Source of the DNA: a virus
Taxonomy: Duplodnaviria; Caudoviricetes
Direction: 5' to 3' (one strand)
IMG/VR virus record: IMGVR_UViG_3300042452_000698
Location: 1-64,000 of that record
DNA: 64,000 bases
Below, piece by piece: positions 1 to 64,000 of the stretch (positions are counted from its first letter, which is position 1; every line of letters starts with the position of its first letter). The translations under genes were made by a program, and so were the position numbers. The notes under the pieces are model-generated. The model saw nothing but the letters and a program-made list of their open reading frames with translations. It had not been told where the DNA came from and did not search any database.

Positions 1-1
1 A

Positions 2-136
2 TATGAATTTAATATACATAAAAATGATTTAAGATATAATGAAAACATGGAAAAAAATGGCTATTTCTTACATGCCACATCCTATCATGACAGACTTGGC
101 ACAATGAAAAAGTGGGCCTTTAAAAAACATAAATAA
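2..136 (+). CDS. C-terminal end of a CDS entering from the left edge (hypothetical)
   Basis: Open frame from nt 2 (YEFNIHKNDLRYNENMEKNGYFLHATSYHDRLGTMKKWAFKKHK) ending at TAA 134-136, 11 nt before the next gene. Confidence 0.6.
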   Translation, partial: YEFNIHKNDLRYNENMEKNGYFLHATSYHDRLGTMKKWAFKKHK

Positions 137-147
137 TTGGAGTAAAA

Positions 148-669
148 ATGGATTGGAATAATTATCTAGAATCTATTGACGATTCTCATCAAATGACAAC
201 TAGTAAAAATCATATTTCAATGATTTGCTCTATTGTAAAAGATTGCAGTGGGTTAATTTTAGAAATCGGAAGTCATGCTGGATTAAGCACAGCAGCTATA
301 GCACTAGCAGCAAATAATGCAAAAATAATATCTATAGATTTATCTGATACAATACCAGAGGATTATAGAATAAATTATTGGAAAAATCTAGGCATAAATA
401 ATATCTATCCAGAAACATGCTCTGGATCATATTTTTTGCTAAACACAAAAGATAAATATGACTATATTTTTCATGACTCAATACATGGATCAAGAGCAAT
501 GCAAGAATATTTGGCGTGTGCAAATGTAACTAAAAATCTATTTATTCATGATTTCGAACAGCTAAAAGATCATGAGCAAAAAGAACTAATATCATTGTTT
601 AATAAAACGGATATATCCTTTGATAACAGGGGAAGGGCTTTATTTGTGGGGTGCGAATCATGTTTATAA
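148..669 (+). CDS. Class I SAM-dependent methyltransferase (Methyltransf_24-like)
   Basis: Motif I LEIGSHAGLST, acidic end of beta2 (ISIDL), YDYIFHDSIH, IHD near the C-terminus. Confidence 0.85.
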   Translation: MDWNNYLESIDDSHQMTTSKNHISMICSIVKDCSGLILEIGSHAGLSTAAIALAANNAKIISIDLSDTIPEDYRINYWKNLGINNIYPETCSGSYFLLNTKDKYDYIFHDSIHGSRAMQEYLACANVTKNLFIHDFEQLKDHEQKELISLFNKTDISFDNRGRALFVGCESCL

Positions 670-1094
670 ATTCTTATGATGATTGGATTGCTGAATATAG
701 AAAAGATAAATATAAGATATGGATTAGGGCCACCCTATCTAATAATCTTGATTATTATCTTCCAGAATACAGCTACTGGCTAAAGCTCAAAGATTTTTGT
801 GATGAGGCAAATCTTTTCGTAAAGAAGGTTGGATTACAATACCGATCAAACTCTATAGAAGTTGATGTTTCTGATGCTGACGGTGCTTATTTAGTTCAAT
901 CAATACTTGGGGCCATTGGAGAAAAAAGTAAACAGACAATAACAATAGGTAAGGTGTACGGGGATATAATAAAGAAAACGATGTGGATAATCCCAGAGCT
1001 TGTAGAAGAACTTTCTACAGAAGATAGTATTGAAAACTCTTTTAAGGAAGCATTAATATTTAAACATGGAAAAGAAGAAACCAGCCCTATTTAA
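660..1094 (+). CDS. Hypothetical protein
   Basis: ORF track 651-1094 starts at GTG; in-frame ATG at 660 is more likely; overlaps both neighbours. Confidence 0.75.
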   Translation: MFINSYDDWIAEYRKDKYKIWIRATLSNNLDYYLPEYSYWLKLKDFCDEANLFVKKVGLQYRSNSIEVDVSDADGAYLVQSILGAIGEKSKQTITIGKVYGDIIKKTMWIIPELVEELSTEDSIENSFKEALIFKHGKEETSPI

Positions 1095-1578
1095 CAAAAC
1101 ATACCAGCAGCAATGGTCAGAAACCCATAAATATAAACATATTCATACTGGTGAATATTGCACTTTTGAGGCTTATGTTGCAGAATATATAGTTCTAAGA
1201 AGATCAGAAAAGTTGAATCTTGGAAAACCATCTTATAAATTTTGGACAAAAGGCGATCCTCTACATTGGCTATGGAAAAAGCAATACGGGGCAGCTTTGC
1301 AATTAAAAAAGAAATATGGCGAAGAAGCAATATTGCAAGCTATAAAATCTAAAGATTTTGATAAACTCTTAGTTTTAGGAATTCAAAATGGTAGAGGCTA
1401 CAAGATAAACCCAGAAGCAGAAAAAGTAATACAGAAATATTATAACAAGATAAAAGAAGAAGAATCTAAAATAGAAATTAATTTAGAAGCACAAGAAAAA
1501 AATAAAGAGCTTGAAACAAGACCATCAGTGAGCTATAATAAAGGTAAGGCCAGCATCAATCAATTGAGGAATTTATGA
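1066..1578 (+). CDS. Hypothetical protein
   Basis: 170-aa ORF, ATGA overlap with recA. Confidence 0.75.
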   Translation: MEKKKPALFNKTYQQQWSETHKYKHIHTGEYCTFEAYVAEYIVLRRSEKLNLGKPSYKFWTKGDPLHWLWKKQYGAALQLKKKYGEEAILQAIKSKDFDKLLVLGIQNGRGYKINPEAEKVIQKYYNKIKEEESKIEINLEAQEKNKELETRPSVSYNKGKASINQLRNL

Positions 1579-2681
1579 CAAAAGTAAAGAAATCAAATAC
1601 AAAATTTTCAGAAGACAGTGTAAGTAGCTCTATAGTAAGTAAATATGGGGATGTTGTAAGAAGCGGAACAGAAGTATTAGAAAGCATAAATAGCTTAAAC
1701 GTCATTGGCGTTTCTCCAGCACTCGACATAGCTCTTGGCGGTGGAATTAGAGAAGGTTCTGTCGTTGTCATGACAGGAGATCCAAAAAGTGGAAAAACAA
1801 CAACAGCACTACACTTTGCCGCAAAATGCCAGAAGGCTAACAAAAGAGTCATATATGTAAATACAGAAGGAAGACTTTCAAAACAAAACTTTGATGGAAT
1901 AAAAGGCTTACAGCCAGATAATATACTAATTATAGAATCTACAGATGAAAGAGTTTTAACAGCAGAAGACTTTTTAAATATTGTTGAGTATTATATTAAC
2001 AATGATCCGGGATGCTTGATTATAGCAGACTCTCTTTCAAACATGGTTCCGGCCTGTGAGCTTGAGGGCGAGGTTAGAACTGGCGTGAGAAATGCATTAC
2101 CAAGATTGTTATCTATGTTTTTCAAGCGTATCAGCGGCACCCTAATGAAGAACAAAACTATTCTTATTTGTATAACGCATAACATTGCTAACACTGGCGG
2201 TTCGCCATATGCACCACAAAAGATGGCTGATTGTGGAAACATGTTGCAATATCAAGCCGGAACAAACATGGTTATTACACACAGAGGAAAATGGCAAGTT
2301 CCAAAAGATACTGGACCTCACGTTGGACAAATAGCTAATTGGGTAATTAAAACATCTAATGCTGGCGGAAGACCAAATAGTACAGCAGAAAGCTGGATAA
2401 AGTATGGCATTGGCATAGACGAAACACAAGAAATAGTTCAAATTGCTTGTGAGTTCCGTTTAATAAAAGCCGCTGGCGCTTGGTACACGATTCAGTGCGC
2501 TGTTGATGAACCAGATAATCCTGTAGTTGCCGAATTACTAGGATCGAATAACGTTGACAAAACGCCAGAAGCAATAGAAAAATTCTTTAAGTTCCAAGGA
2601 ATAAATAATGTTTCAGAGTTTTTAAATGAGAATGCTAAAATTGCTGGCTTTGTATATTCTAAAATAAAGGAATTATATTGA
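1575..2681 (+). CDS. recA: RecA/UvsX-like recombinase
   Basis: SPALDIALGGG, Walker A GDPKSGKTT, YVNTEG, Walker B LIIADSL, C-terminal AAGAWY motif. Confidence 0.92.
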   Translation: MTKVKKSNTKFSEDSVSSSIVSKYGDVVRSGTEVLESINSLNVIGVSPALDIALGGGIREGSVVVMTGDPKSGKTTTALHFAAKCQKANKRVIYVNTEGRLSKQNFDGIKGLQPDNILIIESTDERVLTAEDFLNIVEYYINNDPGCLIIADSLSNMVPACELEGEVRTGVRNALPRLLSMFFKRISGTLMKNKTILICITHNIANTGGSPYAPQKMADCGNMLQYQAGTNMVITHRGKWQVPKDTGPHVGQIANWVIKTSNAGGRPNSTAESWIKYGIGIDETQEIVQIACEFRLIKAAGAWYTIQCAVDEPDNPVVAELLGSNNVDKTPEAIEKFFKFQGINNVSEFLNENAKIAGFVYSKIKELY

Positions 2682-3103
2682 AAGTAATTGGAATAAACGG
2701 TAAAGAGTATGTGTGGAATTTAAGTGCATATGACGTATTTAATGATGATAAGAGAAAAAGATCAAAATTTCATATGCGGGCTAGAAATCTTCTGAAAGAA
2801 ATTTTTAATAGCTATCGTATTCTTGAAGAAGTAAAACTACCGGGAAGCACAGAGCTTCACAGAAAGTCCGTTTTGTATCTTGACTTTTACATACCTTCTA
2901 TTAAACTAGCGATTGAAGTTCACGGGCAACAGCACTATGAATTTTGTCCATTTTTTCACAAAAGCAAAGCCGATTTTTTAAAAGGAAAAGCAAGAGACGA
3001 GGATAAAATAACTTGGTGCGAATTAAATGATATTAAACTTATAACTCTTAAATATTCAGAAAGCGAAAATGAGTGGAGAGAAAGAATTAAAAGCCAGCGA
3101 TAA
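2678..3103 (+). CDS. Vsr/DUF559-like PD-(D/E)XK endonuclease
   Basis: YLDFYIPSIKLAIEVHGQQHY and RDEDKITWC pattern; TTG start overlapping the recA stop. Confidence 0.75.
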   Translation: MKVIGINGKEYVWNLSAYDVFNDDKRKRSKFHMRARNLLKEIFNSYRILEEVKLPGSTELHRKSVLYLDFYIPSIKLAIEVHGQQHYEFCPFFHKSKADFLKGKARDEDKITWCELNDIKLITLKYSESENEWRERIKSQR

Positions 3104-3545
3104 ATTGTCGAAACATATTGATGCGATCAATTCTTACGTAGATGTTGGAAATTTAAAGTTTTCCTCATTTAAGGAAGAGTATCTTCTAGTTTCTAATTAT
3201 TCACAAGAACAGCTAAATAAGCTAACCCAAGAAGAACTATTTAGTTCAGCATATCTTTTATACAGCTATGCTAGTTATATACAGGATGAAATAAATAAAA
3301 ATAAGATAGCACTTAGCTGGTGCAACGACGAAATGGAAAAAATGATAGTAACTAATGCTGGAGAGTTTGGACAATATACCAAACATGAATCTAAGAAGTA
3401 TATATTATCTCAAGCAAATTCATATGCACACTCTATAGAAAATATGAGAGAGGTAGCAGAAGCTAGACTTCAAGCTCTTGATGGCAAGGTTTTTGAAATC
3501 AAAAGAAAAGCAGATATACTATTAGAAAAGGGGAAGAGATCATGA
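3069..3545 (+). CDS. Helical protein, possible UvsY-like recombination mediator
   Basis: All-helical/coiled-coil 158 aa, two genes downstream of recA; the UvsY call rests on size and context only. Confidence 0.4.
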   Translation: MSGEKELKASDKLSKHIDAINSYVDVGNLKFSSFKEEYLLVSNYSQEQLNKLTQEELFSSAYLLYSYASYIQDEINKNKIALSWCNDEMEKMIVTNAGEFGQYTKHESKKYILSQANSYAHSIENMREVAEARLQALDGKVFEIKRKADILLEKGKRS

Positions 3546-3931
3546 GTATGGAAGATTTTATAAATACGCTATCAGAATCACAGAAAAGGGCATTACTAGA
3601 TGCTCTTACTAAAAACAGTGAAACAACACTTAAAGACATACCACAACAGGTTAAAACAGAATCAATCAAAAAGATTAATGAAGATTTTACTATCAACAAA
3701 GAAAAGTCAAATAATAAAAGGAGAGAACCGGTGAGAGGTAGAGAAAATAGATGGGTAGACGAAGGTGAGTTTAGGGACGTAGAAACACCTAAAACAGAAA
3801 GAGTCGCTAGAAATAGACCCCAACACAAAAAGGTTGAAGTAGAGTGCAGCGTCTGCGGAAAGCCCTTTAGGGTAGATCCAAAGTATGTTTATGGTGAATA
3901 TCACAGGTGCAACAGGTGCGTAGGTAGGTAA
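3542..3931 (+). CDS. Protein with C-terminal CxxC-x17-CxxC zinc finger
   Basis: CSVC-GKPFRVDPKYVYGEYHR-CNRC, exactly 17 residues between the Cys pairs. Confidence 0.7.
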   Translation: MSMEDFINTLSESQKRALLDALTKNSETTLKDIPQQVKTESIKKINEDFTINKEKSNNKRREPVRGRENRWVDEGEFRDVETPKTERVARNRPQHKKVEVECSVCGKPFRVDPKYVYGEYHRCNRCVGR

Positions 3932-3935
3932 TAAA

Positions 3936-5405
3936 ATGGAAACTAAATTGTTGGATATAGGTGCAGAAAGAGCAGTTCTTGCTGGATTATTACAGCACGG
4001 GGTAGATGGATATGTTATAATATCTAATATTATCACAGATCAAAGTTTTGGATACTACAATAATCAAATATTATTTAAGTGTTTGGAAAGAATCGTAAAT
4101 AATAATCAATCTGTAGATATACCATCAATATTATCAGCCGCAAAAGATCTAAACTACTATGAGATCATAAATACTCAGCAAGAACTAAAGTATATTAAAT
4201 CTCTTATGGACTTCCCCGTTAATAGAGATAATATTTTAAGCTTTGCTATTCAGATTAAGAAATTTGAATTTGCAAGAAAGATTAAAAACCTTACAAATAA
4301 AATAGGCAAGGATATAGAAGAAGTCACTGGCTCAGAATCTATAAATGAAATTATACAAATTATAGAAGATCCTGTCACAGAATTTCTAAGAGAAGATGAT
4401 AGTGGCGATGTTCCTAAAAAAATAGGAGAAAACATAAAGGAATATGTAGACTTCCTAAAAGATAATAAGTGCGATATAATTGGAATACCAACAGGATTTT
4501 CTAGATATGACGAAGCAATAGGTGGTGGCTTAAGAAGAAAGTGTGTTGATTTAATTGCTGCCAGACCTAAAGTTGGTAAAAGCGTATTTGCAGACAATGT
4601 GGCATTAAACGTTGCAAGTAAAAATATTCCCGTCCTAATGCTAGATACAGAAATGTCAAAAGAAGACCATATCAATAGATTGCTTGCAAACATGAGCGGA
4701 GTTCCAATTAATGAAATAGCAACTGGAAAATTTGCAGAAGATGAAGATAAGTATAATAAAGTAACAGAGTGCATGAATAAGCTATCTAGTATTCCATATA
4801 GTTATGTAAGCGTTGCTGGAAAACCATTTGAACAAATATTAAACCTTATCAAGCGATGGATATTGCAAGAAGTAAAAACAGATGAGTTTGGAAAAACAAA
4901 TAACTGTTTAATAATCTATGACTATTTAAAGCTAATGTCATCAAACTCTATAACTAATAATATACAAGAATACCAAGCACTTGGTTTTCAAATAACTTCG
5001 CTACACAATCTTTGTGTTAAGCTTGATATCCCGTGTTTATCGTTTGTACAGTTAAATAGAGATGGCATAACAAAAGAAAGCACAGATGCGGTAAGTGGCT
5101 CTGATAGATTAATATGGTTATGTACATCATTTTCCATATTTAAAATCAAATCTACGGAAGAGCTTGCAGAAGATGGCCCAAATGCTGGAAACAGAAAGCT
5201 TGTTCCCATTGTTTCAAGACACGGTGGCGGAATAGACGATGGAGATTATATAAATATGGTTATGCACGGAAGCCATTCTAGACTAAGAGAATTAAAAACA
5301 AGAAACGAATTTAAAAATCAACCAGTTGGAGATACAGGGTTAATATCTTCAGAAGCTCTTGAGGATTTAAGTGATGGATTTGAAGTCGATCAAGAAAACG
5401 CTTAA
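3936..5405 (+). CDS. dnaB: Replicative DNA helicase, DnaB family
   Basis: N-terminal ERAVLAGLL, GIPTGFSRYD, Walker A AARPKVGKS, DTEM, IIYDYLKL, VQLNRD, GSDRL. Confidence 0.95.
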   Translation: METKLLDIGAERAVLAGLLQHGVDGYVIISNIITDQSFGYYNNQILFKCLERIVNNNQSVDIPSILSAAKDLNYYEIINTQQELKYIKSLMDFPVNRDNILSFAIQIKKFEFARKIKNLTNKIGKDIEEVTGSESINEIIQIIEDPVTEFLREDDSGDVPKKIGENIKEYVDFLKDNKCDIIGIPTGFSRYDEAIGGGLRRKCVDLIAARPKVGKSVFADNVALNVASKNIPVLMLDTEMSKEDHINRLLANMSGVPINEIATGKFAEDEDKYNKVTECMNKLSSIPYSYVSVAGKPFEQILNLIKRWILQEVKTDEFGKTNNCLIIYDYLKLMSSNSITNNIQEYQALGFQITSLHNLCVKLDIPCLSFVQLNRDGITKESTDAVSGSDRLIWLCTSFSIFKIKSTEELAEDGPNAGNRKLVPIVSRHGGGIDDGDYINMVMHGSHSRLRELKTRNEFKNQPVGDTGLISSEALEDLSDGFEVDQENA

Positions 5406-6402
5406 TAATAACATAGAGCCTGTTTTCAAAAAGCTAGATATTCAATACGAAATATTTGATGATAATATCTATTCTACATGCCCAGTGCATGAAAATAGTG
5501 ATAATCCTAGAGCATTTTCATTTTCTATAAGCAAAGGAATATGGAAGTGTTGGACCAGAAATTGTCAAGAGCATTATGGAAATGATATTTTTGGATTAAT
5601 AAAAGGGTGTTTGGATAAAAAGAATGGTGGTAAAGCAGAGTTTATAGACGCTGTAAACTGGTCCAAGAATTTATTAAACATTAAATCGCACACTAAAAAA
5701 CATACTAAAAGTAATATAGAAGAAAATGCTATAAATGAAGACCTATACTATGTTGTTGATATATTAAATAAGAATATAATAGAAACAGAAAAGTCTCCAG
5801 TAGACATAGAGAGTTACAATATACCGTCAAAATACTTTCTTGGTCGTGGTTTTCAAAAAGATACGTTAATATATTTTGGTGTTGGCGATTGTGATAATAA
5901 ATCATCAAAATTGTACGACAGATCAATTATACCGGTTTTTGATGATCATGGACAAAAAATTATAGCAACAATTGCAAGATCTATCAAGGAATATAAACTA
6001 CCAAAATTTCTTATTAATCCAAAGGGTGTAAAAAAAACAGATCTTCTCTATAATATAGATAAAGCGATAGAGTCGATACATCAAACCAAAACTGTATTCT
6101 TGCTTGAGGGCCAAGGCGATGTTTGGCGTTTGTATGAAGCTGGCATAAAAAATGCCATTAGTATATTTGGAAAGTCATTAAGCGACGGGCAAATTAAAAA
6201 GCTTCAAAAACTACCAATAACAACTATAGTAGTATTGACAGACAATGATCAAGCTGGAAAAGAAGCTAAAGTTCAAATCAAGCGACAATTAGGAAGAATG
6301 TATAATCTAATATTTCCAAAGATATCTAAAAAAGATATTGGCGAAATGACAGTAAAAGAAATCAATGAACAAATAGTTCCACAAGTAAAAGGATATTATT
6401 GA
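5374..6402 (+). CDS. dnaG: DNA primase (CHC2 zinc finger + TOPRIM)
   Basis: CPVHE...WKCWTRNC zinc-binding domain, LLEGQGDV, TDNDQAG; ATG at 5374 preceded by GAGGA. Confidence 0.92.
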   Translation: MDLKSIKKTLNNNIEPVFKKLDIQYEIFDDNIYSTCPVHENSDNPRAFSFSISKGIWKCWTRNCQEHYGNDIFGLIKGCLDKKNGGKAEFIDAVNWSKNLLNIKSHTKKHTKSNIEENAINEDLYYVVDILNKNIIETEKSPVDIESYNIPSKYFLGRGFQKDTLIYFGVGDCDNKSSKLYDRSIIPVFDDHGQKIIATIARSIKEYKLPKFLINPKGVKKTDLLYNIDKAIESIHQTKTVFLLEGQGDVWRLYEAGIKNAISIFGKSLSDGQIKKLQKLPITTIVVLTDNDQAGKEAKVQIKRQLGRMYNLIFPKISKKDIGEMTVKEINEQIVPQVKGYY

Positions 6403-7139
6403 TGAAAATAATAGGTATTTCTGGAAGAAAACAAGCTGGTAAAAACACAACCGCTAACTATATAAATGGAGAAGTGCTAAAAGAAAAAGAAATGATCAAG
6501 GATTTCTTTATTAATAGCGACGGCGAACTTATTGTTGAAACAACTGATGAATCTGGAAATGCCGGATATGGATGCTTTGACATAACAAGAAAAGACGAAA
6601 CCTTTATCTCATACGCACAGAAAGAACTTTGGCCATATATTAAAGTATATCACTTTGCAGATCCTCTCAAAAAAATGAGCATAGATCTATTTGGATTAGA
6701 TCCACAAACTGTATACGGAAGCAATGACGATAAGAATACGTTAACAGATATTTTGTGGGAAAATATGCCACACCAAACACAAAAAGTAGGACAAATGACA
6801 GCTAGAGAGTTTTTGGAGCAATTTGGAACTAATGTTCTGCGTAAGATAAAGAATGATGTTTGGGTTAATTTTACAATCAATAATATTTTAAATGAAAAGT
6901 CTCAAATAGCTATAATACCAGATGTAAGATTCCCGAACGAGGTTCTTGCTATTAAAAAGGCTGGTGGAATAAATATTAGATTAACAAGAGATACCTTTCA
7001 AAGTAAATCAGATTCAGAGTCCGCATTAGATAAGGAAAGATTTGATTGGAATAATTTTGACTTTGTAATAGATAATAATAATCTTTCGCTGGAAGATCTT
7101 TGTGATTATCTATCAAAAAACTCATCGATATGGAGATAA
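6402..7139 (+). CDS. Deoxynucleoside monophosphate kinase (T4 gp1-like)
   Basis: IIGISGRKQAGKNT P-loop, HFADPLK, TAREFLEQFGT, IPDVRFPNE; TGATG overlap with primase. Confidence 0.9.
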   Translation: MKIIGISGRKQAGKNTTANYINGEVLKEKEMIKDFFINSDGELIVETTDESGNAGYGCFDITRKDETFISYAQKELWPYIKVYHFADPLKKMSIDLFGLDPQTVYGSNDDKNTLTDILWENMPHQTQKVGQMTAREFLEQFGTNVLRKIKNDVWVNFTINNILNEKSQIAIIPDVRFPNEVLAIKKAGGINIRLTRDTFQSKSDSESALDKERFDWNNFDFVIDNNNLSLEDLCDYLSKNSSIWR

Positions 7140-7142
7140 TAC

Positions 7143-8165
7143 ATGATAGTTACATATATAAGATCTTCTAGTTATAATAATTATGCATACTGTCAAATGC
7201 AATATTTCATAACATATGTTCTTGGCCATCAGTCAACCAGTGGAAAAAAAGCTGACCTCGGAACAATAACGCATAAAGTAATGGAGCTATTAGCTAAGAT
7301 CAAAAAATTTACTCAAGATAATCCATCGAAAAGAGTAATAACTATAGAAGATGACGCTGTTGGAAAAGTAACACTAAAAAAATCAGAGATGTTTTCAAAC
7401 TCTCTTATTGAAGAATTAATGAGATTGAGTTTTGATTTCTACTCTAATAGATCGGTGCATTCGTTCGCAAAAGCAGACCATAACCTTTGCTTACAGCTTG
7501 TATGGGACACACTAAATTATAATGATGGACAATTCGATCCAAGAAATAGAAATATAATAGAAGCAGAACCTCATTTTGACATACCAATAGAAGAAGATTG
7601 GGCAAAATATAGCTACACTCTACCGGACGGTAAAAAAATAGATGGTCAATTAGCTATAAAAGGAACTATAGATTTAGTTACCGAATCCGCACCCGGAGTT
7701 ATAGAAGTGATAGATTGGAAAACCGGAAGACGTTTAGATTGGGCCACGGGCGAAGAAAAGACATATGAAAAACTATGCAGCGATCCTCAATTATTACTAT
7801 ATAATTATGCTGTTTCCAAACTATTCCCACAATACAAGCAGTCCATAATGAGCATATTTTTTATCAAAGATGGAGGCCCATTTTCTATGTGTTTTGATAA
7901 AAAGGATGAGGAAAAATTCCTAAAAATGCTAAAAAATAGGTTTGAGGAAATAAAAAATAATAATATTCCAAAGCCCATTTCTCAGTCCAGAGATAACTGG
8001 AAATGCACTAAATTGTGCCATTACTACAAGAACAACTGGCCGGGAACCAAGGAAAATATGTGTATATATGTAGAGAATAGCATAAAAACAAATGGAATAG
8101 ATAAAACAGTTGCACAGTGCAGTAAAGATGACTTTAAAATTGATTTCTATTCTTCTCCGGGATAA
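7143..8165 (+). CDS. PD-(D/E)XK exonuclease, Cas4/AddB-like
   Basis: GTITHKVME, KGTIDLV, IDWKTG, QLLLY; one N-terminal Cys (YCQ) plus three C-terminal Cys (KCTKLC...MC). Confidence 0.85.
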   Translation: MIVTYIRSSSYNNYAYCQMQYFITYVLGHQSTSGKKADLGTITHKVMELLAKIKKFTQDNPSKRVITIEDDAVGKVTLKKSEMFSNSLIEELMRLSFDFYSNRSVHSFAKADHNLCLQLVWDTLNYNDGQFDPRNRNIIEAEPHFDIPIEEDWAKYSYTLPDGKKIDGQLAIKGTIDLVTESAPGVIEVIDWKTGRRLDWATGEEKTYEKLCSDPQLLLYNYAVSKLFPQYKQSIMSIFFIKDGGPFSMCFDKKDEEKFLKMLKNRFEEIKNNNIPKPISQSRDNWKCTKLCHYYKNNWPGTKENMCIYVENSIKTNGIDKTVAQCSKDDFKIDFYSSPG

Positions 8166-8168
8166 TAT

Positions 8169-9020
8169 ATGAGTAAACTATTAAGTATTGGAATGGCGAC
8201 CTTTGATGATTATGATGGGGTGTATTTTACCATACAATCTCTGATCTTATATCATAAGATACTACAAGATATAGATTACGAAATAATTGTTGTTGATAAT
8301 AATCCAAACCAGCCCCACGGTAATGCTATTAAGTCTTTGGCTGGATGGCTTGGGGATAAAGTAAAATATATTCCATATAAGAATAAAACAAGTACAGCAG
8401 TAAGAAACGAAATATTTACTAACTCATCTGCAAAATATACTATATCCATAGATTGCCACGTTTTAATTAAAGAGGGTGGTATAGAAGCACTATTAGATTA
8501 TTATTTAAATAGCCCAAATTGTAAAGATATAATTCAAGGGCCAATGCTATACGATGATCATAAAAACTACGCTACACAATTTGATCCAGTGTGGCGTGGA
8601 GATATGTATGGCATCTGGGGTACTAATAAGATAGCTTGTGAACAAGGGGTTCCATTTGAAATACCCATGATGGGACTTGGGCTATTTTCTTGTGAAACAA
8701 AAAACTGGCTTGGTTTTAATGAAAAATTTAAAGGATTTGGTGGAGAAGAAGGATATATTCATGAGAAATTTAGAAGAAATGGCGGAAAAGCTATTTGTTT
8801 ACCACAACTAAAATGGATGCACAGGTTCGAAAGACCTAATGGTGTCAAATATCCACTAATACTAGAAGATAGAATATGGAATTATTTTGTTGGATGGTTA
8901 GAAATAACAAAAGACCCAAACCATCAAATGATACAAGATATATACAACAATTTCAAGCAAAGAATACCACAATACAGCATAGATAATATTTTAGAAAATG
9001 CTAAAAAAACACTAACTTAA
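8169..9020 (+). CDS. Glycosyltransferase family 2 (GT-A)
   Basis: LLSIGMAT, EIIVVDNN, RNEIF, ISIDCH, GFGGEE. Confidence 0.85.
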   Translation: MSKLLSIGMATFDDYDGVYFTIQSLILYHKILQDIDYEIIVVDNNPNQPHGNAIKSLAGWLGDKVKYIPYKNKTSTAVRNEIFTNSSAKYTISIDCHVLIKEGGIEALLDYYLNSPNCKDIIQGPMLYDDHKNYATQFDPVWRGDMYGIWGTNKIACEQGVPFEIPMMGLGLFSCETKNWLGFNEKFKGFGGEEGYIHEKFRRNGGKAICLPQLKWMHRFERPNGVKYPLILEDRIWNYFVGWLEITKDPNHQMIQDIYNNFKQRIPQYSIDNILENAKKTLT

Positions 9021-9029
9021 GGAGAAATC

Positions 9030-10049
9030 ATGCCAATTCCATCAAGAAGAAAAGACGAAGAAAAAGATTCATTTGTGTCACGCTGCATGGGTAATGAAAC
9101 AATGAAGAAGGATTACCCAGACTCAAAACAAAGAGTTGCCATTTGCATCCAGCAAGCAACTGCTAATTGCAACTTTGTTGAGGCAGCAGATTTTGAAATG
9201 CAGATGGAAGTTGGTTACACAGAAGAACTAACAGAAGACAATTTCTACGTTCCAGCACAAGCAGAGTACGAAGACTTTGGCGAAGAAACAGAAGAATGGG
9301 ATATAGCTGGAGAAAAACCCGGATTATGGGATAATATAAGAAAGAAGAAAGAGCGAGAAGGTAAGAACTACAAGCCAGCAAAGCCGGGAGATCCAGATAG
9401 ACCATCAAAAGATGCTTGGAAAAAAGCTCAATCAGATGGTGGAGACGAAATGGCTTTAGAACAAATACAAAAAATGCACGACCAATTAATGGAAATAGTG
9501 ACAAAGCTACAAGTTATGTCATTACCCGTAGAGTTCCAAGATTGGACAAAAGATATGATATCCAAGGCAGAGATATATATACAAAATGTATATGACTTTG
9601 TTAAGTATTACGAACCCGGAAAGTATGAAGATGAATATGTAGAGGATGAAACAGAAGAACCATCAGAATTAGAAACTGAAGACGATCCACAAACAACAGA
9701 ATCAAAGTATACGTATAAAGATCCTCAGAGTGGAGAGTTCTATTATTATGATAGAAGAGGTCCATATGAAAAAGATGGTAAAAAGTTAATATATGTATCA
9801 AGATCAAGTGAGTATCAAGGAAGAAAAGTAACACTAAATAAACCATTTAGAACACCAAGCGGCCCAAAGAAGTTCGCTGTATATGTTAAAAATGAAAGCG
9901 GAAACGTTGTCATCGTAAGATTTGGAGATCCAAATATGACAATTAAAAAGAATATTCCAGAAAGAAGGAAAAGCTTTAGAGCCAGACATAATTGTGATAA
10001 TCCCGGACCAAAATGGAAGGCAAGATATTGGGCCTGTAAAAGCTGGTAA
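9030..10049 (+). CDS. Modular hypothetical protein (possible internal head protein)
   Basis: Strong RBS AAGGAG; short modules MPIP..FVSRCM..QRVAIC, PGLWDNIR, KFAVYVK..FGDPNM..RRKSFRARHNC..ARYWAC separated by acidic linkers. Confidence 0.75.
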   Translation: MPIPSRRKDEEKDSFVSRCMGNETMKKDYPDSKQRVAICIQQATANCNFVEAADFEMQMEVGYTEELTEDNFYVPAQAEYEDFGEETEEWDIAGEKPGLWDNIRKKKEREGKNYKPAKPGDPDRPSKDAWKKAQSDGGDEMALEQIQKMHDQLMEIVTKLQVMSLPVEFQDWTKDMISKAEIYIQNVYDFVKYYEPGKYEDEYVEDETEEPSELETEDDPQTTESKYTYKDPQSGEFYYYDRRGPYEKDGKKLIYVSRSSEYQGRKVTLNKPFRTPSGPKKFAVYVKNESGNVVIVRFGDPNMTIKKNIPERRKSFRARHNCDNPGPKWKARYWACKSW

Positions 10050-10052
10050 TAT

Positions 10053-10508
10053 ATGCAAAATGTATTAATATGTTATTTTTTACTAATTATACTGTTAGAA
10101 GTTCTTATAGTTTATCAAGAGTATCTTGATTCTATAGAAAAACCAAAGAAACCATTAGATTTTAATTTCACTTACTTAAAAAAAGAAAAAGAGGGTATAA
10201 ATATGGCATTAGTTTATTCAGTTACGTGTTCTAGACCAGTAGATGTAGATGTTATTGAAAGAAGATTAGTTACTAAAGTCAATGGAGAGGTTGTATCATC
10301 AAACGTTTATGACGCAAACACCGTTGATTTTGGAGAGGTCTTGTTTTCAGACGGAGACTCTGTTATACTATCGTTGGTGGATGTTGATGATGCTGGTAAT
10401 GTTAGTGAGCCAGCCACTTTGGAGTTTGTTGCGGCAGATACTATTCCGCCACAAGTTCCCGGCGGTCTTGGAGTGACTCTATTAAGAGAAGTTACACCAA
10501 ACGAATAA
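10053..10508 (+). CDS. Small Ig/FN3-like beta protein with an optional N-terminal membrane anchor (internal start 10203)
   Basis: Hydrophobic VLICYFLLIILLEVLIVY; second in-frame ATG at 10203 after GAGGG; DDAGNVSEP...DTIPP motif. Confidence 0.6.
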   Translation: MQNVLICYFLLIILLEVLIVYQEYLDSIEKPKKPLDFNFTYLKKEKEGINMALVYSVTCSRPVDVDVIERRLVTKVNGEVVSSNVYDANTVDFGEVLFSDGDSVILSLVDVDDAGNVSEPATLEFVAADTIPPQVPGGLGVTLLREVTPNE

Positions 10509-10524
10509 TTTGATTATTAAGACG

Positions 10525-10557
10525 CTGCGGGGGAAACAAATTCCCCCTCAGTGTTTT
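10525..10557 (+). terminator. Rho-independent terminator
   Basis: CTGCGGGGGAA-ACAAA-TTCCCCCTCAG (one mismatch) followed by TGTTTT. Confidence 0.75.
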
Positions 10558-10579
10558 AATGTATTCTTTGCGGTATAAT
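10551..10579 (+). promoter_or_regulatory. Putative promoter GTGTTT-N17-TATAAT upstream of dnaE-N
   Basis: Perfect -10 TATAAT at 10574-10579; the same GTGTTT hexamer at the same spacing recurs at 14816. Confidence 0.55.
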
Positions 10580-10611
10580 AGGTTGATTGATAATCTTTGA
10601 AAAGGAGATAT

Positions 10612-12225
10612 ATGAATTGGTTTCCATTGATTAATTTTACGCATTATAGTTTGCTCAAAGGGTTTTCCAAGCCAGAAGAATTAGCTCAAAAGTGCAAGGA
10701 TAATAATTATCCAGCATGTGGTATTTGCGATTACAAAACAATATCTGGCACAGTATCTTTCTATAAAGCTTGTAAAAATGTTGGAATAAAACCAATCATA
10801 GGTTGCTCTTTTGATAATTTTATACTCTTTTCTAAGAATAAAGATGGTTGGAATGATCTAATTTTTTTGGTATCATCGCTTGACGAAAATGGTAACTTAT
10901 TACCAGAAACTTTAAATAAAGTAATTTCTAAAAATAACTTAATCAAATTAAGCAATAGCCAATCTAAAGACCTTCCGCATAGCTATTATGTTGACAAGAA
11001 GGACGCAAAGCTTCATAGAATTTTACTATGTTCTGATATGAAAACAACTTTACCAAAAGTTCAAAAGAACATTAGACCAGATAATCGTAGCGGAATAAAT
11101 GTAAAATTCCCTAAAGAGCATATGGATAAGTTAATATACTTCATGCAAGATACATTTCATGTAAAAAATAAAGAAGAATCTAAAGACTTAGATACCAAAG
11201 AACTTGAATCTATATATAATCAATGCGAAGACTATGATATCTTAAGCAAGCCAATGCTTCCCAAGTTCGACTGTCCAAACGGACTATCAGAAGAAGAATA
11301 CTTAAAAGAACTATGTAGAATTGGTTGGAAAAAACTATTAATAGAAACTGGAAAAGTTAAAGACCAGAAAAACAAACAAATATACGCAGATAGATTTAAT
11401 GAAGAATTAAATGTTATTAAAGAAGCAAACTTGTTCGGATATTTTCTTATAGTGCAAGATATTATAAGCTATGTTAATAAGCAAGGCTGGCTTTCTGGTC
11501 CCGGAAGGGGAAGTGCTGCCGGATGCTTAATTTCATACTTAATTGGCATTACTCAAATTGATCCAATTGAATATGATTTATTGTTTGAAAGATTCTATAA
11601 CAAAGGAAGAAACACAGAAGGAAATATATCATTACCAGATATAGATATGGACGTTCCAGCGAATCATCGTGATGAAATCATACTCTACATAAAAGATAAA
11701 TATGGACACGATCATGTTAGCCAAATGATCACGTTTGGAAGACTACAGGGCAGAAGTGCAATAAAAGAAGTGTTACGTGTGCATGAAGCCTGCTCTTTCG
11801 CAGAAATGAATGTTATAACTAAAAATATTCCTAACGAAGCAGAAATATCTGACCAGTTAGCAGAAATGGAAGACGAAGAAAGATCTATCATAAGATGGGC
11901 ATTAATTAATAACTCAAAAGAGCTACAAGATTTTTGCCACATAAATGAAGAAGGAAACCTTGAGGGTCAATATGCAGAATATTTTGACCAAGCTATAAAA
12001 ATAGAAGGAACGTTTAAAACACAGGGAAAACATGCGGCTGGTGTTGTGATATCATCAAAGCCACTAAAACAGGTTTGCCCCATGATCAATTCAAAAGATT
12101 CAGATGAAAAAATAGCTGGTTTAGAAATGTCAGACCTAGAAAGTTTAGGACATACAAAGTTTGATGTTTTAGGGATCACTTTGCTCGATAAACTCATGAA
12201 AGTAAAGGAATTAATACATGGCTAA
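10612..12225 (+). CDS. dnaE: DNA polymerase III alpha, N-terminal polypeptide (degenerate PHP + palm/thumb)
   Basis: THYSLLKG, GPGRGSAAGCLISYLIGITQIDP, LLFERF, PDIDMD, GKHAAGVVIS, KFDVLG; ATG at 10612 follows AAGGAG. Confidence 0.95.
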   Translation: MNWFPLINFTHYSLLKGFSKPEELAQKCKDNNYPACGICDYKTISGTVSFYKACKNVGIKPIIGCSFDNFILFSKNKDGWNDLIFLVSSLDENGNLLPETLNKVISKNNLIKLSNSQSKDLPHSYYVDKKDAKLHRILLCSDMKTTLPKVQKNIRPDNRSGINVKFPKEHMDKLIYFMQDTFHVKNKEESKDLDTKELESIYNQCEDYDILSKPMLPKFDCPNGLSEEEYLKELCRIGWKKLLIETGKVKDQKNKQIYADRFNEELNVIKEANLFGYFLIVQDIISYVNKQGWLSGPGRGSAAGCLISYLIGITQIDPIEYDLLFERFYNKGRNTEGNISLPDIDMDVPANHRDEIILYIKDKYGHDHVSQMITFGRLQGRSAIKEVLRVHEACSFAEMNVITKNIPNEAEISDQLAEMEDEERSIIRWALINNSKELQDFCHINEEGNLEGQYAEYFDQAIKIEGTFKTQGKHAAGVVISSKPLKQVCPMINSKDSDEKIAGLEMSDLESLGHTKFDVLGITLLDKLMKVKELIHG

Positions 12226-12898
12226 TAGGGACTATATTTGCTTCGATTTCGAGACGGGAAGTCGCAATCCACACAAAACTCAGCCAACACAAATTGCTGC
12301 TCTAGCTATAGATGGAAGAAATTTAGCTGTTAAGGGTCAATTTAATAGTGAAATAAAGCCAATACTTGATGACGAAGAAGCTATATCTTTAGGTTTAGAT
12401 CCAGTTGAAGAAGAGGCTCTTAGAATAACTGGTAAGAATAGAGAAGCTCTGGAAAAAGCTCCTTCTTTAAAGTCGGTTTGGAGTAAGTTTGTTAAGTTTG
12501 TTGATCAATATAACTGGAAGAACGATCCATTTTTTGCACCAATACCAGTTGGTTTCAATATCATTGGCTTTGATATGATTATAGTAAATAGGATTTGCGA
12601 ACAGTTTGGTCCGTGGGATAAAGATAGAAGACAACAGAAACTTTTTAGTAAAGTATACAAAATAGATATTATGGATAATGTTTTTGCTTGGACAGAAAGC
12701 GATCCATCAATAAGATCAATAAGCATGGACTCATTAAGAGAAAGAATGGGATTGAGTTTAGATAAAGCACATGACGCACTACAAGACGTAAAAGATGAAG
12801 CTAATATTTTTATTAAGTTACTAAAGACACATAGATCAGTATATCAAAATATTACATTTGAAAAAGCTTTTGCCGATGGCAAGCTGTATGTAAAATGA
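12218..12898 (+). CDS. DEDDh 3'-5' exonuclease (DnaQ/epsilon-like)
   Basis: ExoI CFDFETG, ExoII GFNIIGFD, ExoIII HDALQD. Confidence 0.9.
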   Translation: MANRDYICFDFETGSRNPHKTQPTQIAALAIDGRNLAVKGQFNSEIKPILDDEEAISLGLDPVEEEALRITGKNREALEKAPSLKSVWSKFVKFVDQYNWKNDPFFAPIPVGFNIIGFDMIIVNRICEQFGPWDKDRRQQKLFSKVYKIDIMDNVFAWTESDPSIRSISMDSLRERMGLSLDKAHDALQDVKDEANIFIKLLKTHRSVYQNITFEKAFADGKLYVK

Positions 12899-13263
12899 AT
12901 AATAAAGAGACAATAGAATACAGAAAGAATATAATAGATCAATATAAAGTGTCAAATGGGTGTTCCATATGTGGATATAATAAACATCCTGCTAGCATAT
13001 GTTTTGATCACCTTGACGGATCAGAAAAAGCAGAAATAACTAAAAATGGATGTTCAAAAAGAAGTTGTGCCGGTGGCATGTATATGTTATACTCTAAGAA
13101 ACACCACATAGAAGATCTAATATCTGAAATTCAAAAATGTAGATTACTATGCCACAACTGCCACATGGAACATACTCATAAAAATAATTCAAGTATTATT
13201 GATAAAAAAATGACAATGGACGAATTGACAACTCTTTTGAGAAAAGAAAATGATGAACTATAA
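12895..13263 (+). CDS. HNH endonuclease
   Basis: CSICGY...FDHLD...EIQKCRLLCHNCHMEH. Confidence 0.85.
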   Translation: MNNKETIEYRKNIIDQYKVSNGCSICGYNKHPASICFDHLDGSEKAEITKNGCSKRSCAGGMYMLYSKKHHIEDLISEIQKCRLLCHNCHMEHTHKNNSSIIDKKMTMDELTTLLRKENDEL

Positions 13264-14812
13264 CGACGAGAAAACTTGGAAATTATTTAGCGAAGGTAAA
13301 ACTAAGGGTGTTTTTCAGTTAGAAAGCAATCTTGGAAAGTCTTGGTCTAAGAAACTAGCACCAAGAAATATAGAAGAACTTTCAGCATTAATAGCTATTA
13401 TTAGGCCGGGATCATTAAAGTCTTATTATGAAGGCAAATCAATGACCCAGCACTATGTTGATAGGAAACATGGCAAAGAAGATATATCATATCTACATCC
13501 ATCATTAGAGGAAATACTTGGACCAACATACGGCGTCTTGTGTTATCAAGAACAGTCCATGAGAATAGCACAAAAAATTGCTGGATTTAATTTACAGGAA
13601 GCCGATGAACTTAGAAAAGCTATTGGTAAAAAGAAAGCCGACTTGATGGCAAAGGTTAAAAAGAAATTTATAACCGGAGCAGAGAAAGTTTCTGTCGTTT
13701 CTAAAGAAGAAGCAGAAGAAATCTTCGGATGGATTGAAAAGTCATCAAGATATGCTTTTAATAAATCTCACAGCGTTTCTTATGCGGTTTGTTCTTATTG
13801 GAGTGCTTATGAAAAGGCTCATAACCCAAAAGAATTCTTTTTATCATACTTATATTATGCTTCAGAAAAACAAGACCCACATAGAGAAATATATGAATTA
13901 ATATCAGAAGCAAAGCTATTCGATATCAACGTAAAGTTACCTAATTTAAGTAATTTTAGCTCAAAGTTTATAATTAGAGGTAATGATATTTACTTTGGTA
14001 TTAAAGATATAAAATCATTGACCGGTAAAACTGGCGACAAAGTATTAGAATCAATAGAAGAACTACAGAAAGAAAAGCAAAAAAAGATATCTGACTTTAC
14101 TTGGATGGAGATATTGATTTTTCTTGGTGGTAAAATAAACTCAACTTCTTTTAAAGCGCTTTCATCTATTGGATTTTTTAGAGACTGCAAAACTAAAATA
14201 AATAGAAATAGAGCATTATATGAGTATGATATTTTTAAGTCCTTGACAAAAGCGGAGCAGACTTGGGTAACTGAAAACTATCCAAATAAATCATGGACTA
14301 ATCTAGTGGATTGTTTAAAAGACTTGGCACCAACCAAAAAGAACGGTGGAGGAACAAGCAAGGAAGATCGCAAACAGGCCGTAGAAAATGAAATACAGCT
14401 TTTAGTTAACCCTCCATACGACTTAAATGATGAACCAAGCTGGATAATAGAGCAAGAAATTAACTTTTTGGGATGTCCAGTTTCGATCACAAAAATAGAA
14501 ACATCCGATACATCTGCCGCCAATACAACGTGCAAAGATATTATTAATGGAAAACGTGGAAAAGATTTGTGCATAGTTGCTAATATACAGAGAATTTCGG
14601 ATTATAAAATACAAAAGGGTGAATCTAAGGGCAAAATAATGTCCTTTTTAACTATAGAAGATGAAACGTGCATATTAGATAGTGTAATAGTATTCCCAAC
14701 GGTAAAGGAAAAGTACAAGTATGTCCTTTATGAAGGTAATAATCTTATATTGTGTGGTAATGTCACTGGAGAAGATTCGTCTTTTATAGTAAATCAAGTC
14801 CATGAAATCTAG
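13250..14812 (+). CDS. dnaE: DNA polymerase III alpha, C-terminal polypeptide (fingers, HhH, OB)
   Basis: KGVFQLES, IAIIRPG, YGVLCYQEQ, ADELRKAIGKK, YAFNKSHSVSY, GIKDIK, C-terminal OB (MSFLTIED). Confidence 0.95.
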   Translation: MMNYNDEKTWKLFSEGKTKGVFQLESNLGKSWSKKLAPRNIEELSALIAIIRPGSLKSYYEGKSMTQHYVDRKHGKEDISYLHPSLEEILGPTYGVLCYQEQSMRIAQKIAGFNLQEADELRKAIGKKKADLMAKVKKKFITGAEKVSVVSKEEAEEIFGWIEKSSRYAFNKSHSVSYAVCSYWSAYEKAHNPKEFFLSYLYYASEKQDPHREIYELISEAKLFDINVKLPNLSNFSSKFIIRGNDIYFGIKDIKSLTGKTGDKVLESIEELQKEKQKKISDFTWMEILIFLGGKINSTSFKALSSIGFFRDCKTKINRNRALYEYDIFKSLTKAEQTWVTENYPNKSWTNLVDCLKDLAPTKKNGGGTSKEDRKQAVENEIQLLVNPPYDLNDEPSWIIEQEINFLGCPVSITKIETSDTSAANTTCKDIINGKRGKDLCIVANIQRISDYKIQKGESKGKIMSFLTIEDETCILDSVIVFPTVKEKYKYVLYEGNNLILCGNVTGEDSSFIVNQVHEI

Positions 14813-14815
14813 GCT

Positions 14816-14844
14816 GTGTTTTTAACGGCTGTTCTTGCTAAAAT
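14816..14844 (+). promoter_or_regulatory. Putative promoter GTGTTT-N17-TAAAAT (extended -10 TGcTAAAAT) upstream of ssb
   Basis: Intergenic; same architecture as 10551; RBS AGGAG follows. Confidence 0.55.
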
Positions 14845-14863
14845 ACTAAGATAGGAGATATAA

Positions 14864-15178
14864 ATGAATTTGTGTTGTTTTACTGGATATTTAGTTGAAA
14901 ATCCAAGAATTTCTATGGATGGAGACATTGTAAAGGCAGAATTTACAATGGTTGTCTATACCTATAGAAAAACTAAAACAGGGGAAAAAAATAGAATTCC
15001 CACATATTTAAGGTGTGAAGCTTGGCATACTGGTGCTGAAACTCTTGAGAAATATGCTATAAGAGGAACAAAGTTAACAGTTTATGCTTCAGCTAAGAAT
15101 GTTTCTAAAGAAAATAAAGCTGTAGTTTTCAGAATAAATGAGTTTGATTTTTGCAACCAAGAACAAGAAGATTACTGA
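14864..15178 (+). CDS. ssb: Single-stranded DNA-binding protein (short)
   Basis: MNLCCFTGYLVENP, TYLRCEAW, RGTKLTV OB-fold pattern; short acidic tail. Confidence 0.8.
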   Translation: MNLCCFTGYLVENPRISMDGDIVKAEFTMVVYTYRKTKTGEKNRIPTYLRCEAWHTGAETLEKYAIRGTKLTVYASAKNVSKENKAVVFRINEFDFCNQEQEDY

Positions 15179-15181
15179 TAT

Positions 15182-16843
15182 ATGAGAAAAAAAAGAATAC
15201 TATTTTGTAGCGAAGCCACATTTTTAAATACTGGATACGCTACATACACAAGGGAAATATTAAATTATTTACACGGTACTGGCAAATATGATTTGGCAGA
15301 AATGGCCTCTTATGGAGAAAGAAATGATCCTAGAGCCTCAAGTATACCTTGGAAATACTATGGAGTAGTACCTGACAGCAAATGCTCACAAGAAGAAATA
15401 AATTCTTATGCACAACATCCAACAGCACAGTTTGGTGAACTATTATTTGAACATGCGTGTCTAGATTTTAGGCCAGATATTGTTTGTGATATTAGAGACT
15501 TTTGGATGATGGACTTTCAAGATAGGTCGCCATTTAGACCGTTCTTTAAGTGGTGCATAATGCCAACGGTTGATGCCGCACCGCAAGCAAGACAGTGGAT
15601 AGCAACATATCAATCAGCAGATGCCTGTTTGAGTTATTCTGAATGGTCTGGAAGAGTATTGAAAGACCAATCTGGTGGTAAAATTAATTATATTGGTGCA
15701 TCACCACCGTCCGCACACGAAGCTTATCAAGTAATGGAAGACAAGAAATCTTTAAGAGAATCTATGGGAATAGATAAAGACTGTTTTATAATAGGAACAG
15801 TCATGAGAAATCAAAGAAGAAAACTATATCCAGACCTGTTTGAAGCTTTTAAGATTCTTCTCTCTAAAGTACCAAACCCGGAAAAGTATTTCTTGTATTG
15901 TCATACAAGTTATCCAGACTTAGGATGGGATATACCAGAGCTTCTACATCAGCACCAGCTTTCATCTAAGGTTTATTTTACATACATATGTTCAGAAACT
16001 AAAAGACCATTTGCTTCATTATTTAATAGTGCTGTAACTCAATCTCCATATACTGGAAGATATGCCGCCGTTCTTTCTAACGTTAAACACGGTGCTAGTT
16101 ATGAAGATTTGGCTAAAATAATGAACGTGTTTGATTTATATGTTCAATATGCTAACTGCGAGGGATTTGGTTTACCGCAAGTAGAAGCTGCCGCATGTGG
16201 CGTTCCAGTTATGGCTACGGACTATTCTGCTATGGAAAGTGTTGTTAGAAATCTTGGTGGAATACCAATCAAACCAAAAACTCTCTATAAAGAATTAGAA
16301 ACAGGATGTTTTAGAGCCGTTCCAGACAATGAGCTTGCAGCAAATTTAATGCTAGATTTCTTTAATTTGTCAGAAGAACAAAGAAAAGAATTTGGAATAA
16401 AAACAAGACTAGCATTTGAACATCATTACCAGTGGCATAAAAGCGGTTCTGTTTGGGAAAATTATTTTGATTCTGTGGAAATACAACCAGAAGAAAAAAC
16501 TTGGAAATCTCCACCAAGAATTAGGGTTCCTCAACCAAAACCGGAACGTATTCCTCCAAACGCTTCACACTCACAATTGGCAAATTGGTTGATAACAAAT
16601 GTATTGTGCGAACCAGAAAAATTAAATTCTTACATGGAAGCTAGAATAATAAGAGATTTAATTTATCAACAAACAACATCAACAACTGGCGGATTATATT
16701 TTAATGAAAGCTCTGCCGCATTTGATGGAAGGTTAGCAAGAAGTCCGTTTGATTTTAATATTGCGTATGATAACATGGAAGCTGCCTGCAAAAGAAGAAA
16801 CGCTTGGGAACAAAGAAGAGCAGAGGTTTTTAACTTAATATGA
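15182..16843 (+). CDS. Glycosyltransferase family 4 (GT-B) with C-terminal extension
   Basis: GTVMRNQRRK, FDLYVQ, EGFGLPQVE (EX7E), ACGVPVMATD. Confidence 0.9.
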   Translation: MRKKRILFCSEATFLNTGYATYTREILNYLHGTGKYDLAEMASYGERNDPRASSIPWKYYGVVPDSKCSQEEINSYAQHPTAQFGELLFEHACLDFRPDIVCDIRDFWMMDFQDRSPFRPFFKWCIMPTVDAAPQARQWIATYQSADACLSYSEWSGRVLKDQSGGKINYIGASPPSAHEAYQVMEDKKSLRESMGIDKDCFIIGTVMRNQRRKLYPDLFEAFKILLSKVPNPEKYFLYCHTSYPDLGWDIPELLHQHQLSSKVYFTYICSETKRPFASLFNSAVTQSPYTGRYAAVLSNVKHGASYEDLAKIMNVFDLYVQYANCEGFGLPQVEAAACGVPVMATDYSAMESVVRNLGGIPIKPKTLYKELETGCFRAVPDNELAANLMLDFFNLSEEQRKEFGIKTRLAFEHHYQWHKSGSVWENYFDSVEIQPEEKTWKSPPRIRVPQPKPERIPPNASHSQLANWLITNVLCEPEKLNSYMEARIIRDLIYQQTTSTTGGLYFNESSAAFDGRLARSPFDFNIAYDNMEAACKRRNAWEQRRAEVFNLI

Positions 16844-17964
16844 AAACATTATTCATAGGACACTATAAAGAAAATAGCGGCTGGTCACACTCCGCAATAA
16901 ACACTATACTATCAATGAGTAGTGTGGATTTAGATGTTGTGTGTAGAAATGTAGCACTAACACAATATGACAATTCTAATATTGATCATAGATTAATAAT
17001 GCTAGAAAATAAGTCTCTTGATAATATAGATGTTTGTATACAAAATGTACTTCCACATCATATTGTTGGAACACAAAAGTTCAAAAAGAATATAGCTTAT
17101 TTTGTTGGAGAATCAAATACTCTAAAACATAATAAATGGTTAAATTATTTAAAGTTAGTAGATGAAGTATGGGTTCCAAATGAAAGTCTGAAAAATTCAC
17201 TAACTAAAGATGGAATAAAAAATGTTGTTAAAATTCCATATGCTTTTGATATAGATTATTATTCAAACACAAACTATCAACCCATTAGTTTTAAAGATGT
17301 AAATCATACTTTTAAATTTTACTATATAGGTGAGTTTAATGATAGAAAGAATATAGAATCTATTATCAGATGCTTTCATAGTGAATTTAATGGTGCAGAG
17401 CAGGTTTCATTAGTTTTAAAACTAAAGAAGTTTGGCATTTCTTCACAAGAGCTAAGATCTCATGTTACTAATATTTCTAATCAGATAAAAAATGAATTAA
17501 GAATTCATAAAGATTTAGATTCATACAAGAAAGAAGTTATTATAACAGAAAGCTTTACTCAGGACCAAATAAAATCTTTGCATAAATCTTGTGATTGTTT
17601 TGTTTCACCTAGCCACGGCGAAGGATGGTCAATACCTTCCTTTGAAGCAATGTGTTATGGAAACACGCCAATATGTAGTAATGAGGGTGGACCAAAAGAA
17701 TATATTGATGAATCAAACAAAAACACCGGAACTTTAATTAATGGTGTTTATGATATTTGTAACCATTCTGATCCAGCATTCCCAGATCTTTTTACCGGCA
17801 AAGAATTGTGGTTTCATCCAAGCGAAAAAGAAATCAAGGATGCTATGAGATTCTATTATGAGAATAGAAACTCTACAAATAAAAAGGATGGATTAGAATA
17901 TGGAAAGCAATTCTCTTATGAAAATATTGGAAATATGATAAAGGAAAAAATAAATGATCAATAA
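16840..17964 (+). CDS. Glycosyltransferase family 4 (GT-B)
   Basis: IGEFNDRKN, CDCFVSPSHGEGWSIPSFEAMCYG. Confidence 0.9.
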   Translation: MKTLFIGHYKENSGWSHSAINTILSMSSVDLDVVCRNVALTQYDNSNIDHRLIMLENKSLDNIDVCIQNVLPHHIVGTQKFKKNIAYFVGESNTLKHNKWLNYLKLVDEVWVPNESLKNSLTKDGIKNVVKIPYAFDIDYYSNTNYQPISFKDVNHTFKFYYIGEFNDRKNIESIIRCFHSEFNGAEQVSLVLKLKKFGISSQELRSHVTNISNQIKNELRIHKDLDSYKKEVIITESFTQDQIKSLHKSCDCFVSPSHGEGWSIPSFEAMCYGNTPICSNEGGPKEYIDESNKNTGTLINGVYDICNHSDPAFPDLFTGKELWFHPSEKEIKDAMRFYYENRNSTNKKDGLEYGKQFSYENIGNMIKEKINDQ

Positions 17965-18955
17965 TTCTGTAGAAAGAATAGTTCATATATCTAATGCTCC
18001 ACAAAAAAAGGAGAAGTACAATATATTAACATTCCCAACGCACGAAAGATACGAAACACAGCTAAGTAAAACTGGCCATAATTTTTATTCTTTTCATATG
18101 AAGGGATCAAAAAAGTGGAATTCAAATCAGATAAGCGTTCCATCAAATTATCATATTCTTCCAGAAGATCAGCTATGTCCGTTTCTTCAATATGATTTTA
18201 TATTATCACAAAGTAAGTTTTGGCAATTTCAAGTTGCTTCTCAGATAAAAGATTTTCTAAAAATACCATTAATATCTTTAGAGCATACTGTCCCAACGCC
18301 GCAAACAATTAACAAAGATAATTTAGATCTAATGAAAAGGATGGTTGGTGATATCAATGTTTTTATATCCAACTATTCTAAAAACCAGTGGCAGATATCG
18401 TATAACTCAACCATTGTGCATCATGGAATAGACACAGAAACATTTAAACCACTAGACATAGAAAAAGAGAATACGGTTCTAACGGTAGCTAACGATTTTA
18501 TTAATAGAGACTACTGTTTAAACTACAGCGGATGGAAAAGGGTTGTAGCTGGATTAAACACTAGAGTTGTTGGAGATACTCCCGGATTATCCAAGTCGGC
18601 AGAATCAACAGAAGATTTGGTACAGGAGTATAATAAAGCCTCTGTGTATTTTAATAGCTCAACACTAAGCCCAATACCAACATCTTTATTAGAAGCAATG
18701 TCATGTGGTTGTGCGGTGGTTTCTACCGCCACATGCATGATACCAGAAATAATAAAGAACGGTGAAAACGGTTTCATATCTAATGATGAAAATGAGCTTA
18801 CTGAATATATACAGCGGCTTTTATCGGATAAAGAATTAAGAACATCCGTTGGGCAAAAAGCCAGACAAACAATACTAGATCAATTCTCAGAAACTAACTT
18901 TATAAATAAGTGGAATAAAATATTTGATTCAACATACGAGGTTTCAATAAGATGA
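17954..18955 (+). CDS. Glycosyltransferase family 4 (GT-B)
   Basis: IVHHGID, YNKASVYF, SLLEAMSCGCAVVST, IKNGENGF. Confidence 0.88.
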   Translation: MINNSVERIVHISNAPQKKEKYNILTFPTHERYETQLSKTGHNFYSFHMKGSKKWNSNQISVPSNYHILPEDQLCPFLQYDFILSQSKFWQFQVASQIKDFLKIPLISLEHTVPTPQTINKDNLDLMKRMVGDINVFISNYSKNQWQISYNSTIVHHGIDTETFKPLDIEKENTVLTVANDFINRDYCLNYSGWKRVVAGLNTRVVGDTPGLSKSAESTEDLVQEYNKASVYFNSSTLSPIPTSLLEAMSCGCAVVSTATCMIPEIIKNGENGFISNDENELTEYIQRLLSDKELRTSVGQKARQTILDQFSETNFINKWNKIFDSTYEVSIR

Positions 18956-19371
18956 AAATACAAATTACAGAAAATGTAGAGCAAGTAATAGATGGTTATT
19001 TAATGATTCCAATAGTATATGGAAAAATAGATATTGATGCTATACCAAATAATTCAGCAACAGACATAGTGGCAGAAAATGCCCCAGATGCAGTATACGT
19101 TGATGATATTATAGAATTTTTTCAAAAAGTTGCCTCAAAGGTTAGAACAAATGGAAGACTGTTTGTGTCTGGAACAGATTTATCATTGTTATGTAAGGAT
19201 GTTATTTCTGGCGAAATTAATGCGGTGCAATTTAATAAATTAACAACACAAAAAAGATCACTATATCCTACTAATGATATAGTCAATATAATGCTTAATT
19301 TAGGATTAAAAATAGAATCTGTACAAATTAAAGGAAACAATTATGAAATTAGAGCCACCAGATCTAATTAA
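18952..19371 (+). CDS. Hypothetical protein, degenerate methyltransferase-like
   Basis: NSATDIVAENAPD...FFQKVASKVRTNGRLFVSGTD resembles the C-terminal half of class I MTases; no glycine-rich motif I. Confidence 0.45.
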   Translation: MKIQITENVEQVIDGYLMIPIVYGKIDIDAIPNNSATDIVAENAPDAVYVDDIIEFFQKVASKVRTNGRLFVSGTDLSLLCKDVISGEINAVQFNKLTTQKRSLYPTNDIVNIMLNLGLKIESVQIKGNNYEIRATRSN

Positions 19372-38220: not shown

Positions 38221-40044
38221 TTAATCTCCTAGCTCATAAGTCCAGTTTAAACTGATACTATATCTTTTTTCTTTTGGATCCCAACTTTCAGTTGGTGGAC
38301 TTAAGAAATATTTTCTAATATTTGGTTCTCTTGATGGACTTAAATATGATATTACATTCATTAAAGATGATCTCATTGGCTCATTTAAGCTTGGCTTAGA
38401 TAATAATAATTGTTGTCTTGCTGTTCCGCCATAATCTGGATCTACCGTTAACTCTATTGTAACGCTTCTTTGGTACTCTGTTCTTCCACCTATATATTGT
38501 AATATTGGTCCAGTTTTGCGTCCTATAACTGGTATAGTAGCAAAAATATCTCCGGGATATGTATCTTGTATAGAAATTTTCTCAGATAATACTCCGCTAA
38601 GAACAAGATTTAGTGGTCTTGTGTCAAACGAAACATTATAAGTTATTTCTCCATTAAATTCATTAGATCCAAGACTAACAGAAAGTGGTACTGGATTTAA
38701 AAATTTCCCAATTAAATTACTAGCTCTTTTATATATATGTGAAGTAAGACCAAATGTACCATTATTACTAATTTCTCTATATTTTAGTATAGCATTATGA
38801 TACGGTGAATTAAGACTGCCAACACTAACACTACCTAATGCTCCACCGTATATATCCCCACTAGATGGCAAACTTGTTAAACCTCTAATTGTTCCATCTA
38901 TCGAAACTCCGATTATGCTACTTTCATTTGTTGAAGAAACCGACGCGGTATATGATTCATAAGATGTTCCACTGGATAATAGCCATGTGTCTGTAACAGC
39001 ATATGATCCATTTGTTTTATCAATATTTTCTGTTCTAGAATGATTATATCCACCAAAAGCGTGCTGGGCTAAACTAATAAATCCACTAGCAAATCCAGAT
39101 TCGAAATTAAGTTTTGGGTATTGATCATATTGATTAAAGGCATTATTAGCATTTTCTCCATCTTTATCGCCTAAGATTTTTTTTTCTATAAACTCTTTTG
39201 CTTGCTGCCAAGCTTCATATCGTACACTTGGGCCGGTAGAATTAGCAGTACTAGGTCCATATATTGTTCTTCCAACAGCACTAATATTTCTTGTTAATCT
39301 GTATCCCCTTACTGTATTTAATCCGGGAGCAACAAATGGATTAGATGTGTTACCGGTATTTTCTTCTGGCTCTAAAGACCAGCTTTCGCTAAAATCTTCA
39401 ACAAGGCCACCATGTTCTTTTATATGTTGTTCTAATGTTTTTGATGCTGCGGAGCTAAGATGTTCTGTGGTATAAAAACCTTGAGAGTTTATAGTCCCAG
39501 ATGGCTCAAAATTAAGATAGTGCAAACTATCCGCAAAAATATTATCATTCTTATCAAAGAATAAATCTGTTGTTAGATTAATTGTATAATTGCACTTGTC
39601 AATATATATTCCCTCTTCAAAAGAAATAGATTCGACTTTGGGGAAAAATACTAAAACCGGCTCATTGCCCTCCCAAGATAATACTTCAACACGCTGTCCA
39701 TCTATAGCAAAAAGATTTCTTAAAGCGTTTTGTTTTTGCAGTATAGATGCTGCTCTGTCTGAATTTGATACCAAGTCTGCGGCAGAATCATTAAAATTAC
39801 CATGAAACTTTACAGGTAATGCTTCTGGCTGAACGGGCGTATTTGTTCCTAAAAAATTTGGAGATCCTCTATTATCTAATAGGGTTCCATTTAGGGTAAT
39901 ATTATATGTAGTTCCCATGTTTCCCATTTTATTCTTATTTCTTGTAGAAGAAATAGAAATTAATGGGCATGGTCTAATTACTGTTGCCACTGGCGTTGCT
40001 GGTGTGCCATTAGCGTTAACGCCGCCAGAATATACTATAATCAT
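38221..40044 (-). CDS. Putative distal-tail/baseplate protein, 607 aa
   Basis: Alternating beta-strand patterns (TYNITLNGTL, FSESWSLE, GEITYNVSFD); downstream of the tape measure. Confidence 0.5.
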   Translation of the reverse strand: MIIVYSGGVNANGTPATPVATVIRPCPLISISSTRNKNKMGNMGTTYNITLNGTLLDNRGSPNFLGTNTPVQPEALPVKFHGNFNDSAADLVSNSDRAASILQKQNALRNLFAIDGQRVEVLSWEGNEPVLVFFPKVESISFEEGIYIDKCNYTINLTTDLFFDKNDNIFADSLHYLNFEPSGTINSQGFYTTEHLSSAASKTLEQHIKEHGGLVEDFSESWSLEPEENTGNTSNPFVAPGLNTVRGYRLTRNISAVGRTIYGPSTANSTGPSVRYEAWQQAKEFIEKKILGDKDGENANNAFNQYDQYPKLNFESGFASGFISLAQHAFGGYNHSRTENIDKTNGSYAVTDTWLLSSGTSYESYTASVSSTNESSIIGVSIDGTIRGLTSLPSSGDIYGGALGSVSVGSLNSPYHNAILKYREISNNGTFGLTSHIYKRASNLIGKFLNPVPLSVSLGSNEFNGEITYNVSFDTRPLNLVLSGVLSEKISIQDTYPGDIFATIPVIGRKTGPILQYIGGRTEYQRSVTIELTVDPDYGGTARQQLLLSKPSLNEPMRSSLMNVISYLSPSREPNIRKYFLSPPTESWDPKEKRYSISLNWTYELGD

Positions 40045-43000
40045 GCTTTTCCTCTGATTCTCAGATTAAGTTTATCAGATTGTGATCCTATCCCACTAGC
40101 GTACAGGGTCAATCCAGAATTATTTATCTCTACCGGATCTGGACAATTTGTATATAATATAAATCCAGATGGTAAATTAGTAGCAAAATCTATTATTGCG
40201 CTATTGTACAATCCTAGACTATTATACACAATTGCTTTATCGTCAACACTGGTAAATATATGAAGATTTTGGTTTATAAAATTAGATCCGTTAGTATATA
40301 ATGTAATATTGCCATTGTTTGGAGTTCCAAAGGTATACTGACCATCTATCGACTTGATAAACGGTCTATGTGAAATAAATCCCTTAATTGCTGGATCTTG
40401 TCCAGAAACCTCTATAAAAATCTGACCTTTATTATCAGAAAATATTGTTCCGCTTGCAAAATACTTTTGGTTATTTTCGCCGCTATTTTGTACTGAAATA
40501 AACACATTTGGATTACCGGCAGAGTCTCTTTCTCCAAAAACTTTAGCCTGTATAAATGCTTCTGGGCTTGGTATTGATGGTGGCGGCTGTCTTAACATTA
40601 TATCATAAGAATATGAAGAGCCGCTAGAATATATACCAGAATTTGATCCGGCAAAAACAGTATAATCGGCATCTGTTCTAAATAATCTATCTATAGAAAC
40701 GATAGATCCAAAATTTTGATTATCGCACCCAGAAACTGGGACTATTTTTTCTACAAATGTCCACTTTTTGTCTTTGGTAGACCAATCTATTATTTTATTT
40801 TCAAAAGTAAATATAGATCCATTATTTAACAGTGCATTCCCACTATTTTGTAGCCTAATTCCAGAAGAGCCTAAGTCTGTGACTATTCTTTGTGGGATAT
40901 AAAATTCTTCATTAAATTCTTTTCTAATAAATGATCCACTAGTATTAATGTATTTATTGTTAAAATCATGCCCCGGAGCGCCAACAACTATAATATCTGA
41001 ATCAATATCCACGCTAAGACCAAACTGATCAGTTATTATAGAGTTATTAGCTAAATATCCAGAACCATAATTATGGGTTCCTAACACACCAGACCCGTTT
41101 CCATCATAAATGTCTTGTCCAATGTTTACGGAGCTTGGCCTTAGTTTCTGTATAAACTCCCACGGAGTTAATGTTCCATGAAGTCCGCTTCCACTAAACG
41201 TCTTCTCAAATACGAAAACTGATCCAGCACCACCATTATAAGATAATTCTATTCCAGAAGAAGATCCACCATCAATATATTGCTGCCAAGGATTTATTAT
41301 TTCATCGGAAAATGCTGTGAACGGGGCGCCAACAATTAGTTTATTGTTATGTAGTGCTATAGAATATCCAAATAAATCTCCGGGATATCCAGATGGAAGT
41401 TTATTGAAGTCTATATGATCATAGCCCTTATCTTTTAGTAATTGTGGTAATCCACCATAGATATTAATATCTTTATATAATGTGCCATCGACTACTTCGG
41501 TAAATTTAGATTTTGCTCCAAAATTAGTTTCTTGTAGCATAAACGCTTGTCTTGCGGCATTTTTCTTAGATTCTATAGAAATTTCATCATCAGATATATC
41601 CCAAGGATCTAGTGGGTAAATTACATATCTTGGATCATAATGTGATTCTATACTATTAAATAGATTTGGCTGTTTACTTGGTATTGAACCAGCAAACTTA
41701 TTACTTAACCCACTATTAGAAACAAGTGATAAATACTTTTGTGGGCTTCCACGTTCTGGAGCAACTATCTTAGTTTGTTGATTAAACTGTCTTCCGGCAT
41801 TTGCAGAAGCAAAGTTTGTTTGTGGATATAAGCTACTAATAAAATTAAGTGTGCTTAGTGGTATTCTTCCTTGATCGTCTCCAAGATATCTTCCTTGTAC
41901 AAGAGAAGAATCTGCAATTAGTGTAATTCTTGATCTATTATATCCAGCATTAAAAGATGTTATATGTTCTTGCTCTTGAGCAACAATAACTGGTCCATCT
42001 GCTATTAATTGATCATCAAATCCACTATCTAAACAATCTTCTTGACAATATTGTGTGTTTTTATTCTTGATAAAATCAAAAAATTCTCTTGTTACTATTC
42101 TTTCTGGCTCTCCGTTGCTAATTAGATAGTTTTCATAACCAGTTTGTACATTTACAGAATATGTAGATGTTGCAATATTTTCTTTAATTCCTATTGGTAC
42201 TCCAGAGATAGAAATTAATTTTGGTGTTTTTGGAATATATCCATCAACATTACTTATTGTTGGAACATAAGATGTAATATAAAAATCTATTGTATTCTTA
42301 TTTTCTTTTACCTGCGCGTTGAATGAAACTGATCTAGTTGATGCAAAATCTTGATAAATGTCAATCGGGAATGTTGGATATGGGATTTTTGGACTAATAG
42401 AAACATTTTGTGTAGAAACATTGAGTGTTTGTGATTCATATTCATTATCTGATTTTGTATTAATAAATATTTTATATCCAGATCCAGCAATTGCTGGGAA
42501 CGAAACTTTTGCTTGACTGTTTATTGACCAATATCCATTAGTAATGACTTCTGTATCATAAACTGGGCCGCCATAATAAGCTATTGGAATAATATTATTA
42601 TTTAACTTAAATGATATAAATTCAATACTATTTAGGCCAGTAAAGTTAATCTGCTGAATTGATGTTATAGCGTCATTGTACCCAATAGATATTGGGTGAT
42701 TTGGATTTAATCTAATATAATTTTCTTGGTTAAGTCTAATTCTTACATAGACATCATCAACTGGCAAGTATAGTGACTCTATATCTGATCCAAGTAGATC
42801 AAATAAAGAGTTTGCTATATTCATTTGCTCTATTGAGCTATCATGTGTTACAATTAATTTTTTATTTCCAATAGATAACCAAGACTTAATAGCTGTAAGC
42901 TCTATATCGTTTGGTATATTTTTAGGATTAGCTATCCAACAGACATCATCATATGAATATATAGTATCAGAATATTCAATAAAATTACCATTGTCTAAAA

Positions 43001-46000
43001 ATACTCCATGAAGTTGTGAGTCTGGATAAGCATCGGTAAAGCTAGATCTTCCAACCCATTGAGAAGAAAGAAACTTTATTCTTGAACCTCCGTCACTAGA
43101 TTTTGATACCATATTAACATAAAAATTAATATTTTCATCGTTAGCAAATGATTTATCTAATCCAGCATTATATAAAACTGATTCTGATTCTGTGAATAAT
43201 CCAGCAATTGCTATAATTTTAGAGTTATATAGTGATTGCTCAACACTAAAATATGCTTTATCTGAAACTTGTTTTTTACCAAATGTTTGTTCTGAAAATG
43301 GTGATGCAAGTATTTGTAAAATTCCGCTTGTTCCATCTTGAGGTTGTGGCTGTATAATATTATTAGAACCAATTAAGTATTCAGCGTCTACTTGATCATC
43401 TATTGACCAAATAAAGCTAGTAGATTCACCAACGTCATTTTCATCGAATGTAACAAACAATGAATTTGAAGTATATGTTTCTGTTGAATATGTTGGGCGT
43501 GTACCATATACTGGTCCAGATGATGGAATTACAATAGTTTCTATTTGTTTTTTAGCAGCAGCTAAAATTGGAATTGGCTCTTGATTTTTTCCGTTGACGC
43601 GAGAGCTTGCTAATGATTTCTTTGTTTCTTCTTCGTCGCAATTGCATAGAGGCGTAAAAGTGCTAAAATAAAATGGAATATTTACAGCATATTTTTCTCT
43701 TCTTCCTCCGCAACCGATACAATATTTATACCATTGCGCTCTCAAATCTCCAGCGTTTTTAATTGGTAGTTCGCACTTAGTATTAGCGGTTGGTAGTGTA
43801 ACCACAACCTCATTACCAAGATCAACATTTTCTGAGGAGCATGAAGAATAAATAACTTTATCTTTTAATAGTGGAATATTATCAAAATTTGTTCTTATAT
43901 CTGCAACACCGTGAATATTAACATTTGTTTTTGAAATATATGTTGGAGTTGAATTATCAACAAACGTTGGTATTCCCAAAGATTCGTTATCTAAACAGGC
44001 TTCTAATTGGTTTCTAGCTGGGAACAGTTTCATTCTTGAATCTAATTCTTCTAAAATTTTATTAACAATTTCATTAGATTCAGAGTATACTCCACTACTT
44101 TCCCAAGTTGGGTCATTTCCAACAAGAACAAGATTTCTATCTCCGAGAGATAACCATTCAACAATATTATCTAATACTTCATTACTTAATGCGTCAACAG
44201 ACGGCGTGATAATAAAAGCTAATCCAGCATCTTGTGGTATATTGACCTGAGAAAATGGTGTTACTTCAAAGTTATTGTCTTGAAATATTGTTGGTAAATA
44301 GTTAAAGTGTCCAGAGTCTTCTGGTAGACCTAATTCTTTTTGTAGATTACCAAATTTACCATATTCGATAACTTTATTATGTGGATAATACTTTCTAGAT
44401 TCAAAAATTCTAACTGCGCCAGCATTAACATTTGACCTCCAAGCTGGAGTAATTATGTTGGTATTTAAGCTAGTATCTTCAGTGTTCAAATATCCAAGAT
44501 TCTTATAATAAACCCTAGCGTCATCCCACTGATTAAGACTATCTGTTGGCGCACCAAACGCAACTATACTTCCGTCATCATTTACGGCAGCGCTATATCC
44601 AAGTCTAGCTGTTGGCGCAAACTCATCAATTATAAAGTTCCACTTTGATTTTCCAACAAAATTTCCTTGATTATAACTAAGTACCTGTTTGTATTCTTGA
44701 ATATTTAGATACTTTCTAGCTTCAAATTTTTCTGTTGATGTTAGTTTTGAATATAAAATCTTATTACTATAATCATACCCATATTTTGCAACCCAAGAAT
44801 AGTAATCAGAAATTAATGTTGCATATCTTCCAACTCCTCCAGTAATAGAACTCTTATGAGCTACCCAAGATGATATTTCATTAAATATTCTATCTTTTTC
44901 TGACTGCTTGTACTCAAAGACTTGGCAAGAATCTGAAATATATGGAGATCCAATAGCAATTACTTCAGTATTGTCGCTAATAGCAATAGCGTGTCCAAAT
45001 CTATCTGGATGACTGTATGTAATATTAGAAGATTTAATTTCTTGAACTAGGTTCCAATATCCGCTTTCTTTTTCGAAAATAAAGACTTTACCACCACTAT
45101 CTGGTGGATAGTTAAATTGTGAAAGATTTTCATTGAATGCGTCTTGACCAACTCCAGATGTAAAAAATCTAACTTGATTATCTTGTAATAATCTTCCAGT
45201 ATCAAGAACATAATCAAGCATTGAGTTTGCTGCATCAATCCAGTGCGATGGGGCCGAAACGTGTCTTACAACAGCGCCGGAAGATGGTGTATTATAAAAA
45301 TCTCTTAATCCACTAGCAAAACTATAACTTTGGTAATAGTTAATGAAATTATTTAGTGATGAAACTTGTCCATCAATAGCGTTTCGCATAGATCTTGTAT
45401 TATCAACATAAATTCCAAGCATAGCCGGAATGTTATTATTAATCTTTGTTGAGTCATATGGAAATGCTGAATGGAATGCTTCTTTTATGCCGCTAAGTAT
45501 TTTTTCATTTCTTTCAGCGGTGATAAAACCTTGATTTCTAGATATTGTTCTTTTTGTTATAAAGTCGGTTTGTGGGCTTTCTAGCGGTATTCTATTTGAA
45601 TAATCAGATAGTGGCTCACAAATAATAATCTTGACATCAAATGAAACTGGTGGATCTGAAAAATACTTAAATATTAAATCTTTGTTTTGTATTTTAGATA
45701 AAATGCTTGTATAATTATCTACATATGCTTGTCCAGTTGGTGATCTTCTAGTTACATTTGGAGTAAATTCATCTGTAAAAATTAGTAAGCCAACTTGAAC
45801 GCCAGAAGTTTGTAATTCTTCAAGAGGTCTTGGTGTCCACTTAGAATTTGGTCCACCAACAACAATAATTTCTCTTTGATTTTCTTCGAAAGATTTAATT
45901 CCAGAATTAACTCCTATTGCAACGCTGTGTCCAAACTCTCTACCCTCTTGTCCAACTTGCCATAGTCTTTCTGTTATTGGTAAAGGTAAAGGTATATTAC

Positions 46001-49000
46001 CAATGGTGTTTGTGTATCTTGGCACAAAATAATCTTTTAACATACCAGATGGTAATGTTAATTTGGTTTCTAGCGTCCAAGGAGACTTGTGTTTATCAAC
46101 GGGCCAAGTGTTTCCGCTTGGTCTAGCTTCTCTTCTGTATACAAATACTGCCCCGGCATCCTCTAGAATTCCACTAGTTAAATTATTACTCTCATCATAT
46201 TCATAGTATACTAAGTCATGTTTTGGTGCGCCAACAACCATTAGATCATTTTTAATATCTCCACACTTTCCGTATTCGTCTGTTGGCTGTATTTCATTAT
46301 TTAGTAAACTTATTCCAGAATATCCAACATAATCGTTAGATCCATATTCTACTTCTGTAAATTCAAATGGTAATTCTATCGGCCTATTACTACCAGTTTG
46401 TGCTTCTATAACTATTGAGTATGGTGACTGTGGTAATAAATTATCATATTTTCTAATACCGTAAAAATGCCCACTATATCCAACTTCTGTTCTAAATCCG
46501 CTGGTTTCTAAATTTGTATACGTATTTTGCGGTCTGAATATTCCACCGTCAACACAGCTTTCTGGTGGGCTATATAATATTGAATGAGATTCTACAATGT
46601 CTTCTGCACAATTGTTTTCGGTTCCACATTCGCCAAAACAATCTAAATCAACGCCTCTAATTTCATCGTTAGCATCTAAATATGATTCTTGATTGTCTAA
46701 AGTTGTTATATCTTTTCCAACATTCTCTGAATTCCAAGATATTGTTTCTTGCTTGTTTAAAAGCGGATTTGCTGGATAATTTATGGTATATAAAGATAAT
46801 CCACTAGCAATAAATTCTGCCGCAGGAACGCCATTTAAATATAGTGGTAACGCTGAATTTTGGGATAGCGGATCTTTGTAAAACCCATTAATAAATAAAT
46901 TTGTCGTTGCTGATGGAAATGAATTTACCAACTGTGGTATAGAATAAACATAAAAACCAATACTATTATTTAAATATTCTACTTGTGGTTTATTAAAAAC
47001 TGATAGCACTAACGAATTTAATGCTGATTGATCAGCAAGAAGATTTTGAGTAAACAGCGCTAAATTATTTTCTGCAAACTTATCTGTTCTTCCAGAAATA
47101 TATGTAAATAAAGCTTTATTATGTGAACCTACATTATGACAATATAGTGGAATATTATTATCATGGATATAAGCACCAAAAGAATAAAAAGATAATGCGC
47201 CAGACACAAGTGGAATTGCTTGTCCACTAGAGAACATATTTAACGAATCTACTACAAAATCAAAACCTTTTGTATGTAAATCTAGTGAAGATAGTGCTTT
47301 TAGTTCTCCGCTAGAAATAAGATTTATTGTATTATTTTCATTTAGTTCTTTTACTATAGCTTTAAGACCAACATTAATAGAATCAATTCTTATTTTTGAC
47401 TTGAAGGCTTGTCCAGAGGGATAAACCAAGTCATATTGTAAGAACATATCATCTATGTCTTTAGAATAAAACTTCTCATTAAATTCTGTAATATAGGTTT
47501 CAGAATCAAAACTTGCCCAAGGTTCTGAAGTATCAATTAAATCATTATATGTAAATTTACTTGATATTTTTTGTACGCATCCAGATGGTTGTAAATAATG
47601 AATAGCTCTATTAATAAGACCCCAATTAGTTTTACTTGGTCTATCAACCGGTTCCTTATTTTTAGTATATAAACTAACTATAAGTTTTGGACCGATTTTT
47701 CCATCTGACCAAGAAATATCATTATATGTGCTGTGTGTTATAACCGAATCAACAACAAGGGCGTCTTCCGTAAAATTATATCCTCTTGGAATAGTTTTAG
47801 ATATTCTTGGAACAACAGAATGAAATCTTGAAGTATCATCATTATCTTGAATATCACTTAAATAGAATCGTAAAAAGTCATTTTCTATTTGTGTGTGGTA
47901 AGCCAAGCCAGAAGCATAAATATTAGATGGTAATGGTAGATTAATTATTTCTGAATACGGCCTACCATCATGCGTCAAACTGTGGAAAATATAATCTTTG
48001 CCTTCTCTCCTAAGTAAATGATCAAAGTCTGGAGAAAACGCGCATGTATTAAAATCTCCTATTTTCCAAAAAGAAACATTTTCATCAACATATGAATATA
48101 AATCATTGTTTAAAAAGCTATTTACAGTGGTTTGTTTAAGTAGCCTATTTGGGTTGCTGCTAACTATATTTCCACTAGTTGATATTCCTATTTCATGAAT
48201 AAATAAAGCGTTGTCATAATTGCTATCACCAAAAACTAAATCTGAAGTAGAAGTTGGTAAGGATTGATTTAAAGATATTAGTAAATCGTTAGTATTGTTT
48301 GTTTCATTTTTATGATAAAGGTTGATTCTTGGCTCATTAGAATTATATGTTAATAATAGTGATAGCGGGTAGTTAACACTCGTAACATCTAGTAAATCAT
48401 CAAAAGAGCTTGCTCCAACAGATAAAACTAATTGCTCTGTAGAGTTATCAATATAGAGAGCAAAAGAAGAACCCTTTGATACTATAGTATTTTGAATGTC
48501 GTTATTGTAATCATAGTTTGGAGAAAATCTTACATATAACGCGGCGCCGCTAGAGAAAGATGTATTACTAAAACTTAGCGTTCCGCTGTTTCCACCAACT
48601 AAAATTGCTGAATCAAATGAGTCTGTAATTTTTTCGTGTAGAGGATCTCCAACCTGCGTCCAATCTATAGTAGTATAATCTGTATTATGAGTAAATAGCT
48701 GTTCATCTTTAAATCTCCATCCAATATTCTTTAAAACATTTAGTGAATTACTAAAATATCCACTATTAGAATAGTTATCTGATATTACAAAATTTCCACT
48801 TATATTTGTAAAATCATAATATCCATTTAGGAATGGCTGATCAGCCTCTGGATTAAAGAATGAAAAATCAAACTCATTTGGATTATATGGGCCATAAACA
48901 ATATTTCCATCAACACCACGCCATCTTCTAGCATAATTTGTTTTTGATTCTAAACTAAATGCATTTGGAATATTTGTTATGTATGATCCAGAAGCATTAT

Positions 49001-51098
49001 CAAAAACAGGATCTAATAATTTTTTAGCAGATGGCTTTAATACTAAATCTCTAATTGCCATATCTTGTAATGATGGTCTTCCAAGGGTGTGCATCATTAT
49101 AGCATTCGATGGCTTGTACTTAATTATTAATTGTGCTGAAGATATAGCCGCTCCACTTGGTAGATTATAGATATCTAAATATAGATTTTCAAAATATGAA
49201 CTGTTATTATAGTTATTTGATATTTGAAGTGGAATTATATATTCTTCAAACGATGTTCCACTAATTATTGGTAATGTTGATAATTTATAGTGATCTCCAG
49301 CACTATTTGATACTAAATTAAATTCTTTATACTGGTCTTTATCGGAAATAGATTCTGATGATATTCCAAATTCATCGGTTTCAAAAAATCCAGAAGATAA
49401 TGGAATAACTCCAGTTCCTTCTTGAAGATTTTGTAAAAATGCATCTAATTTAGGAGTAATATTTAGAATTTTATCGTCACTCCAGCCAACGATATCTAGA
49501 GCATAATCTCTTGTTCCGGGAGATTTTTTAGCAATAACTTTAAGACTTATTTCATCTACTATGAAGAAATTGTCTTGTGCTTGAACAGCTTTTAGCGTGG
49601 CGGCTTTATAAGAATCGTTGAACGATGGGCTAAAGTATCCATCGGAAAGTGAGTCTACGGTTTCTGGCGGTTTATGACTAAACCTTAATGATAATCTTCC
49701 ACTGTCATTTTCTGGGTCTGTATATACTAATTTAATATAATTTAGTGGTGTTGTATCTTGTAGTTTAGATGTTAATACTCTACTTCCAGAAACAGATGTA
49801 TTTCTTGCAAAATTACCAAGATCATCTAAAGAAGACTCCCAAACGCCTTGGGACTGTGGATAAATACCTAGATCTGTATCACTGGTTATTACCTCTACAG
49901 GAAGTATATTTCTTATTAATCTATTTCCTATGGCGTTTACTTCTGTGTAGAATCTTAGATAATTGCTATTTATAGCACCATCACCGCCGCTATTAGCAAT
50001 TTCTATAGCAGATATTCTTATAGAATTAGTTGGATTTAAGGAAAAATTTTGAACCTGTGTTGATAGTGGAGATCCGTCAAAAGATAAATAACTATTATTA
50101 GAAGAATTAACAAAATCTAGTTTACAAGTATCTTCATAGCCCTTATCAAACCCTTGAGAAAATGGATCATCCAAACAATCTATTGCAAAATCTATATTTA
50201 AGGTATAGCCACTTGGCTCATTCATTAATGGGAAATTAGTATCCCAAGTATTTAGTTCAAGATTATTTATTTCTGGTTCTGAAATATATGTTGCAAAGTT
50301 TACATAGTCAGTATTATAATCAGCATCTCCCCTAAGAATAATATCTTTATATTTAATGATTAAGTTGCCAGAAGGATCTTCTAGCTTAATATTATGAAGT
50401 CTATATTGTGGAGGAATATCTGATGAATAGTTTGAAACTGGCGCGGCTGCGCGAATAAAAAGAAAACTTTCTTCTATGCTATTTGGCCTTGTGACCTCAA
50501 ATTTATATCTAAAATCTCCCTTCGTAAGAATAGAAGATGGTTGAATATATGACTGTCTTTCGTCTGAGATTATTGAACCATTGCGAGTTGGTGTAACATA
50601 ATCTCCAACGTAAACGCCCTCATCAATATTACTATATAGATTTGTGCTATTTAGGTTCTTATCTACAAAATAGCTATTATTTAAAGATGTTACTATATCT
50701 CTAATTGGGAATAGCTTTTGTGTTGATAAAAATCCGTTTAAGCCTTTTATTTTTTCTGTGTTACCACCAAACTTATCAACTTTTACATTCTTAAAAGAAC
50801 TAACAGAAGTATTTTTAGAAGATAATGATAAAGAACATTTGGTCTTTGATCTAATTGCTCCAATACCAATATTTTTAGATATTAGATTTGCATTTAGTTT
50901 TGTTTTTGGCAAAACGTTTGCTTTGGCTTCATTTTTAGAAACTATTAATACTGATTTAGATACTTTTGGAATTATATTACCAACAAAGTTTACTTTTGAT
51001 CTAATGTCATGCGAAACATTGATTCTACACTTAAGTCCAGAAGTAGACTTAATTTTAGATTCTTTTTTTGTTTCACAGTTTAAGCAAAATGTAGCCAT
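40041..51098 (-). CDS. Giant tail adhesin-like protein (3685 aa): FG-GAP propeller, vWA-like MIDAS motif, LamG-like and GldG/DUF4350-like segments
   Basis: Seven FG...GAP blades, IYVDNTRSM, two W-L-S-x-G-x-[RK]-x-L repeats, LxLY repeats. Confidence 0.7.
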   Translation of the reverse strand: MATFCLNCETKKESKIKSTSGLKCRINVSHDIRSKVNFVGNIIPKVSKSVLIVSKNEAKANVLPKTKLNANLISKNIGIGAIRSKTKCSLSLSSKNTSVSSFKNVKVDKFGGNTEKIKGLNGFLSTQKLFPIRDIVTSLNNSYFVDKNLNSTNLYSNIDEGVYVGDYVTPTRNGSIISDERQSYIQPSSILTKGDFRYKFEVTRPNSIEESFLFIRAAAPVSNYSSDIPPQYRLHNIKLEDPSGNLIIKYKDIILRGDADYNTDYVNFATYISEPEINNLELNTWDTNFPLMNEPSGYTLNIDFAIDCLDDPFSQGFDKGYEDTCKLDFVNSSNNSYLSFDGSPLSTQVQNFSLNPTNSIRISAIEIANSGGDGAINSNYLRFYTEVNAIGNRLIRNILPVEVITSDTDLGIYPQSQGVWESSLDDLGNFARNTSVSGSRVLTSKLQDTTPLNYIKLVYTDPENDSGRLSLRFSHKPPETVDSLSDGYFSPSFNDSYKAATLKAVQAQDNFFIVDEISLKVIAKKSPGTRDYALDIVGWSDDKILNITPKLDAFLQNLQEGTGVIPLSSGFFETDEFGISSESISDKDQYKEFNLVSNSAGDHYKLSTLPIISGTSFEEYIIPLQISNNYNNSSYFENLYLDIYNLPSGAAISSAQLIIKYKPSNAIMMHTLGRPSLQDMAIRDLVLKPSAKKLLDPVFDNASGSYITNIPNAFSLESKTNYARRWRGVDGNIVYGPYNPNEFDFSFFNPEADQPFLNGYYDFTNISGNFVISDNYSNSGYFSNSLNVLKNIGWRFKDEQLFTHNTDYTTIDWTQVGDPLHEKITDSFDSAILVGGNSGTLSFSNTSFSSGAALYVRFSPNYDYNNDIQNTIVSKGSSFALYIDNSTEQLVLSVGASSFDDLLDVTSVNYPLSLLLTYNSNEPRINLYHKNETNNTNDLLISLNQSLPTSTSDLVFGDSNYDNALFIHEIGISTSGNIVSSNPNRLLKQTTVNSFLNNDLYSYVDENVSFWKIGDFNTCAFSPDFDHLLRREGKDYIFHSLTHDGRPYSEIINLPLPSNIYASGLAYHTQIENDFLRFYLSDIQDNDDTSRFHSVVPRISKTIPRGYNFTEDALVVDSVITHSTYNDISWSDGKIGPKLIVSLYTKNKEPVDRPSKTNWGLINRAIHYLQPSGCVQKISSKFTYNDLIDTSEPWASFDSETYITEFNEKFYSKDIDDMFLQYDLVYPSGQAFKSKIRIDSINVGLKAIVKELNENNTINLISSGELKALSSLDLHTKGFDFVVDSLNMFSSGQAIPLVSGALSFYSFGAYIHDNNIPLYCHNVGSHNKALFTYISGRTDKFAENNLALFTQNLLADQSALNSLVLSVFNKPQVEYLNNSIGFYVYSIPQLVNSFPSATTNLFINGFYKDPLSQNSALPLYLNGVPAAEFIASGLSLYTINYPANPLLNKQETISWNSENVGKDITTLDNQESYLDANDEIRGVDLDCFGECGTENNCAEDIVESHSILYSPPESCVDGGIFRPQNTYTNLETSGFRTEVGYSGHFYGIRKYDNLLPQSPYSIVIEAQTGSNRPIELPFEFTEVEYGSNDYVGYSGISLLNNEIQPTDEYGKCGDIKNDLMVVGAPKHDLVYYEYDESNNLTSGILEDAGAVFVYRREARPSGNTWPVDKHKSPWTLETKLTLPSGMLKDYFVPRYTNTIGNIPLPLPITERLWQVGQEGREFGHSVAIGVNSGIKSFEENQREIIVVGGPNSKWTPRPLEELQTSGVQVGLLIFTDEFTPNVTRRSPTGQAYVDNYTSILSKIQNKDLIFKYFSDPPVSFDVKIIICEPLSDYSNRIPLESPQTDFITKRTISRNQGFITAERNEKILSGIKEAFHSAFPYDSTKINNNIPAMLGIYVDNTRSMRNAIDGQVSSLNNFINYYQSYSFASGLRDFYNTPSSGAVVRHVSAPSHWIDAANSMLDYVLDTGRLLQDNQVRFFTSGVGQDAFNENLSQFNYPPDSGGKVFIFEKESGYWNLVQEIKSSNITYSHPDRFGHAIAISDNTEVIAIGSPYISDSCQVFEYKQSEKDRIFNEISSWVAHKSSITGGVGRYATLISDYYSWVAKYGYDYSNKILYSKLTSTEKFEARKYLNIQEYKQVLSYNQGNFVGKSKWNFIIDEFAPTARLGYSAAVNDDGSIVAFGAPTDSLNQWDDARVYYKNLGYLNTEDTSLNTNIITPAWRSNVNAGAVRIFESRKYYPHNKVIEYGKFGNLQKELGLPEDSGHFNYLPTIFQDNNFEVTPFSQVNIPQDAGLAFIITPSVDALSNEVLDNIVEWLSLGDRNLVLVGNDPTWESSGVYSESNEIVNKILEELDSRMKLFPARNQLEACLDNESLGIPTFVDNSTPTYISKTNVNIHGVADIRTNFDNIPLLKDKVIYSSCSSENVDLGNEVVVTLPTANTKCELPIKNAGDLRAQWYKYCIGCGGRREKYAVNIPFYFSTFTPLCNCDEEETKKSLASSRVNGKNQEPIPILAAAKKQIETIVIPSSGPVYGTRPTYSTETYTSNSLFVTFDENDVGESTSFIWSIDDQVDAEYLIGSNNIIQPQPQDGTSGILQILASPFSEQTFGKKQVSDKAYFSVEQSLYNSKIIAIAGLFTESESVLYNAGLDKSFANDENINFYVNMVSKSSDGGSRIKFLSSQWVGRSSFTDAYPDSQLHGVFLDNGNFIEYSDTIYSYDDVCWIANPKNIPNDIELTAIKSWLSIGNKKLIVTHDSSIEQMNIANSLFDLLGSDIESLYLPVDDVYVRIRLNQENYIRLNPNHPISIGYNDAITSIQQINFTGLNSIEFISFKLNNNIIPIAYYGGPVYDTEVITNGYWSINSQAKVSFPAIAGSGYKIFINTKSDNEYESQTLNVSTQNVSISPKIPYPTFPIDIYQDFASTRSVSFNAQVKENKNTIDFYITSYVPTISNVDGYIPKTPKLISISGVPIGIKENIATSTYSVNVQTGYENYLISNGEPERIVTREFFDFIKNKNTQYCQEDCLDSGFDDQLIADGPVIVAQEQEHITSFNAGYNRSRITLIADSSLVQGRYLGDDQGRIPLSTLNFISSLYPQTNFASANAGRQFNQQTKIVAPERGSPQKYLSLVSNSGLSNKFAGSIPSKQPNLFNSIESHYDPRYVIYPLDPWDISDDEISIESKKNAARQAFMLQETNFGAKSKFTEVVDGTLYKDINIYGGLPQLLKDKGYDHIDFNKLPSGYPGDLFGYSIALHNNKLIVGAPFTAFSDEIINPWQQYIDGGSSSGIELSYNGGAGSVFVFEKTFSGSGLHGTLTPWEFIQKLRPSSVNIGQDIYDGNGSGVLGTHNYGSGYLANNSIITDQFGLSVDIDSDIIVVGAPGHDFNNKYINTSGSFIRKEFNEEFYIPQRIVTDLGSSGIRLQNSGNALLNNGSIFTFENKIIDWSTKDKKWTFVEKIVPVSGCDNQNFGSIVSIDRLFRTDADYTVFAGSNSGIYSSGSSYSYDIMLRQPPPSIPSPEAFIQAKVFGERDSAGNPNVFISVQNSGENNQKYFASGTIFSDNKGQIFIEVSGQDPAIKGFISHRPFIKSIDGQYTFGTPNNGNITLYTNGSNFINQNLHIFTSVDDKAIVYNSLGLYNSAIIDFATNLPSGFILYTNCPDPVEINNSGLTLYASGIGSQSDKLNLRIRGKA

Positions 51099-54000
51099 TT
51101 ATATAACGCCTGTCATATTTCCTTGTAGTCTTCCGCCCTCTACTACTTTGTAATTTTTGATCTTTTCCCCAACTTCTGTTAAAATCTCTTTTTTAATTTG
51201 TCCAGCTAAACTTGATAAGAATGTTCCACCAGACAAGTTAACGTTTATGTTAGTAGTATCTAATTTAATTTGGAATTTTGTATTTTGTAAATCCTTAATA
51301 TTCTTGGTAAGATTTGTATTGAAATTATTTAGTCCATTAATTAGGTCTGATACTAGGGCTGGGTCTATGCTAACTCCTTGGCCGGTTGCAACTCCACCGT
51401 TTTGCAAATACTGTACTTTTCCACCATTATTGTAATATCTAACTGATCCACCCTTAGAAAGACCGGCAGAGTTTGCTCCACTATTAATAGCTCTTAATAA
51501 CTGTAAATTATTTCCTCTATTTACAGCAGCACGATTAACAACAAATTCTCCGGGAGTTAACATTGCTGGAACGGTATCGGTTCCGCGAGGCACAAACATT
51601 CCATTATTTGCATACACGGTTCCACCTCTATACATTCCAGCAGCTATTCTTCCTCTTTGTTCTATGTCTTGTATAATAAATTCACCCTTTTGCACATTAA
51701 TTGAAGCTGTATTTAGCTCCATTTGTGCCATATCAACTCCAGCTTGACCAGTTTCCGCTAATACTCCACCAAGTTCTCTAATTGTTGCTCGTCTAGCTTC
51801 TTCTTCTGGTGTTGTTCCAGCAAGTGATCTTGCTGCTCCAGCATCAGTCACTCCTCTGGCTCCTAATGCGGCGCCAGCGGCCATTTCTAATAATCCTCCG
51901 GGACCACCAAGCTGCATTCCAAATATTTCTTGGACGCCAGCGGCTTGTTGTCTTTGTATGTTTTCAAATGCTCCAGCTAGTGCGGTCGCTCCAAATTGAT
52001 TAATAAGATCTTGATTGCCGGTTGATATTGCTGCTGTAGCTCCTACCGCAGCCTGTTGCTCAAAGAACTTATCAATATCACCTTTAATTAATGATTCTAG
52101 AGACTCTTTTTCTAGTCTATTCTTTTCTTGAACAATCTTTAGTTCTTCTTGTTCTAGCTTGATTAATGATCTTATAGTATCAACTTGTTGCTTATATGCT
52201 TGTTGTAAATCTTTTTGGTTTTCTGCTGCTTGTACTCCACCAACACCCTCTAAGCCACCTTCCGTTCTTGATCTTTGCTCAAATCTTGCTGCTCCAGCAA
52301 CCATCTCTACATTTCTTCTTCTTAATTCTGCTGCGCTTCCAGTTCTTAAACTAGATAGTCCAACTCTATCTCCTTGAGCATTAGATTTACCTAATATTAC
52401 TGATCTTCTTTCAGCTTCGCTGACAGCCCTACCTCCAGCACCAGCTTGAATTTCTCTTCCTTCTAGATATAAATCTAAAGCCTCTTGTTGTGCTTGAACA
52501 AGGTTTCTTTCAGCGTCTATTCTTGTTTTAGTTAGATTTATTAGTACTTGTTCTGCTTTTTGTCTTTCTTGTGAAATTTTTACTATATCTTCAAGTTGCT
52601 TCTTACCAGCTTCAGTAATTTGATCACCAAAAGCAGAAAAATCACCAGTACTAATGAACTTATCTATATCTTCTGGATTTAATTTTAGATTATCTAATAT
52701 AGATGTAAGATTTTTCTTTGCATCGCCCTCAAGACCAGAAGTTAACTCATCAATAAGAGCTTTCCTAACATCATCTGCGCTGTCAGCGTTTGACTGTCCA
52801 GCTTGTAGTCTTGCTTGTAGGTCAGATCTAACTTTAGAAAAAGACTTATTATAATTTTGTTGAACCTTAATAAATCCTTCTGTGTTTGCTCTAAACTTTT
52901 CTGGATTAACTCCCATTTTTTCTAAATTGCTTGCAACATCATCTATTGCGGCCTTGATATCTGCTGGATTCATTGCTTGGGCTGCGCTTCCAACAGCCTG
53001 AGATAAAAATTCTGCATTAGCAACAAATGTGTTTCCACCAACTTCTAATCCGGCAGCAAACCTGTCCATGCTAGCACTCATTGCGGTTGCTGTTGCGGTT
53101 GGCCCCCTTAAACCAAGATTCATGGCATCAAATGCAGCTTTAGCTCTAGCAACCTCTTTTTCGAGATTTTTCATCTCGTCATCAACTTGCCTTATTTCTT
53201 CTCTTAGTTGCTTTAATGCTTCTTCTGCTGCCTTTGCTCCCTCTTCATCTCCAGCACGACCTAACCTATTTACATCGCTGCTTAAAGTTTGTAATCTAGC
53301 TAATTTGTCTCCAGAAGTTCCAACTCCCAGTGCTTCATTTCTAATTTCTTCTGCTGTTTTTCCTCTAGCAAAACCAGATCTTATTGTAGCTGATCTTGCT
53401 GGAGATTCTAGAGCAAATGCTTCTGATTGGAATTTAGAAGCTTGACGAATTTGTTCTGCGCTTTGTTTTCCAAGGCGCTCGTTTCTTTGTGAAACGGATT
53501 CAACACCTCCAAAACTCAAGAATGATAAAATATTTCTTCCAACACCGCTAACTCCACCGCCTCTATTTTCAAGATTTTTTGTTGCAAAATCACTAGCGCG
53601 TTTTTCTTGATTGTTAGCTTCGTCTGTAGCCGCTCTAATTCTAGATAAAGCTTCTGACGCTGTTATTGTTCCATTTTCAAAATCCTGCATTGCACTGGTT
53701 GCTGTTTTTTGTGCTTGCTCAAGAGCTTTTTGCGTTTTAACAGCGCCAGCCTGAGATGCGGCCAGTGCCTCAATACTATTTAAAGTATTACCACCAAAGA
53801 ATGTTCCAAGACCAATTGCAAATTTTTTAATTAATGGACCAACAACTGGAAGTTCACTTCCTAATTTCAACAATCCAGCCGTTGCCGCCCCAACAGCAAT
53901 TCCATACGGTCCAAAAAATGCGCTCGCGGCTATAATCGATGAACCAAGACTATTTACAGCATCTGCCCCAGCGGCCTCTACAGCGTTTGATTTAGCTTTC

Positions 54001-57000
54001 TGAATATTGCCTTCTTGAATAGCTTTATTTGCTTTGTTTTGATAGTCAATGAACGAATCAACGACAGAAGTTATTCCAGTAAAAGCTAAACCTACACCTA
54101 TTGCTATACCATTAAGTTTAGTTAGATTAGCTAAACCTTTACCAATAAGTCCACCAGCTTGTGCAGATGTAGAAGCTCCACTACCAATTACAGCCTTTGA
54201 AGGATTTTTTAATGTAGCACTAATACCTTTTGTAAATTGCGATCCAGTATTTCCGGCAAAACTCGCAGCAGACGATAATCCTTTACTAACTAATCCGGCT
54301 CCGGGTATTCTAGATAAAGCTTGACCACCAACACTTAAAGATTTACCAAGAAATCCTCCAGCCTTTTCTCCGACGCTCTTTGAACTACTAGCTATTCTAC
54401 TAAAAGTAACATTTGGCATATTTAATCCAGCACTAAACCCTCTACCTATTTGAGATTGATTTATAGATGACCCAATTGATCCTAATCTATTTCCAATAGA
54501 ACTTGCGCTTCTATTAACAAAAGATCCAGCCCTAAAAGCGCCTTTACCAAGCGGTCCTCCACCGCCAATTTGACCGCCGCCAGTTAATCCTCTTGTGGCA
54601 TTTTGTAATATACCACCTATGCTTTTCGGTCCAGTTCCAAATAAGTCTTTTATATTTTTAAGACTAAGGCTAACACCAAAAGCTTCTAGAGCAAAGCCAA
54701 CTGTTGTTATTGTAGAAACTAAACCAAGTAATTCATGAGCCATTCTGGTTGCGGCGCTAGCATTTTCATCAAGCGCAGGCAAGAAGCTTTGTAATAATCC
54801 AACCGTCATAGATGCCGCGAACATTTTATTAGCAGCAACATTTTCTACAAGAGATTTTTTCTGTTGATCATTGGTTTGAGCGACTTGTTGCGTTGTGGTA
54901 TTTGATGCTTGTGTTGTTTTTACAAGAGCCTGTTGAGCATTCGATAGATTTCTAGCTTGTCTACTTAGTGTGTCAAATGGTATATAATCTCCACCAGCAG
55001 CAGACATAACTGGACCAGAACCGCTATATGCTGGTGCAGCGCCGCCGTTATTAAATCTATGTACTACTCCACCCTTAGCATATTTGCCAATTTTATTCAT
55101 TCTGTTTAATGAACCATAACCAATGCTCTTAGCTGCACTTCTATTAATAACAAACTCTCCGGGTGTTAATAGTGCTGGTACAGTATCTGTTCCAACTCCT
55201 CCTCCAGTAGCAAATTTCCTCATTGCTCTTGGGCCTTTACCCCTAAGAGCGTCCATTGCGGGTTGTTTGCTTCCACCTTGGGTAAATATCATATTACCAA
55301 GTGGTATACCAAACAATTGACTTAGATATTCAGCAACTCCGGGTACTCTTTGTGATTTACTAATAATAGATAGTTTGCCCGGCTGTAATTGTCCAGACTT
55401 AATTGCTGTTTGAAGTTCTCTTCCGAATGCTGTTAATGGTGCAGATTTAATGTCACGAAGTCTAGCTGTTGGATCGCGGAAGTATTTATTTAACGCAGCA
55501 GATTGTTGACCAGAAGTTTTTGCTCGTCCATAAGCTTGATCACCAATGGTTCGCTTTAAAGTTCTATCTATGTCAATTGCGCCACCGCCAGCTTTTATTA
55601 ATGCCGCAATAGCAGAGCTTGGACGAGGCATCATTGTTCCGGTTGCATTAACTATATCATCAATTAGCGGTGCTTTTGCTAAACCTCCAAACGCAAATTT
55701 TGATATCATTCCGCCAAAATGTTTTTTCTTACTAAAAGAACTCTTTAGTACTAGTGATTCTCTTTTTTTCTTTTCGTTTTCCGTTTCTGGTCTAACAAGA
55801 TTATTTTGAACTGCTTCAAAAGCCAAAGCGTTAGATGCTTTTGTTTGAAATTTAGATGGAATAGATTGTGCTAAAGAAGATTTTGCATCTACATATTTTG
55901 AAGTTAAATTTTTATAGTCATCTTTTAAAACGTTTGATAAACCAGTTTCAAAGTCGAAAGCTCTTTGCGGTTCTGTTGAAAATGGTGAACCAGATAATAC
56001 TTTAAGCGTATCTTCAAATAAATTTCCTCTACTAGCATCATTAATACCAATTAAGAATCTATTAATATCGTCTGGTGGTATGCGAGTCCTTGAGCCAGAA
56101 AGCCCTAAATCTAAAGCTAAAGCCTGTGCGGAGTTTTCAGCAACTTTTACAAGATTATCATCAATAATTCTACTAAATGAATTGTATGTCTGTCCAGATA
56201 GCCCTTCTCTTTGTAGAGTAAAACTTTTTTGAGATTTAATTGGATAATTATCTGATAATCTTAAGTTTTTAGGCAATTTATTTTCTATGTCTTGTCTTGA
56301 AACTTTGACTGAATTTGATGAATCAAATCCAACATTTTCTAAAATAGCTGCTCCTATTGTATTTTCATTAATTAATCCGCCATTAGCATAGCGATTTTCA
56401 TTCATCGCTGCTAAATTACTAGCACCAAGTCTATTAACGCTGCTTTTTCTTATAACAAACTCTCCCGGCTGTAACATTGCTGGAACAGTATCCCTATTTC
56501 CAGAACCCGGAACCATTCCACCCCTTGCAAATTTATGTACTTTACCACCCTTATTGAATGTTCTTCCAGATGTTAGACCGCCACCAATACCTCCAATAAA
56601 ACTACCAATTCCTCTTACTAATCTAACGGCGGTTAATGCTGCTAATAATGGTAACAGAGGTTTAACGGCATCTGCAACTTTGATAAGAGCAGATGCTAGT
56701 GTTAATGCAGTATTTGCCATTATCTGAAATGTGCTGGTTTCAGTAATGCTTCTTATTAACGCCAAGAACTCTTCTTTTACTTTTGTTATTCTAATTGCTA
56801 AGGCTTGTTGTGCCGTTGCGGCGTCTTGCGTTAAACTATTTCCAGCTTTATTTGCAACATTAAGTGCCTGTTGAGCAACAGAAAACTGTTGTAATAATGG
56901 TAATACTTTACCAATTTGTCGGAATCCACCAAGTTCTTCAGCAATTCTAATAAATGTAATATCGCCTTCACCAAGACCAGCAAGTGCGCCACTTAATCTT

Positions 57001-57902
57001 CTAACGGCTTCGAATGGCCCAACGAATTTACCCTCTAGATCAACAAGCTCAACACCAAACTGTTTTAAGAATTCAATTGTTTTTGGGCGTTGAATACGAG
57101 TAAATATTGTTCTTAAACCCGTACCAATACTTTCTGCACTTTCTCGCGTTGTTGCTCTTACGCTTGTAAATAATGCTAGTAGTTCATTCAAGTCTCCACC
57201 GGATGATTTAAAAACACCACCAGTTCGTCTAATAACATCAATTAAGTCACTAGCTTCTACGGCGAAAGCTCCAGCAACAGCATTAATTGATCCAAGCTGA
57301 CTTTCAAGAGCGTCAACCCCTTTTCCAAACTGAGCAAGAATAGCAATAGCTCCCTCTGCCGTTTCTGATATACTATCAAAGTTCGGAGCGAGAGCGGCTT
57401 TGGCTAATGAATTAAGTGCTTTTTTAGTATCGTCAGCAGAAAGACCAGCTTGAGCCAATACAGTTGTTACTTCAAGTAAGTCACCAGAAGAAACACCTAA
57501 ACTAGTAGAAAGATTGGTAATTTCATTGGTTAAATCTCTAAGACCACCAATGCTTTTACCAGTTACCTGAGAAATTTTGATTAACTGTCTTTCAAAGTCA
57601 ATGGACGTTTGGACAGCATCAGCAAGGGTACTGGTAAATAGTCCAACAGCCCTTGTTGCTATAGAAAAAGCAGCAAAGCGCCTAACAGATACAGCAAATG
57701 CACGACCCATCCTTTCCGCAGCCGAAGTTGCGTTATTGGTGTTACGTGTTAATTGCTGTATCTGTCTTTGAGCTTGTTGAACGCCTTGAACCTGTACATT
57801 AACCTGTACATTATTTAATTGATTCTGTATTTGGCGAACAACTTGAGCTACATTATTTGGCGCTTGTAGTTGTAATTGAGCGGTAAGAACAAATCTTGAC
57901 AT
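51099..57902 (-). CDS. Tail tape measure protein (2267 aa)
   Basis: TP901-type core (FERQLIKISQVTG...LAQAG...NAVAGAFAV...IGTGLRTIFTR), long Ala/Gly/Gln helical regions, DTVPAMLxPGEFV motifs; follows the tail tube and chaperones. Confidence 0.93.
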   Translation of the reverse strand: MSRFVLTAQLQLQAPNNVAQVVRQIQNQLNNVQVNVQVQGVQQAQRQIQQLTRNTNNATSAAERMGRAFAVSVRRFAAFSIATRAVGLFTSTLADAVQTSIDFERQLIKISQVTGKSIGGLRDLTNEITNLSTSLGVSSGDLLEVTTVLAQAGLSADDTKKALNSLAKAALAPNFDSISETAEGAIAILAQFGKGVDALESQLGSINAVAGAFAVEASDLIDVIRRTGGVFKSSGGDLNELLALFTSVRATTRESAESIGTGLRTIFTRIQRPKTIEFLKQFGVELVDLEGKFVGPFEAVRRLSGALAGLGEGDITFIRIAEELGGFRQIGKVLPLLQQFSVAQQALNVANKAGNSLTQDAATAQQALAIRITKVKEEFLALIRSITETSTFQIMANTALTLASALIKVADAVKPLLPLLAALTAVRLVRGIGSFIGGIGGGLTSGRTFNKGGKVHKFARGGMVPGSGNRDTVPAMLQPGEFVIRKSSVNRLGASNLAAMNENRYANGGLINENTIGAAILENVGFDSSNSVKVSRQDIENKLPKNLRLSDNYPIKSQKSFTLQREGLSGQTYNSFSRIIDDNLVKVAENSAQALALDLGLSGSRTRIPPDDINRFLIGINDASRGNLFEDTLKVLSGSPFSTEPQRAFDFETGLSNVLKDDYKNLTSKYVDAKSSLAQSIPSKFQTKASNALAFEAVQNNLVRPETENEKKKRESLVLKSSFSKKKHFGGMISKFAFGGLAKAPLIDDIVNATGTMMPRPSSAIAALIKAGGGAIDIDRTLKRTIGDQAYGRAKTSGQQSAALNKYFRDPTARLRDIKSAPLTAFGRELQTAIKSGQLQPGKLSIISKSQRVPGVAEYLSQLFGIPLGNMIFTQGGSKQPAMDALRGKGPRAMRKFATGGGVGTDTVPALLTPGEFVINRSAAKSIGYGSLNRMNKIGKYAKGGVVHRFNNGGAAPAYSGSGPVMSAAGGDYIPFDTLSRQARNLSNAQQALVKTTQASNTTTQQVAQTNDQQKKSLVENVAANKMFAASMTVGLLQSFLPALDENASAATRMAHELLGLVSTITTVGFALEAFGVSLSLKNIKDLFGTGPKSIGGILQNATRGLTGGGQIGGGGPLGKGAFRAGSFVNRSASSIGNRLGSIGSSINQSQIGRGFSAGLNMPNVTFSRIASSSKSVGEKAGGFLGKSLSVGGQALSRIPGAGLVSKGLSSAASFAGNTGSQFTKGISATLKNPSKAVIGSGASTSAQAGGLIGKGLANLTKLNGIAIGVGLAFTGITSVVDSFIDYQNKANKAIQEGNIQKAKSNAVEAAGADAVNSLGSSIIAASAFFGPYGIAVGAATAGLLKLGSELPVVGPLIKKFAIGLGTFFGGNTLNSIEALAASQAGAVKTQKALEQAQKTATSAMQDFENGTITASEALSRIRAATDEANNQEKRASDFATKNLENRGGGVSGVGRNILSFLSFGGVESVSQRNERLGKQSAEQIRQASKFQSEAFALESPARSATIRSGFARGKTAEEIRNEALGVGTSGDKLARLQTLSSDVNRLGRAGDEEGAKAAEEALKQLREEIRQVDDEMKNLEKEVARAKAAFDAMNLGLRGPTATATAMSASMDRFAAGLEVGGNTFVANAEFLSQAVGSAAQAMNPADIKAAIDDVASNLEKMGVNPEKFRANTEGFIKVQQNYNKSFSKVRSDLQARLQAGQSNADSADDVRKALIDELTSGLEGDAKKNLTSILDNLKLNPEDIDKFISTGDFSAFGDQITEAGKKQLEDIVKISQERQKAEQVLINLTKTRIDAERNLVQAQQEALDLYLEGREIQAGAGGRAVSEAERRSVILGKSNAQGDRVGLSSLRTGSAAELRRRNVEMVAGAARFEQRSRTEGGLEGVGGVQAAENQKDLQQAYKQQVDTIRSLIKLEQEELKIVQEKNRLEKESLESLIKGDIDKFFEQQAAVGATAAISTGNQDLINQFGATALAGAFENIQRQQAAGVQEIFGMQLGGPGGLLEMAAGAALGARGVTDAGAARSLAGTTPEEEARRATIRELGGVLAETGQAGVDMAQMELNTASINVQKGEFIIQDIEQRGRIAAGMYRGGTVYANNGMFVPRGTDTVPAMLTPGEFVVNRAAVNRGNNLQLLRAINSGANSAGLSKGGSVRYYNNGGKVQYLQNGGVATGQGVSIDPALVSDLINGLNNFNTNLTKNIKDLQNTKFQIKLDTTNINVNLSGGTFLSSLAGQIKKEILTEVGEKIKNYKVVEGGRLQGNMTGVI
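51543..56492 (-). repeat. Three DTVPA(M/L)L(T/Q)PGEF copies and about 12 [KR][FY]AxGG-type motifs within the tape measure
   Basis: Copies at 56457-56492, 55152-55187 and 51543-51578; GG motifs include FNKGG, KFARGG, RYANGG, KHFGG, KFAFGG, KFATGG, KYAKGG, RFNNGG, YYNNGG, YLQNGG. Confidence 0.9.
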
Positions 57903-57933
57903 ATTTGCCTTTACTGGTTAAAACCGCCCACTA

Positions 57934-58809
57934 TCAGTTACTTTCCGAGACTTTTGCCTTTTTTGGTCTTCCTACTTTACTATCCTCTGATTGTGATGAT
58001 TCCTCATTTTCTGTAACATATGTCACAGTTGGTATATAGTTACCAAATTCGTCTAGGGGATTACCATCTTTATCTACACGTTTTCCTTCTTCATTAATAT
58101 AATACCCATTTTTATCAATTTTTCTTCCTTCAAGATCTACGGTTTCTCCCTTGTTATTTACTAGGGATAAATCTTCATTGACAAAGTTAAACATTTTAAG
58201 GAACTTATTCTCTGGTAATTTAGCCTCAAAATCCTTGTCAACAGAATAAAGCATTGATGCTAGAGCCGAGGCAGCAGCAAATCCAAGATCGCTGTCAGCA
58301 TTTTCTCTATATTCTTCTAAAGAATTATATAATTTAGAGCCATTTTCACGAAATGTACAGTTGGCAACCAAGAAATCAAACCTAGCATTATCAGAAATTG
58401 CCTCCGCTGTATTTTGCTCTAAGCTCATTTTTTCAGCTATTAAGTCTCTTAATTCATTTCTCTTGACTCTCATTTTAATAGCTATTTCTTTTCCTTCAGA
58501 AGCTTTTAGCTTTTTATGGCCAGCACTTCCGACATATAGGGACTTTTCTAGATCACTAATTTCTTGAATAATTTTTCTTTGTTCTTCATCCTTTCCATCG
58601 TCCCATATTCCCTGCTCTTTCATGAACTTTTCAAGTTCTTTCTTGGTCATAATTCCATCACGAACACAATCGGTCCAAGCTTTGGCGCCAACTCTTTGTG
58701 CTTGTGAAAGAACAGCGTTATTGGGCTTCTTAATTAGAAGTGTGACCTTTTCTTCTTTGTCACCATTATTTACTGTTACTTCTACGGTCTTTTCCTTGTC
58801 TTTAATCAT
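57934..58809 (-). CDS. Tail assembly chaperone-like protein (paralog B)
   Basis: Directly upstream of the tape measure; strong RBS AAGGAGG; C-terminal DxxG repeats. Confidence 0.6.
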   Translation of the reverse strand: MIKDKEKTVEVTVNNGDKEEKVTLLIKKPNNAVLSQAQRVGAKAWTDCVRDGIMTKKELEKFMKEQGIWDDGKDEEQRKIIQEISDLEKSLYVGSAGHKKLKASEGKEIAIKMRVKRNELRDLIAEKMSLEQNTAEAISDNARFDFLVANCTFRENGSKLYNSLEEYRENADSDLGFAAASALASMLYSVDKDFEAKLPENKFLKMFNFVNEDLSLVNNKGETVDLEGRKIDKNGYYINEEGKRVDKDGNPLDEFGNYIPTVTYVTENEESSQSEDSKVGRPKKAKVSESN

Positions 58810-58821
58810 GTTATCCTCCTT

Positions 58822-59151
58822 TTAATTCTTTGGTTGTTGTATTACTGGCATTTTAATAGAATATTTTAACCACTCTACATCATATTGAGATAATTCTGCA
58901 TCAATATTTCTAGCTTGATTATTTCCTTTGTCTAGAATTTCAGACCTTATTTTTTCATATAGTGCCTTGAAAGCCTTTTTTTGATCAGAAGATAATGAAT
59001 TATTACTATCATCCCATAAAAATCCAAAGTTTTCTTCTACGCTACTTAGTGCGCCAATCATTGTGGTCTGAATTTTTTTTCTTAATATTTTGCTAAGTCT
59101 ATCTTTTGAATCTGCTTTATATTTTTCTTCTCTTATTTTTTTATAATCCAT
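58822..59151 (-). CDS. Hypothetical helical protein
   Basis: 109 aa, TAATG overlap with the upstream gene. Confidence 0.7.
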   Translation of the reverse strand: MDYKKIREEKYKADSKDRLSKILRKKIQTTMIGALSSVEENFGFLWDDSNNSLSSDQKKAFKALYEKIRSEILDKGNNQARNIDAELSQYDVEWLKYSIKMPVIQQPKN

Positions 59152-60200
59152 TATCGTCCTCCTCTTACTTTATTCCTAAAGGCATTTGTTTGGTCCATTT
59201 GAATTTGTAATCTTTGGTCTGGCAAATTGTGATCTTGTACTATGCCAGCTTGTTTAATAAAATTTTCCCTTTGTTTTTTAATCATCATAGAATGAACGCT
59301 ATTTGCTTTATTAATTTGTTCTGCGTGTTCATCGCTTTGTGCTACTACGAATACCTCGCTAGCATTTTTAATCTTCTCATTTTTTACTAAACCGTCTACT
59401 TCTTTTTCTGCGTTTTCTTTCTCTCGTTTTTGGGCCTGTATTATAAACCATCCATCTAACATATCGTCATCTTCTATAACATCTTTACTTGGGCAGTCCA
59501 TTGATTCTTGTATGTTGTCATACATTTGCGACCATATAATTAGATTTTTTTGATTATATGTTAGTTCAGAATTTTCCTCATTCATGAAAAGTTTTATTTT
59601 AGCATTATCACGTATTGTCCACAAAGATTTCCAAGGCTCATTTCTAGCTAAATCTCTTGAAATAGAATCGGCCAAAAAAGAAGATTGCCATTCATCTATT
59701 ATATAAGACAAAGAGACTTGAGCAAAATCATATAAGATATTATCTTTATAAGTTGTATTTTTGATTAGCCAAGAAATTTTGTCTGCTGTTGCTATTCCCT
59801 CTCTTGTATTTTGCATGTATGAATTTTTTTTATTAACATAATTTATAAGTTGCTTTTCAATTGCTCTAATATATAATCTTATCTGTGAGGCTTTTTTCTT
59901 ATCATTTCTAGCATTGTATATTTCAACTTTAAGCTTTTCTATGTCTTTTTTTATGCTTTCTATTTTTTTATCGTCGTGTGGCGTCCACAAATCTTGCTCA
60001 AACATCCATTCAAGCATTTCATCTTCGGACATTATTTCGTCAATATATGCCTGCTTATAACTTTCATCATATATTTCACAAGCCTCTATGCATTGGTCTA
60101 TTGTTGGCGGTTTTACTATAAATTTTTGATTTTCTATATTTATATGCGTGTTTCCAGATCGTATCTTAAAAATTAAAAGCTCCCGCTCATGTTGTTTCAT
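59151..60200 (-). CDS. Tail assembly chaperone-like protein (paralog A)
   Basis: Follows the tail tube; N-terminal ~160 aa align by eye with 57934-58809. Confidence 0.6.
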   Translation of the reverse strand: MKQHERELLIFKIRSGNTHINIENQKFIVKPPTIDQCIEACEIYDESYKQAYIDEIMSEDEMLEWMFEQDLWTPHDDKKIESIKKDIEKLKVEIYNARNDKKKASQIRLYIRAIEKQLINYVNKKNSYMQNTREGIATADKISWLIKNTTYKDNILYDFAQVSLSYIIDEWQSSFLADSISRDLARNEPWKSLWTIRDNAKIKLFMNEENSELTYNQKNLIIWSQMYDNIQESMDCPSKDVIEDDDMLDGWFIIQAQKREKENAEKEVDGLVKNEKIKNASEVFVVAQSDEHAEQINKANSVHSMMIKKQRENFIKQAGIVQDHNLPDQRLQIQMDQTNAFRNKVRGGR

Positions 60201-60223
60201 AAAAACCTCATGATGGGAGCTTT
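60176..60223 (-). promoter_or_regulatory. Long hairpin enclosing the RBS and start codon of 59151-60200
   Basis: Perfect 9-bp arms AAAGCTCCC/GGGAGCTTT, inner TCATG/CATGA and GTTT/AAAC stems; the AUG sits in the loop. Confidence 0.6.
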
Positions 60224-60266
60224 ATTGTGTTTCCTTTAAAATCCTAATAAATTATTGAATTATATA

Positions 60267-61466
60267 TCAATCTTCGCCATATCTTGCACCGGTTGGTTGT
60301 GGAATTGTGGCTGATCCGCTTAGTAGGTTTGCCGATGTTACACCGGTTCCAACAATTGGTGGAACAACAACAAGTTCATTGTAACCAACGAATGAATATG
60401 TTGATGTTGCATTTCCACCGCCAGCATCTCCACCGCCATATGTTACTGAAGAAAGTCTATTTTTCTTTCCTAGATAGAATCCAGTACCGTCAGTTAGTCT
60501 AACAAGTATTGGTTCTTCTCTAGTGTTATTGCCAGATGGATGTGGTGTATCTGATGGAACGGTTACAGCGAATAGTGCTGGATCACCCTCTTCCATAGCA
60601 TTGATGAAGTCTCCAGAAACTGAAATAACTTCAAATTCTGAAGTAACTTCTACTGGATAATTTGGAGCGCGATAGTATGGTAACTTTTTACCAAGCTCTA
60701 AAATATCTTCTCTTCCAAGATCTGTGCTAATTGTTATGCTTTGGATGTGTGCTTTTGGACATTTTTTCTCTGCGTCCCAATTATTTCCAACACCAGTTCC
60801 AGCAACGCCATAAATACTAGAAGGTATTATGCATTTTTGCATATCGATATTTTCGCGTCTTTGTATTCCACCAAGTTTTGTGGAAGAATCAAGATTTTGT
60901 GGATAATCTGGATTACCGGTTGTTGCATTTGGTCTTCTAAAATATAGTGATGTTGCTGCTGTAATACCAGTTGCTTCTGTATTTATTAACCATTGTTTGC
61001 TATTTCCAACTAATGTTACTGATTCGGTGCAATTTCCGTCTGTTGGTAGAGTATATGAAACATTATTTAAATACATCCCGCTCATGTATACTTGAACTGG
61101 AGCAACTCCGCTTACAGAATTTCTATCATCTGCATAAATTCCTAATACAACTGAGCATTTGTTTTTTGCTCTAGCAACTAGGGTATGATCATCTAATGCA
61201 TCAGAATAAGTGCCAGTTGGAAGTGTAGCTAATCTATATAGTAAGGGATAGCCATCGAGAACCTTTTCTATTGTTACTTCAATGTCTGGTACGCCTTCAA
61301 TATTTTCATAAATTTCAATCTGACCTAATTCAAAGACTTGTTCTAGATTAAATGTTGTGTTAATGCCAACGCTTTGTACACCGTGAACTTCTCTGAAACC
61401 ATTGGTTTCTAGTTCTGTACCCATAGCGACAGCTTGGCAGGCATAAAATATTCTATTATTTGCCAT
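60267..61466 (-). CDS. Major tail tube protein
   Basis: HGVQSVGINTTFNLEQVFELGQIEIY...IEVTIEK and ITISTDLGREDILELG...VEVTSEFE, a duplicated tube-like strand pattern; strong RBS AGGAG. Confidence 0.75.
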   Translation of the reverse strand: MANNRIFYACQAVAMGTELETNGFREVHGVQSVGINTTFNLEQVFELGQIEIYENIEGVPDIEVTIEKVLDGYPLLYRLATLPTGTYSDALDDHTLVARAKNKCSVVLGIYADDRNSVSGVAPVQVYMSGMYLNNVSYTLPTDGNCTESVTLVGNSKQWLINTEATGITAATSLYFRRPNATTGNPDYPQNLDSSTKLGGIQRRENIDMQKCIIPSSIYGVAGTGVGNNWDAEKKCPKAHIQSITISTDLGREDILELGKKLPYYRAPNYPVEVTSEFEVISVSGDFINAMEEGDPALFAVTVPSDTPHPSGNNTREEPILVRLTDGTGFYLGKKNRLSSVTYGGGDAGGGNATSTYSFVGYNELVVVPPIVGTGVTSANLLSGSATIPQPTGARYGED

Positions 61467-61506
61467 TATATTGTCTCTCCTGTTAAAGTGATAATGCTAT
61501 TTGTAT

Positions 61507-61518
61507 ATACACAAAATT
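61507..61518 (-). promoter_or_regulatory. Putative late-promoter motif AATTTTGTGTAT
   Basis: Upstream of the tail tube; matches 28987-28998. Confidence 0.5.
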
Positions 61519-62476
61519 ATATTGGATATTCTATTATTTCGACGGTTAACCTTACTATGCCAGCATAGAAATTGGAGTTAATTAAGTCCATAGCTTGAAC
61601 TGTAGAGTTTTTAAGCCACATTGAGCCTCTATTGTATTTAGTAATTAATTCTGGATATCTTAATGCTCCAGAAACCGGTGTGCCAAACGCATTGATTGGG
61701 AATTCATTGCCAGAAGCCACCAAATTACTATCAAACATATACACCTTTTTGTCGTTTTGTAAAGATATAATATCTACTAATTTATTTCTAGTAAATTCGT
61801 CTTCTGCTAAACAATGAAATATTATATCAGTATCTACGATTTGGCCTCCACCAAGCTGATAACCTTTTAGCGATCTTCTTGGTACAATTTCTACCGCAAC
61901 CGCTGGTAGCTGAACTCTGGATTCTGCTGGCAATGTAAATTCGTTATTTGCTGGCTGAAGATCTAGTGTTCTATACTGTATTTCTCTTAGCCACGGAAGA
62001 CTATTGGCATATATAATATTAACATATTTATAGCTATATTCGGCTTTTACTACTGATCCTGTTGGTATGGGATTATTAAAAATCACCCTACCATTGTAGT
62101 AATCTATTTTATACTCGTATTGTCCACTTGTCGTTGTTGGGTAAAATGAATTTCCAACGTAAATCCCGGATATTCCCGGTTTAGCGTTATTTGTTCCAAC
62201 TATCGGTTGTGGATTATATGATATGCCACTTTGCCAAACCCAATTCTTTCTAAATGATTCCCAGCATCGTCCAGCTTTATAATTAGAATCTTTAGATAGT
62301 TTTAATACGCTATAATTGCCACTTTCTGGAGAAAGCTCATCAAGAGTAACATTAAAATAGTTACCCTTTTCTAATAAAGCCCAATCTATAAATTCAACTA
62401 TATTGTCCTGTATCTCATTATTGAGAGTGGTGGAAAATATATTATCAAAGCCTTTTAGATTTAAATAGTCTGTCAT
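61517..62476 (-). CDS. Tail completion/terminator-like protein
   Basis: VQLPAVAVE...GYQLGGG...DIIFHCLAED..TRNKLVDII pattern; immediately upstream of the tube gene. Confidence 0.55.
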   Translation of the reverse strand: MTDYLNLKGFDNIFSTTLNNEIQDNIVEFIDWALLEKGNYFNVTLDELSPESGNYSVLKLSKDSNYKAGRCWESFRKNWVWQSGISYNPQPIVGTNNAKPGISGIYVGNSFYPTTTSGQYEYKIDYYNGRVIFNNPIPTGSVVKAEYSYKYVNIIYANSLPWLREIQYRTLDLQPANNEFTLPAESRVQLPAVAVEIVPRRSLKGYQLGGGQIVDTDIIFHCLAEDEFTRNKLVDIISLQNDKKVYMFDSNLVASGNEFPINAFGTPVSGALRYPELITKYNRGSMWLKNSTVQAMDLINSNFYAGIVRLTVEIIEYPI

Positions 62477-63105
62477 TTTAAGTATTTAATAAAAATGTCT
62501 GTGACTTCTTTTTCTTGCTCTGAACCAATTAATGCTCTTGTTATAAAGTTATTATCTTTTGTTCCAGAAAATTCTGGAGGAACTCTAAATGATCCTTGCT
62601 TTACCATGTTTCCGAGATTAGATCTTCCTATTCCGGTTTGTGGGTTATATTGATAATTAGCAACAATTGTGCTATCGCCCTTTAGTAGTAACCAGTTTAA
62701 CCAGTGTAAATCTGTTGAGTTATATACAACGTGGCCTTCTGGAAGTGATAATAGATTATTAAAATCGGATGGTTGAACATATACCTCAAATCCACCAACG
62801 AACTTCTCATTGTATCTTATAAATTTAAATGAAATTGTGTTTAATAATGAAGATATAATTGTATTTACTATAACGGAAGTATTAGATGCTATTCCAAATT
62901 GCCCCTTTAAAGAGTTAGCTTCTTGAGAAACTAATGATTTAACCTCCGGTTGAGAAACTATCCAAGATGGTATTCTTTTTCTTATATCTGAAATAATATT
63001 TGATTGATTTTTTATTATTCTTTTATTTACTTCTTCTGCTATAGCTGAATTTATGTTTTTTTCAATAGTGCTTACATCTTCAAGTATTCTTAGTGAGATG
63101 CTCAT
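62473..63105 (-). CDS. Neck/tail-completion protein (putative)
   Basis: ATG at 63105 overlaps the upstream TAA; HWLNWLL; position in the head-tail module. Confidence 0.5.
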   Translation of the reverse strand: MSISLRILEDVSTIEKNINSAIAEEVNKRIIKNQSNIISDIRKRIPSWIVSQPEVKSLVSQEANSLKGQFGIASNTSVIVNTIISSLLNTISFKFIRYNEKFVGGFEVYVQPSDFNNLLSLPEGHVVYNSTDLHWLNWLLLKGDSTIVANYQYNPQTGIGRSNLGNMVKQGSFRVPPEFSGTKDNNFITRALIGSEQEKEVTDIFIKYLK

Positions 63106-63587
63106 TATATTCTTTTCCACAAGCATGAAAAATATCTATTTTGTCTTAATCCCATTGGGGAATGTTCGCCGTATCTTTCAAATCTAAATTCTTTTAATTG
63201 TTTTATTCCTTCGTGTACAATAAGTGCTTTAGCTTGTAATACTTTTGTTAAATCAGACATAAAACCAATTGTTTGTATTGATCCGTCTGGAACCTTTATT
63301 GTGTCTGTAACATTCGTCCATTGTCTTGGATCCCAATAAACTTTTAACTTAATTGGTGTTAAAACTTCTACCTCTTTAATTATTTTTTGTGATCTTTCAT
63401 AGTCGCCACCACGATTTCTATGAGCATTAATAGATCCTTTTTCTGGTATGTTATTATTCGGAATAGTAACTATTTCTTCTATTTTATTAATAGAAACTAA
63501 TTGGCAGTTTACACCAAAAATATCAAAGGTTGAATCTATAACATCATAATATTTTTCGAAAACGCTTTCTGGAACTATAATTGGCAT
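63105..63587 (-). CDS. Head closure/stopper-like protein (putative)
   Basis: ATG at 63587 (TAATG overlap); beta-rich, LKVYWDP; position in the head-tail module. Confidence 0.5.
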   Translation of the reverse strand: MPIIVPESVFEKYYDVIDSTFDIFGVNCQLVSINKIEEIVTIPNNNIPEKGSINAHRNRGGDYERSQKIIKEVEVLTPIKLKVYWDPRQWTNVTDTIKVPDGSIQTIGFMSDLTKVLQAKALIVHEGIKQLKEFRFERYGEHSPMGLRQNRYFSCLWKRI

Positions 63588-64000
63588 TATATCCACCCTA
63601 GTTCTTCTATTGTTAAAGCTTCTTTTGTTTCGTAAACTCTTTGCGCGTAAGTTTTGCTTAATAAAGTTCTTGCTTGTCCATATTGTAGCATTAAAGATGT
63701 TAAGTCTTGTAGATTAAGTGCGTGAGAATTTCCCTCTGTGTCAATAATAAAGATGTCTTCTGTTATTCCTAGTTCGGCAGCTTCTTTCGAAAGAGTGAAT
63801 ATTCCTGTTAATAATGTTATATCTTCAGTATTTAATCCAAGCTTCCACCCGTAGGGCGTTTCCCAGCCTTGGTTTATAACATTTTTCCACCAAATATCTA
63901 TTTCTTGTAACTTTTTAAGTTTTGCACTTTCCAATGGCCATCCAGCTAGAACATAAAAAATTTGAGTAGCCTGTTCTTCTGTTGGCTGTTCTATGTATGT
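63587..64000 (-). CDS. Partial CDS (5' end outside the window), DUF4376-like C-terminal domain
   Basis: Frame stays open to nt 64000 (TYIEQPTEEQATQIFYVLAGWPLE...); KLKKLQEID...DTEGNSHALNLQDL pattern. Confidence 0.55.
   Translation of the reverse strand, partial: TYIEQPTEEQATQIFYVLAGWPLESAKLKKLQEIDIWWKNVINQGWETPYGWKLGLNTEDITLLTGIFTLSKEAAELGITEDIFIIDTEGNSHALNLQDLTSLMLQYGQARTLLSKTYAQRVYETKEALTIEELGWI

Follow-up and report, generated by a model that had tools for sequence, protein, structure and literature searches.

We identified a giant ORF (P0001; 40041–51098 on the (−) strand, as are all features given below) encoding a protein of 3,685 aa in the analyzed stretch of viral DNA (64,000 nucleotides; the window). 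We consider it reasonably probable that the tail of this uncultured freshwater phage is of the long non-contractile type, with the protein as a giant structural component of its tip or baseplate, and that the protein acts as a glycan adhesin built on a propeller with nested inserts. In the C-terminal module (residues ~1497–3685), one seven-bladed FG-GAP β-propeller would serve as the scaffold from which other domains are looped out, namely a 245-aa α/β domain (blade 2), a stretch of ~85 aa (blade 3), and a 988-aa nested module (blades 4–5). Its most likely role would be to attach the tail tip to glycans of the host envelope during adsorption; domains of sugar-binding type would bind these glycans, and a conserved polar pocket of the α/β insert (Asp1776, Asp1899, Thr/Ser1901, and Ser1903) may accommodate a ligand or a cation. 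However, this explanation does not account for the N-terminal 1,500 aa, nor does it fix the place of the protein in the tail (Dit-like, Tal-like, or peripheral).

Gene context and modules of the giant ORF

The gene directly upstream of the giant ORF (51099–57902; 2,267 aa) encodes a tape measure protein (PF10145, E 9.6e-28; also PHROG tape-measure families, E 1e-26). The ATG of the giant ORF abuts the stop of this gene, and the giant ORF overlaps the next gene by ATGA. The order of tape measure protein, giant protein, and proteins of ~600 aa, ~1,600 aa, and ~1,000 aa was conserved in related IMG/VR loci (15 checked). The tape-measure neighbor indicates a virion context for the giant ORF, whose product would be located in the virion. 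FG-GAP_2 was the only Pfam family found above its cut-off in the whole protein, and no Dit or Tal family was detected in Pfam and PHROG searches.

The source record is an IMG/VR virus of 88.5 kb that is about 55% complete, and the giant-ORF stretch was found in lake and freshwater metagenomes of several studies. The ORF belongs to a large family known only from metagenomes, with more than 172 homologues of 2,000–4,200 aa, and none of 50,697 GenBank phage records matched the propeller module by tblastn.

Two modules, encoded by separate genes in many relatives, are fused in the giant ORF. The N-terminal module (residues 1–1491; 46626–51098), which is a separate ORF in those relatives, had no match in Pfam or PHROG and showed no recognizable family. 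The propeller module (residues 1497–3685; 40044–46610) is a stand-alone protein of ~2,200 aa where the gene is split. This split was found at P1491/1497 in the loci L005, L015, L021, L023, L041, L046, and L048, and the stand-alone propeller forms (2,177–2,382 aa) span P1493/1497–3684. The module ends in a C-terminal tail (residues 3506–3685; 40044–40583) carrying short LxLY/FxxG-type repeats, with weak similarity in several registers to residues 1240–1495.

FG-GAP blades

The giant protein reached 72 bits for Pfam FG-GAP_2, above the cut-off of 23 (E 4.6e-20), with separate segment matches on blades 1, 3, and 5–7. The seven FG-GAP motifs claimed in a preliminary description of this DNA were all present within a few bases of where it had placed them, and the motif glycines and prolines were invariant across 46 full-length homologues. 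Blade 1 (residues 1603–1680; 46059–46292), with an FG-GAP_2 match, contains YGKCGDI, VVGAP (residue 1621; 46238–46224), and AGAVFVY, and its G1623, P1625, A1648, and G1649 are invariant. Blade 2 is divided into strands 1–2 (residues 1716–1754; 45837–45953), with FGHSVAI at residue 1722, IIVVGGP, and invariant G1719, R1720, G1723, and G1748, and strands 3–4 (residues 1999–2029; 45012–45104), which form a β-hairpin in the model and contain SGGKVFIFEKE and YWNLVQEIK, with S2001, G2002, G2003, and E2009 invariant. Strands 1–3 of blade 3 (residues 2030–2065; 44904–45011; FG-GAP_2 match) include FGHAIAIS..IGSP at residues 2034/2049, within which IAIGSP lies, and CQVFEY. They are followed by the ~85-aa insert (residues 2066–2150; 44649–44903), delimited from sequence and alignment. 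Blade 4 (residues 2160–2249; 44352–44621) harbors LGYSAAV..FGAP at residues 2166/2181, AGAVRIF, and VIEY, with R2165–S2169, G2182, and P2184–S2187 invariant.

The remaining blades follow the large insert. Blade 5 (residues 3238–3330; 41109–41387) contains FGYSIAL..VGAP at residues 3243/3256 and GAGSVFVF, with an FG-GAP_2 match over the cut-off. The best FG-GAP_2 stretch was found in blade 6 (residues 3352–3450; 40749–41045), with FGLSVDI..VGAPG at residues 3359/3372 (VVGAPG) and NGSIFTF. The third FG-GAP_2 stretch of this segment corresponds to blade 7 (residues 3458–3505; 40584–40727), with FGSIVSI at residue 3463, YTVFAGS, and SSYSYDI. No DxDxDG calcium loops were present in the protein.

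Inserted domains and closure of the ring

An AF2 model placed a Rossmann-like α/β domain (residues 1755–1998; 45105–45836) in the strand 2–3 loop of blade 2. The conserved strand SGGxVYIFEKE directly after the insert is strand 3 of blade 2; thus, the insertion point is within blade 2 rather than at its boundary with blade 3. An insert had been described earlier as ~270 aa long and located between blades 2 and 3, exactly where integrin α-I domains are inserted. The insert is real, but it comprises ~245 aa inside blade 2, and the equivalence with the integrin position is lost, as the integrin α-I insert lies between blades 2 and 3 (PMC2784866). The model of the domain was confident (pLDDT 87.3, pTM 0.82), with a β-α-β order of elements in agreement with the Rossmann-type fold that had been proposed. 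Its best structural match was 3rag_B (Z 9.4, rmsd 3.8, 157/226 residues), an uncharacterized protein of Alicyclobacillus acidocaldarius (Aaci_0196) with an identity of 10–11%, for which no function or literature was found and to which a PDB profile search gave no sequence-level link. The subsequent matches were generic Rossmann-like chains with Z 6.7 or below. These results suggest that the insert is a confidently folded, generic Rossmann-like α/β domain.

The preliminary description had assigned this insert to the vWA domains based on two motifs, and both are present. GIYVDNTRSM (residues 1895–1904; 45416–45387) includes DNTRS (residues 1899–1903; 45390–45404), a [DE]x[ST]xS loop where a strand passes into a helix (in the model, a strand at segment residues 139–145 and a helix from residue 148), and the first strand of the insert ends in LIFTDE (residues 1772–1777; 45768–45785). 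Among 59 sequences, the loop has D in 48 and E in 11, S in 47 and T in 12, and S1903 in 58, while D1776 is Asp in 52 and E1777 is Glu in only 38. An insert of the vWA/α-I type with a functional MIDAS, perhaps in circularly permuted form, would make the protein a metal-dependent platform for receptor binding and a true phage counterpart of I-domain integrins. The conservation of the loop, positioned between a strand and a helix like the βA-α1 loop of vWA domains, of Asp1776 at the end of another strand, and the α/β fold, doubly wound in type, are consistent with this assignment. Language-model features are weakly in favor, as all nearest clusters to the insert were VWA with scores of 0.82–0.85, although scores below 0.9 in this atlas are leads only and a third of shuffled proteins also obtain ten mutually agreeing hits.

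However, the Pfam VWA match (E 0.068) reached 13.8 bits against a cut-off of 23.8, was found in one of 59 family members, and covers residues 1963–2011, which are mostly unstructured in the model, with no strand built. The insert-family profile retrieved 95 proteins among 1.84 billion, and the checked matches were members of its own family or a 40-residue stretch in non-vWA proteins. Additionally, no vWA chain was among the best 50 structural matches, the PDB profile search yielded no vWA, Glu replaces the first Asp of the loop in the 11 sequences mentioned above, and a counterpart of the MIDAS Thr was not found. The vWA membership is therefore not supported, and we regard this reading as unlikely, while a MIDAS-like site is possible given the conserved loop and Asp1776. 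Taken together, the preliminary description was accurate in its observations (the ORF and the motifs), and its interpretation stood with regard to the ring and the α/β fold but not to vWA.

A further reading, which we consider quite improbable, is that the insert is an enzyme (e.g., an esterase, deacetylase, or glycosyl-transfer-related hydrolase) acting on the surface polysaccharide of the host, with catalysis by Ser1903 and Asp1899 and the propeller bearing a depolymerase-like activity. In its favor, a near-invariant Ser and an acidic residue are located at the C-terminal edge of the parallel sheet, the usual position of Rossmann-like active sites, phage tail proteins often carry glycan-modifying enzymes, and deacetylases, GT-B enzymes, and the NanS esterase are among the structural neighbors. 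However, these matches are weak (Foldseek E >1e-3, TM ~0.26; VIA Z 5–6) and spread over unrelated enzyme classes, no enzyme family was found by Pfam or profile search, and no function is known for 3rag, the best match.

The propeller is interrupted most extensively between blades 4 and 5, by a nested insert of 988 aa (residues 2250–3237; 41388–44351; AF2 pLDDT 84), which had been overlooked and appeared only as a gap in the preliminary description. It is predicted to be a GIFT/class-I-GATase-like α/β domain interrupted by a CBM-like jelly-roll β-sandwich and further elements. Foldseek matched it to IFT52 with a probability of 1.00, and VIA superposed it on the IFT52 N-terminal domain with Z 15.9 and rmsd 3.2 (204/228 residues, model range 2..856), followed by GATase1-like and ThuA chains (Z 12–13). 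CBM-like chains matched with Z 10–11 in the model range of about 319..732, and CBM4/16/61 chains, toxin receptor-binding domains, and a chain of CBA120 tailspike 4 with Z 9.3–11. The nesting order was deduced solely from where the alignments begin and end, and the relative domain positions are uncertain in the 1,001-aa model of this insert (pTM 0.51). Pfam DUF4350 matched the insert weakly, below the cut-off (17.8 vs 30.4 bits), and was also among the precomputed matches of several homologues; no CBM or lectin family was detected in the protein by sequence. According to the established geometry of FG-GAP propellers, the loop in blade 2 and the junction of blades 4 and 5 would open on the same (top) face, so that the inserts would form one composite surface.

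Closure of the ring was tested by folding blades 1–4 and blades 5–7 as two separate chains. The two-chain model had an ipSAE of 0.76, compared with 0.00 for the best of three controls; 58 of 80 solved complexes attained this ipSAE mark, as did 2 of 110 mismatched pairs, and both counts are approximate because our own alignments were used. The contact agreement between runs was at least 81%, and the partner pLDDT was at least 66. The interface residues mapped to blades 4|5 and 7|1, and these contacts close the model into one ring, as expected from the earlier claim of a single propeller. These results point to a predicted seven-bladed integrin-type propeller assembled from two chain stretches ~1,000 residues apart, although solved FG-GAP propellers are plentiful and the success of the closure test may reflect that likeness.

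With each half modeled as its own chain, closure within one chain is indistinguishable from closure between subunits. The test is thus also compatible with a domain swap, in which blades 1–4 of one subunit would pair with blades 5–7 of its neighbor as an oligomerization device of the tail tip. The 988-aa linker module would permit either pairing, and tail-tip proteins are trimers or hexamers. Nevertheless, we give this arrangement a low probability: in a distant relative (P0203), the parts aligning to blades 3 and 5 are separated by only ~338 aa, compared with 1,174 here, which favors an ancestral form with a simple intra-chain ring, and in known insert-bearing propellers, including that of the integrin α chain, a single chain closes the ring (integrin architecture: PMC2784866).

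Comparison with known systems

Among phage proteins, phiKZ gp131 and its paralogues are described as having a C-terminal seven-bladed propeller at the tip of a baseplate fiber (Sycheva et al. 2012, cited in PMC13250141). As presented in that citing account, gp131 resembles the giant protein as a phage tail protein with a distal seven-bladed propeller proposed to bind the host; it differs in belonging to a myovirus jumbo phage and in having a propeller described as compact, with nested inserts unmentioned there. The tblastn search of phage records showed no sequence relation between gp131 and the propeller module.

Integrin α chains with an α-I domain (αM, αX, αL, and others) share with the phage protein a seven-bladed FG-GAP propeller, an α/β insert of ~200–245 aa near blade 2, and a conserved D-x-S/T-x-S loop in this insert. 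In contrast to integrins, the phage insert occupies the strand 2–3 loop of blade 2 and is not detectably vWA, calcium loops of the DxDxDG type are missing, and thigh and calf domains were not detected (FG-GAP_2 being the only Pfam family). The phage protein also has the second, nested insert between blades 4 and 5 and would be a virion protein. The likeness is architectural, consisting of an FG-GAP propeller with an inserted α/β domain, and is probably convergent.

In its core, the large insert resembles the GIFT/class I glutamine-amidotransferase-like fold (IFT52 N-terminal domain, GldG, ThuA, and DUF4350), as shown by the superpositions on the IFT52 N-terminal domain and on GATase1-like and ThuA chains and by the weak DUF4350 match, but the phage domain is itself split by other domains and housed inside a propeller. 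Siphophage tail-tip proteins, such as 'evolved' Dit and similar proteins, carry carbohydrate-binding modules as decorations. The giant protein resembles them in presenting β-sandwiches of sugar-binding type in the loops of a tail structural protein whose gene directly follows the tape measure gene, whereas its scaffold would be an FG-GAP propeller instead of a Dit ring and its size is an order of magnitude larger.

Genomic setting and gene family of the giant putative tail protein

The IMG/VR virus record from which the window derives is 88.5 kb long and estimated to be about 55% complete, and near-identical DNA is present in lake and freshwater metagenomes of several studies. The replication genes, encoding a DnaB-like helicase (3936-5405, plus strand) and a DNA polymerase (10597-12225, plus strand), occupy the plus-strand half of the window, as does a gene for a glycosyltransferase-like protein (15182-16843, plus strand). 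No tRNA genes were found in the window. The DNA polymerase shares at most 32% identity with any deposited phage; because its relatives all lie below 33% identity, no host could be inferred from it. By sequence comparison, the phage is without a close cultured relative.

The late operon occupies the minus strand between about 63.6 and 25.7 kb. Its tape-measure gene (2,267 aa, 51099-57902, minus strand; PF10145, E 9.6e-28, and PHROG tape-measure families) is followed directly, with no gap, by the ORF of the giant protein (3,685 aa, 40041-51098, minus strand). An ATGA overlap joins the giant ORF to the next gene, the first of five downstream late genes (607, 155, 116, 1,616, and 1,174 aa; 29006-40044, minus strand) for which Pfam and PHROG gave no family. 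In related loci, the giant gene is likewise trailed by genes of about 600, 1,500-1,700, and 1,000 aa, and this order, headed by the tape-measure gene, was kept in the 15 loci examined.

At least 172 metagenomic clusters (90% identity; 2,000-4,200 aa) matched the giant protein at E = 0, and family members were located in 71 IMG/VR loci, the viral contigs of which reach 174 kb and come from lakes and other waters. The propeller module had no match in 50,697 GenBank phage records (megablast and tblastn), a PHROGs search with the whole protein returned no family, and sequence searches of the PDB with the single protein, the full-length profile, or the insert profile yielded nothing meaningful. A literature search combining FG-GAP, phage, and tail gave nothing relevant, and no paper describing the family was found. 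These searches indicate a large family known from metagenomes only, the architecture of which is now described.

In many relatives, the giant gene consists of two adjacent, slightly overlapping ORFs (e.g., L005:9998-21300, L021:9983-21369, and L044:9977-21261, all IMG/VR loci). In the numbering of the giant protein, P0001, the break lies at P1491/1497 in L005, L015, L021, L023, L041, L046, and L048, and at P1238/1260 in L044 and L045. The two ORFs may be separate genes or be linked by a programmed frameshift. Since the gene is split in so many relatives, the giant ORF of the window is interpreted as two modules fused into one protein, an N-terminal module and a propeller module, the latter of about 2,190 aa. 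The N-terminal module had no detectable family in Pfam or PHROG; these databases gave no match to a Dit or Tal (gp27-like) N-terminal domain, and a language-model atlas gave no usable match for residues 1-720. In three relatives, open frames of 5,183-5,598 aa were found (L029:5408-21598, L064:4682-21475, and L070:3259-18807), in which about 1,500-1,900 extra in-frame residues precede the family protein, downstream of a shortened upstream ORF. These additional residues may derive from the tape measure, part of which would then be fused to the family protein.

A Cys-rich stretch (residues ~1487-1515; 46554-46640, minus strand; DLDCFGECGTENNCAEDIV...SCVDGG) coincides exactly with the boundary at which relatives split the giant gene. 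Its residues C1487, C1491, C1497, H1505, and C1515 are invariant and may form a zinc or disulfide knot. Runs of short hydrophobic LxL[YF]TxG-type repeats, such as ITLYTNG, LTLYASG, LPLYLNG, and LSLYTIN, end both modules (46614-47381 and 40044-40421, minus strand). The two repeat regions matched each other by BLASTP at E 0.009 in several registers, and may represent an element common to both modules that serves anchoring or oligomerisation.

The predicted FG-GAP propeller and its large insert

The giant protein matched the Pfam family FG-GAP_2 (PF14312) with E 4.6e-20, its score of 72 bits exceeding the cut-off of 23, and separate matches fell on blades 1, 3, 5, 6, and 7. A full-length alignment of 46 sequences showed no variation at the Gly and Pro positions of the FG motif, the GAP motif, and the GxVYxF strands. 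Given the Pfam score, the independent blade matches, and the invariant residues, the motifs are not due to chance. The seven FG-GAP units cover residues 1603-3505, about 1,900 aa, in agreement with the preliminary description, and every motif quoted there is present within a few bases of its given position.

Residues 1590-2245 (blades 1-4 with the blade-2 insert) and 3230-3520 (blades 5-7) were folded as two chains, using an alignment of 57-59 relatives for each chain. The pair reached an ipSAE of 0.76 (three runs, 0.75-0.77), whereas the best of three controls scored 0.00. Of 80 solved complexes, 58 attain the value of the pair, as do 2 of 110 mismatched pairs; both counts serve only as a rough guide because custom alignments were used. 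Contact agreement between runs was at least 81%, and the partner pLDDT was at least 66. Chain-1 residues 579-597 and 635-642 (blade 4) contacted chain-2 residues 10-29 (blade 5), and chain-1 residues 6-37 and 67-85 (blade 1) contacted chain-2 residues 225-270 (blade 7). As these junctions, 4|5 and 7|1, are exactly those that a ring needs, the seven repeats are predicted to close into one beta-propeller, as had been proposed. FG-GAP propellers are familiar to the predictor, so that the passing ipSAE may reflect likeness to solved ones, and the two-chain fold is also compatible with ring closure between subunits.

The ring is interrupted between blades 4 and 5 by a large insert of 988 aa (residues 2250-3237), an element that the preliminary description had not taken up; it folded with a pLDDT of 84 and a pTM of 0.51. 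The model aligned with the N-terminal GIFT domain of IFT52 at Z 15.9 (rmsd 3.2, 204 of 228 residues, model range 2..856; Foldseek probability 1.00), GIFT standing for GldG/intraflagellar transport (PMC9582644). GATase1-like and ThuA-like chains matched at Z 12-13 (2gk3, 3rht, and 1t0b, Z 12.6-13.2), so the insert is predicted to contain a GIFT or class I GATase-like fold, the type represented by DUF4350 and ABC_transp_aux. The Pfam score for DUF4350 on the insert was 17.8 bits, below the cut-off of 30.4, and precomputed PF14258 matches occur in a minority of homologues; these weak DUF4350 matches are consistent with the GIFT-like assignment. CBMs, toxin receptor-binding domains, and a chain of CBA120 tailspike 4 matched at Z 9.3-11 over model range ~315..733. 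The matches to CBM61, CBM16, CBM4, and a porphyran-binding CBM (Z 9.2-10.3, 124-131 aa, rmsd 2.8-3.4) point, at the level of fold only, to a predicted CBM-like jelly-roll beta-sandwich. The order of nesting, read from the first and last aligned residues only, suggests that the beta-sandwich and another alpha/beta element split the GIFT-like domain in turn, so that domains would be nested in the propeller to a depth of two or more. A propeller with nesting of this depth, assembled from two parts of the chain that lie 1,000 residues from each other, would represent extreme domain insertion.

The distant metagenomic relative P0203 (2,950 aa, 25% identity) carries five FG-GAP_2 stretches and has about 338 aa between the parts aligning to blades 3 and 5, versus 1,174 aa in the giant protein. 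This relative thus appears to be largely without the nested large insert, and its spacing is consistent with a plain ancestral ring that gained the insert later.

The alpha/beta insert of blade 2

The blade-2 insert (residues 1755-1998, about 245 aa) is followed in the alignment by the conserved strands SGGxVYIFEKE and YWNLVQEI. The FG-GAP repeat pattern consists of FGxSVA, VVGAP, GxVYVF, and an outer strand, in which these two segments correspond to strands 3 and 4. Because strands 3-4 of blade 2 come after the insert, it sits in the strand 2-3 loop of that blade rather than between blades 2 and 3, where the preliminary description had placed it. Folding of the segment with 59 sequences gave a pLDDT of 87.3 and a pTM of 0.82, with elements in the order strand (LLIFTDE), helix, strand, strand, helix, strand (LGIYVD, then NTRS), helices, strand, and helices; a hairpin of two propeller strands closes the segment model. 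In this confident model, the insert is a Rossmann-like alpha/beta domain, a fold type on which the earlier interpretation depended.

The top structural match by VIA was 3rag (Aaci_0196; Z 9.4, rmsd 3.8, 157 aa), a protein of unknown function on which a literature search found nothing; the matches listed after it were generic Rossmann-like chains at Z of at most 6.7. Foldseek gave no PDB match at E <= 1e-3, the top rows being HDAC and GT-B chains (TM ~0.26), and nothing among the BFVD viral models. In the Foldseek search of the PDB, integrin alphaXbeta2 appeared only at rank 35 (E 0.025).

The insert had been taken for a vWA domain with a MIDAS-like metal site, and several features recall one. 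The [DE]x[ST]xS loop (DNTRS, residues 1899-1903) has Asp in 48 and Glu in 11 of 59 sequences at its first position, Ser in 47 and Thr in 12 at its third, and S1903 in 58; Asp1776, at the end of the first insert strand, is Asp in 52 of the 59. In the model, the loop lies at a strand-to-helix junction, the same as in vWA, and the nearest language-model clusters were VWA families (0.82-0.85), a similarity below the level counted as more than a lead. Against these features, an equivalent of the Thr in the MIDAS pattern DxSxS...T...D was not identified in the insert. Pfam VWA scored 13.8 bits against a cut-off of 23.8, over residues 1963-2011, a stretch not modelled as a strand. Across 59 family members searched for vWA (PF00092 / PF13519), VWA was matched in one and VWA_2 in one (E 0.18). 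An insert-only profile run against 1.84 billion representative proteins retrieved 95 and no vWA protein; the matches were members or fragments of the giant-protein family and a few 40-residue matches in non-vWA proteins. Structurally, no vWA chain was among the best 50 VIA matches listed from 48,161 representative chains (Z >= 5.0) or among the best 50 listed after VIA re-alignment of Foldseek's best 1,000 chains (Z >= 4.8), an absence with which a vWA fold is still compatible.

Homology of the insert to vWA is accordingly not supported by the profile tests. Doubly wound sheets have pseudo-symmetry around their switch point, and distinguishing a permuted vWA domain from an ordinary Rossmann-like domain whose binding crevice lies between the two central strands calls for coordinates. 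We read the modelled insert as an alpha/beta domain specific to its lineage, in which a polar pocket is conserved. A cation site at this pocket is possible but improbable. Similarly improbable is a reading in which the insert is a cation-dependent adhesion domain of the MIDAS type, either permuted or evolved independently, that would make the giant protein a functional 'integrin'. If it were, the FG-GAP propeller would show a metal-ion-dependent ligand-binding domain beside nested lectin modules, and adsorption of a widespread lake and marine phage lineage would need Mg2+/Mn2+ coordination of a host surface acid. An origin of the lineage-specific insert as a paralogue of the GIFT-like domain was ruled out, as hhalign showed no relation between the two inserts, and weak Pfam matches to Peptidase_M9_N, CBD_PlyG, and DUF5749 were dismissed as noise.

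Proposed function and comparison with known systems

By its position and size, the giant protein would be a tail-tip or baseplate protein, in which the propeller may provide a rigid scaffold and adhesion may fall to the nested domains of sugar-binding type. In FG-GAP propellers such as those of integrins, the 2-3 and 4-1 loops share a face, so that the alpha/beta insert and the lectin-like module of 988 aa would both stand out from it; together they could form one composite binding surface. We consider this scaffold/adhesin reading as a whole somewhat favoured, the architecture being well supported and the function being what we infer from it. If the nested modules bind host glycans, the giant protein would be the prime candidate for the protein by which these uncultured phages recognise their hosts. 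It would also be a natural scaffold able to accommodate loop insertions of very large size.

Among phages, a seven-bladed propeller at the fibre tip, in the form of a compact C-terminal domain, is described for phiKZ gp131 (PMC13250141). That protein is unrelated in sequence to the giant protein. In design, the giant protein comes closest to the alpha chain of I-domain integrins. Integrin alpha chains bear DxDxDGxxD calcium-binding hairpins in blades 4-7, and their propeller is followed by thigh and calf domains, a transmembrane segment, and a GFFKR tail. A motif search of the whole giant protein found no match to the calcium loop D.[DN].[DN]G, and the conserved loop of the insert was rejected as an integrin-type calcium site. 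Pfam detected no leg (thigh/calf) domains, FG-GAP_2 being the sole family in the whole protein, and the C-terminus is a 180-aa tail bearing repeats. Integrin alpha-I domains sit between blades 2 and 3 (PMC2784866), whereas the insert of the giant protein lies inside blade 2, a similar but not identical site. Since the calcium loops, leg domains, and insertion site do not match, membership in the integrin alpha family fails; the propeller of the preliminary interpretation stands, while its vWA/MIDAS component is not shown. The giant protein is likely a convergent parallel to the I-domain integrins.

Follow-up and report, generated by a model that had tools for sequence, protein, structure and literature searches.

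Tape measure proteins (TMPs) are usually viewed as rulers and channel formers that bear at most a cell-wall hydrolase. The stretch of viral DNA that we analyzed (64,000 nucleotides of IMG/VR record IMGVR_UViG_3300042452_000698, hereafter the window) encodes a 2267-aa protein for which more has been suggested. An earlier note on this DNA read it as a candidate tape measure in which glycine-rich motifs bracket possibly exchangeable cargo domains, which could be delivered to the host at infection like MuF polymorphic toxins. What, then, are these inserts, and could a TMP carry enzymes into a cell? That the gene encodes a tape measure is well supported: the protein matches PF10145 (97.9 bits for a cut-off of 33.2, E 9.6e-28), TIGR01760 (108.7 bits for a cut-off of 28.8, E 3e-31) and the PHROG TMP families, and more than 80 relatives likewise encode it in a single ORF. 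It is the TMP of an uncultured freshwater (lake) tailed phage. The genes around it are large and presumably belong to the tail: the one downstream encodes a presumed tail protein of 3685 aa that has FG-GAP repeats. The ORFs upstream gave no PHROG match.

Table 1. Features of the tape measure gene, in window positions, with the corresponding residues of the protein.
Feature	Window positions	Strand	Residues (aa)	Description
Tape measure protein (TMP) gene	51099..57902	(-)		single ORF, 2267 aa
N-terminal TP901-type TMP domain	56568..57902	(-)	1-445	
GG module 1	56352..56552	(-)	451-517	FNKGG, FARGG, DTVPAMLQPGEFV, YANGG
ins1	55722..56375	(-)	510-727	predicted globular alpha/beta domain
Double GG junction HFGG-MISKFAFGG	55683..55724	(-)	727-740	between ins1 and ins2
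ins2	55215..55682	(-)	741-896	predicted HAD-like Rossmannoid domain
GG module 2	55041..55226	(-)	893-954	FATGG, DTVPALLTPGEFV, YAKGG, FNNGG
Gly/Ala/Ser-rich hydrophobic region	53703..55040	(-)	955-1400	
Charged, Ala-rich region	51648..53702	(-)	1401-2085	by composition
GG module 3	51423..51632	(-)	2091-2160	YRGG, DTVPAMLTPGEFV, SKGG, YNNGG
C-terminal segment	51102..51392	(-)	2171-2267	43-48% conserved in relatives

The protein has a skeleton whose parts keep a conserved order: an N-terminal TP901-type domain, a hydrophobic and Gly-rich segment, a long charged stretch and a presumed plug at the C-terminus, along with three GG modules (Table 1). In eight aligned relatives, the N-terminal domain is 70-82% identical to the window's copy; its end (aa 405-450) is hydrophobic and Gly-rich, and resembles residues 680-730 of lambda gpH. 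The Gly/Ala/Ser-rich region includes two segments that look like membrane helices (aa 1058-1079 and 1263-1285). It is hypervariable across relatives, some of which show Gly-zipper Pfam matches there. The charged, Ala-rich region is presumed to be the helical part of the ruler, and its coiled-coil Pfam matches are weak. The C-terminal segment is presumed to be a plug that binds the tail tip, by analogy with lambda gpH 818-849 on gpI and with residues 1658-1699 of the Douge TMP on the hub.

The three GG modules are copies of a unit of ~65 aa, [FY]AxGG..DTVPAxLxPGEFV..[FY]AxGG. The string DTVPA.L.PGEFV is found at exactly three places (aa 471, 906 and 2109; nt 56490, 55185 and 51576), and 12 GG motifs fall in four clusters (aa 452/461/508, 730/739, 900/944/953 and 2093/2151/2160/2169). 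The whole TMP contains 40 GG dipeptides; the strict motif [FY][ANG]xGG is found 8 times for 0.41 expected (5000 shuffles, maximum 4). Module 2 has a low pLDDT in AlphaFold2 (39-56) and thus probably forms no folded domain on its own. A profile of the module (A1) matches lambda gpH 732-785 with an E-value of 2.4e-5, and also matches the TMP of mycobacteriophage Douge (gp16) at two places, this protein having two internal modules. The stretch of gpH that is homologous to the module adjoins the gpH cleavage region. In gpH, this module of ~55 aa (FATGG..PAGIVHRGEFV..YATGG) comes after a stretch that is hydrophobic and Gly-rich, and the peptide that binds the tip lies C-terminal to it; module 3 and the C-terminus of the window's TMP share this layout, with the module at the corresponding position relative to the C-terminus. 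The two proteins differ in that gpH carries a single module and lacks embedded globular domains, whereas the window's TMP has three modules and a slot for enzyme-like domains, and is 2.7 times longer.

This slot, between modules 1 and 2, holds the domains ins1 and ins2. To see what it holds elsewhere, we used about 170 metagenomic relatives, the lineage having at least 229 relatives in IMG/VR. The skeleton is common to this set, and the length of the slot, from about 150 to 1200 aa, varies independently of it. Among 80 IMG/VR loci picked by the N-terminal domain alone, the skeleton was present in every long-enough copy, with slots of 153-950 aa. All 91 matches to aa 505-900 in a representative library have ins1 and/or ins2; nearly all of them are TMPs of 2000-5500 aa, and the short ones seem to be fragments. 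Either domain can occur without the other, and their order varies, ins2 being optional and placed before or after ins1. The slot of relative L007 contains, in this order, an ins1-like domain, an ADP-ribosyltransferase (ART), a HAD domain (FDFDDTL..VDD) and a unit that we call X3, with xFAxGG between each. The ART profile PF03496 scores 26.7 bits in relative P0151, for a cut-off of 23.4, and 22.7 bits, just under it, in L007; the triad R60, S110-T-S112, E183-x-E185 is invariant in 8 sequences. The window's own TMP has no ART domain. As far as can be read from their sequences, relatives add, drop or reorder slot units, including an ART of the R-S-ExE type and a canonical HAD.

Every slot unit in relatives is bounded by [QKR][KR]FAxGG, and identity among relatives resumes exactly at FAxGG whether after ins2, an ins1-like domain, the ART or an unrelated unit. 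The junction ..FGG-xIxKFAxGG stands upstream of ins2 whatever precedes it, and linker motifs are 15-fold enriched outside domain cores. The earlier description of the protein holds in its main lines, and the comparison with relatives that it called for turned out largely in its favour: a motif that occurs three times, a dozen GG motifs in clusters, two inserts placed as in Table 1, and FAxGG motifs that delimit units. The inserts are not invariant among relatives, which differ in content between the conserved motifs. The idea of exchangeable cargo agrees with this variable content and does not extend to ins1, which is not free cargo: its family is near-universal, being in the slot of most relatives, and diverges fast.

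The structure of ins1 was predicted by AlphaFold2 from a 36-row alignment with a mean pLDDT of 90.6 and a pTM of 0.83. Its conserved residues are G626, E630, F649-D650, D672-A-K674, S676 and K688. Of these, E630, D650 and D672-A-K674 show little or no variation among 36 sequences and follow the order E...D...(D/E)xK, and the order of secondary structures is only partly compatible with the alpha-beta-beta-beta-alpha-beta core of restriction-endonuclease-like proteins. When we looked for a PD-(D/E)xK nuclease, neither a nuclease nor any match with Z of at least 5 was among the matches listed for PDB (Foldseek and the wide VIA search) or BFVD. The fold had no match in PDB or BFVD, and ins1 has no recognised fold or family match. 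Its identity to the copy of relative L002 is 24-44%, for 86-92% in the flanks. Because it is near-universal in the lineage, ins1 may be a structural or assembly element and not an effector.

The core of ins2, also a globular alpha/beta domain, was predicted from a 36-row alignment with a pLDDT of 95-98. The sequence D777-I-D779-R-T781, which corresponds to HAD motif I (DxDxT), follows a strand (aa 774-776) and is invariant in 36 sequences. S850, after the strand 844-848, and K879, at the N-terminus of a helix, are both conserved, and their positions suggest HAD motifs II and III, respectively. The alignment has no conserved acid after K879 that would correspond to motif IV; D748-D749, conserved at the N-terminal strand, could supply these acids in a permuted arrangement. 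The best Foldseek matches are almost all HAD phosphatases or other HAD enzymes (probability up to 0.94, E 0.02-0.1). VIA ranks a class C acid phosphatase first, at Z 6.6 and with an rmsd of 3.7 across 124 residues; CheY receivers come next (Z about 6). There was no Pfam or NCBIfam match to ins2, and hhalign against the canonical HAD of L007 aligned motif I alone (probability 0.4%). The predicted ins2 looks like a HAD phosphatase, with middling structural scores (Z 6.6, close to CheY receivers). Both inserts are predicted to be alpha/beta domains and not helical, in line with their initial description as globular and enzyme-like.

Since TMPs are expelled before the DNA, we consider it most likely that the virion carries the slot domains as enzymes and that they reach the host at infection, a reading to which we give a probability of roughly 0.55. 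Relatives hold other domains in the slot, and therefore the TMP may deliver enzymes into the host. The slot would be a series of autonomous globular domains, each starting directly after a [QKR][KR]FAxGG linker, and the TMP would leave the tail for the cell envelope before the DNA. In the host, the domains would act as enzymes on their targets. The GG linkers would be flexible separators, possibly also processing sites where any cleavage would occur, and recombination at GG could, as the earlier note proposed, exchange the units. Position and size of the cargo count against delivery. The slot is close to the N-terminal third of the TMP, which is proximal to the head, and would thus leave the tail late. 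Moreover, three or six copies of folded domains of 150-220 aa may not fit the lumen of the tail tube. In that case, they would need to pass through unfolded or in a staggered arrangement.

Enzymes inside a TMP or tail-lumen protein have precedents in T5 pb2, Streptomyces phage VWB gp47 (SLT), Synechococcus phage S-SCSM1 gp213 (glucosaminidase) and the TMPs of mycobacteriophages such as Douge (gp16), and in VWB gp47 and S-SCSM1 gp213, both from cultured phages, the enzyme is directly beside the same GG module. The slot enzymes would generalise these muralytic domains. Muralytic TMPs carry one peptidoglycan hydrolase, whereas the lineage of the window has a reshuffled multi-unit array of non-muralytic families (HAD-like, ART, ins1, X3), and the best reading is that known TMP-embedded cell-wall hydrolases are here extended to such an array. 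MuF toxins resemble the proposed array in that a virion scaffold bears an enzyme that enters the host with the DNA, and MuF-VIP2 fusions are found, with ARTs of the VIP2/C3 type. The Alt protein of T4 is a virion-packaged ADP-ribosyltransferase that enters the host with the DNA. In MuF toxins and Alt, the carrier is a head protein and the toxin is at the C-terminal tip, whereas in the window's TMP the carrier belongs to the tail and the cargo sits inside the chain as several units in series, flanked by conserved linkers. The proposed likeness to polymorphic toxins did not hold up in this respect: the variable units are internal (aa ~510-900 of 2267) and the C-terminus is conserved. Nor is there toxin-like hyperdiversity, the repertoire of the slot being small (about 6-10 unit families).

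The same domains might serve to penetrate the envelope by degrading the cell wall or membrane, and not act inside the cell. In this case, ins1 would be a novel muralytic or otherwise envelope-active domain, sitting where other TMPs have SLT, glucosaminidase or M23 domains, and ins2 a phosphatase that acts in the periplasm on phosphoesters of the envelope. Muralytic domains are well documented in the TMPs of T5 (pb2) and mycobacteriophages, in S-SCSM1 gp213 and VWB gp47 the same module has a glucosaminidase and an SLT, respectively, as its neighbour, ins1 is near-universal as a core penetration function would be, and periplasmic class B and class C acid phosphatases are the best structural matches of ins2. 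We nevertheless find this rather unlikely, as ins1 shows no lysozyme, transglycosylase or peptidase fold or motif and the ART of some relatives needs NAD+, which indicates a cytoplasmic target in these phages. It is more doubtful still that the inserts are non-catalytic elements of the structure or assembly of an unusually long tail, e.g., docking sites for chaperones, tube initiation or the head-proximal end, with GG motifs as hinges and variability as relaxed constraint. The very fast divergence of ins1 relative to its flanks, its lack of a known fold, the predicted disorder of the GG modules and a skeleton that remains intact as the slot changes length would all fit. However, E630, D650, D672 and K674 of ins1 and D777, D779, T781, S850 and K879 of ins2 are invariant across highly divergent copies, this slot houses genuine enzyme families in relatives (the ART with its R/STS/ExE residues and the canonical HAD), and it can shrink to about 155 aa, so that assembly as such does not require it.

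Delivery of enzymes by the TMP could also involve its cleavage. T5 pb2 is cleaved after R1127, which separates its muralytic domain (PMC10038345), and the cut in lambda gpH falls within the Gly-rich region that directly precedes its module, giving gpH*, which forms the trans-envelope channel (PMC12617516). If the mechanism that turns gpH into gpH* and gpHC also operated here, FAxGG motifs would be proteolytic sites and the TMP a polyprotein, cut at GG during maturation or after ejection to free its enzymes. This possibility, which overlaps with enzyme delivery and adds cleavage to it, we regard as tentative. The motif of the module is at every unit boundary, its gpH homologue (732-785) immediately follows the Gly-rich region of the cut, and gpH fragments ending at 710-737 would have 77.7-80.1 kDa, for 78-79 kDa reported for gpH*. 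On the other hand, the cleavage site and protease of gpH are unknown, the cut in T5 follows an arginine and not GG, and we identified no protease for the window's TMP. Self-cleavage at GG is unlikely because the relatives compared have no conserved nucleophile after GG. A broader version, rather unlikely in our view, is that [QKR][KR]FAxGG marks recognition sites of a conserved TMP-processing mechanism shared with gpH. Giant TMPs of this lineage would then be polyproteins that first measure the tail and are subsequently cut into a channel part and free enzymes (ART, HAD-type phosphatases, ins1), injected to take over the host or to counter its defences.

The lake phages of this widespread lineage have a defined TMP slot for interchangeable enzyme-like domains, including an ART. 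If they are delivered, the tail lumen would be a second route for effectors, beside the head-packaged Alt of T4 and MuF toxins. The homology of the boundary motif to the part of gpH beside its cleavage, unexplained for 40 years, provides a concrete candidate sequence for that event, and the slot with its linkers could offer a natural template for loading phage tails with proteins. At 0.15 nm per residue, an arithmetic estimate of the tail length is 340 nm (2267 x 0.15), or ~284 nm when the inserts are excluded.

Sequence profiles mark the product of the 2267-aa gene studied here as a tape measure protein (TMP): PF10145 matches residues 126-312 (E 9.6e-28), TIGR01760 matches residues 89-425 (E 3e-31), and several PHROG TMP families match as well. 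For the FG-GAP protein encoded next to it (PF14312, E 4.6e-20), the presumed role is that of a giant tail fibre or distal tail protein. None of the seven upstream ORFs had a PHROG match at E 0.001, and sequence does not reveal which genes in this phage lineage encode tube, chaperone and capsid. A megablast search with 20 kb of the window gave no match among cultured phages, and no RNA run was listed as containing the TMP stretch.

Features of the TMP gene, its surroundings and the slot between GG modules 1 and 2
Feature	Position	Strand	Remarks
3685-aa protein, FG-GAP repeats	40041-51098	-	directly downstream of the TMP gene
TMP gene	51099-57902	-	single ORF, 2267 aa
ins1	aa 510-727	-	between module 1 and ins2 in the TMP
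ins2	aa 741-896	-	between ins1 and module 2 in the TMP
Seven ORFs upstream of the TMP gene	57934-63596	-	109-399 aa
Slot of the IMG/VR relative L007			ins1-like, QKFAVGG, ART-like, QQLAVGG, canonical HAD, QRFALGG, X3, then module 2

The earlier note had described a triplicated motif and about 12 clustered GG motifs in this protein, and counting bears this out: DTVPA.L.PGEFV occurs three times, at residues 471, 906 and 2109, and the 12 GG motifs are grouped into four clusters. The strict form [FY][ANG]xGG is found 8 times, compared with 0.41 in shuffled sequences. Aligned copies from the window and its relatives gave the consensus GGxVxxFAxGGxVPxGTDTVPAMLTPGEFVxxKxSVxxxGxxNLxxMNxxxxxAxGG for the ~65-aa module, which taken alone is predicted to be disordered (pLDDT 39-56).

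The slot is the part between modules 1 and 2. Ten IMG/VR relatives found by a whole-TMP search were compared. All ten share one order: N-terminal domain, module 1, slot, module 2, long region, module 3, C-terminus. Between the window and the relative L002, identity is 86-92% in module 1, ins2 and module 2, but only 24-44% across ins1. By iterated profiles, 9 of the 10 relatives have an ins1-family domain, as do most other TMPs, the domain sometimes occurring twice, and ins2 is present in 5 of the 10. Comparison of relatives also largely upheld the idea of variable cargo between conserved GG motifs: the richest slot, that of L007, holds an ins1-like domain, an ADP-ribosyltransferase-like (ART) domain, a canonical HAD domain and the further unit X3. 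The ART-like domain matches PF03496 (E 7e-5) with STS and ExE present, and the HAD carries FDFDDTL .. VDD; neither had a match among PDB sequences. The ART unit was found again in at least nine TMPs; R, STS and ExE are invariant in 8 sequences, and in one of the related TMPs (P0151) the unit scores 26.7 bits against a Pfam threshold of 23.4. Some TMPs have X3 directly behind module 1, others directly ahead of module 2.

A search of 1.84 billion representative proteins with residues 505-900 returned 91 proteins, nearly all of them TMPs of 2000-5500 aa, the short ones being fragment-like. Among these, either insert can occur without the other, and ins1 can precede or follow ins2; in every protein in which modules 1 and 2 were both detected, the inserts lie between them. 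The long profile A4 matched TMPs only. A second set of 80 loci, out of 229 found in IMG/VR, was selected by the N-terminal domain alone; the skeleton was present in every copy long enough to show it, with slots of 153-950 aa. In this set ins1-like domains are the commonest, ins2 occurs in about 12 loci and ART in 2, alongside several unassigned unit types.

The earlier note had taken both inserts for globular and non-helical, with enzyme-like motifs, and structure prediction folds both as globular domains. The ins1 model (residues 505-735, alignment of 36 sequences) is a mixed alpha/beta domain (pLDDT 90.6, pTM 0.83), with G626, E630, F649-D650, D672-A-K674, S676 and K688 invariant or nearly so. 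It had no sequence match in Pfam, NCBIfam or PHROGs, no usable match in the ESM Atlas, and no convincing match by fold, nothing exceeding Z 4.6 (Foldseek against PDB and BFVD; VIA wide); exact peptide patterns found no ins1 relatives in IMG/VR. The conserved pattern resembles E..D..(D/E)xK, which makes a nuclease a possible reading, as a motif-level lead only.

The ins2 model (residues 745-895) reaches pLDDT 95-98. In Foldseek, HAD phosphatases take almost all of the top places, AphA and phosphoserine phosphatase among them (probability up to 0.94, E 0.02-0.1). In VIA-align, a class C acid phosphatase ranks first (Z 6.6, rmsd 3.7, 124 residues), ahead of CheY receivers with Z of about 6. The invariant D777-x-D779-x-T781 lies after one strand and S850 after the next, and K879 starts a helix. 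The canonical HAD motif IV is absent, and the conserved D748-D749 may stand in its place. No Pfam or NCBIfam HMM matched ins2, and in hhalign against a canonical HAD motif I alone aligns. With moderate confidence, we regard ins2 as a divergent HAD-like phosphoryl-transfer domain. A weak lead to P22 gp16, from an Atlas cluster with gp16 in 18% of its members (score 0.92, few shared features), was set aside.

The GG linkers coincide with unit boundaries. The pattern [FYLMIW][AGNS]xGG occurs 96 times outside and 8 times inside domain cores, a 15-fold difference per residue. The start of ins2 always directly follows xFAxGG, whether ins1, ART or module 1 lies upstream, and its end is GPRxxRxxRFAxGG. 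Depending on the relative, ins2, an ins1-like domain, ART or an unrelated unit stands before the core of module 2, and in each relative similarity restarts at the FAxGG of module 2, whatever the unit upstream. The DNA common to the three module cores amounts to 39 nt at 85% identity, a scant substrate for homologous recombination, so that exchange at the GG motifs is unproven. The phage was detected at low depth in four lake metagenomes, where contigs of co-occurring relatives stack on the N-terminal domain and on the module cores, with divergence at the module edges. Joints in these contigs appear at module edges too, but with 85% likeness and short sides they may stem from co-occurring relatives, and we did not retain them as proof of recombination; the pattern is taken only as consistent with mosaicism. 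Lake-water metagenomes from 2016 to 2024 contain the phage repeatedly (runs X4-X7, window 51000-58000), and several related phages in the same samples are alike in the N-terminal domain and the module cores at 85% nucleotide identity or more.

The module profile also matches lambda gpH at residues 732-785 (8iyk_H, E 2.4e-5) and the TMP gp16 of mycobacteriophage Douge at two internal places, 964-1027 and 1412-1458. Such profile matches identify the module as an element common to the window TMP and gpH, and the N-terminal 517 aa of the former resemble a complete lambda-style TMP end. Directly before module 1, residues 405-450 (window 56550-56700) form a hydrophobic stretch and a Gly run; GIGSFIGGIGGGLTSG..KFARGG of the window TMP mirrors GIVGSIGSAIGGAVGGGASASGG..HFATGG of gpH (680-737). 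The gpH protein is cut in a Gly-rich region at a site and by a protease that are not known, and the C-terminal fragment, gpHC, contains the module-like segment (PMC12617516). Because computed masses of fragments ending at residues 710-737 (77.7-80.1 kDa) fit the 78-79 kDa reported for gpH* (PMC12617516), the cut lies at the module's FATGG (733-737) or up to about 25 residues before it. In tblastn with a 521-aa query, the module is frequent in TMPs of cultured Gordonia, Mycobacterium, Streptomyces, Ralstonia and cyanobacterial phages; module 3 alone gave no phage match at E 1e-3.

TMPs occupy the lumen of the tail, their C-terminus at its tip, and are expelled on infection. In lambda, gpH* forms a trans-envelope channel (PMC12617516), and T5 cuts its own TMP, freeing a muralytic part (PMC10038345). 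Cultured phages offer two examples of a virion or tape measure protein in which the same GG module is followed, after 50-110 aa, by a muralytic domain: a glucosaminidase in Synechococcus phage S-SCSM1 gp213 (2231-5083) and an SLT domain in Streptomyces phage VWB gp47 (1682-6004). This module-adjacent muralytic position appears to have become a multi-unit slot in this lineage, with a core ins1 domain and optional putative enzymes. The GG linkers would keep units apart and could also be processing sites. An ADP-ribosyltransferase requires NAD+, so that cytoplasmic action is likely for at least some units. Enzyme action of the slot domains on host targets and their delivery into the host are a proposal only, the one we consider most likely; GG cleavage would be a possible addition to it. 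TMP-embedded hydrolases and virion-delivered ARTs are already known; a limited literature search found no paper on non-muralytic enzymes that are arrayed within a TMP, reshuffled and bounded by linkers.

In longer related TMPs (P0069, P0013 and P0006), which reach 5499 aa, additional GG modules recur about every 1000-1750 aa, and the TMP of this family seems to have grown by duplication of blocks made of a module plus hydrophobic and charged stretches. At 0.15 nm per residue, the tails implied would be longer than 800 nm.
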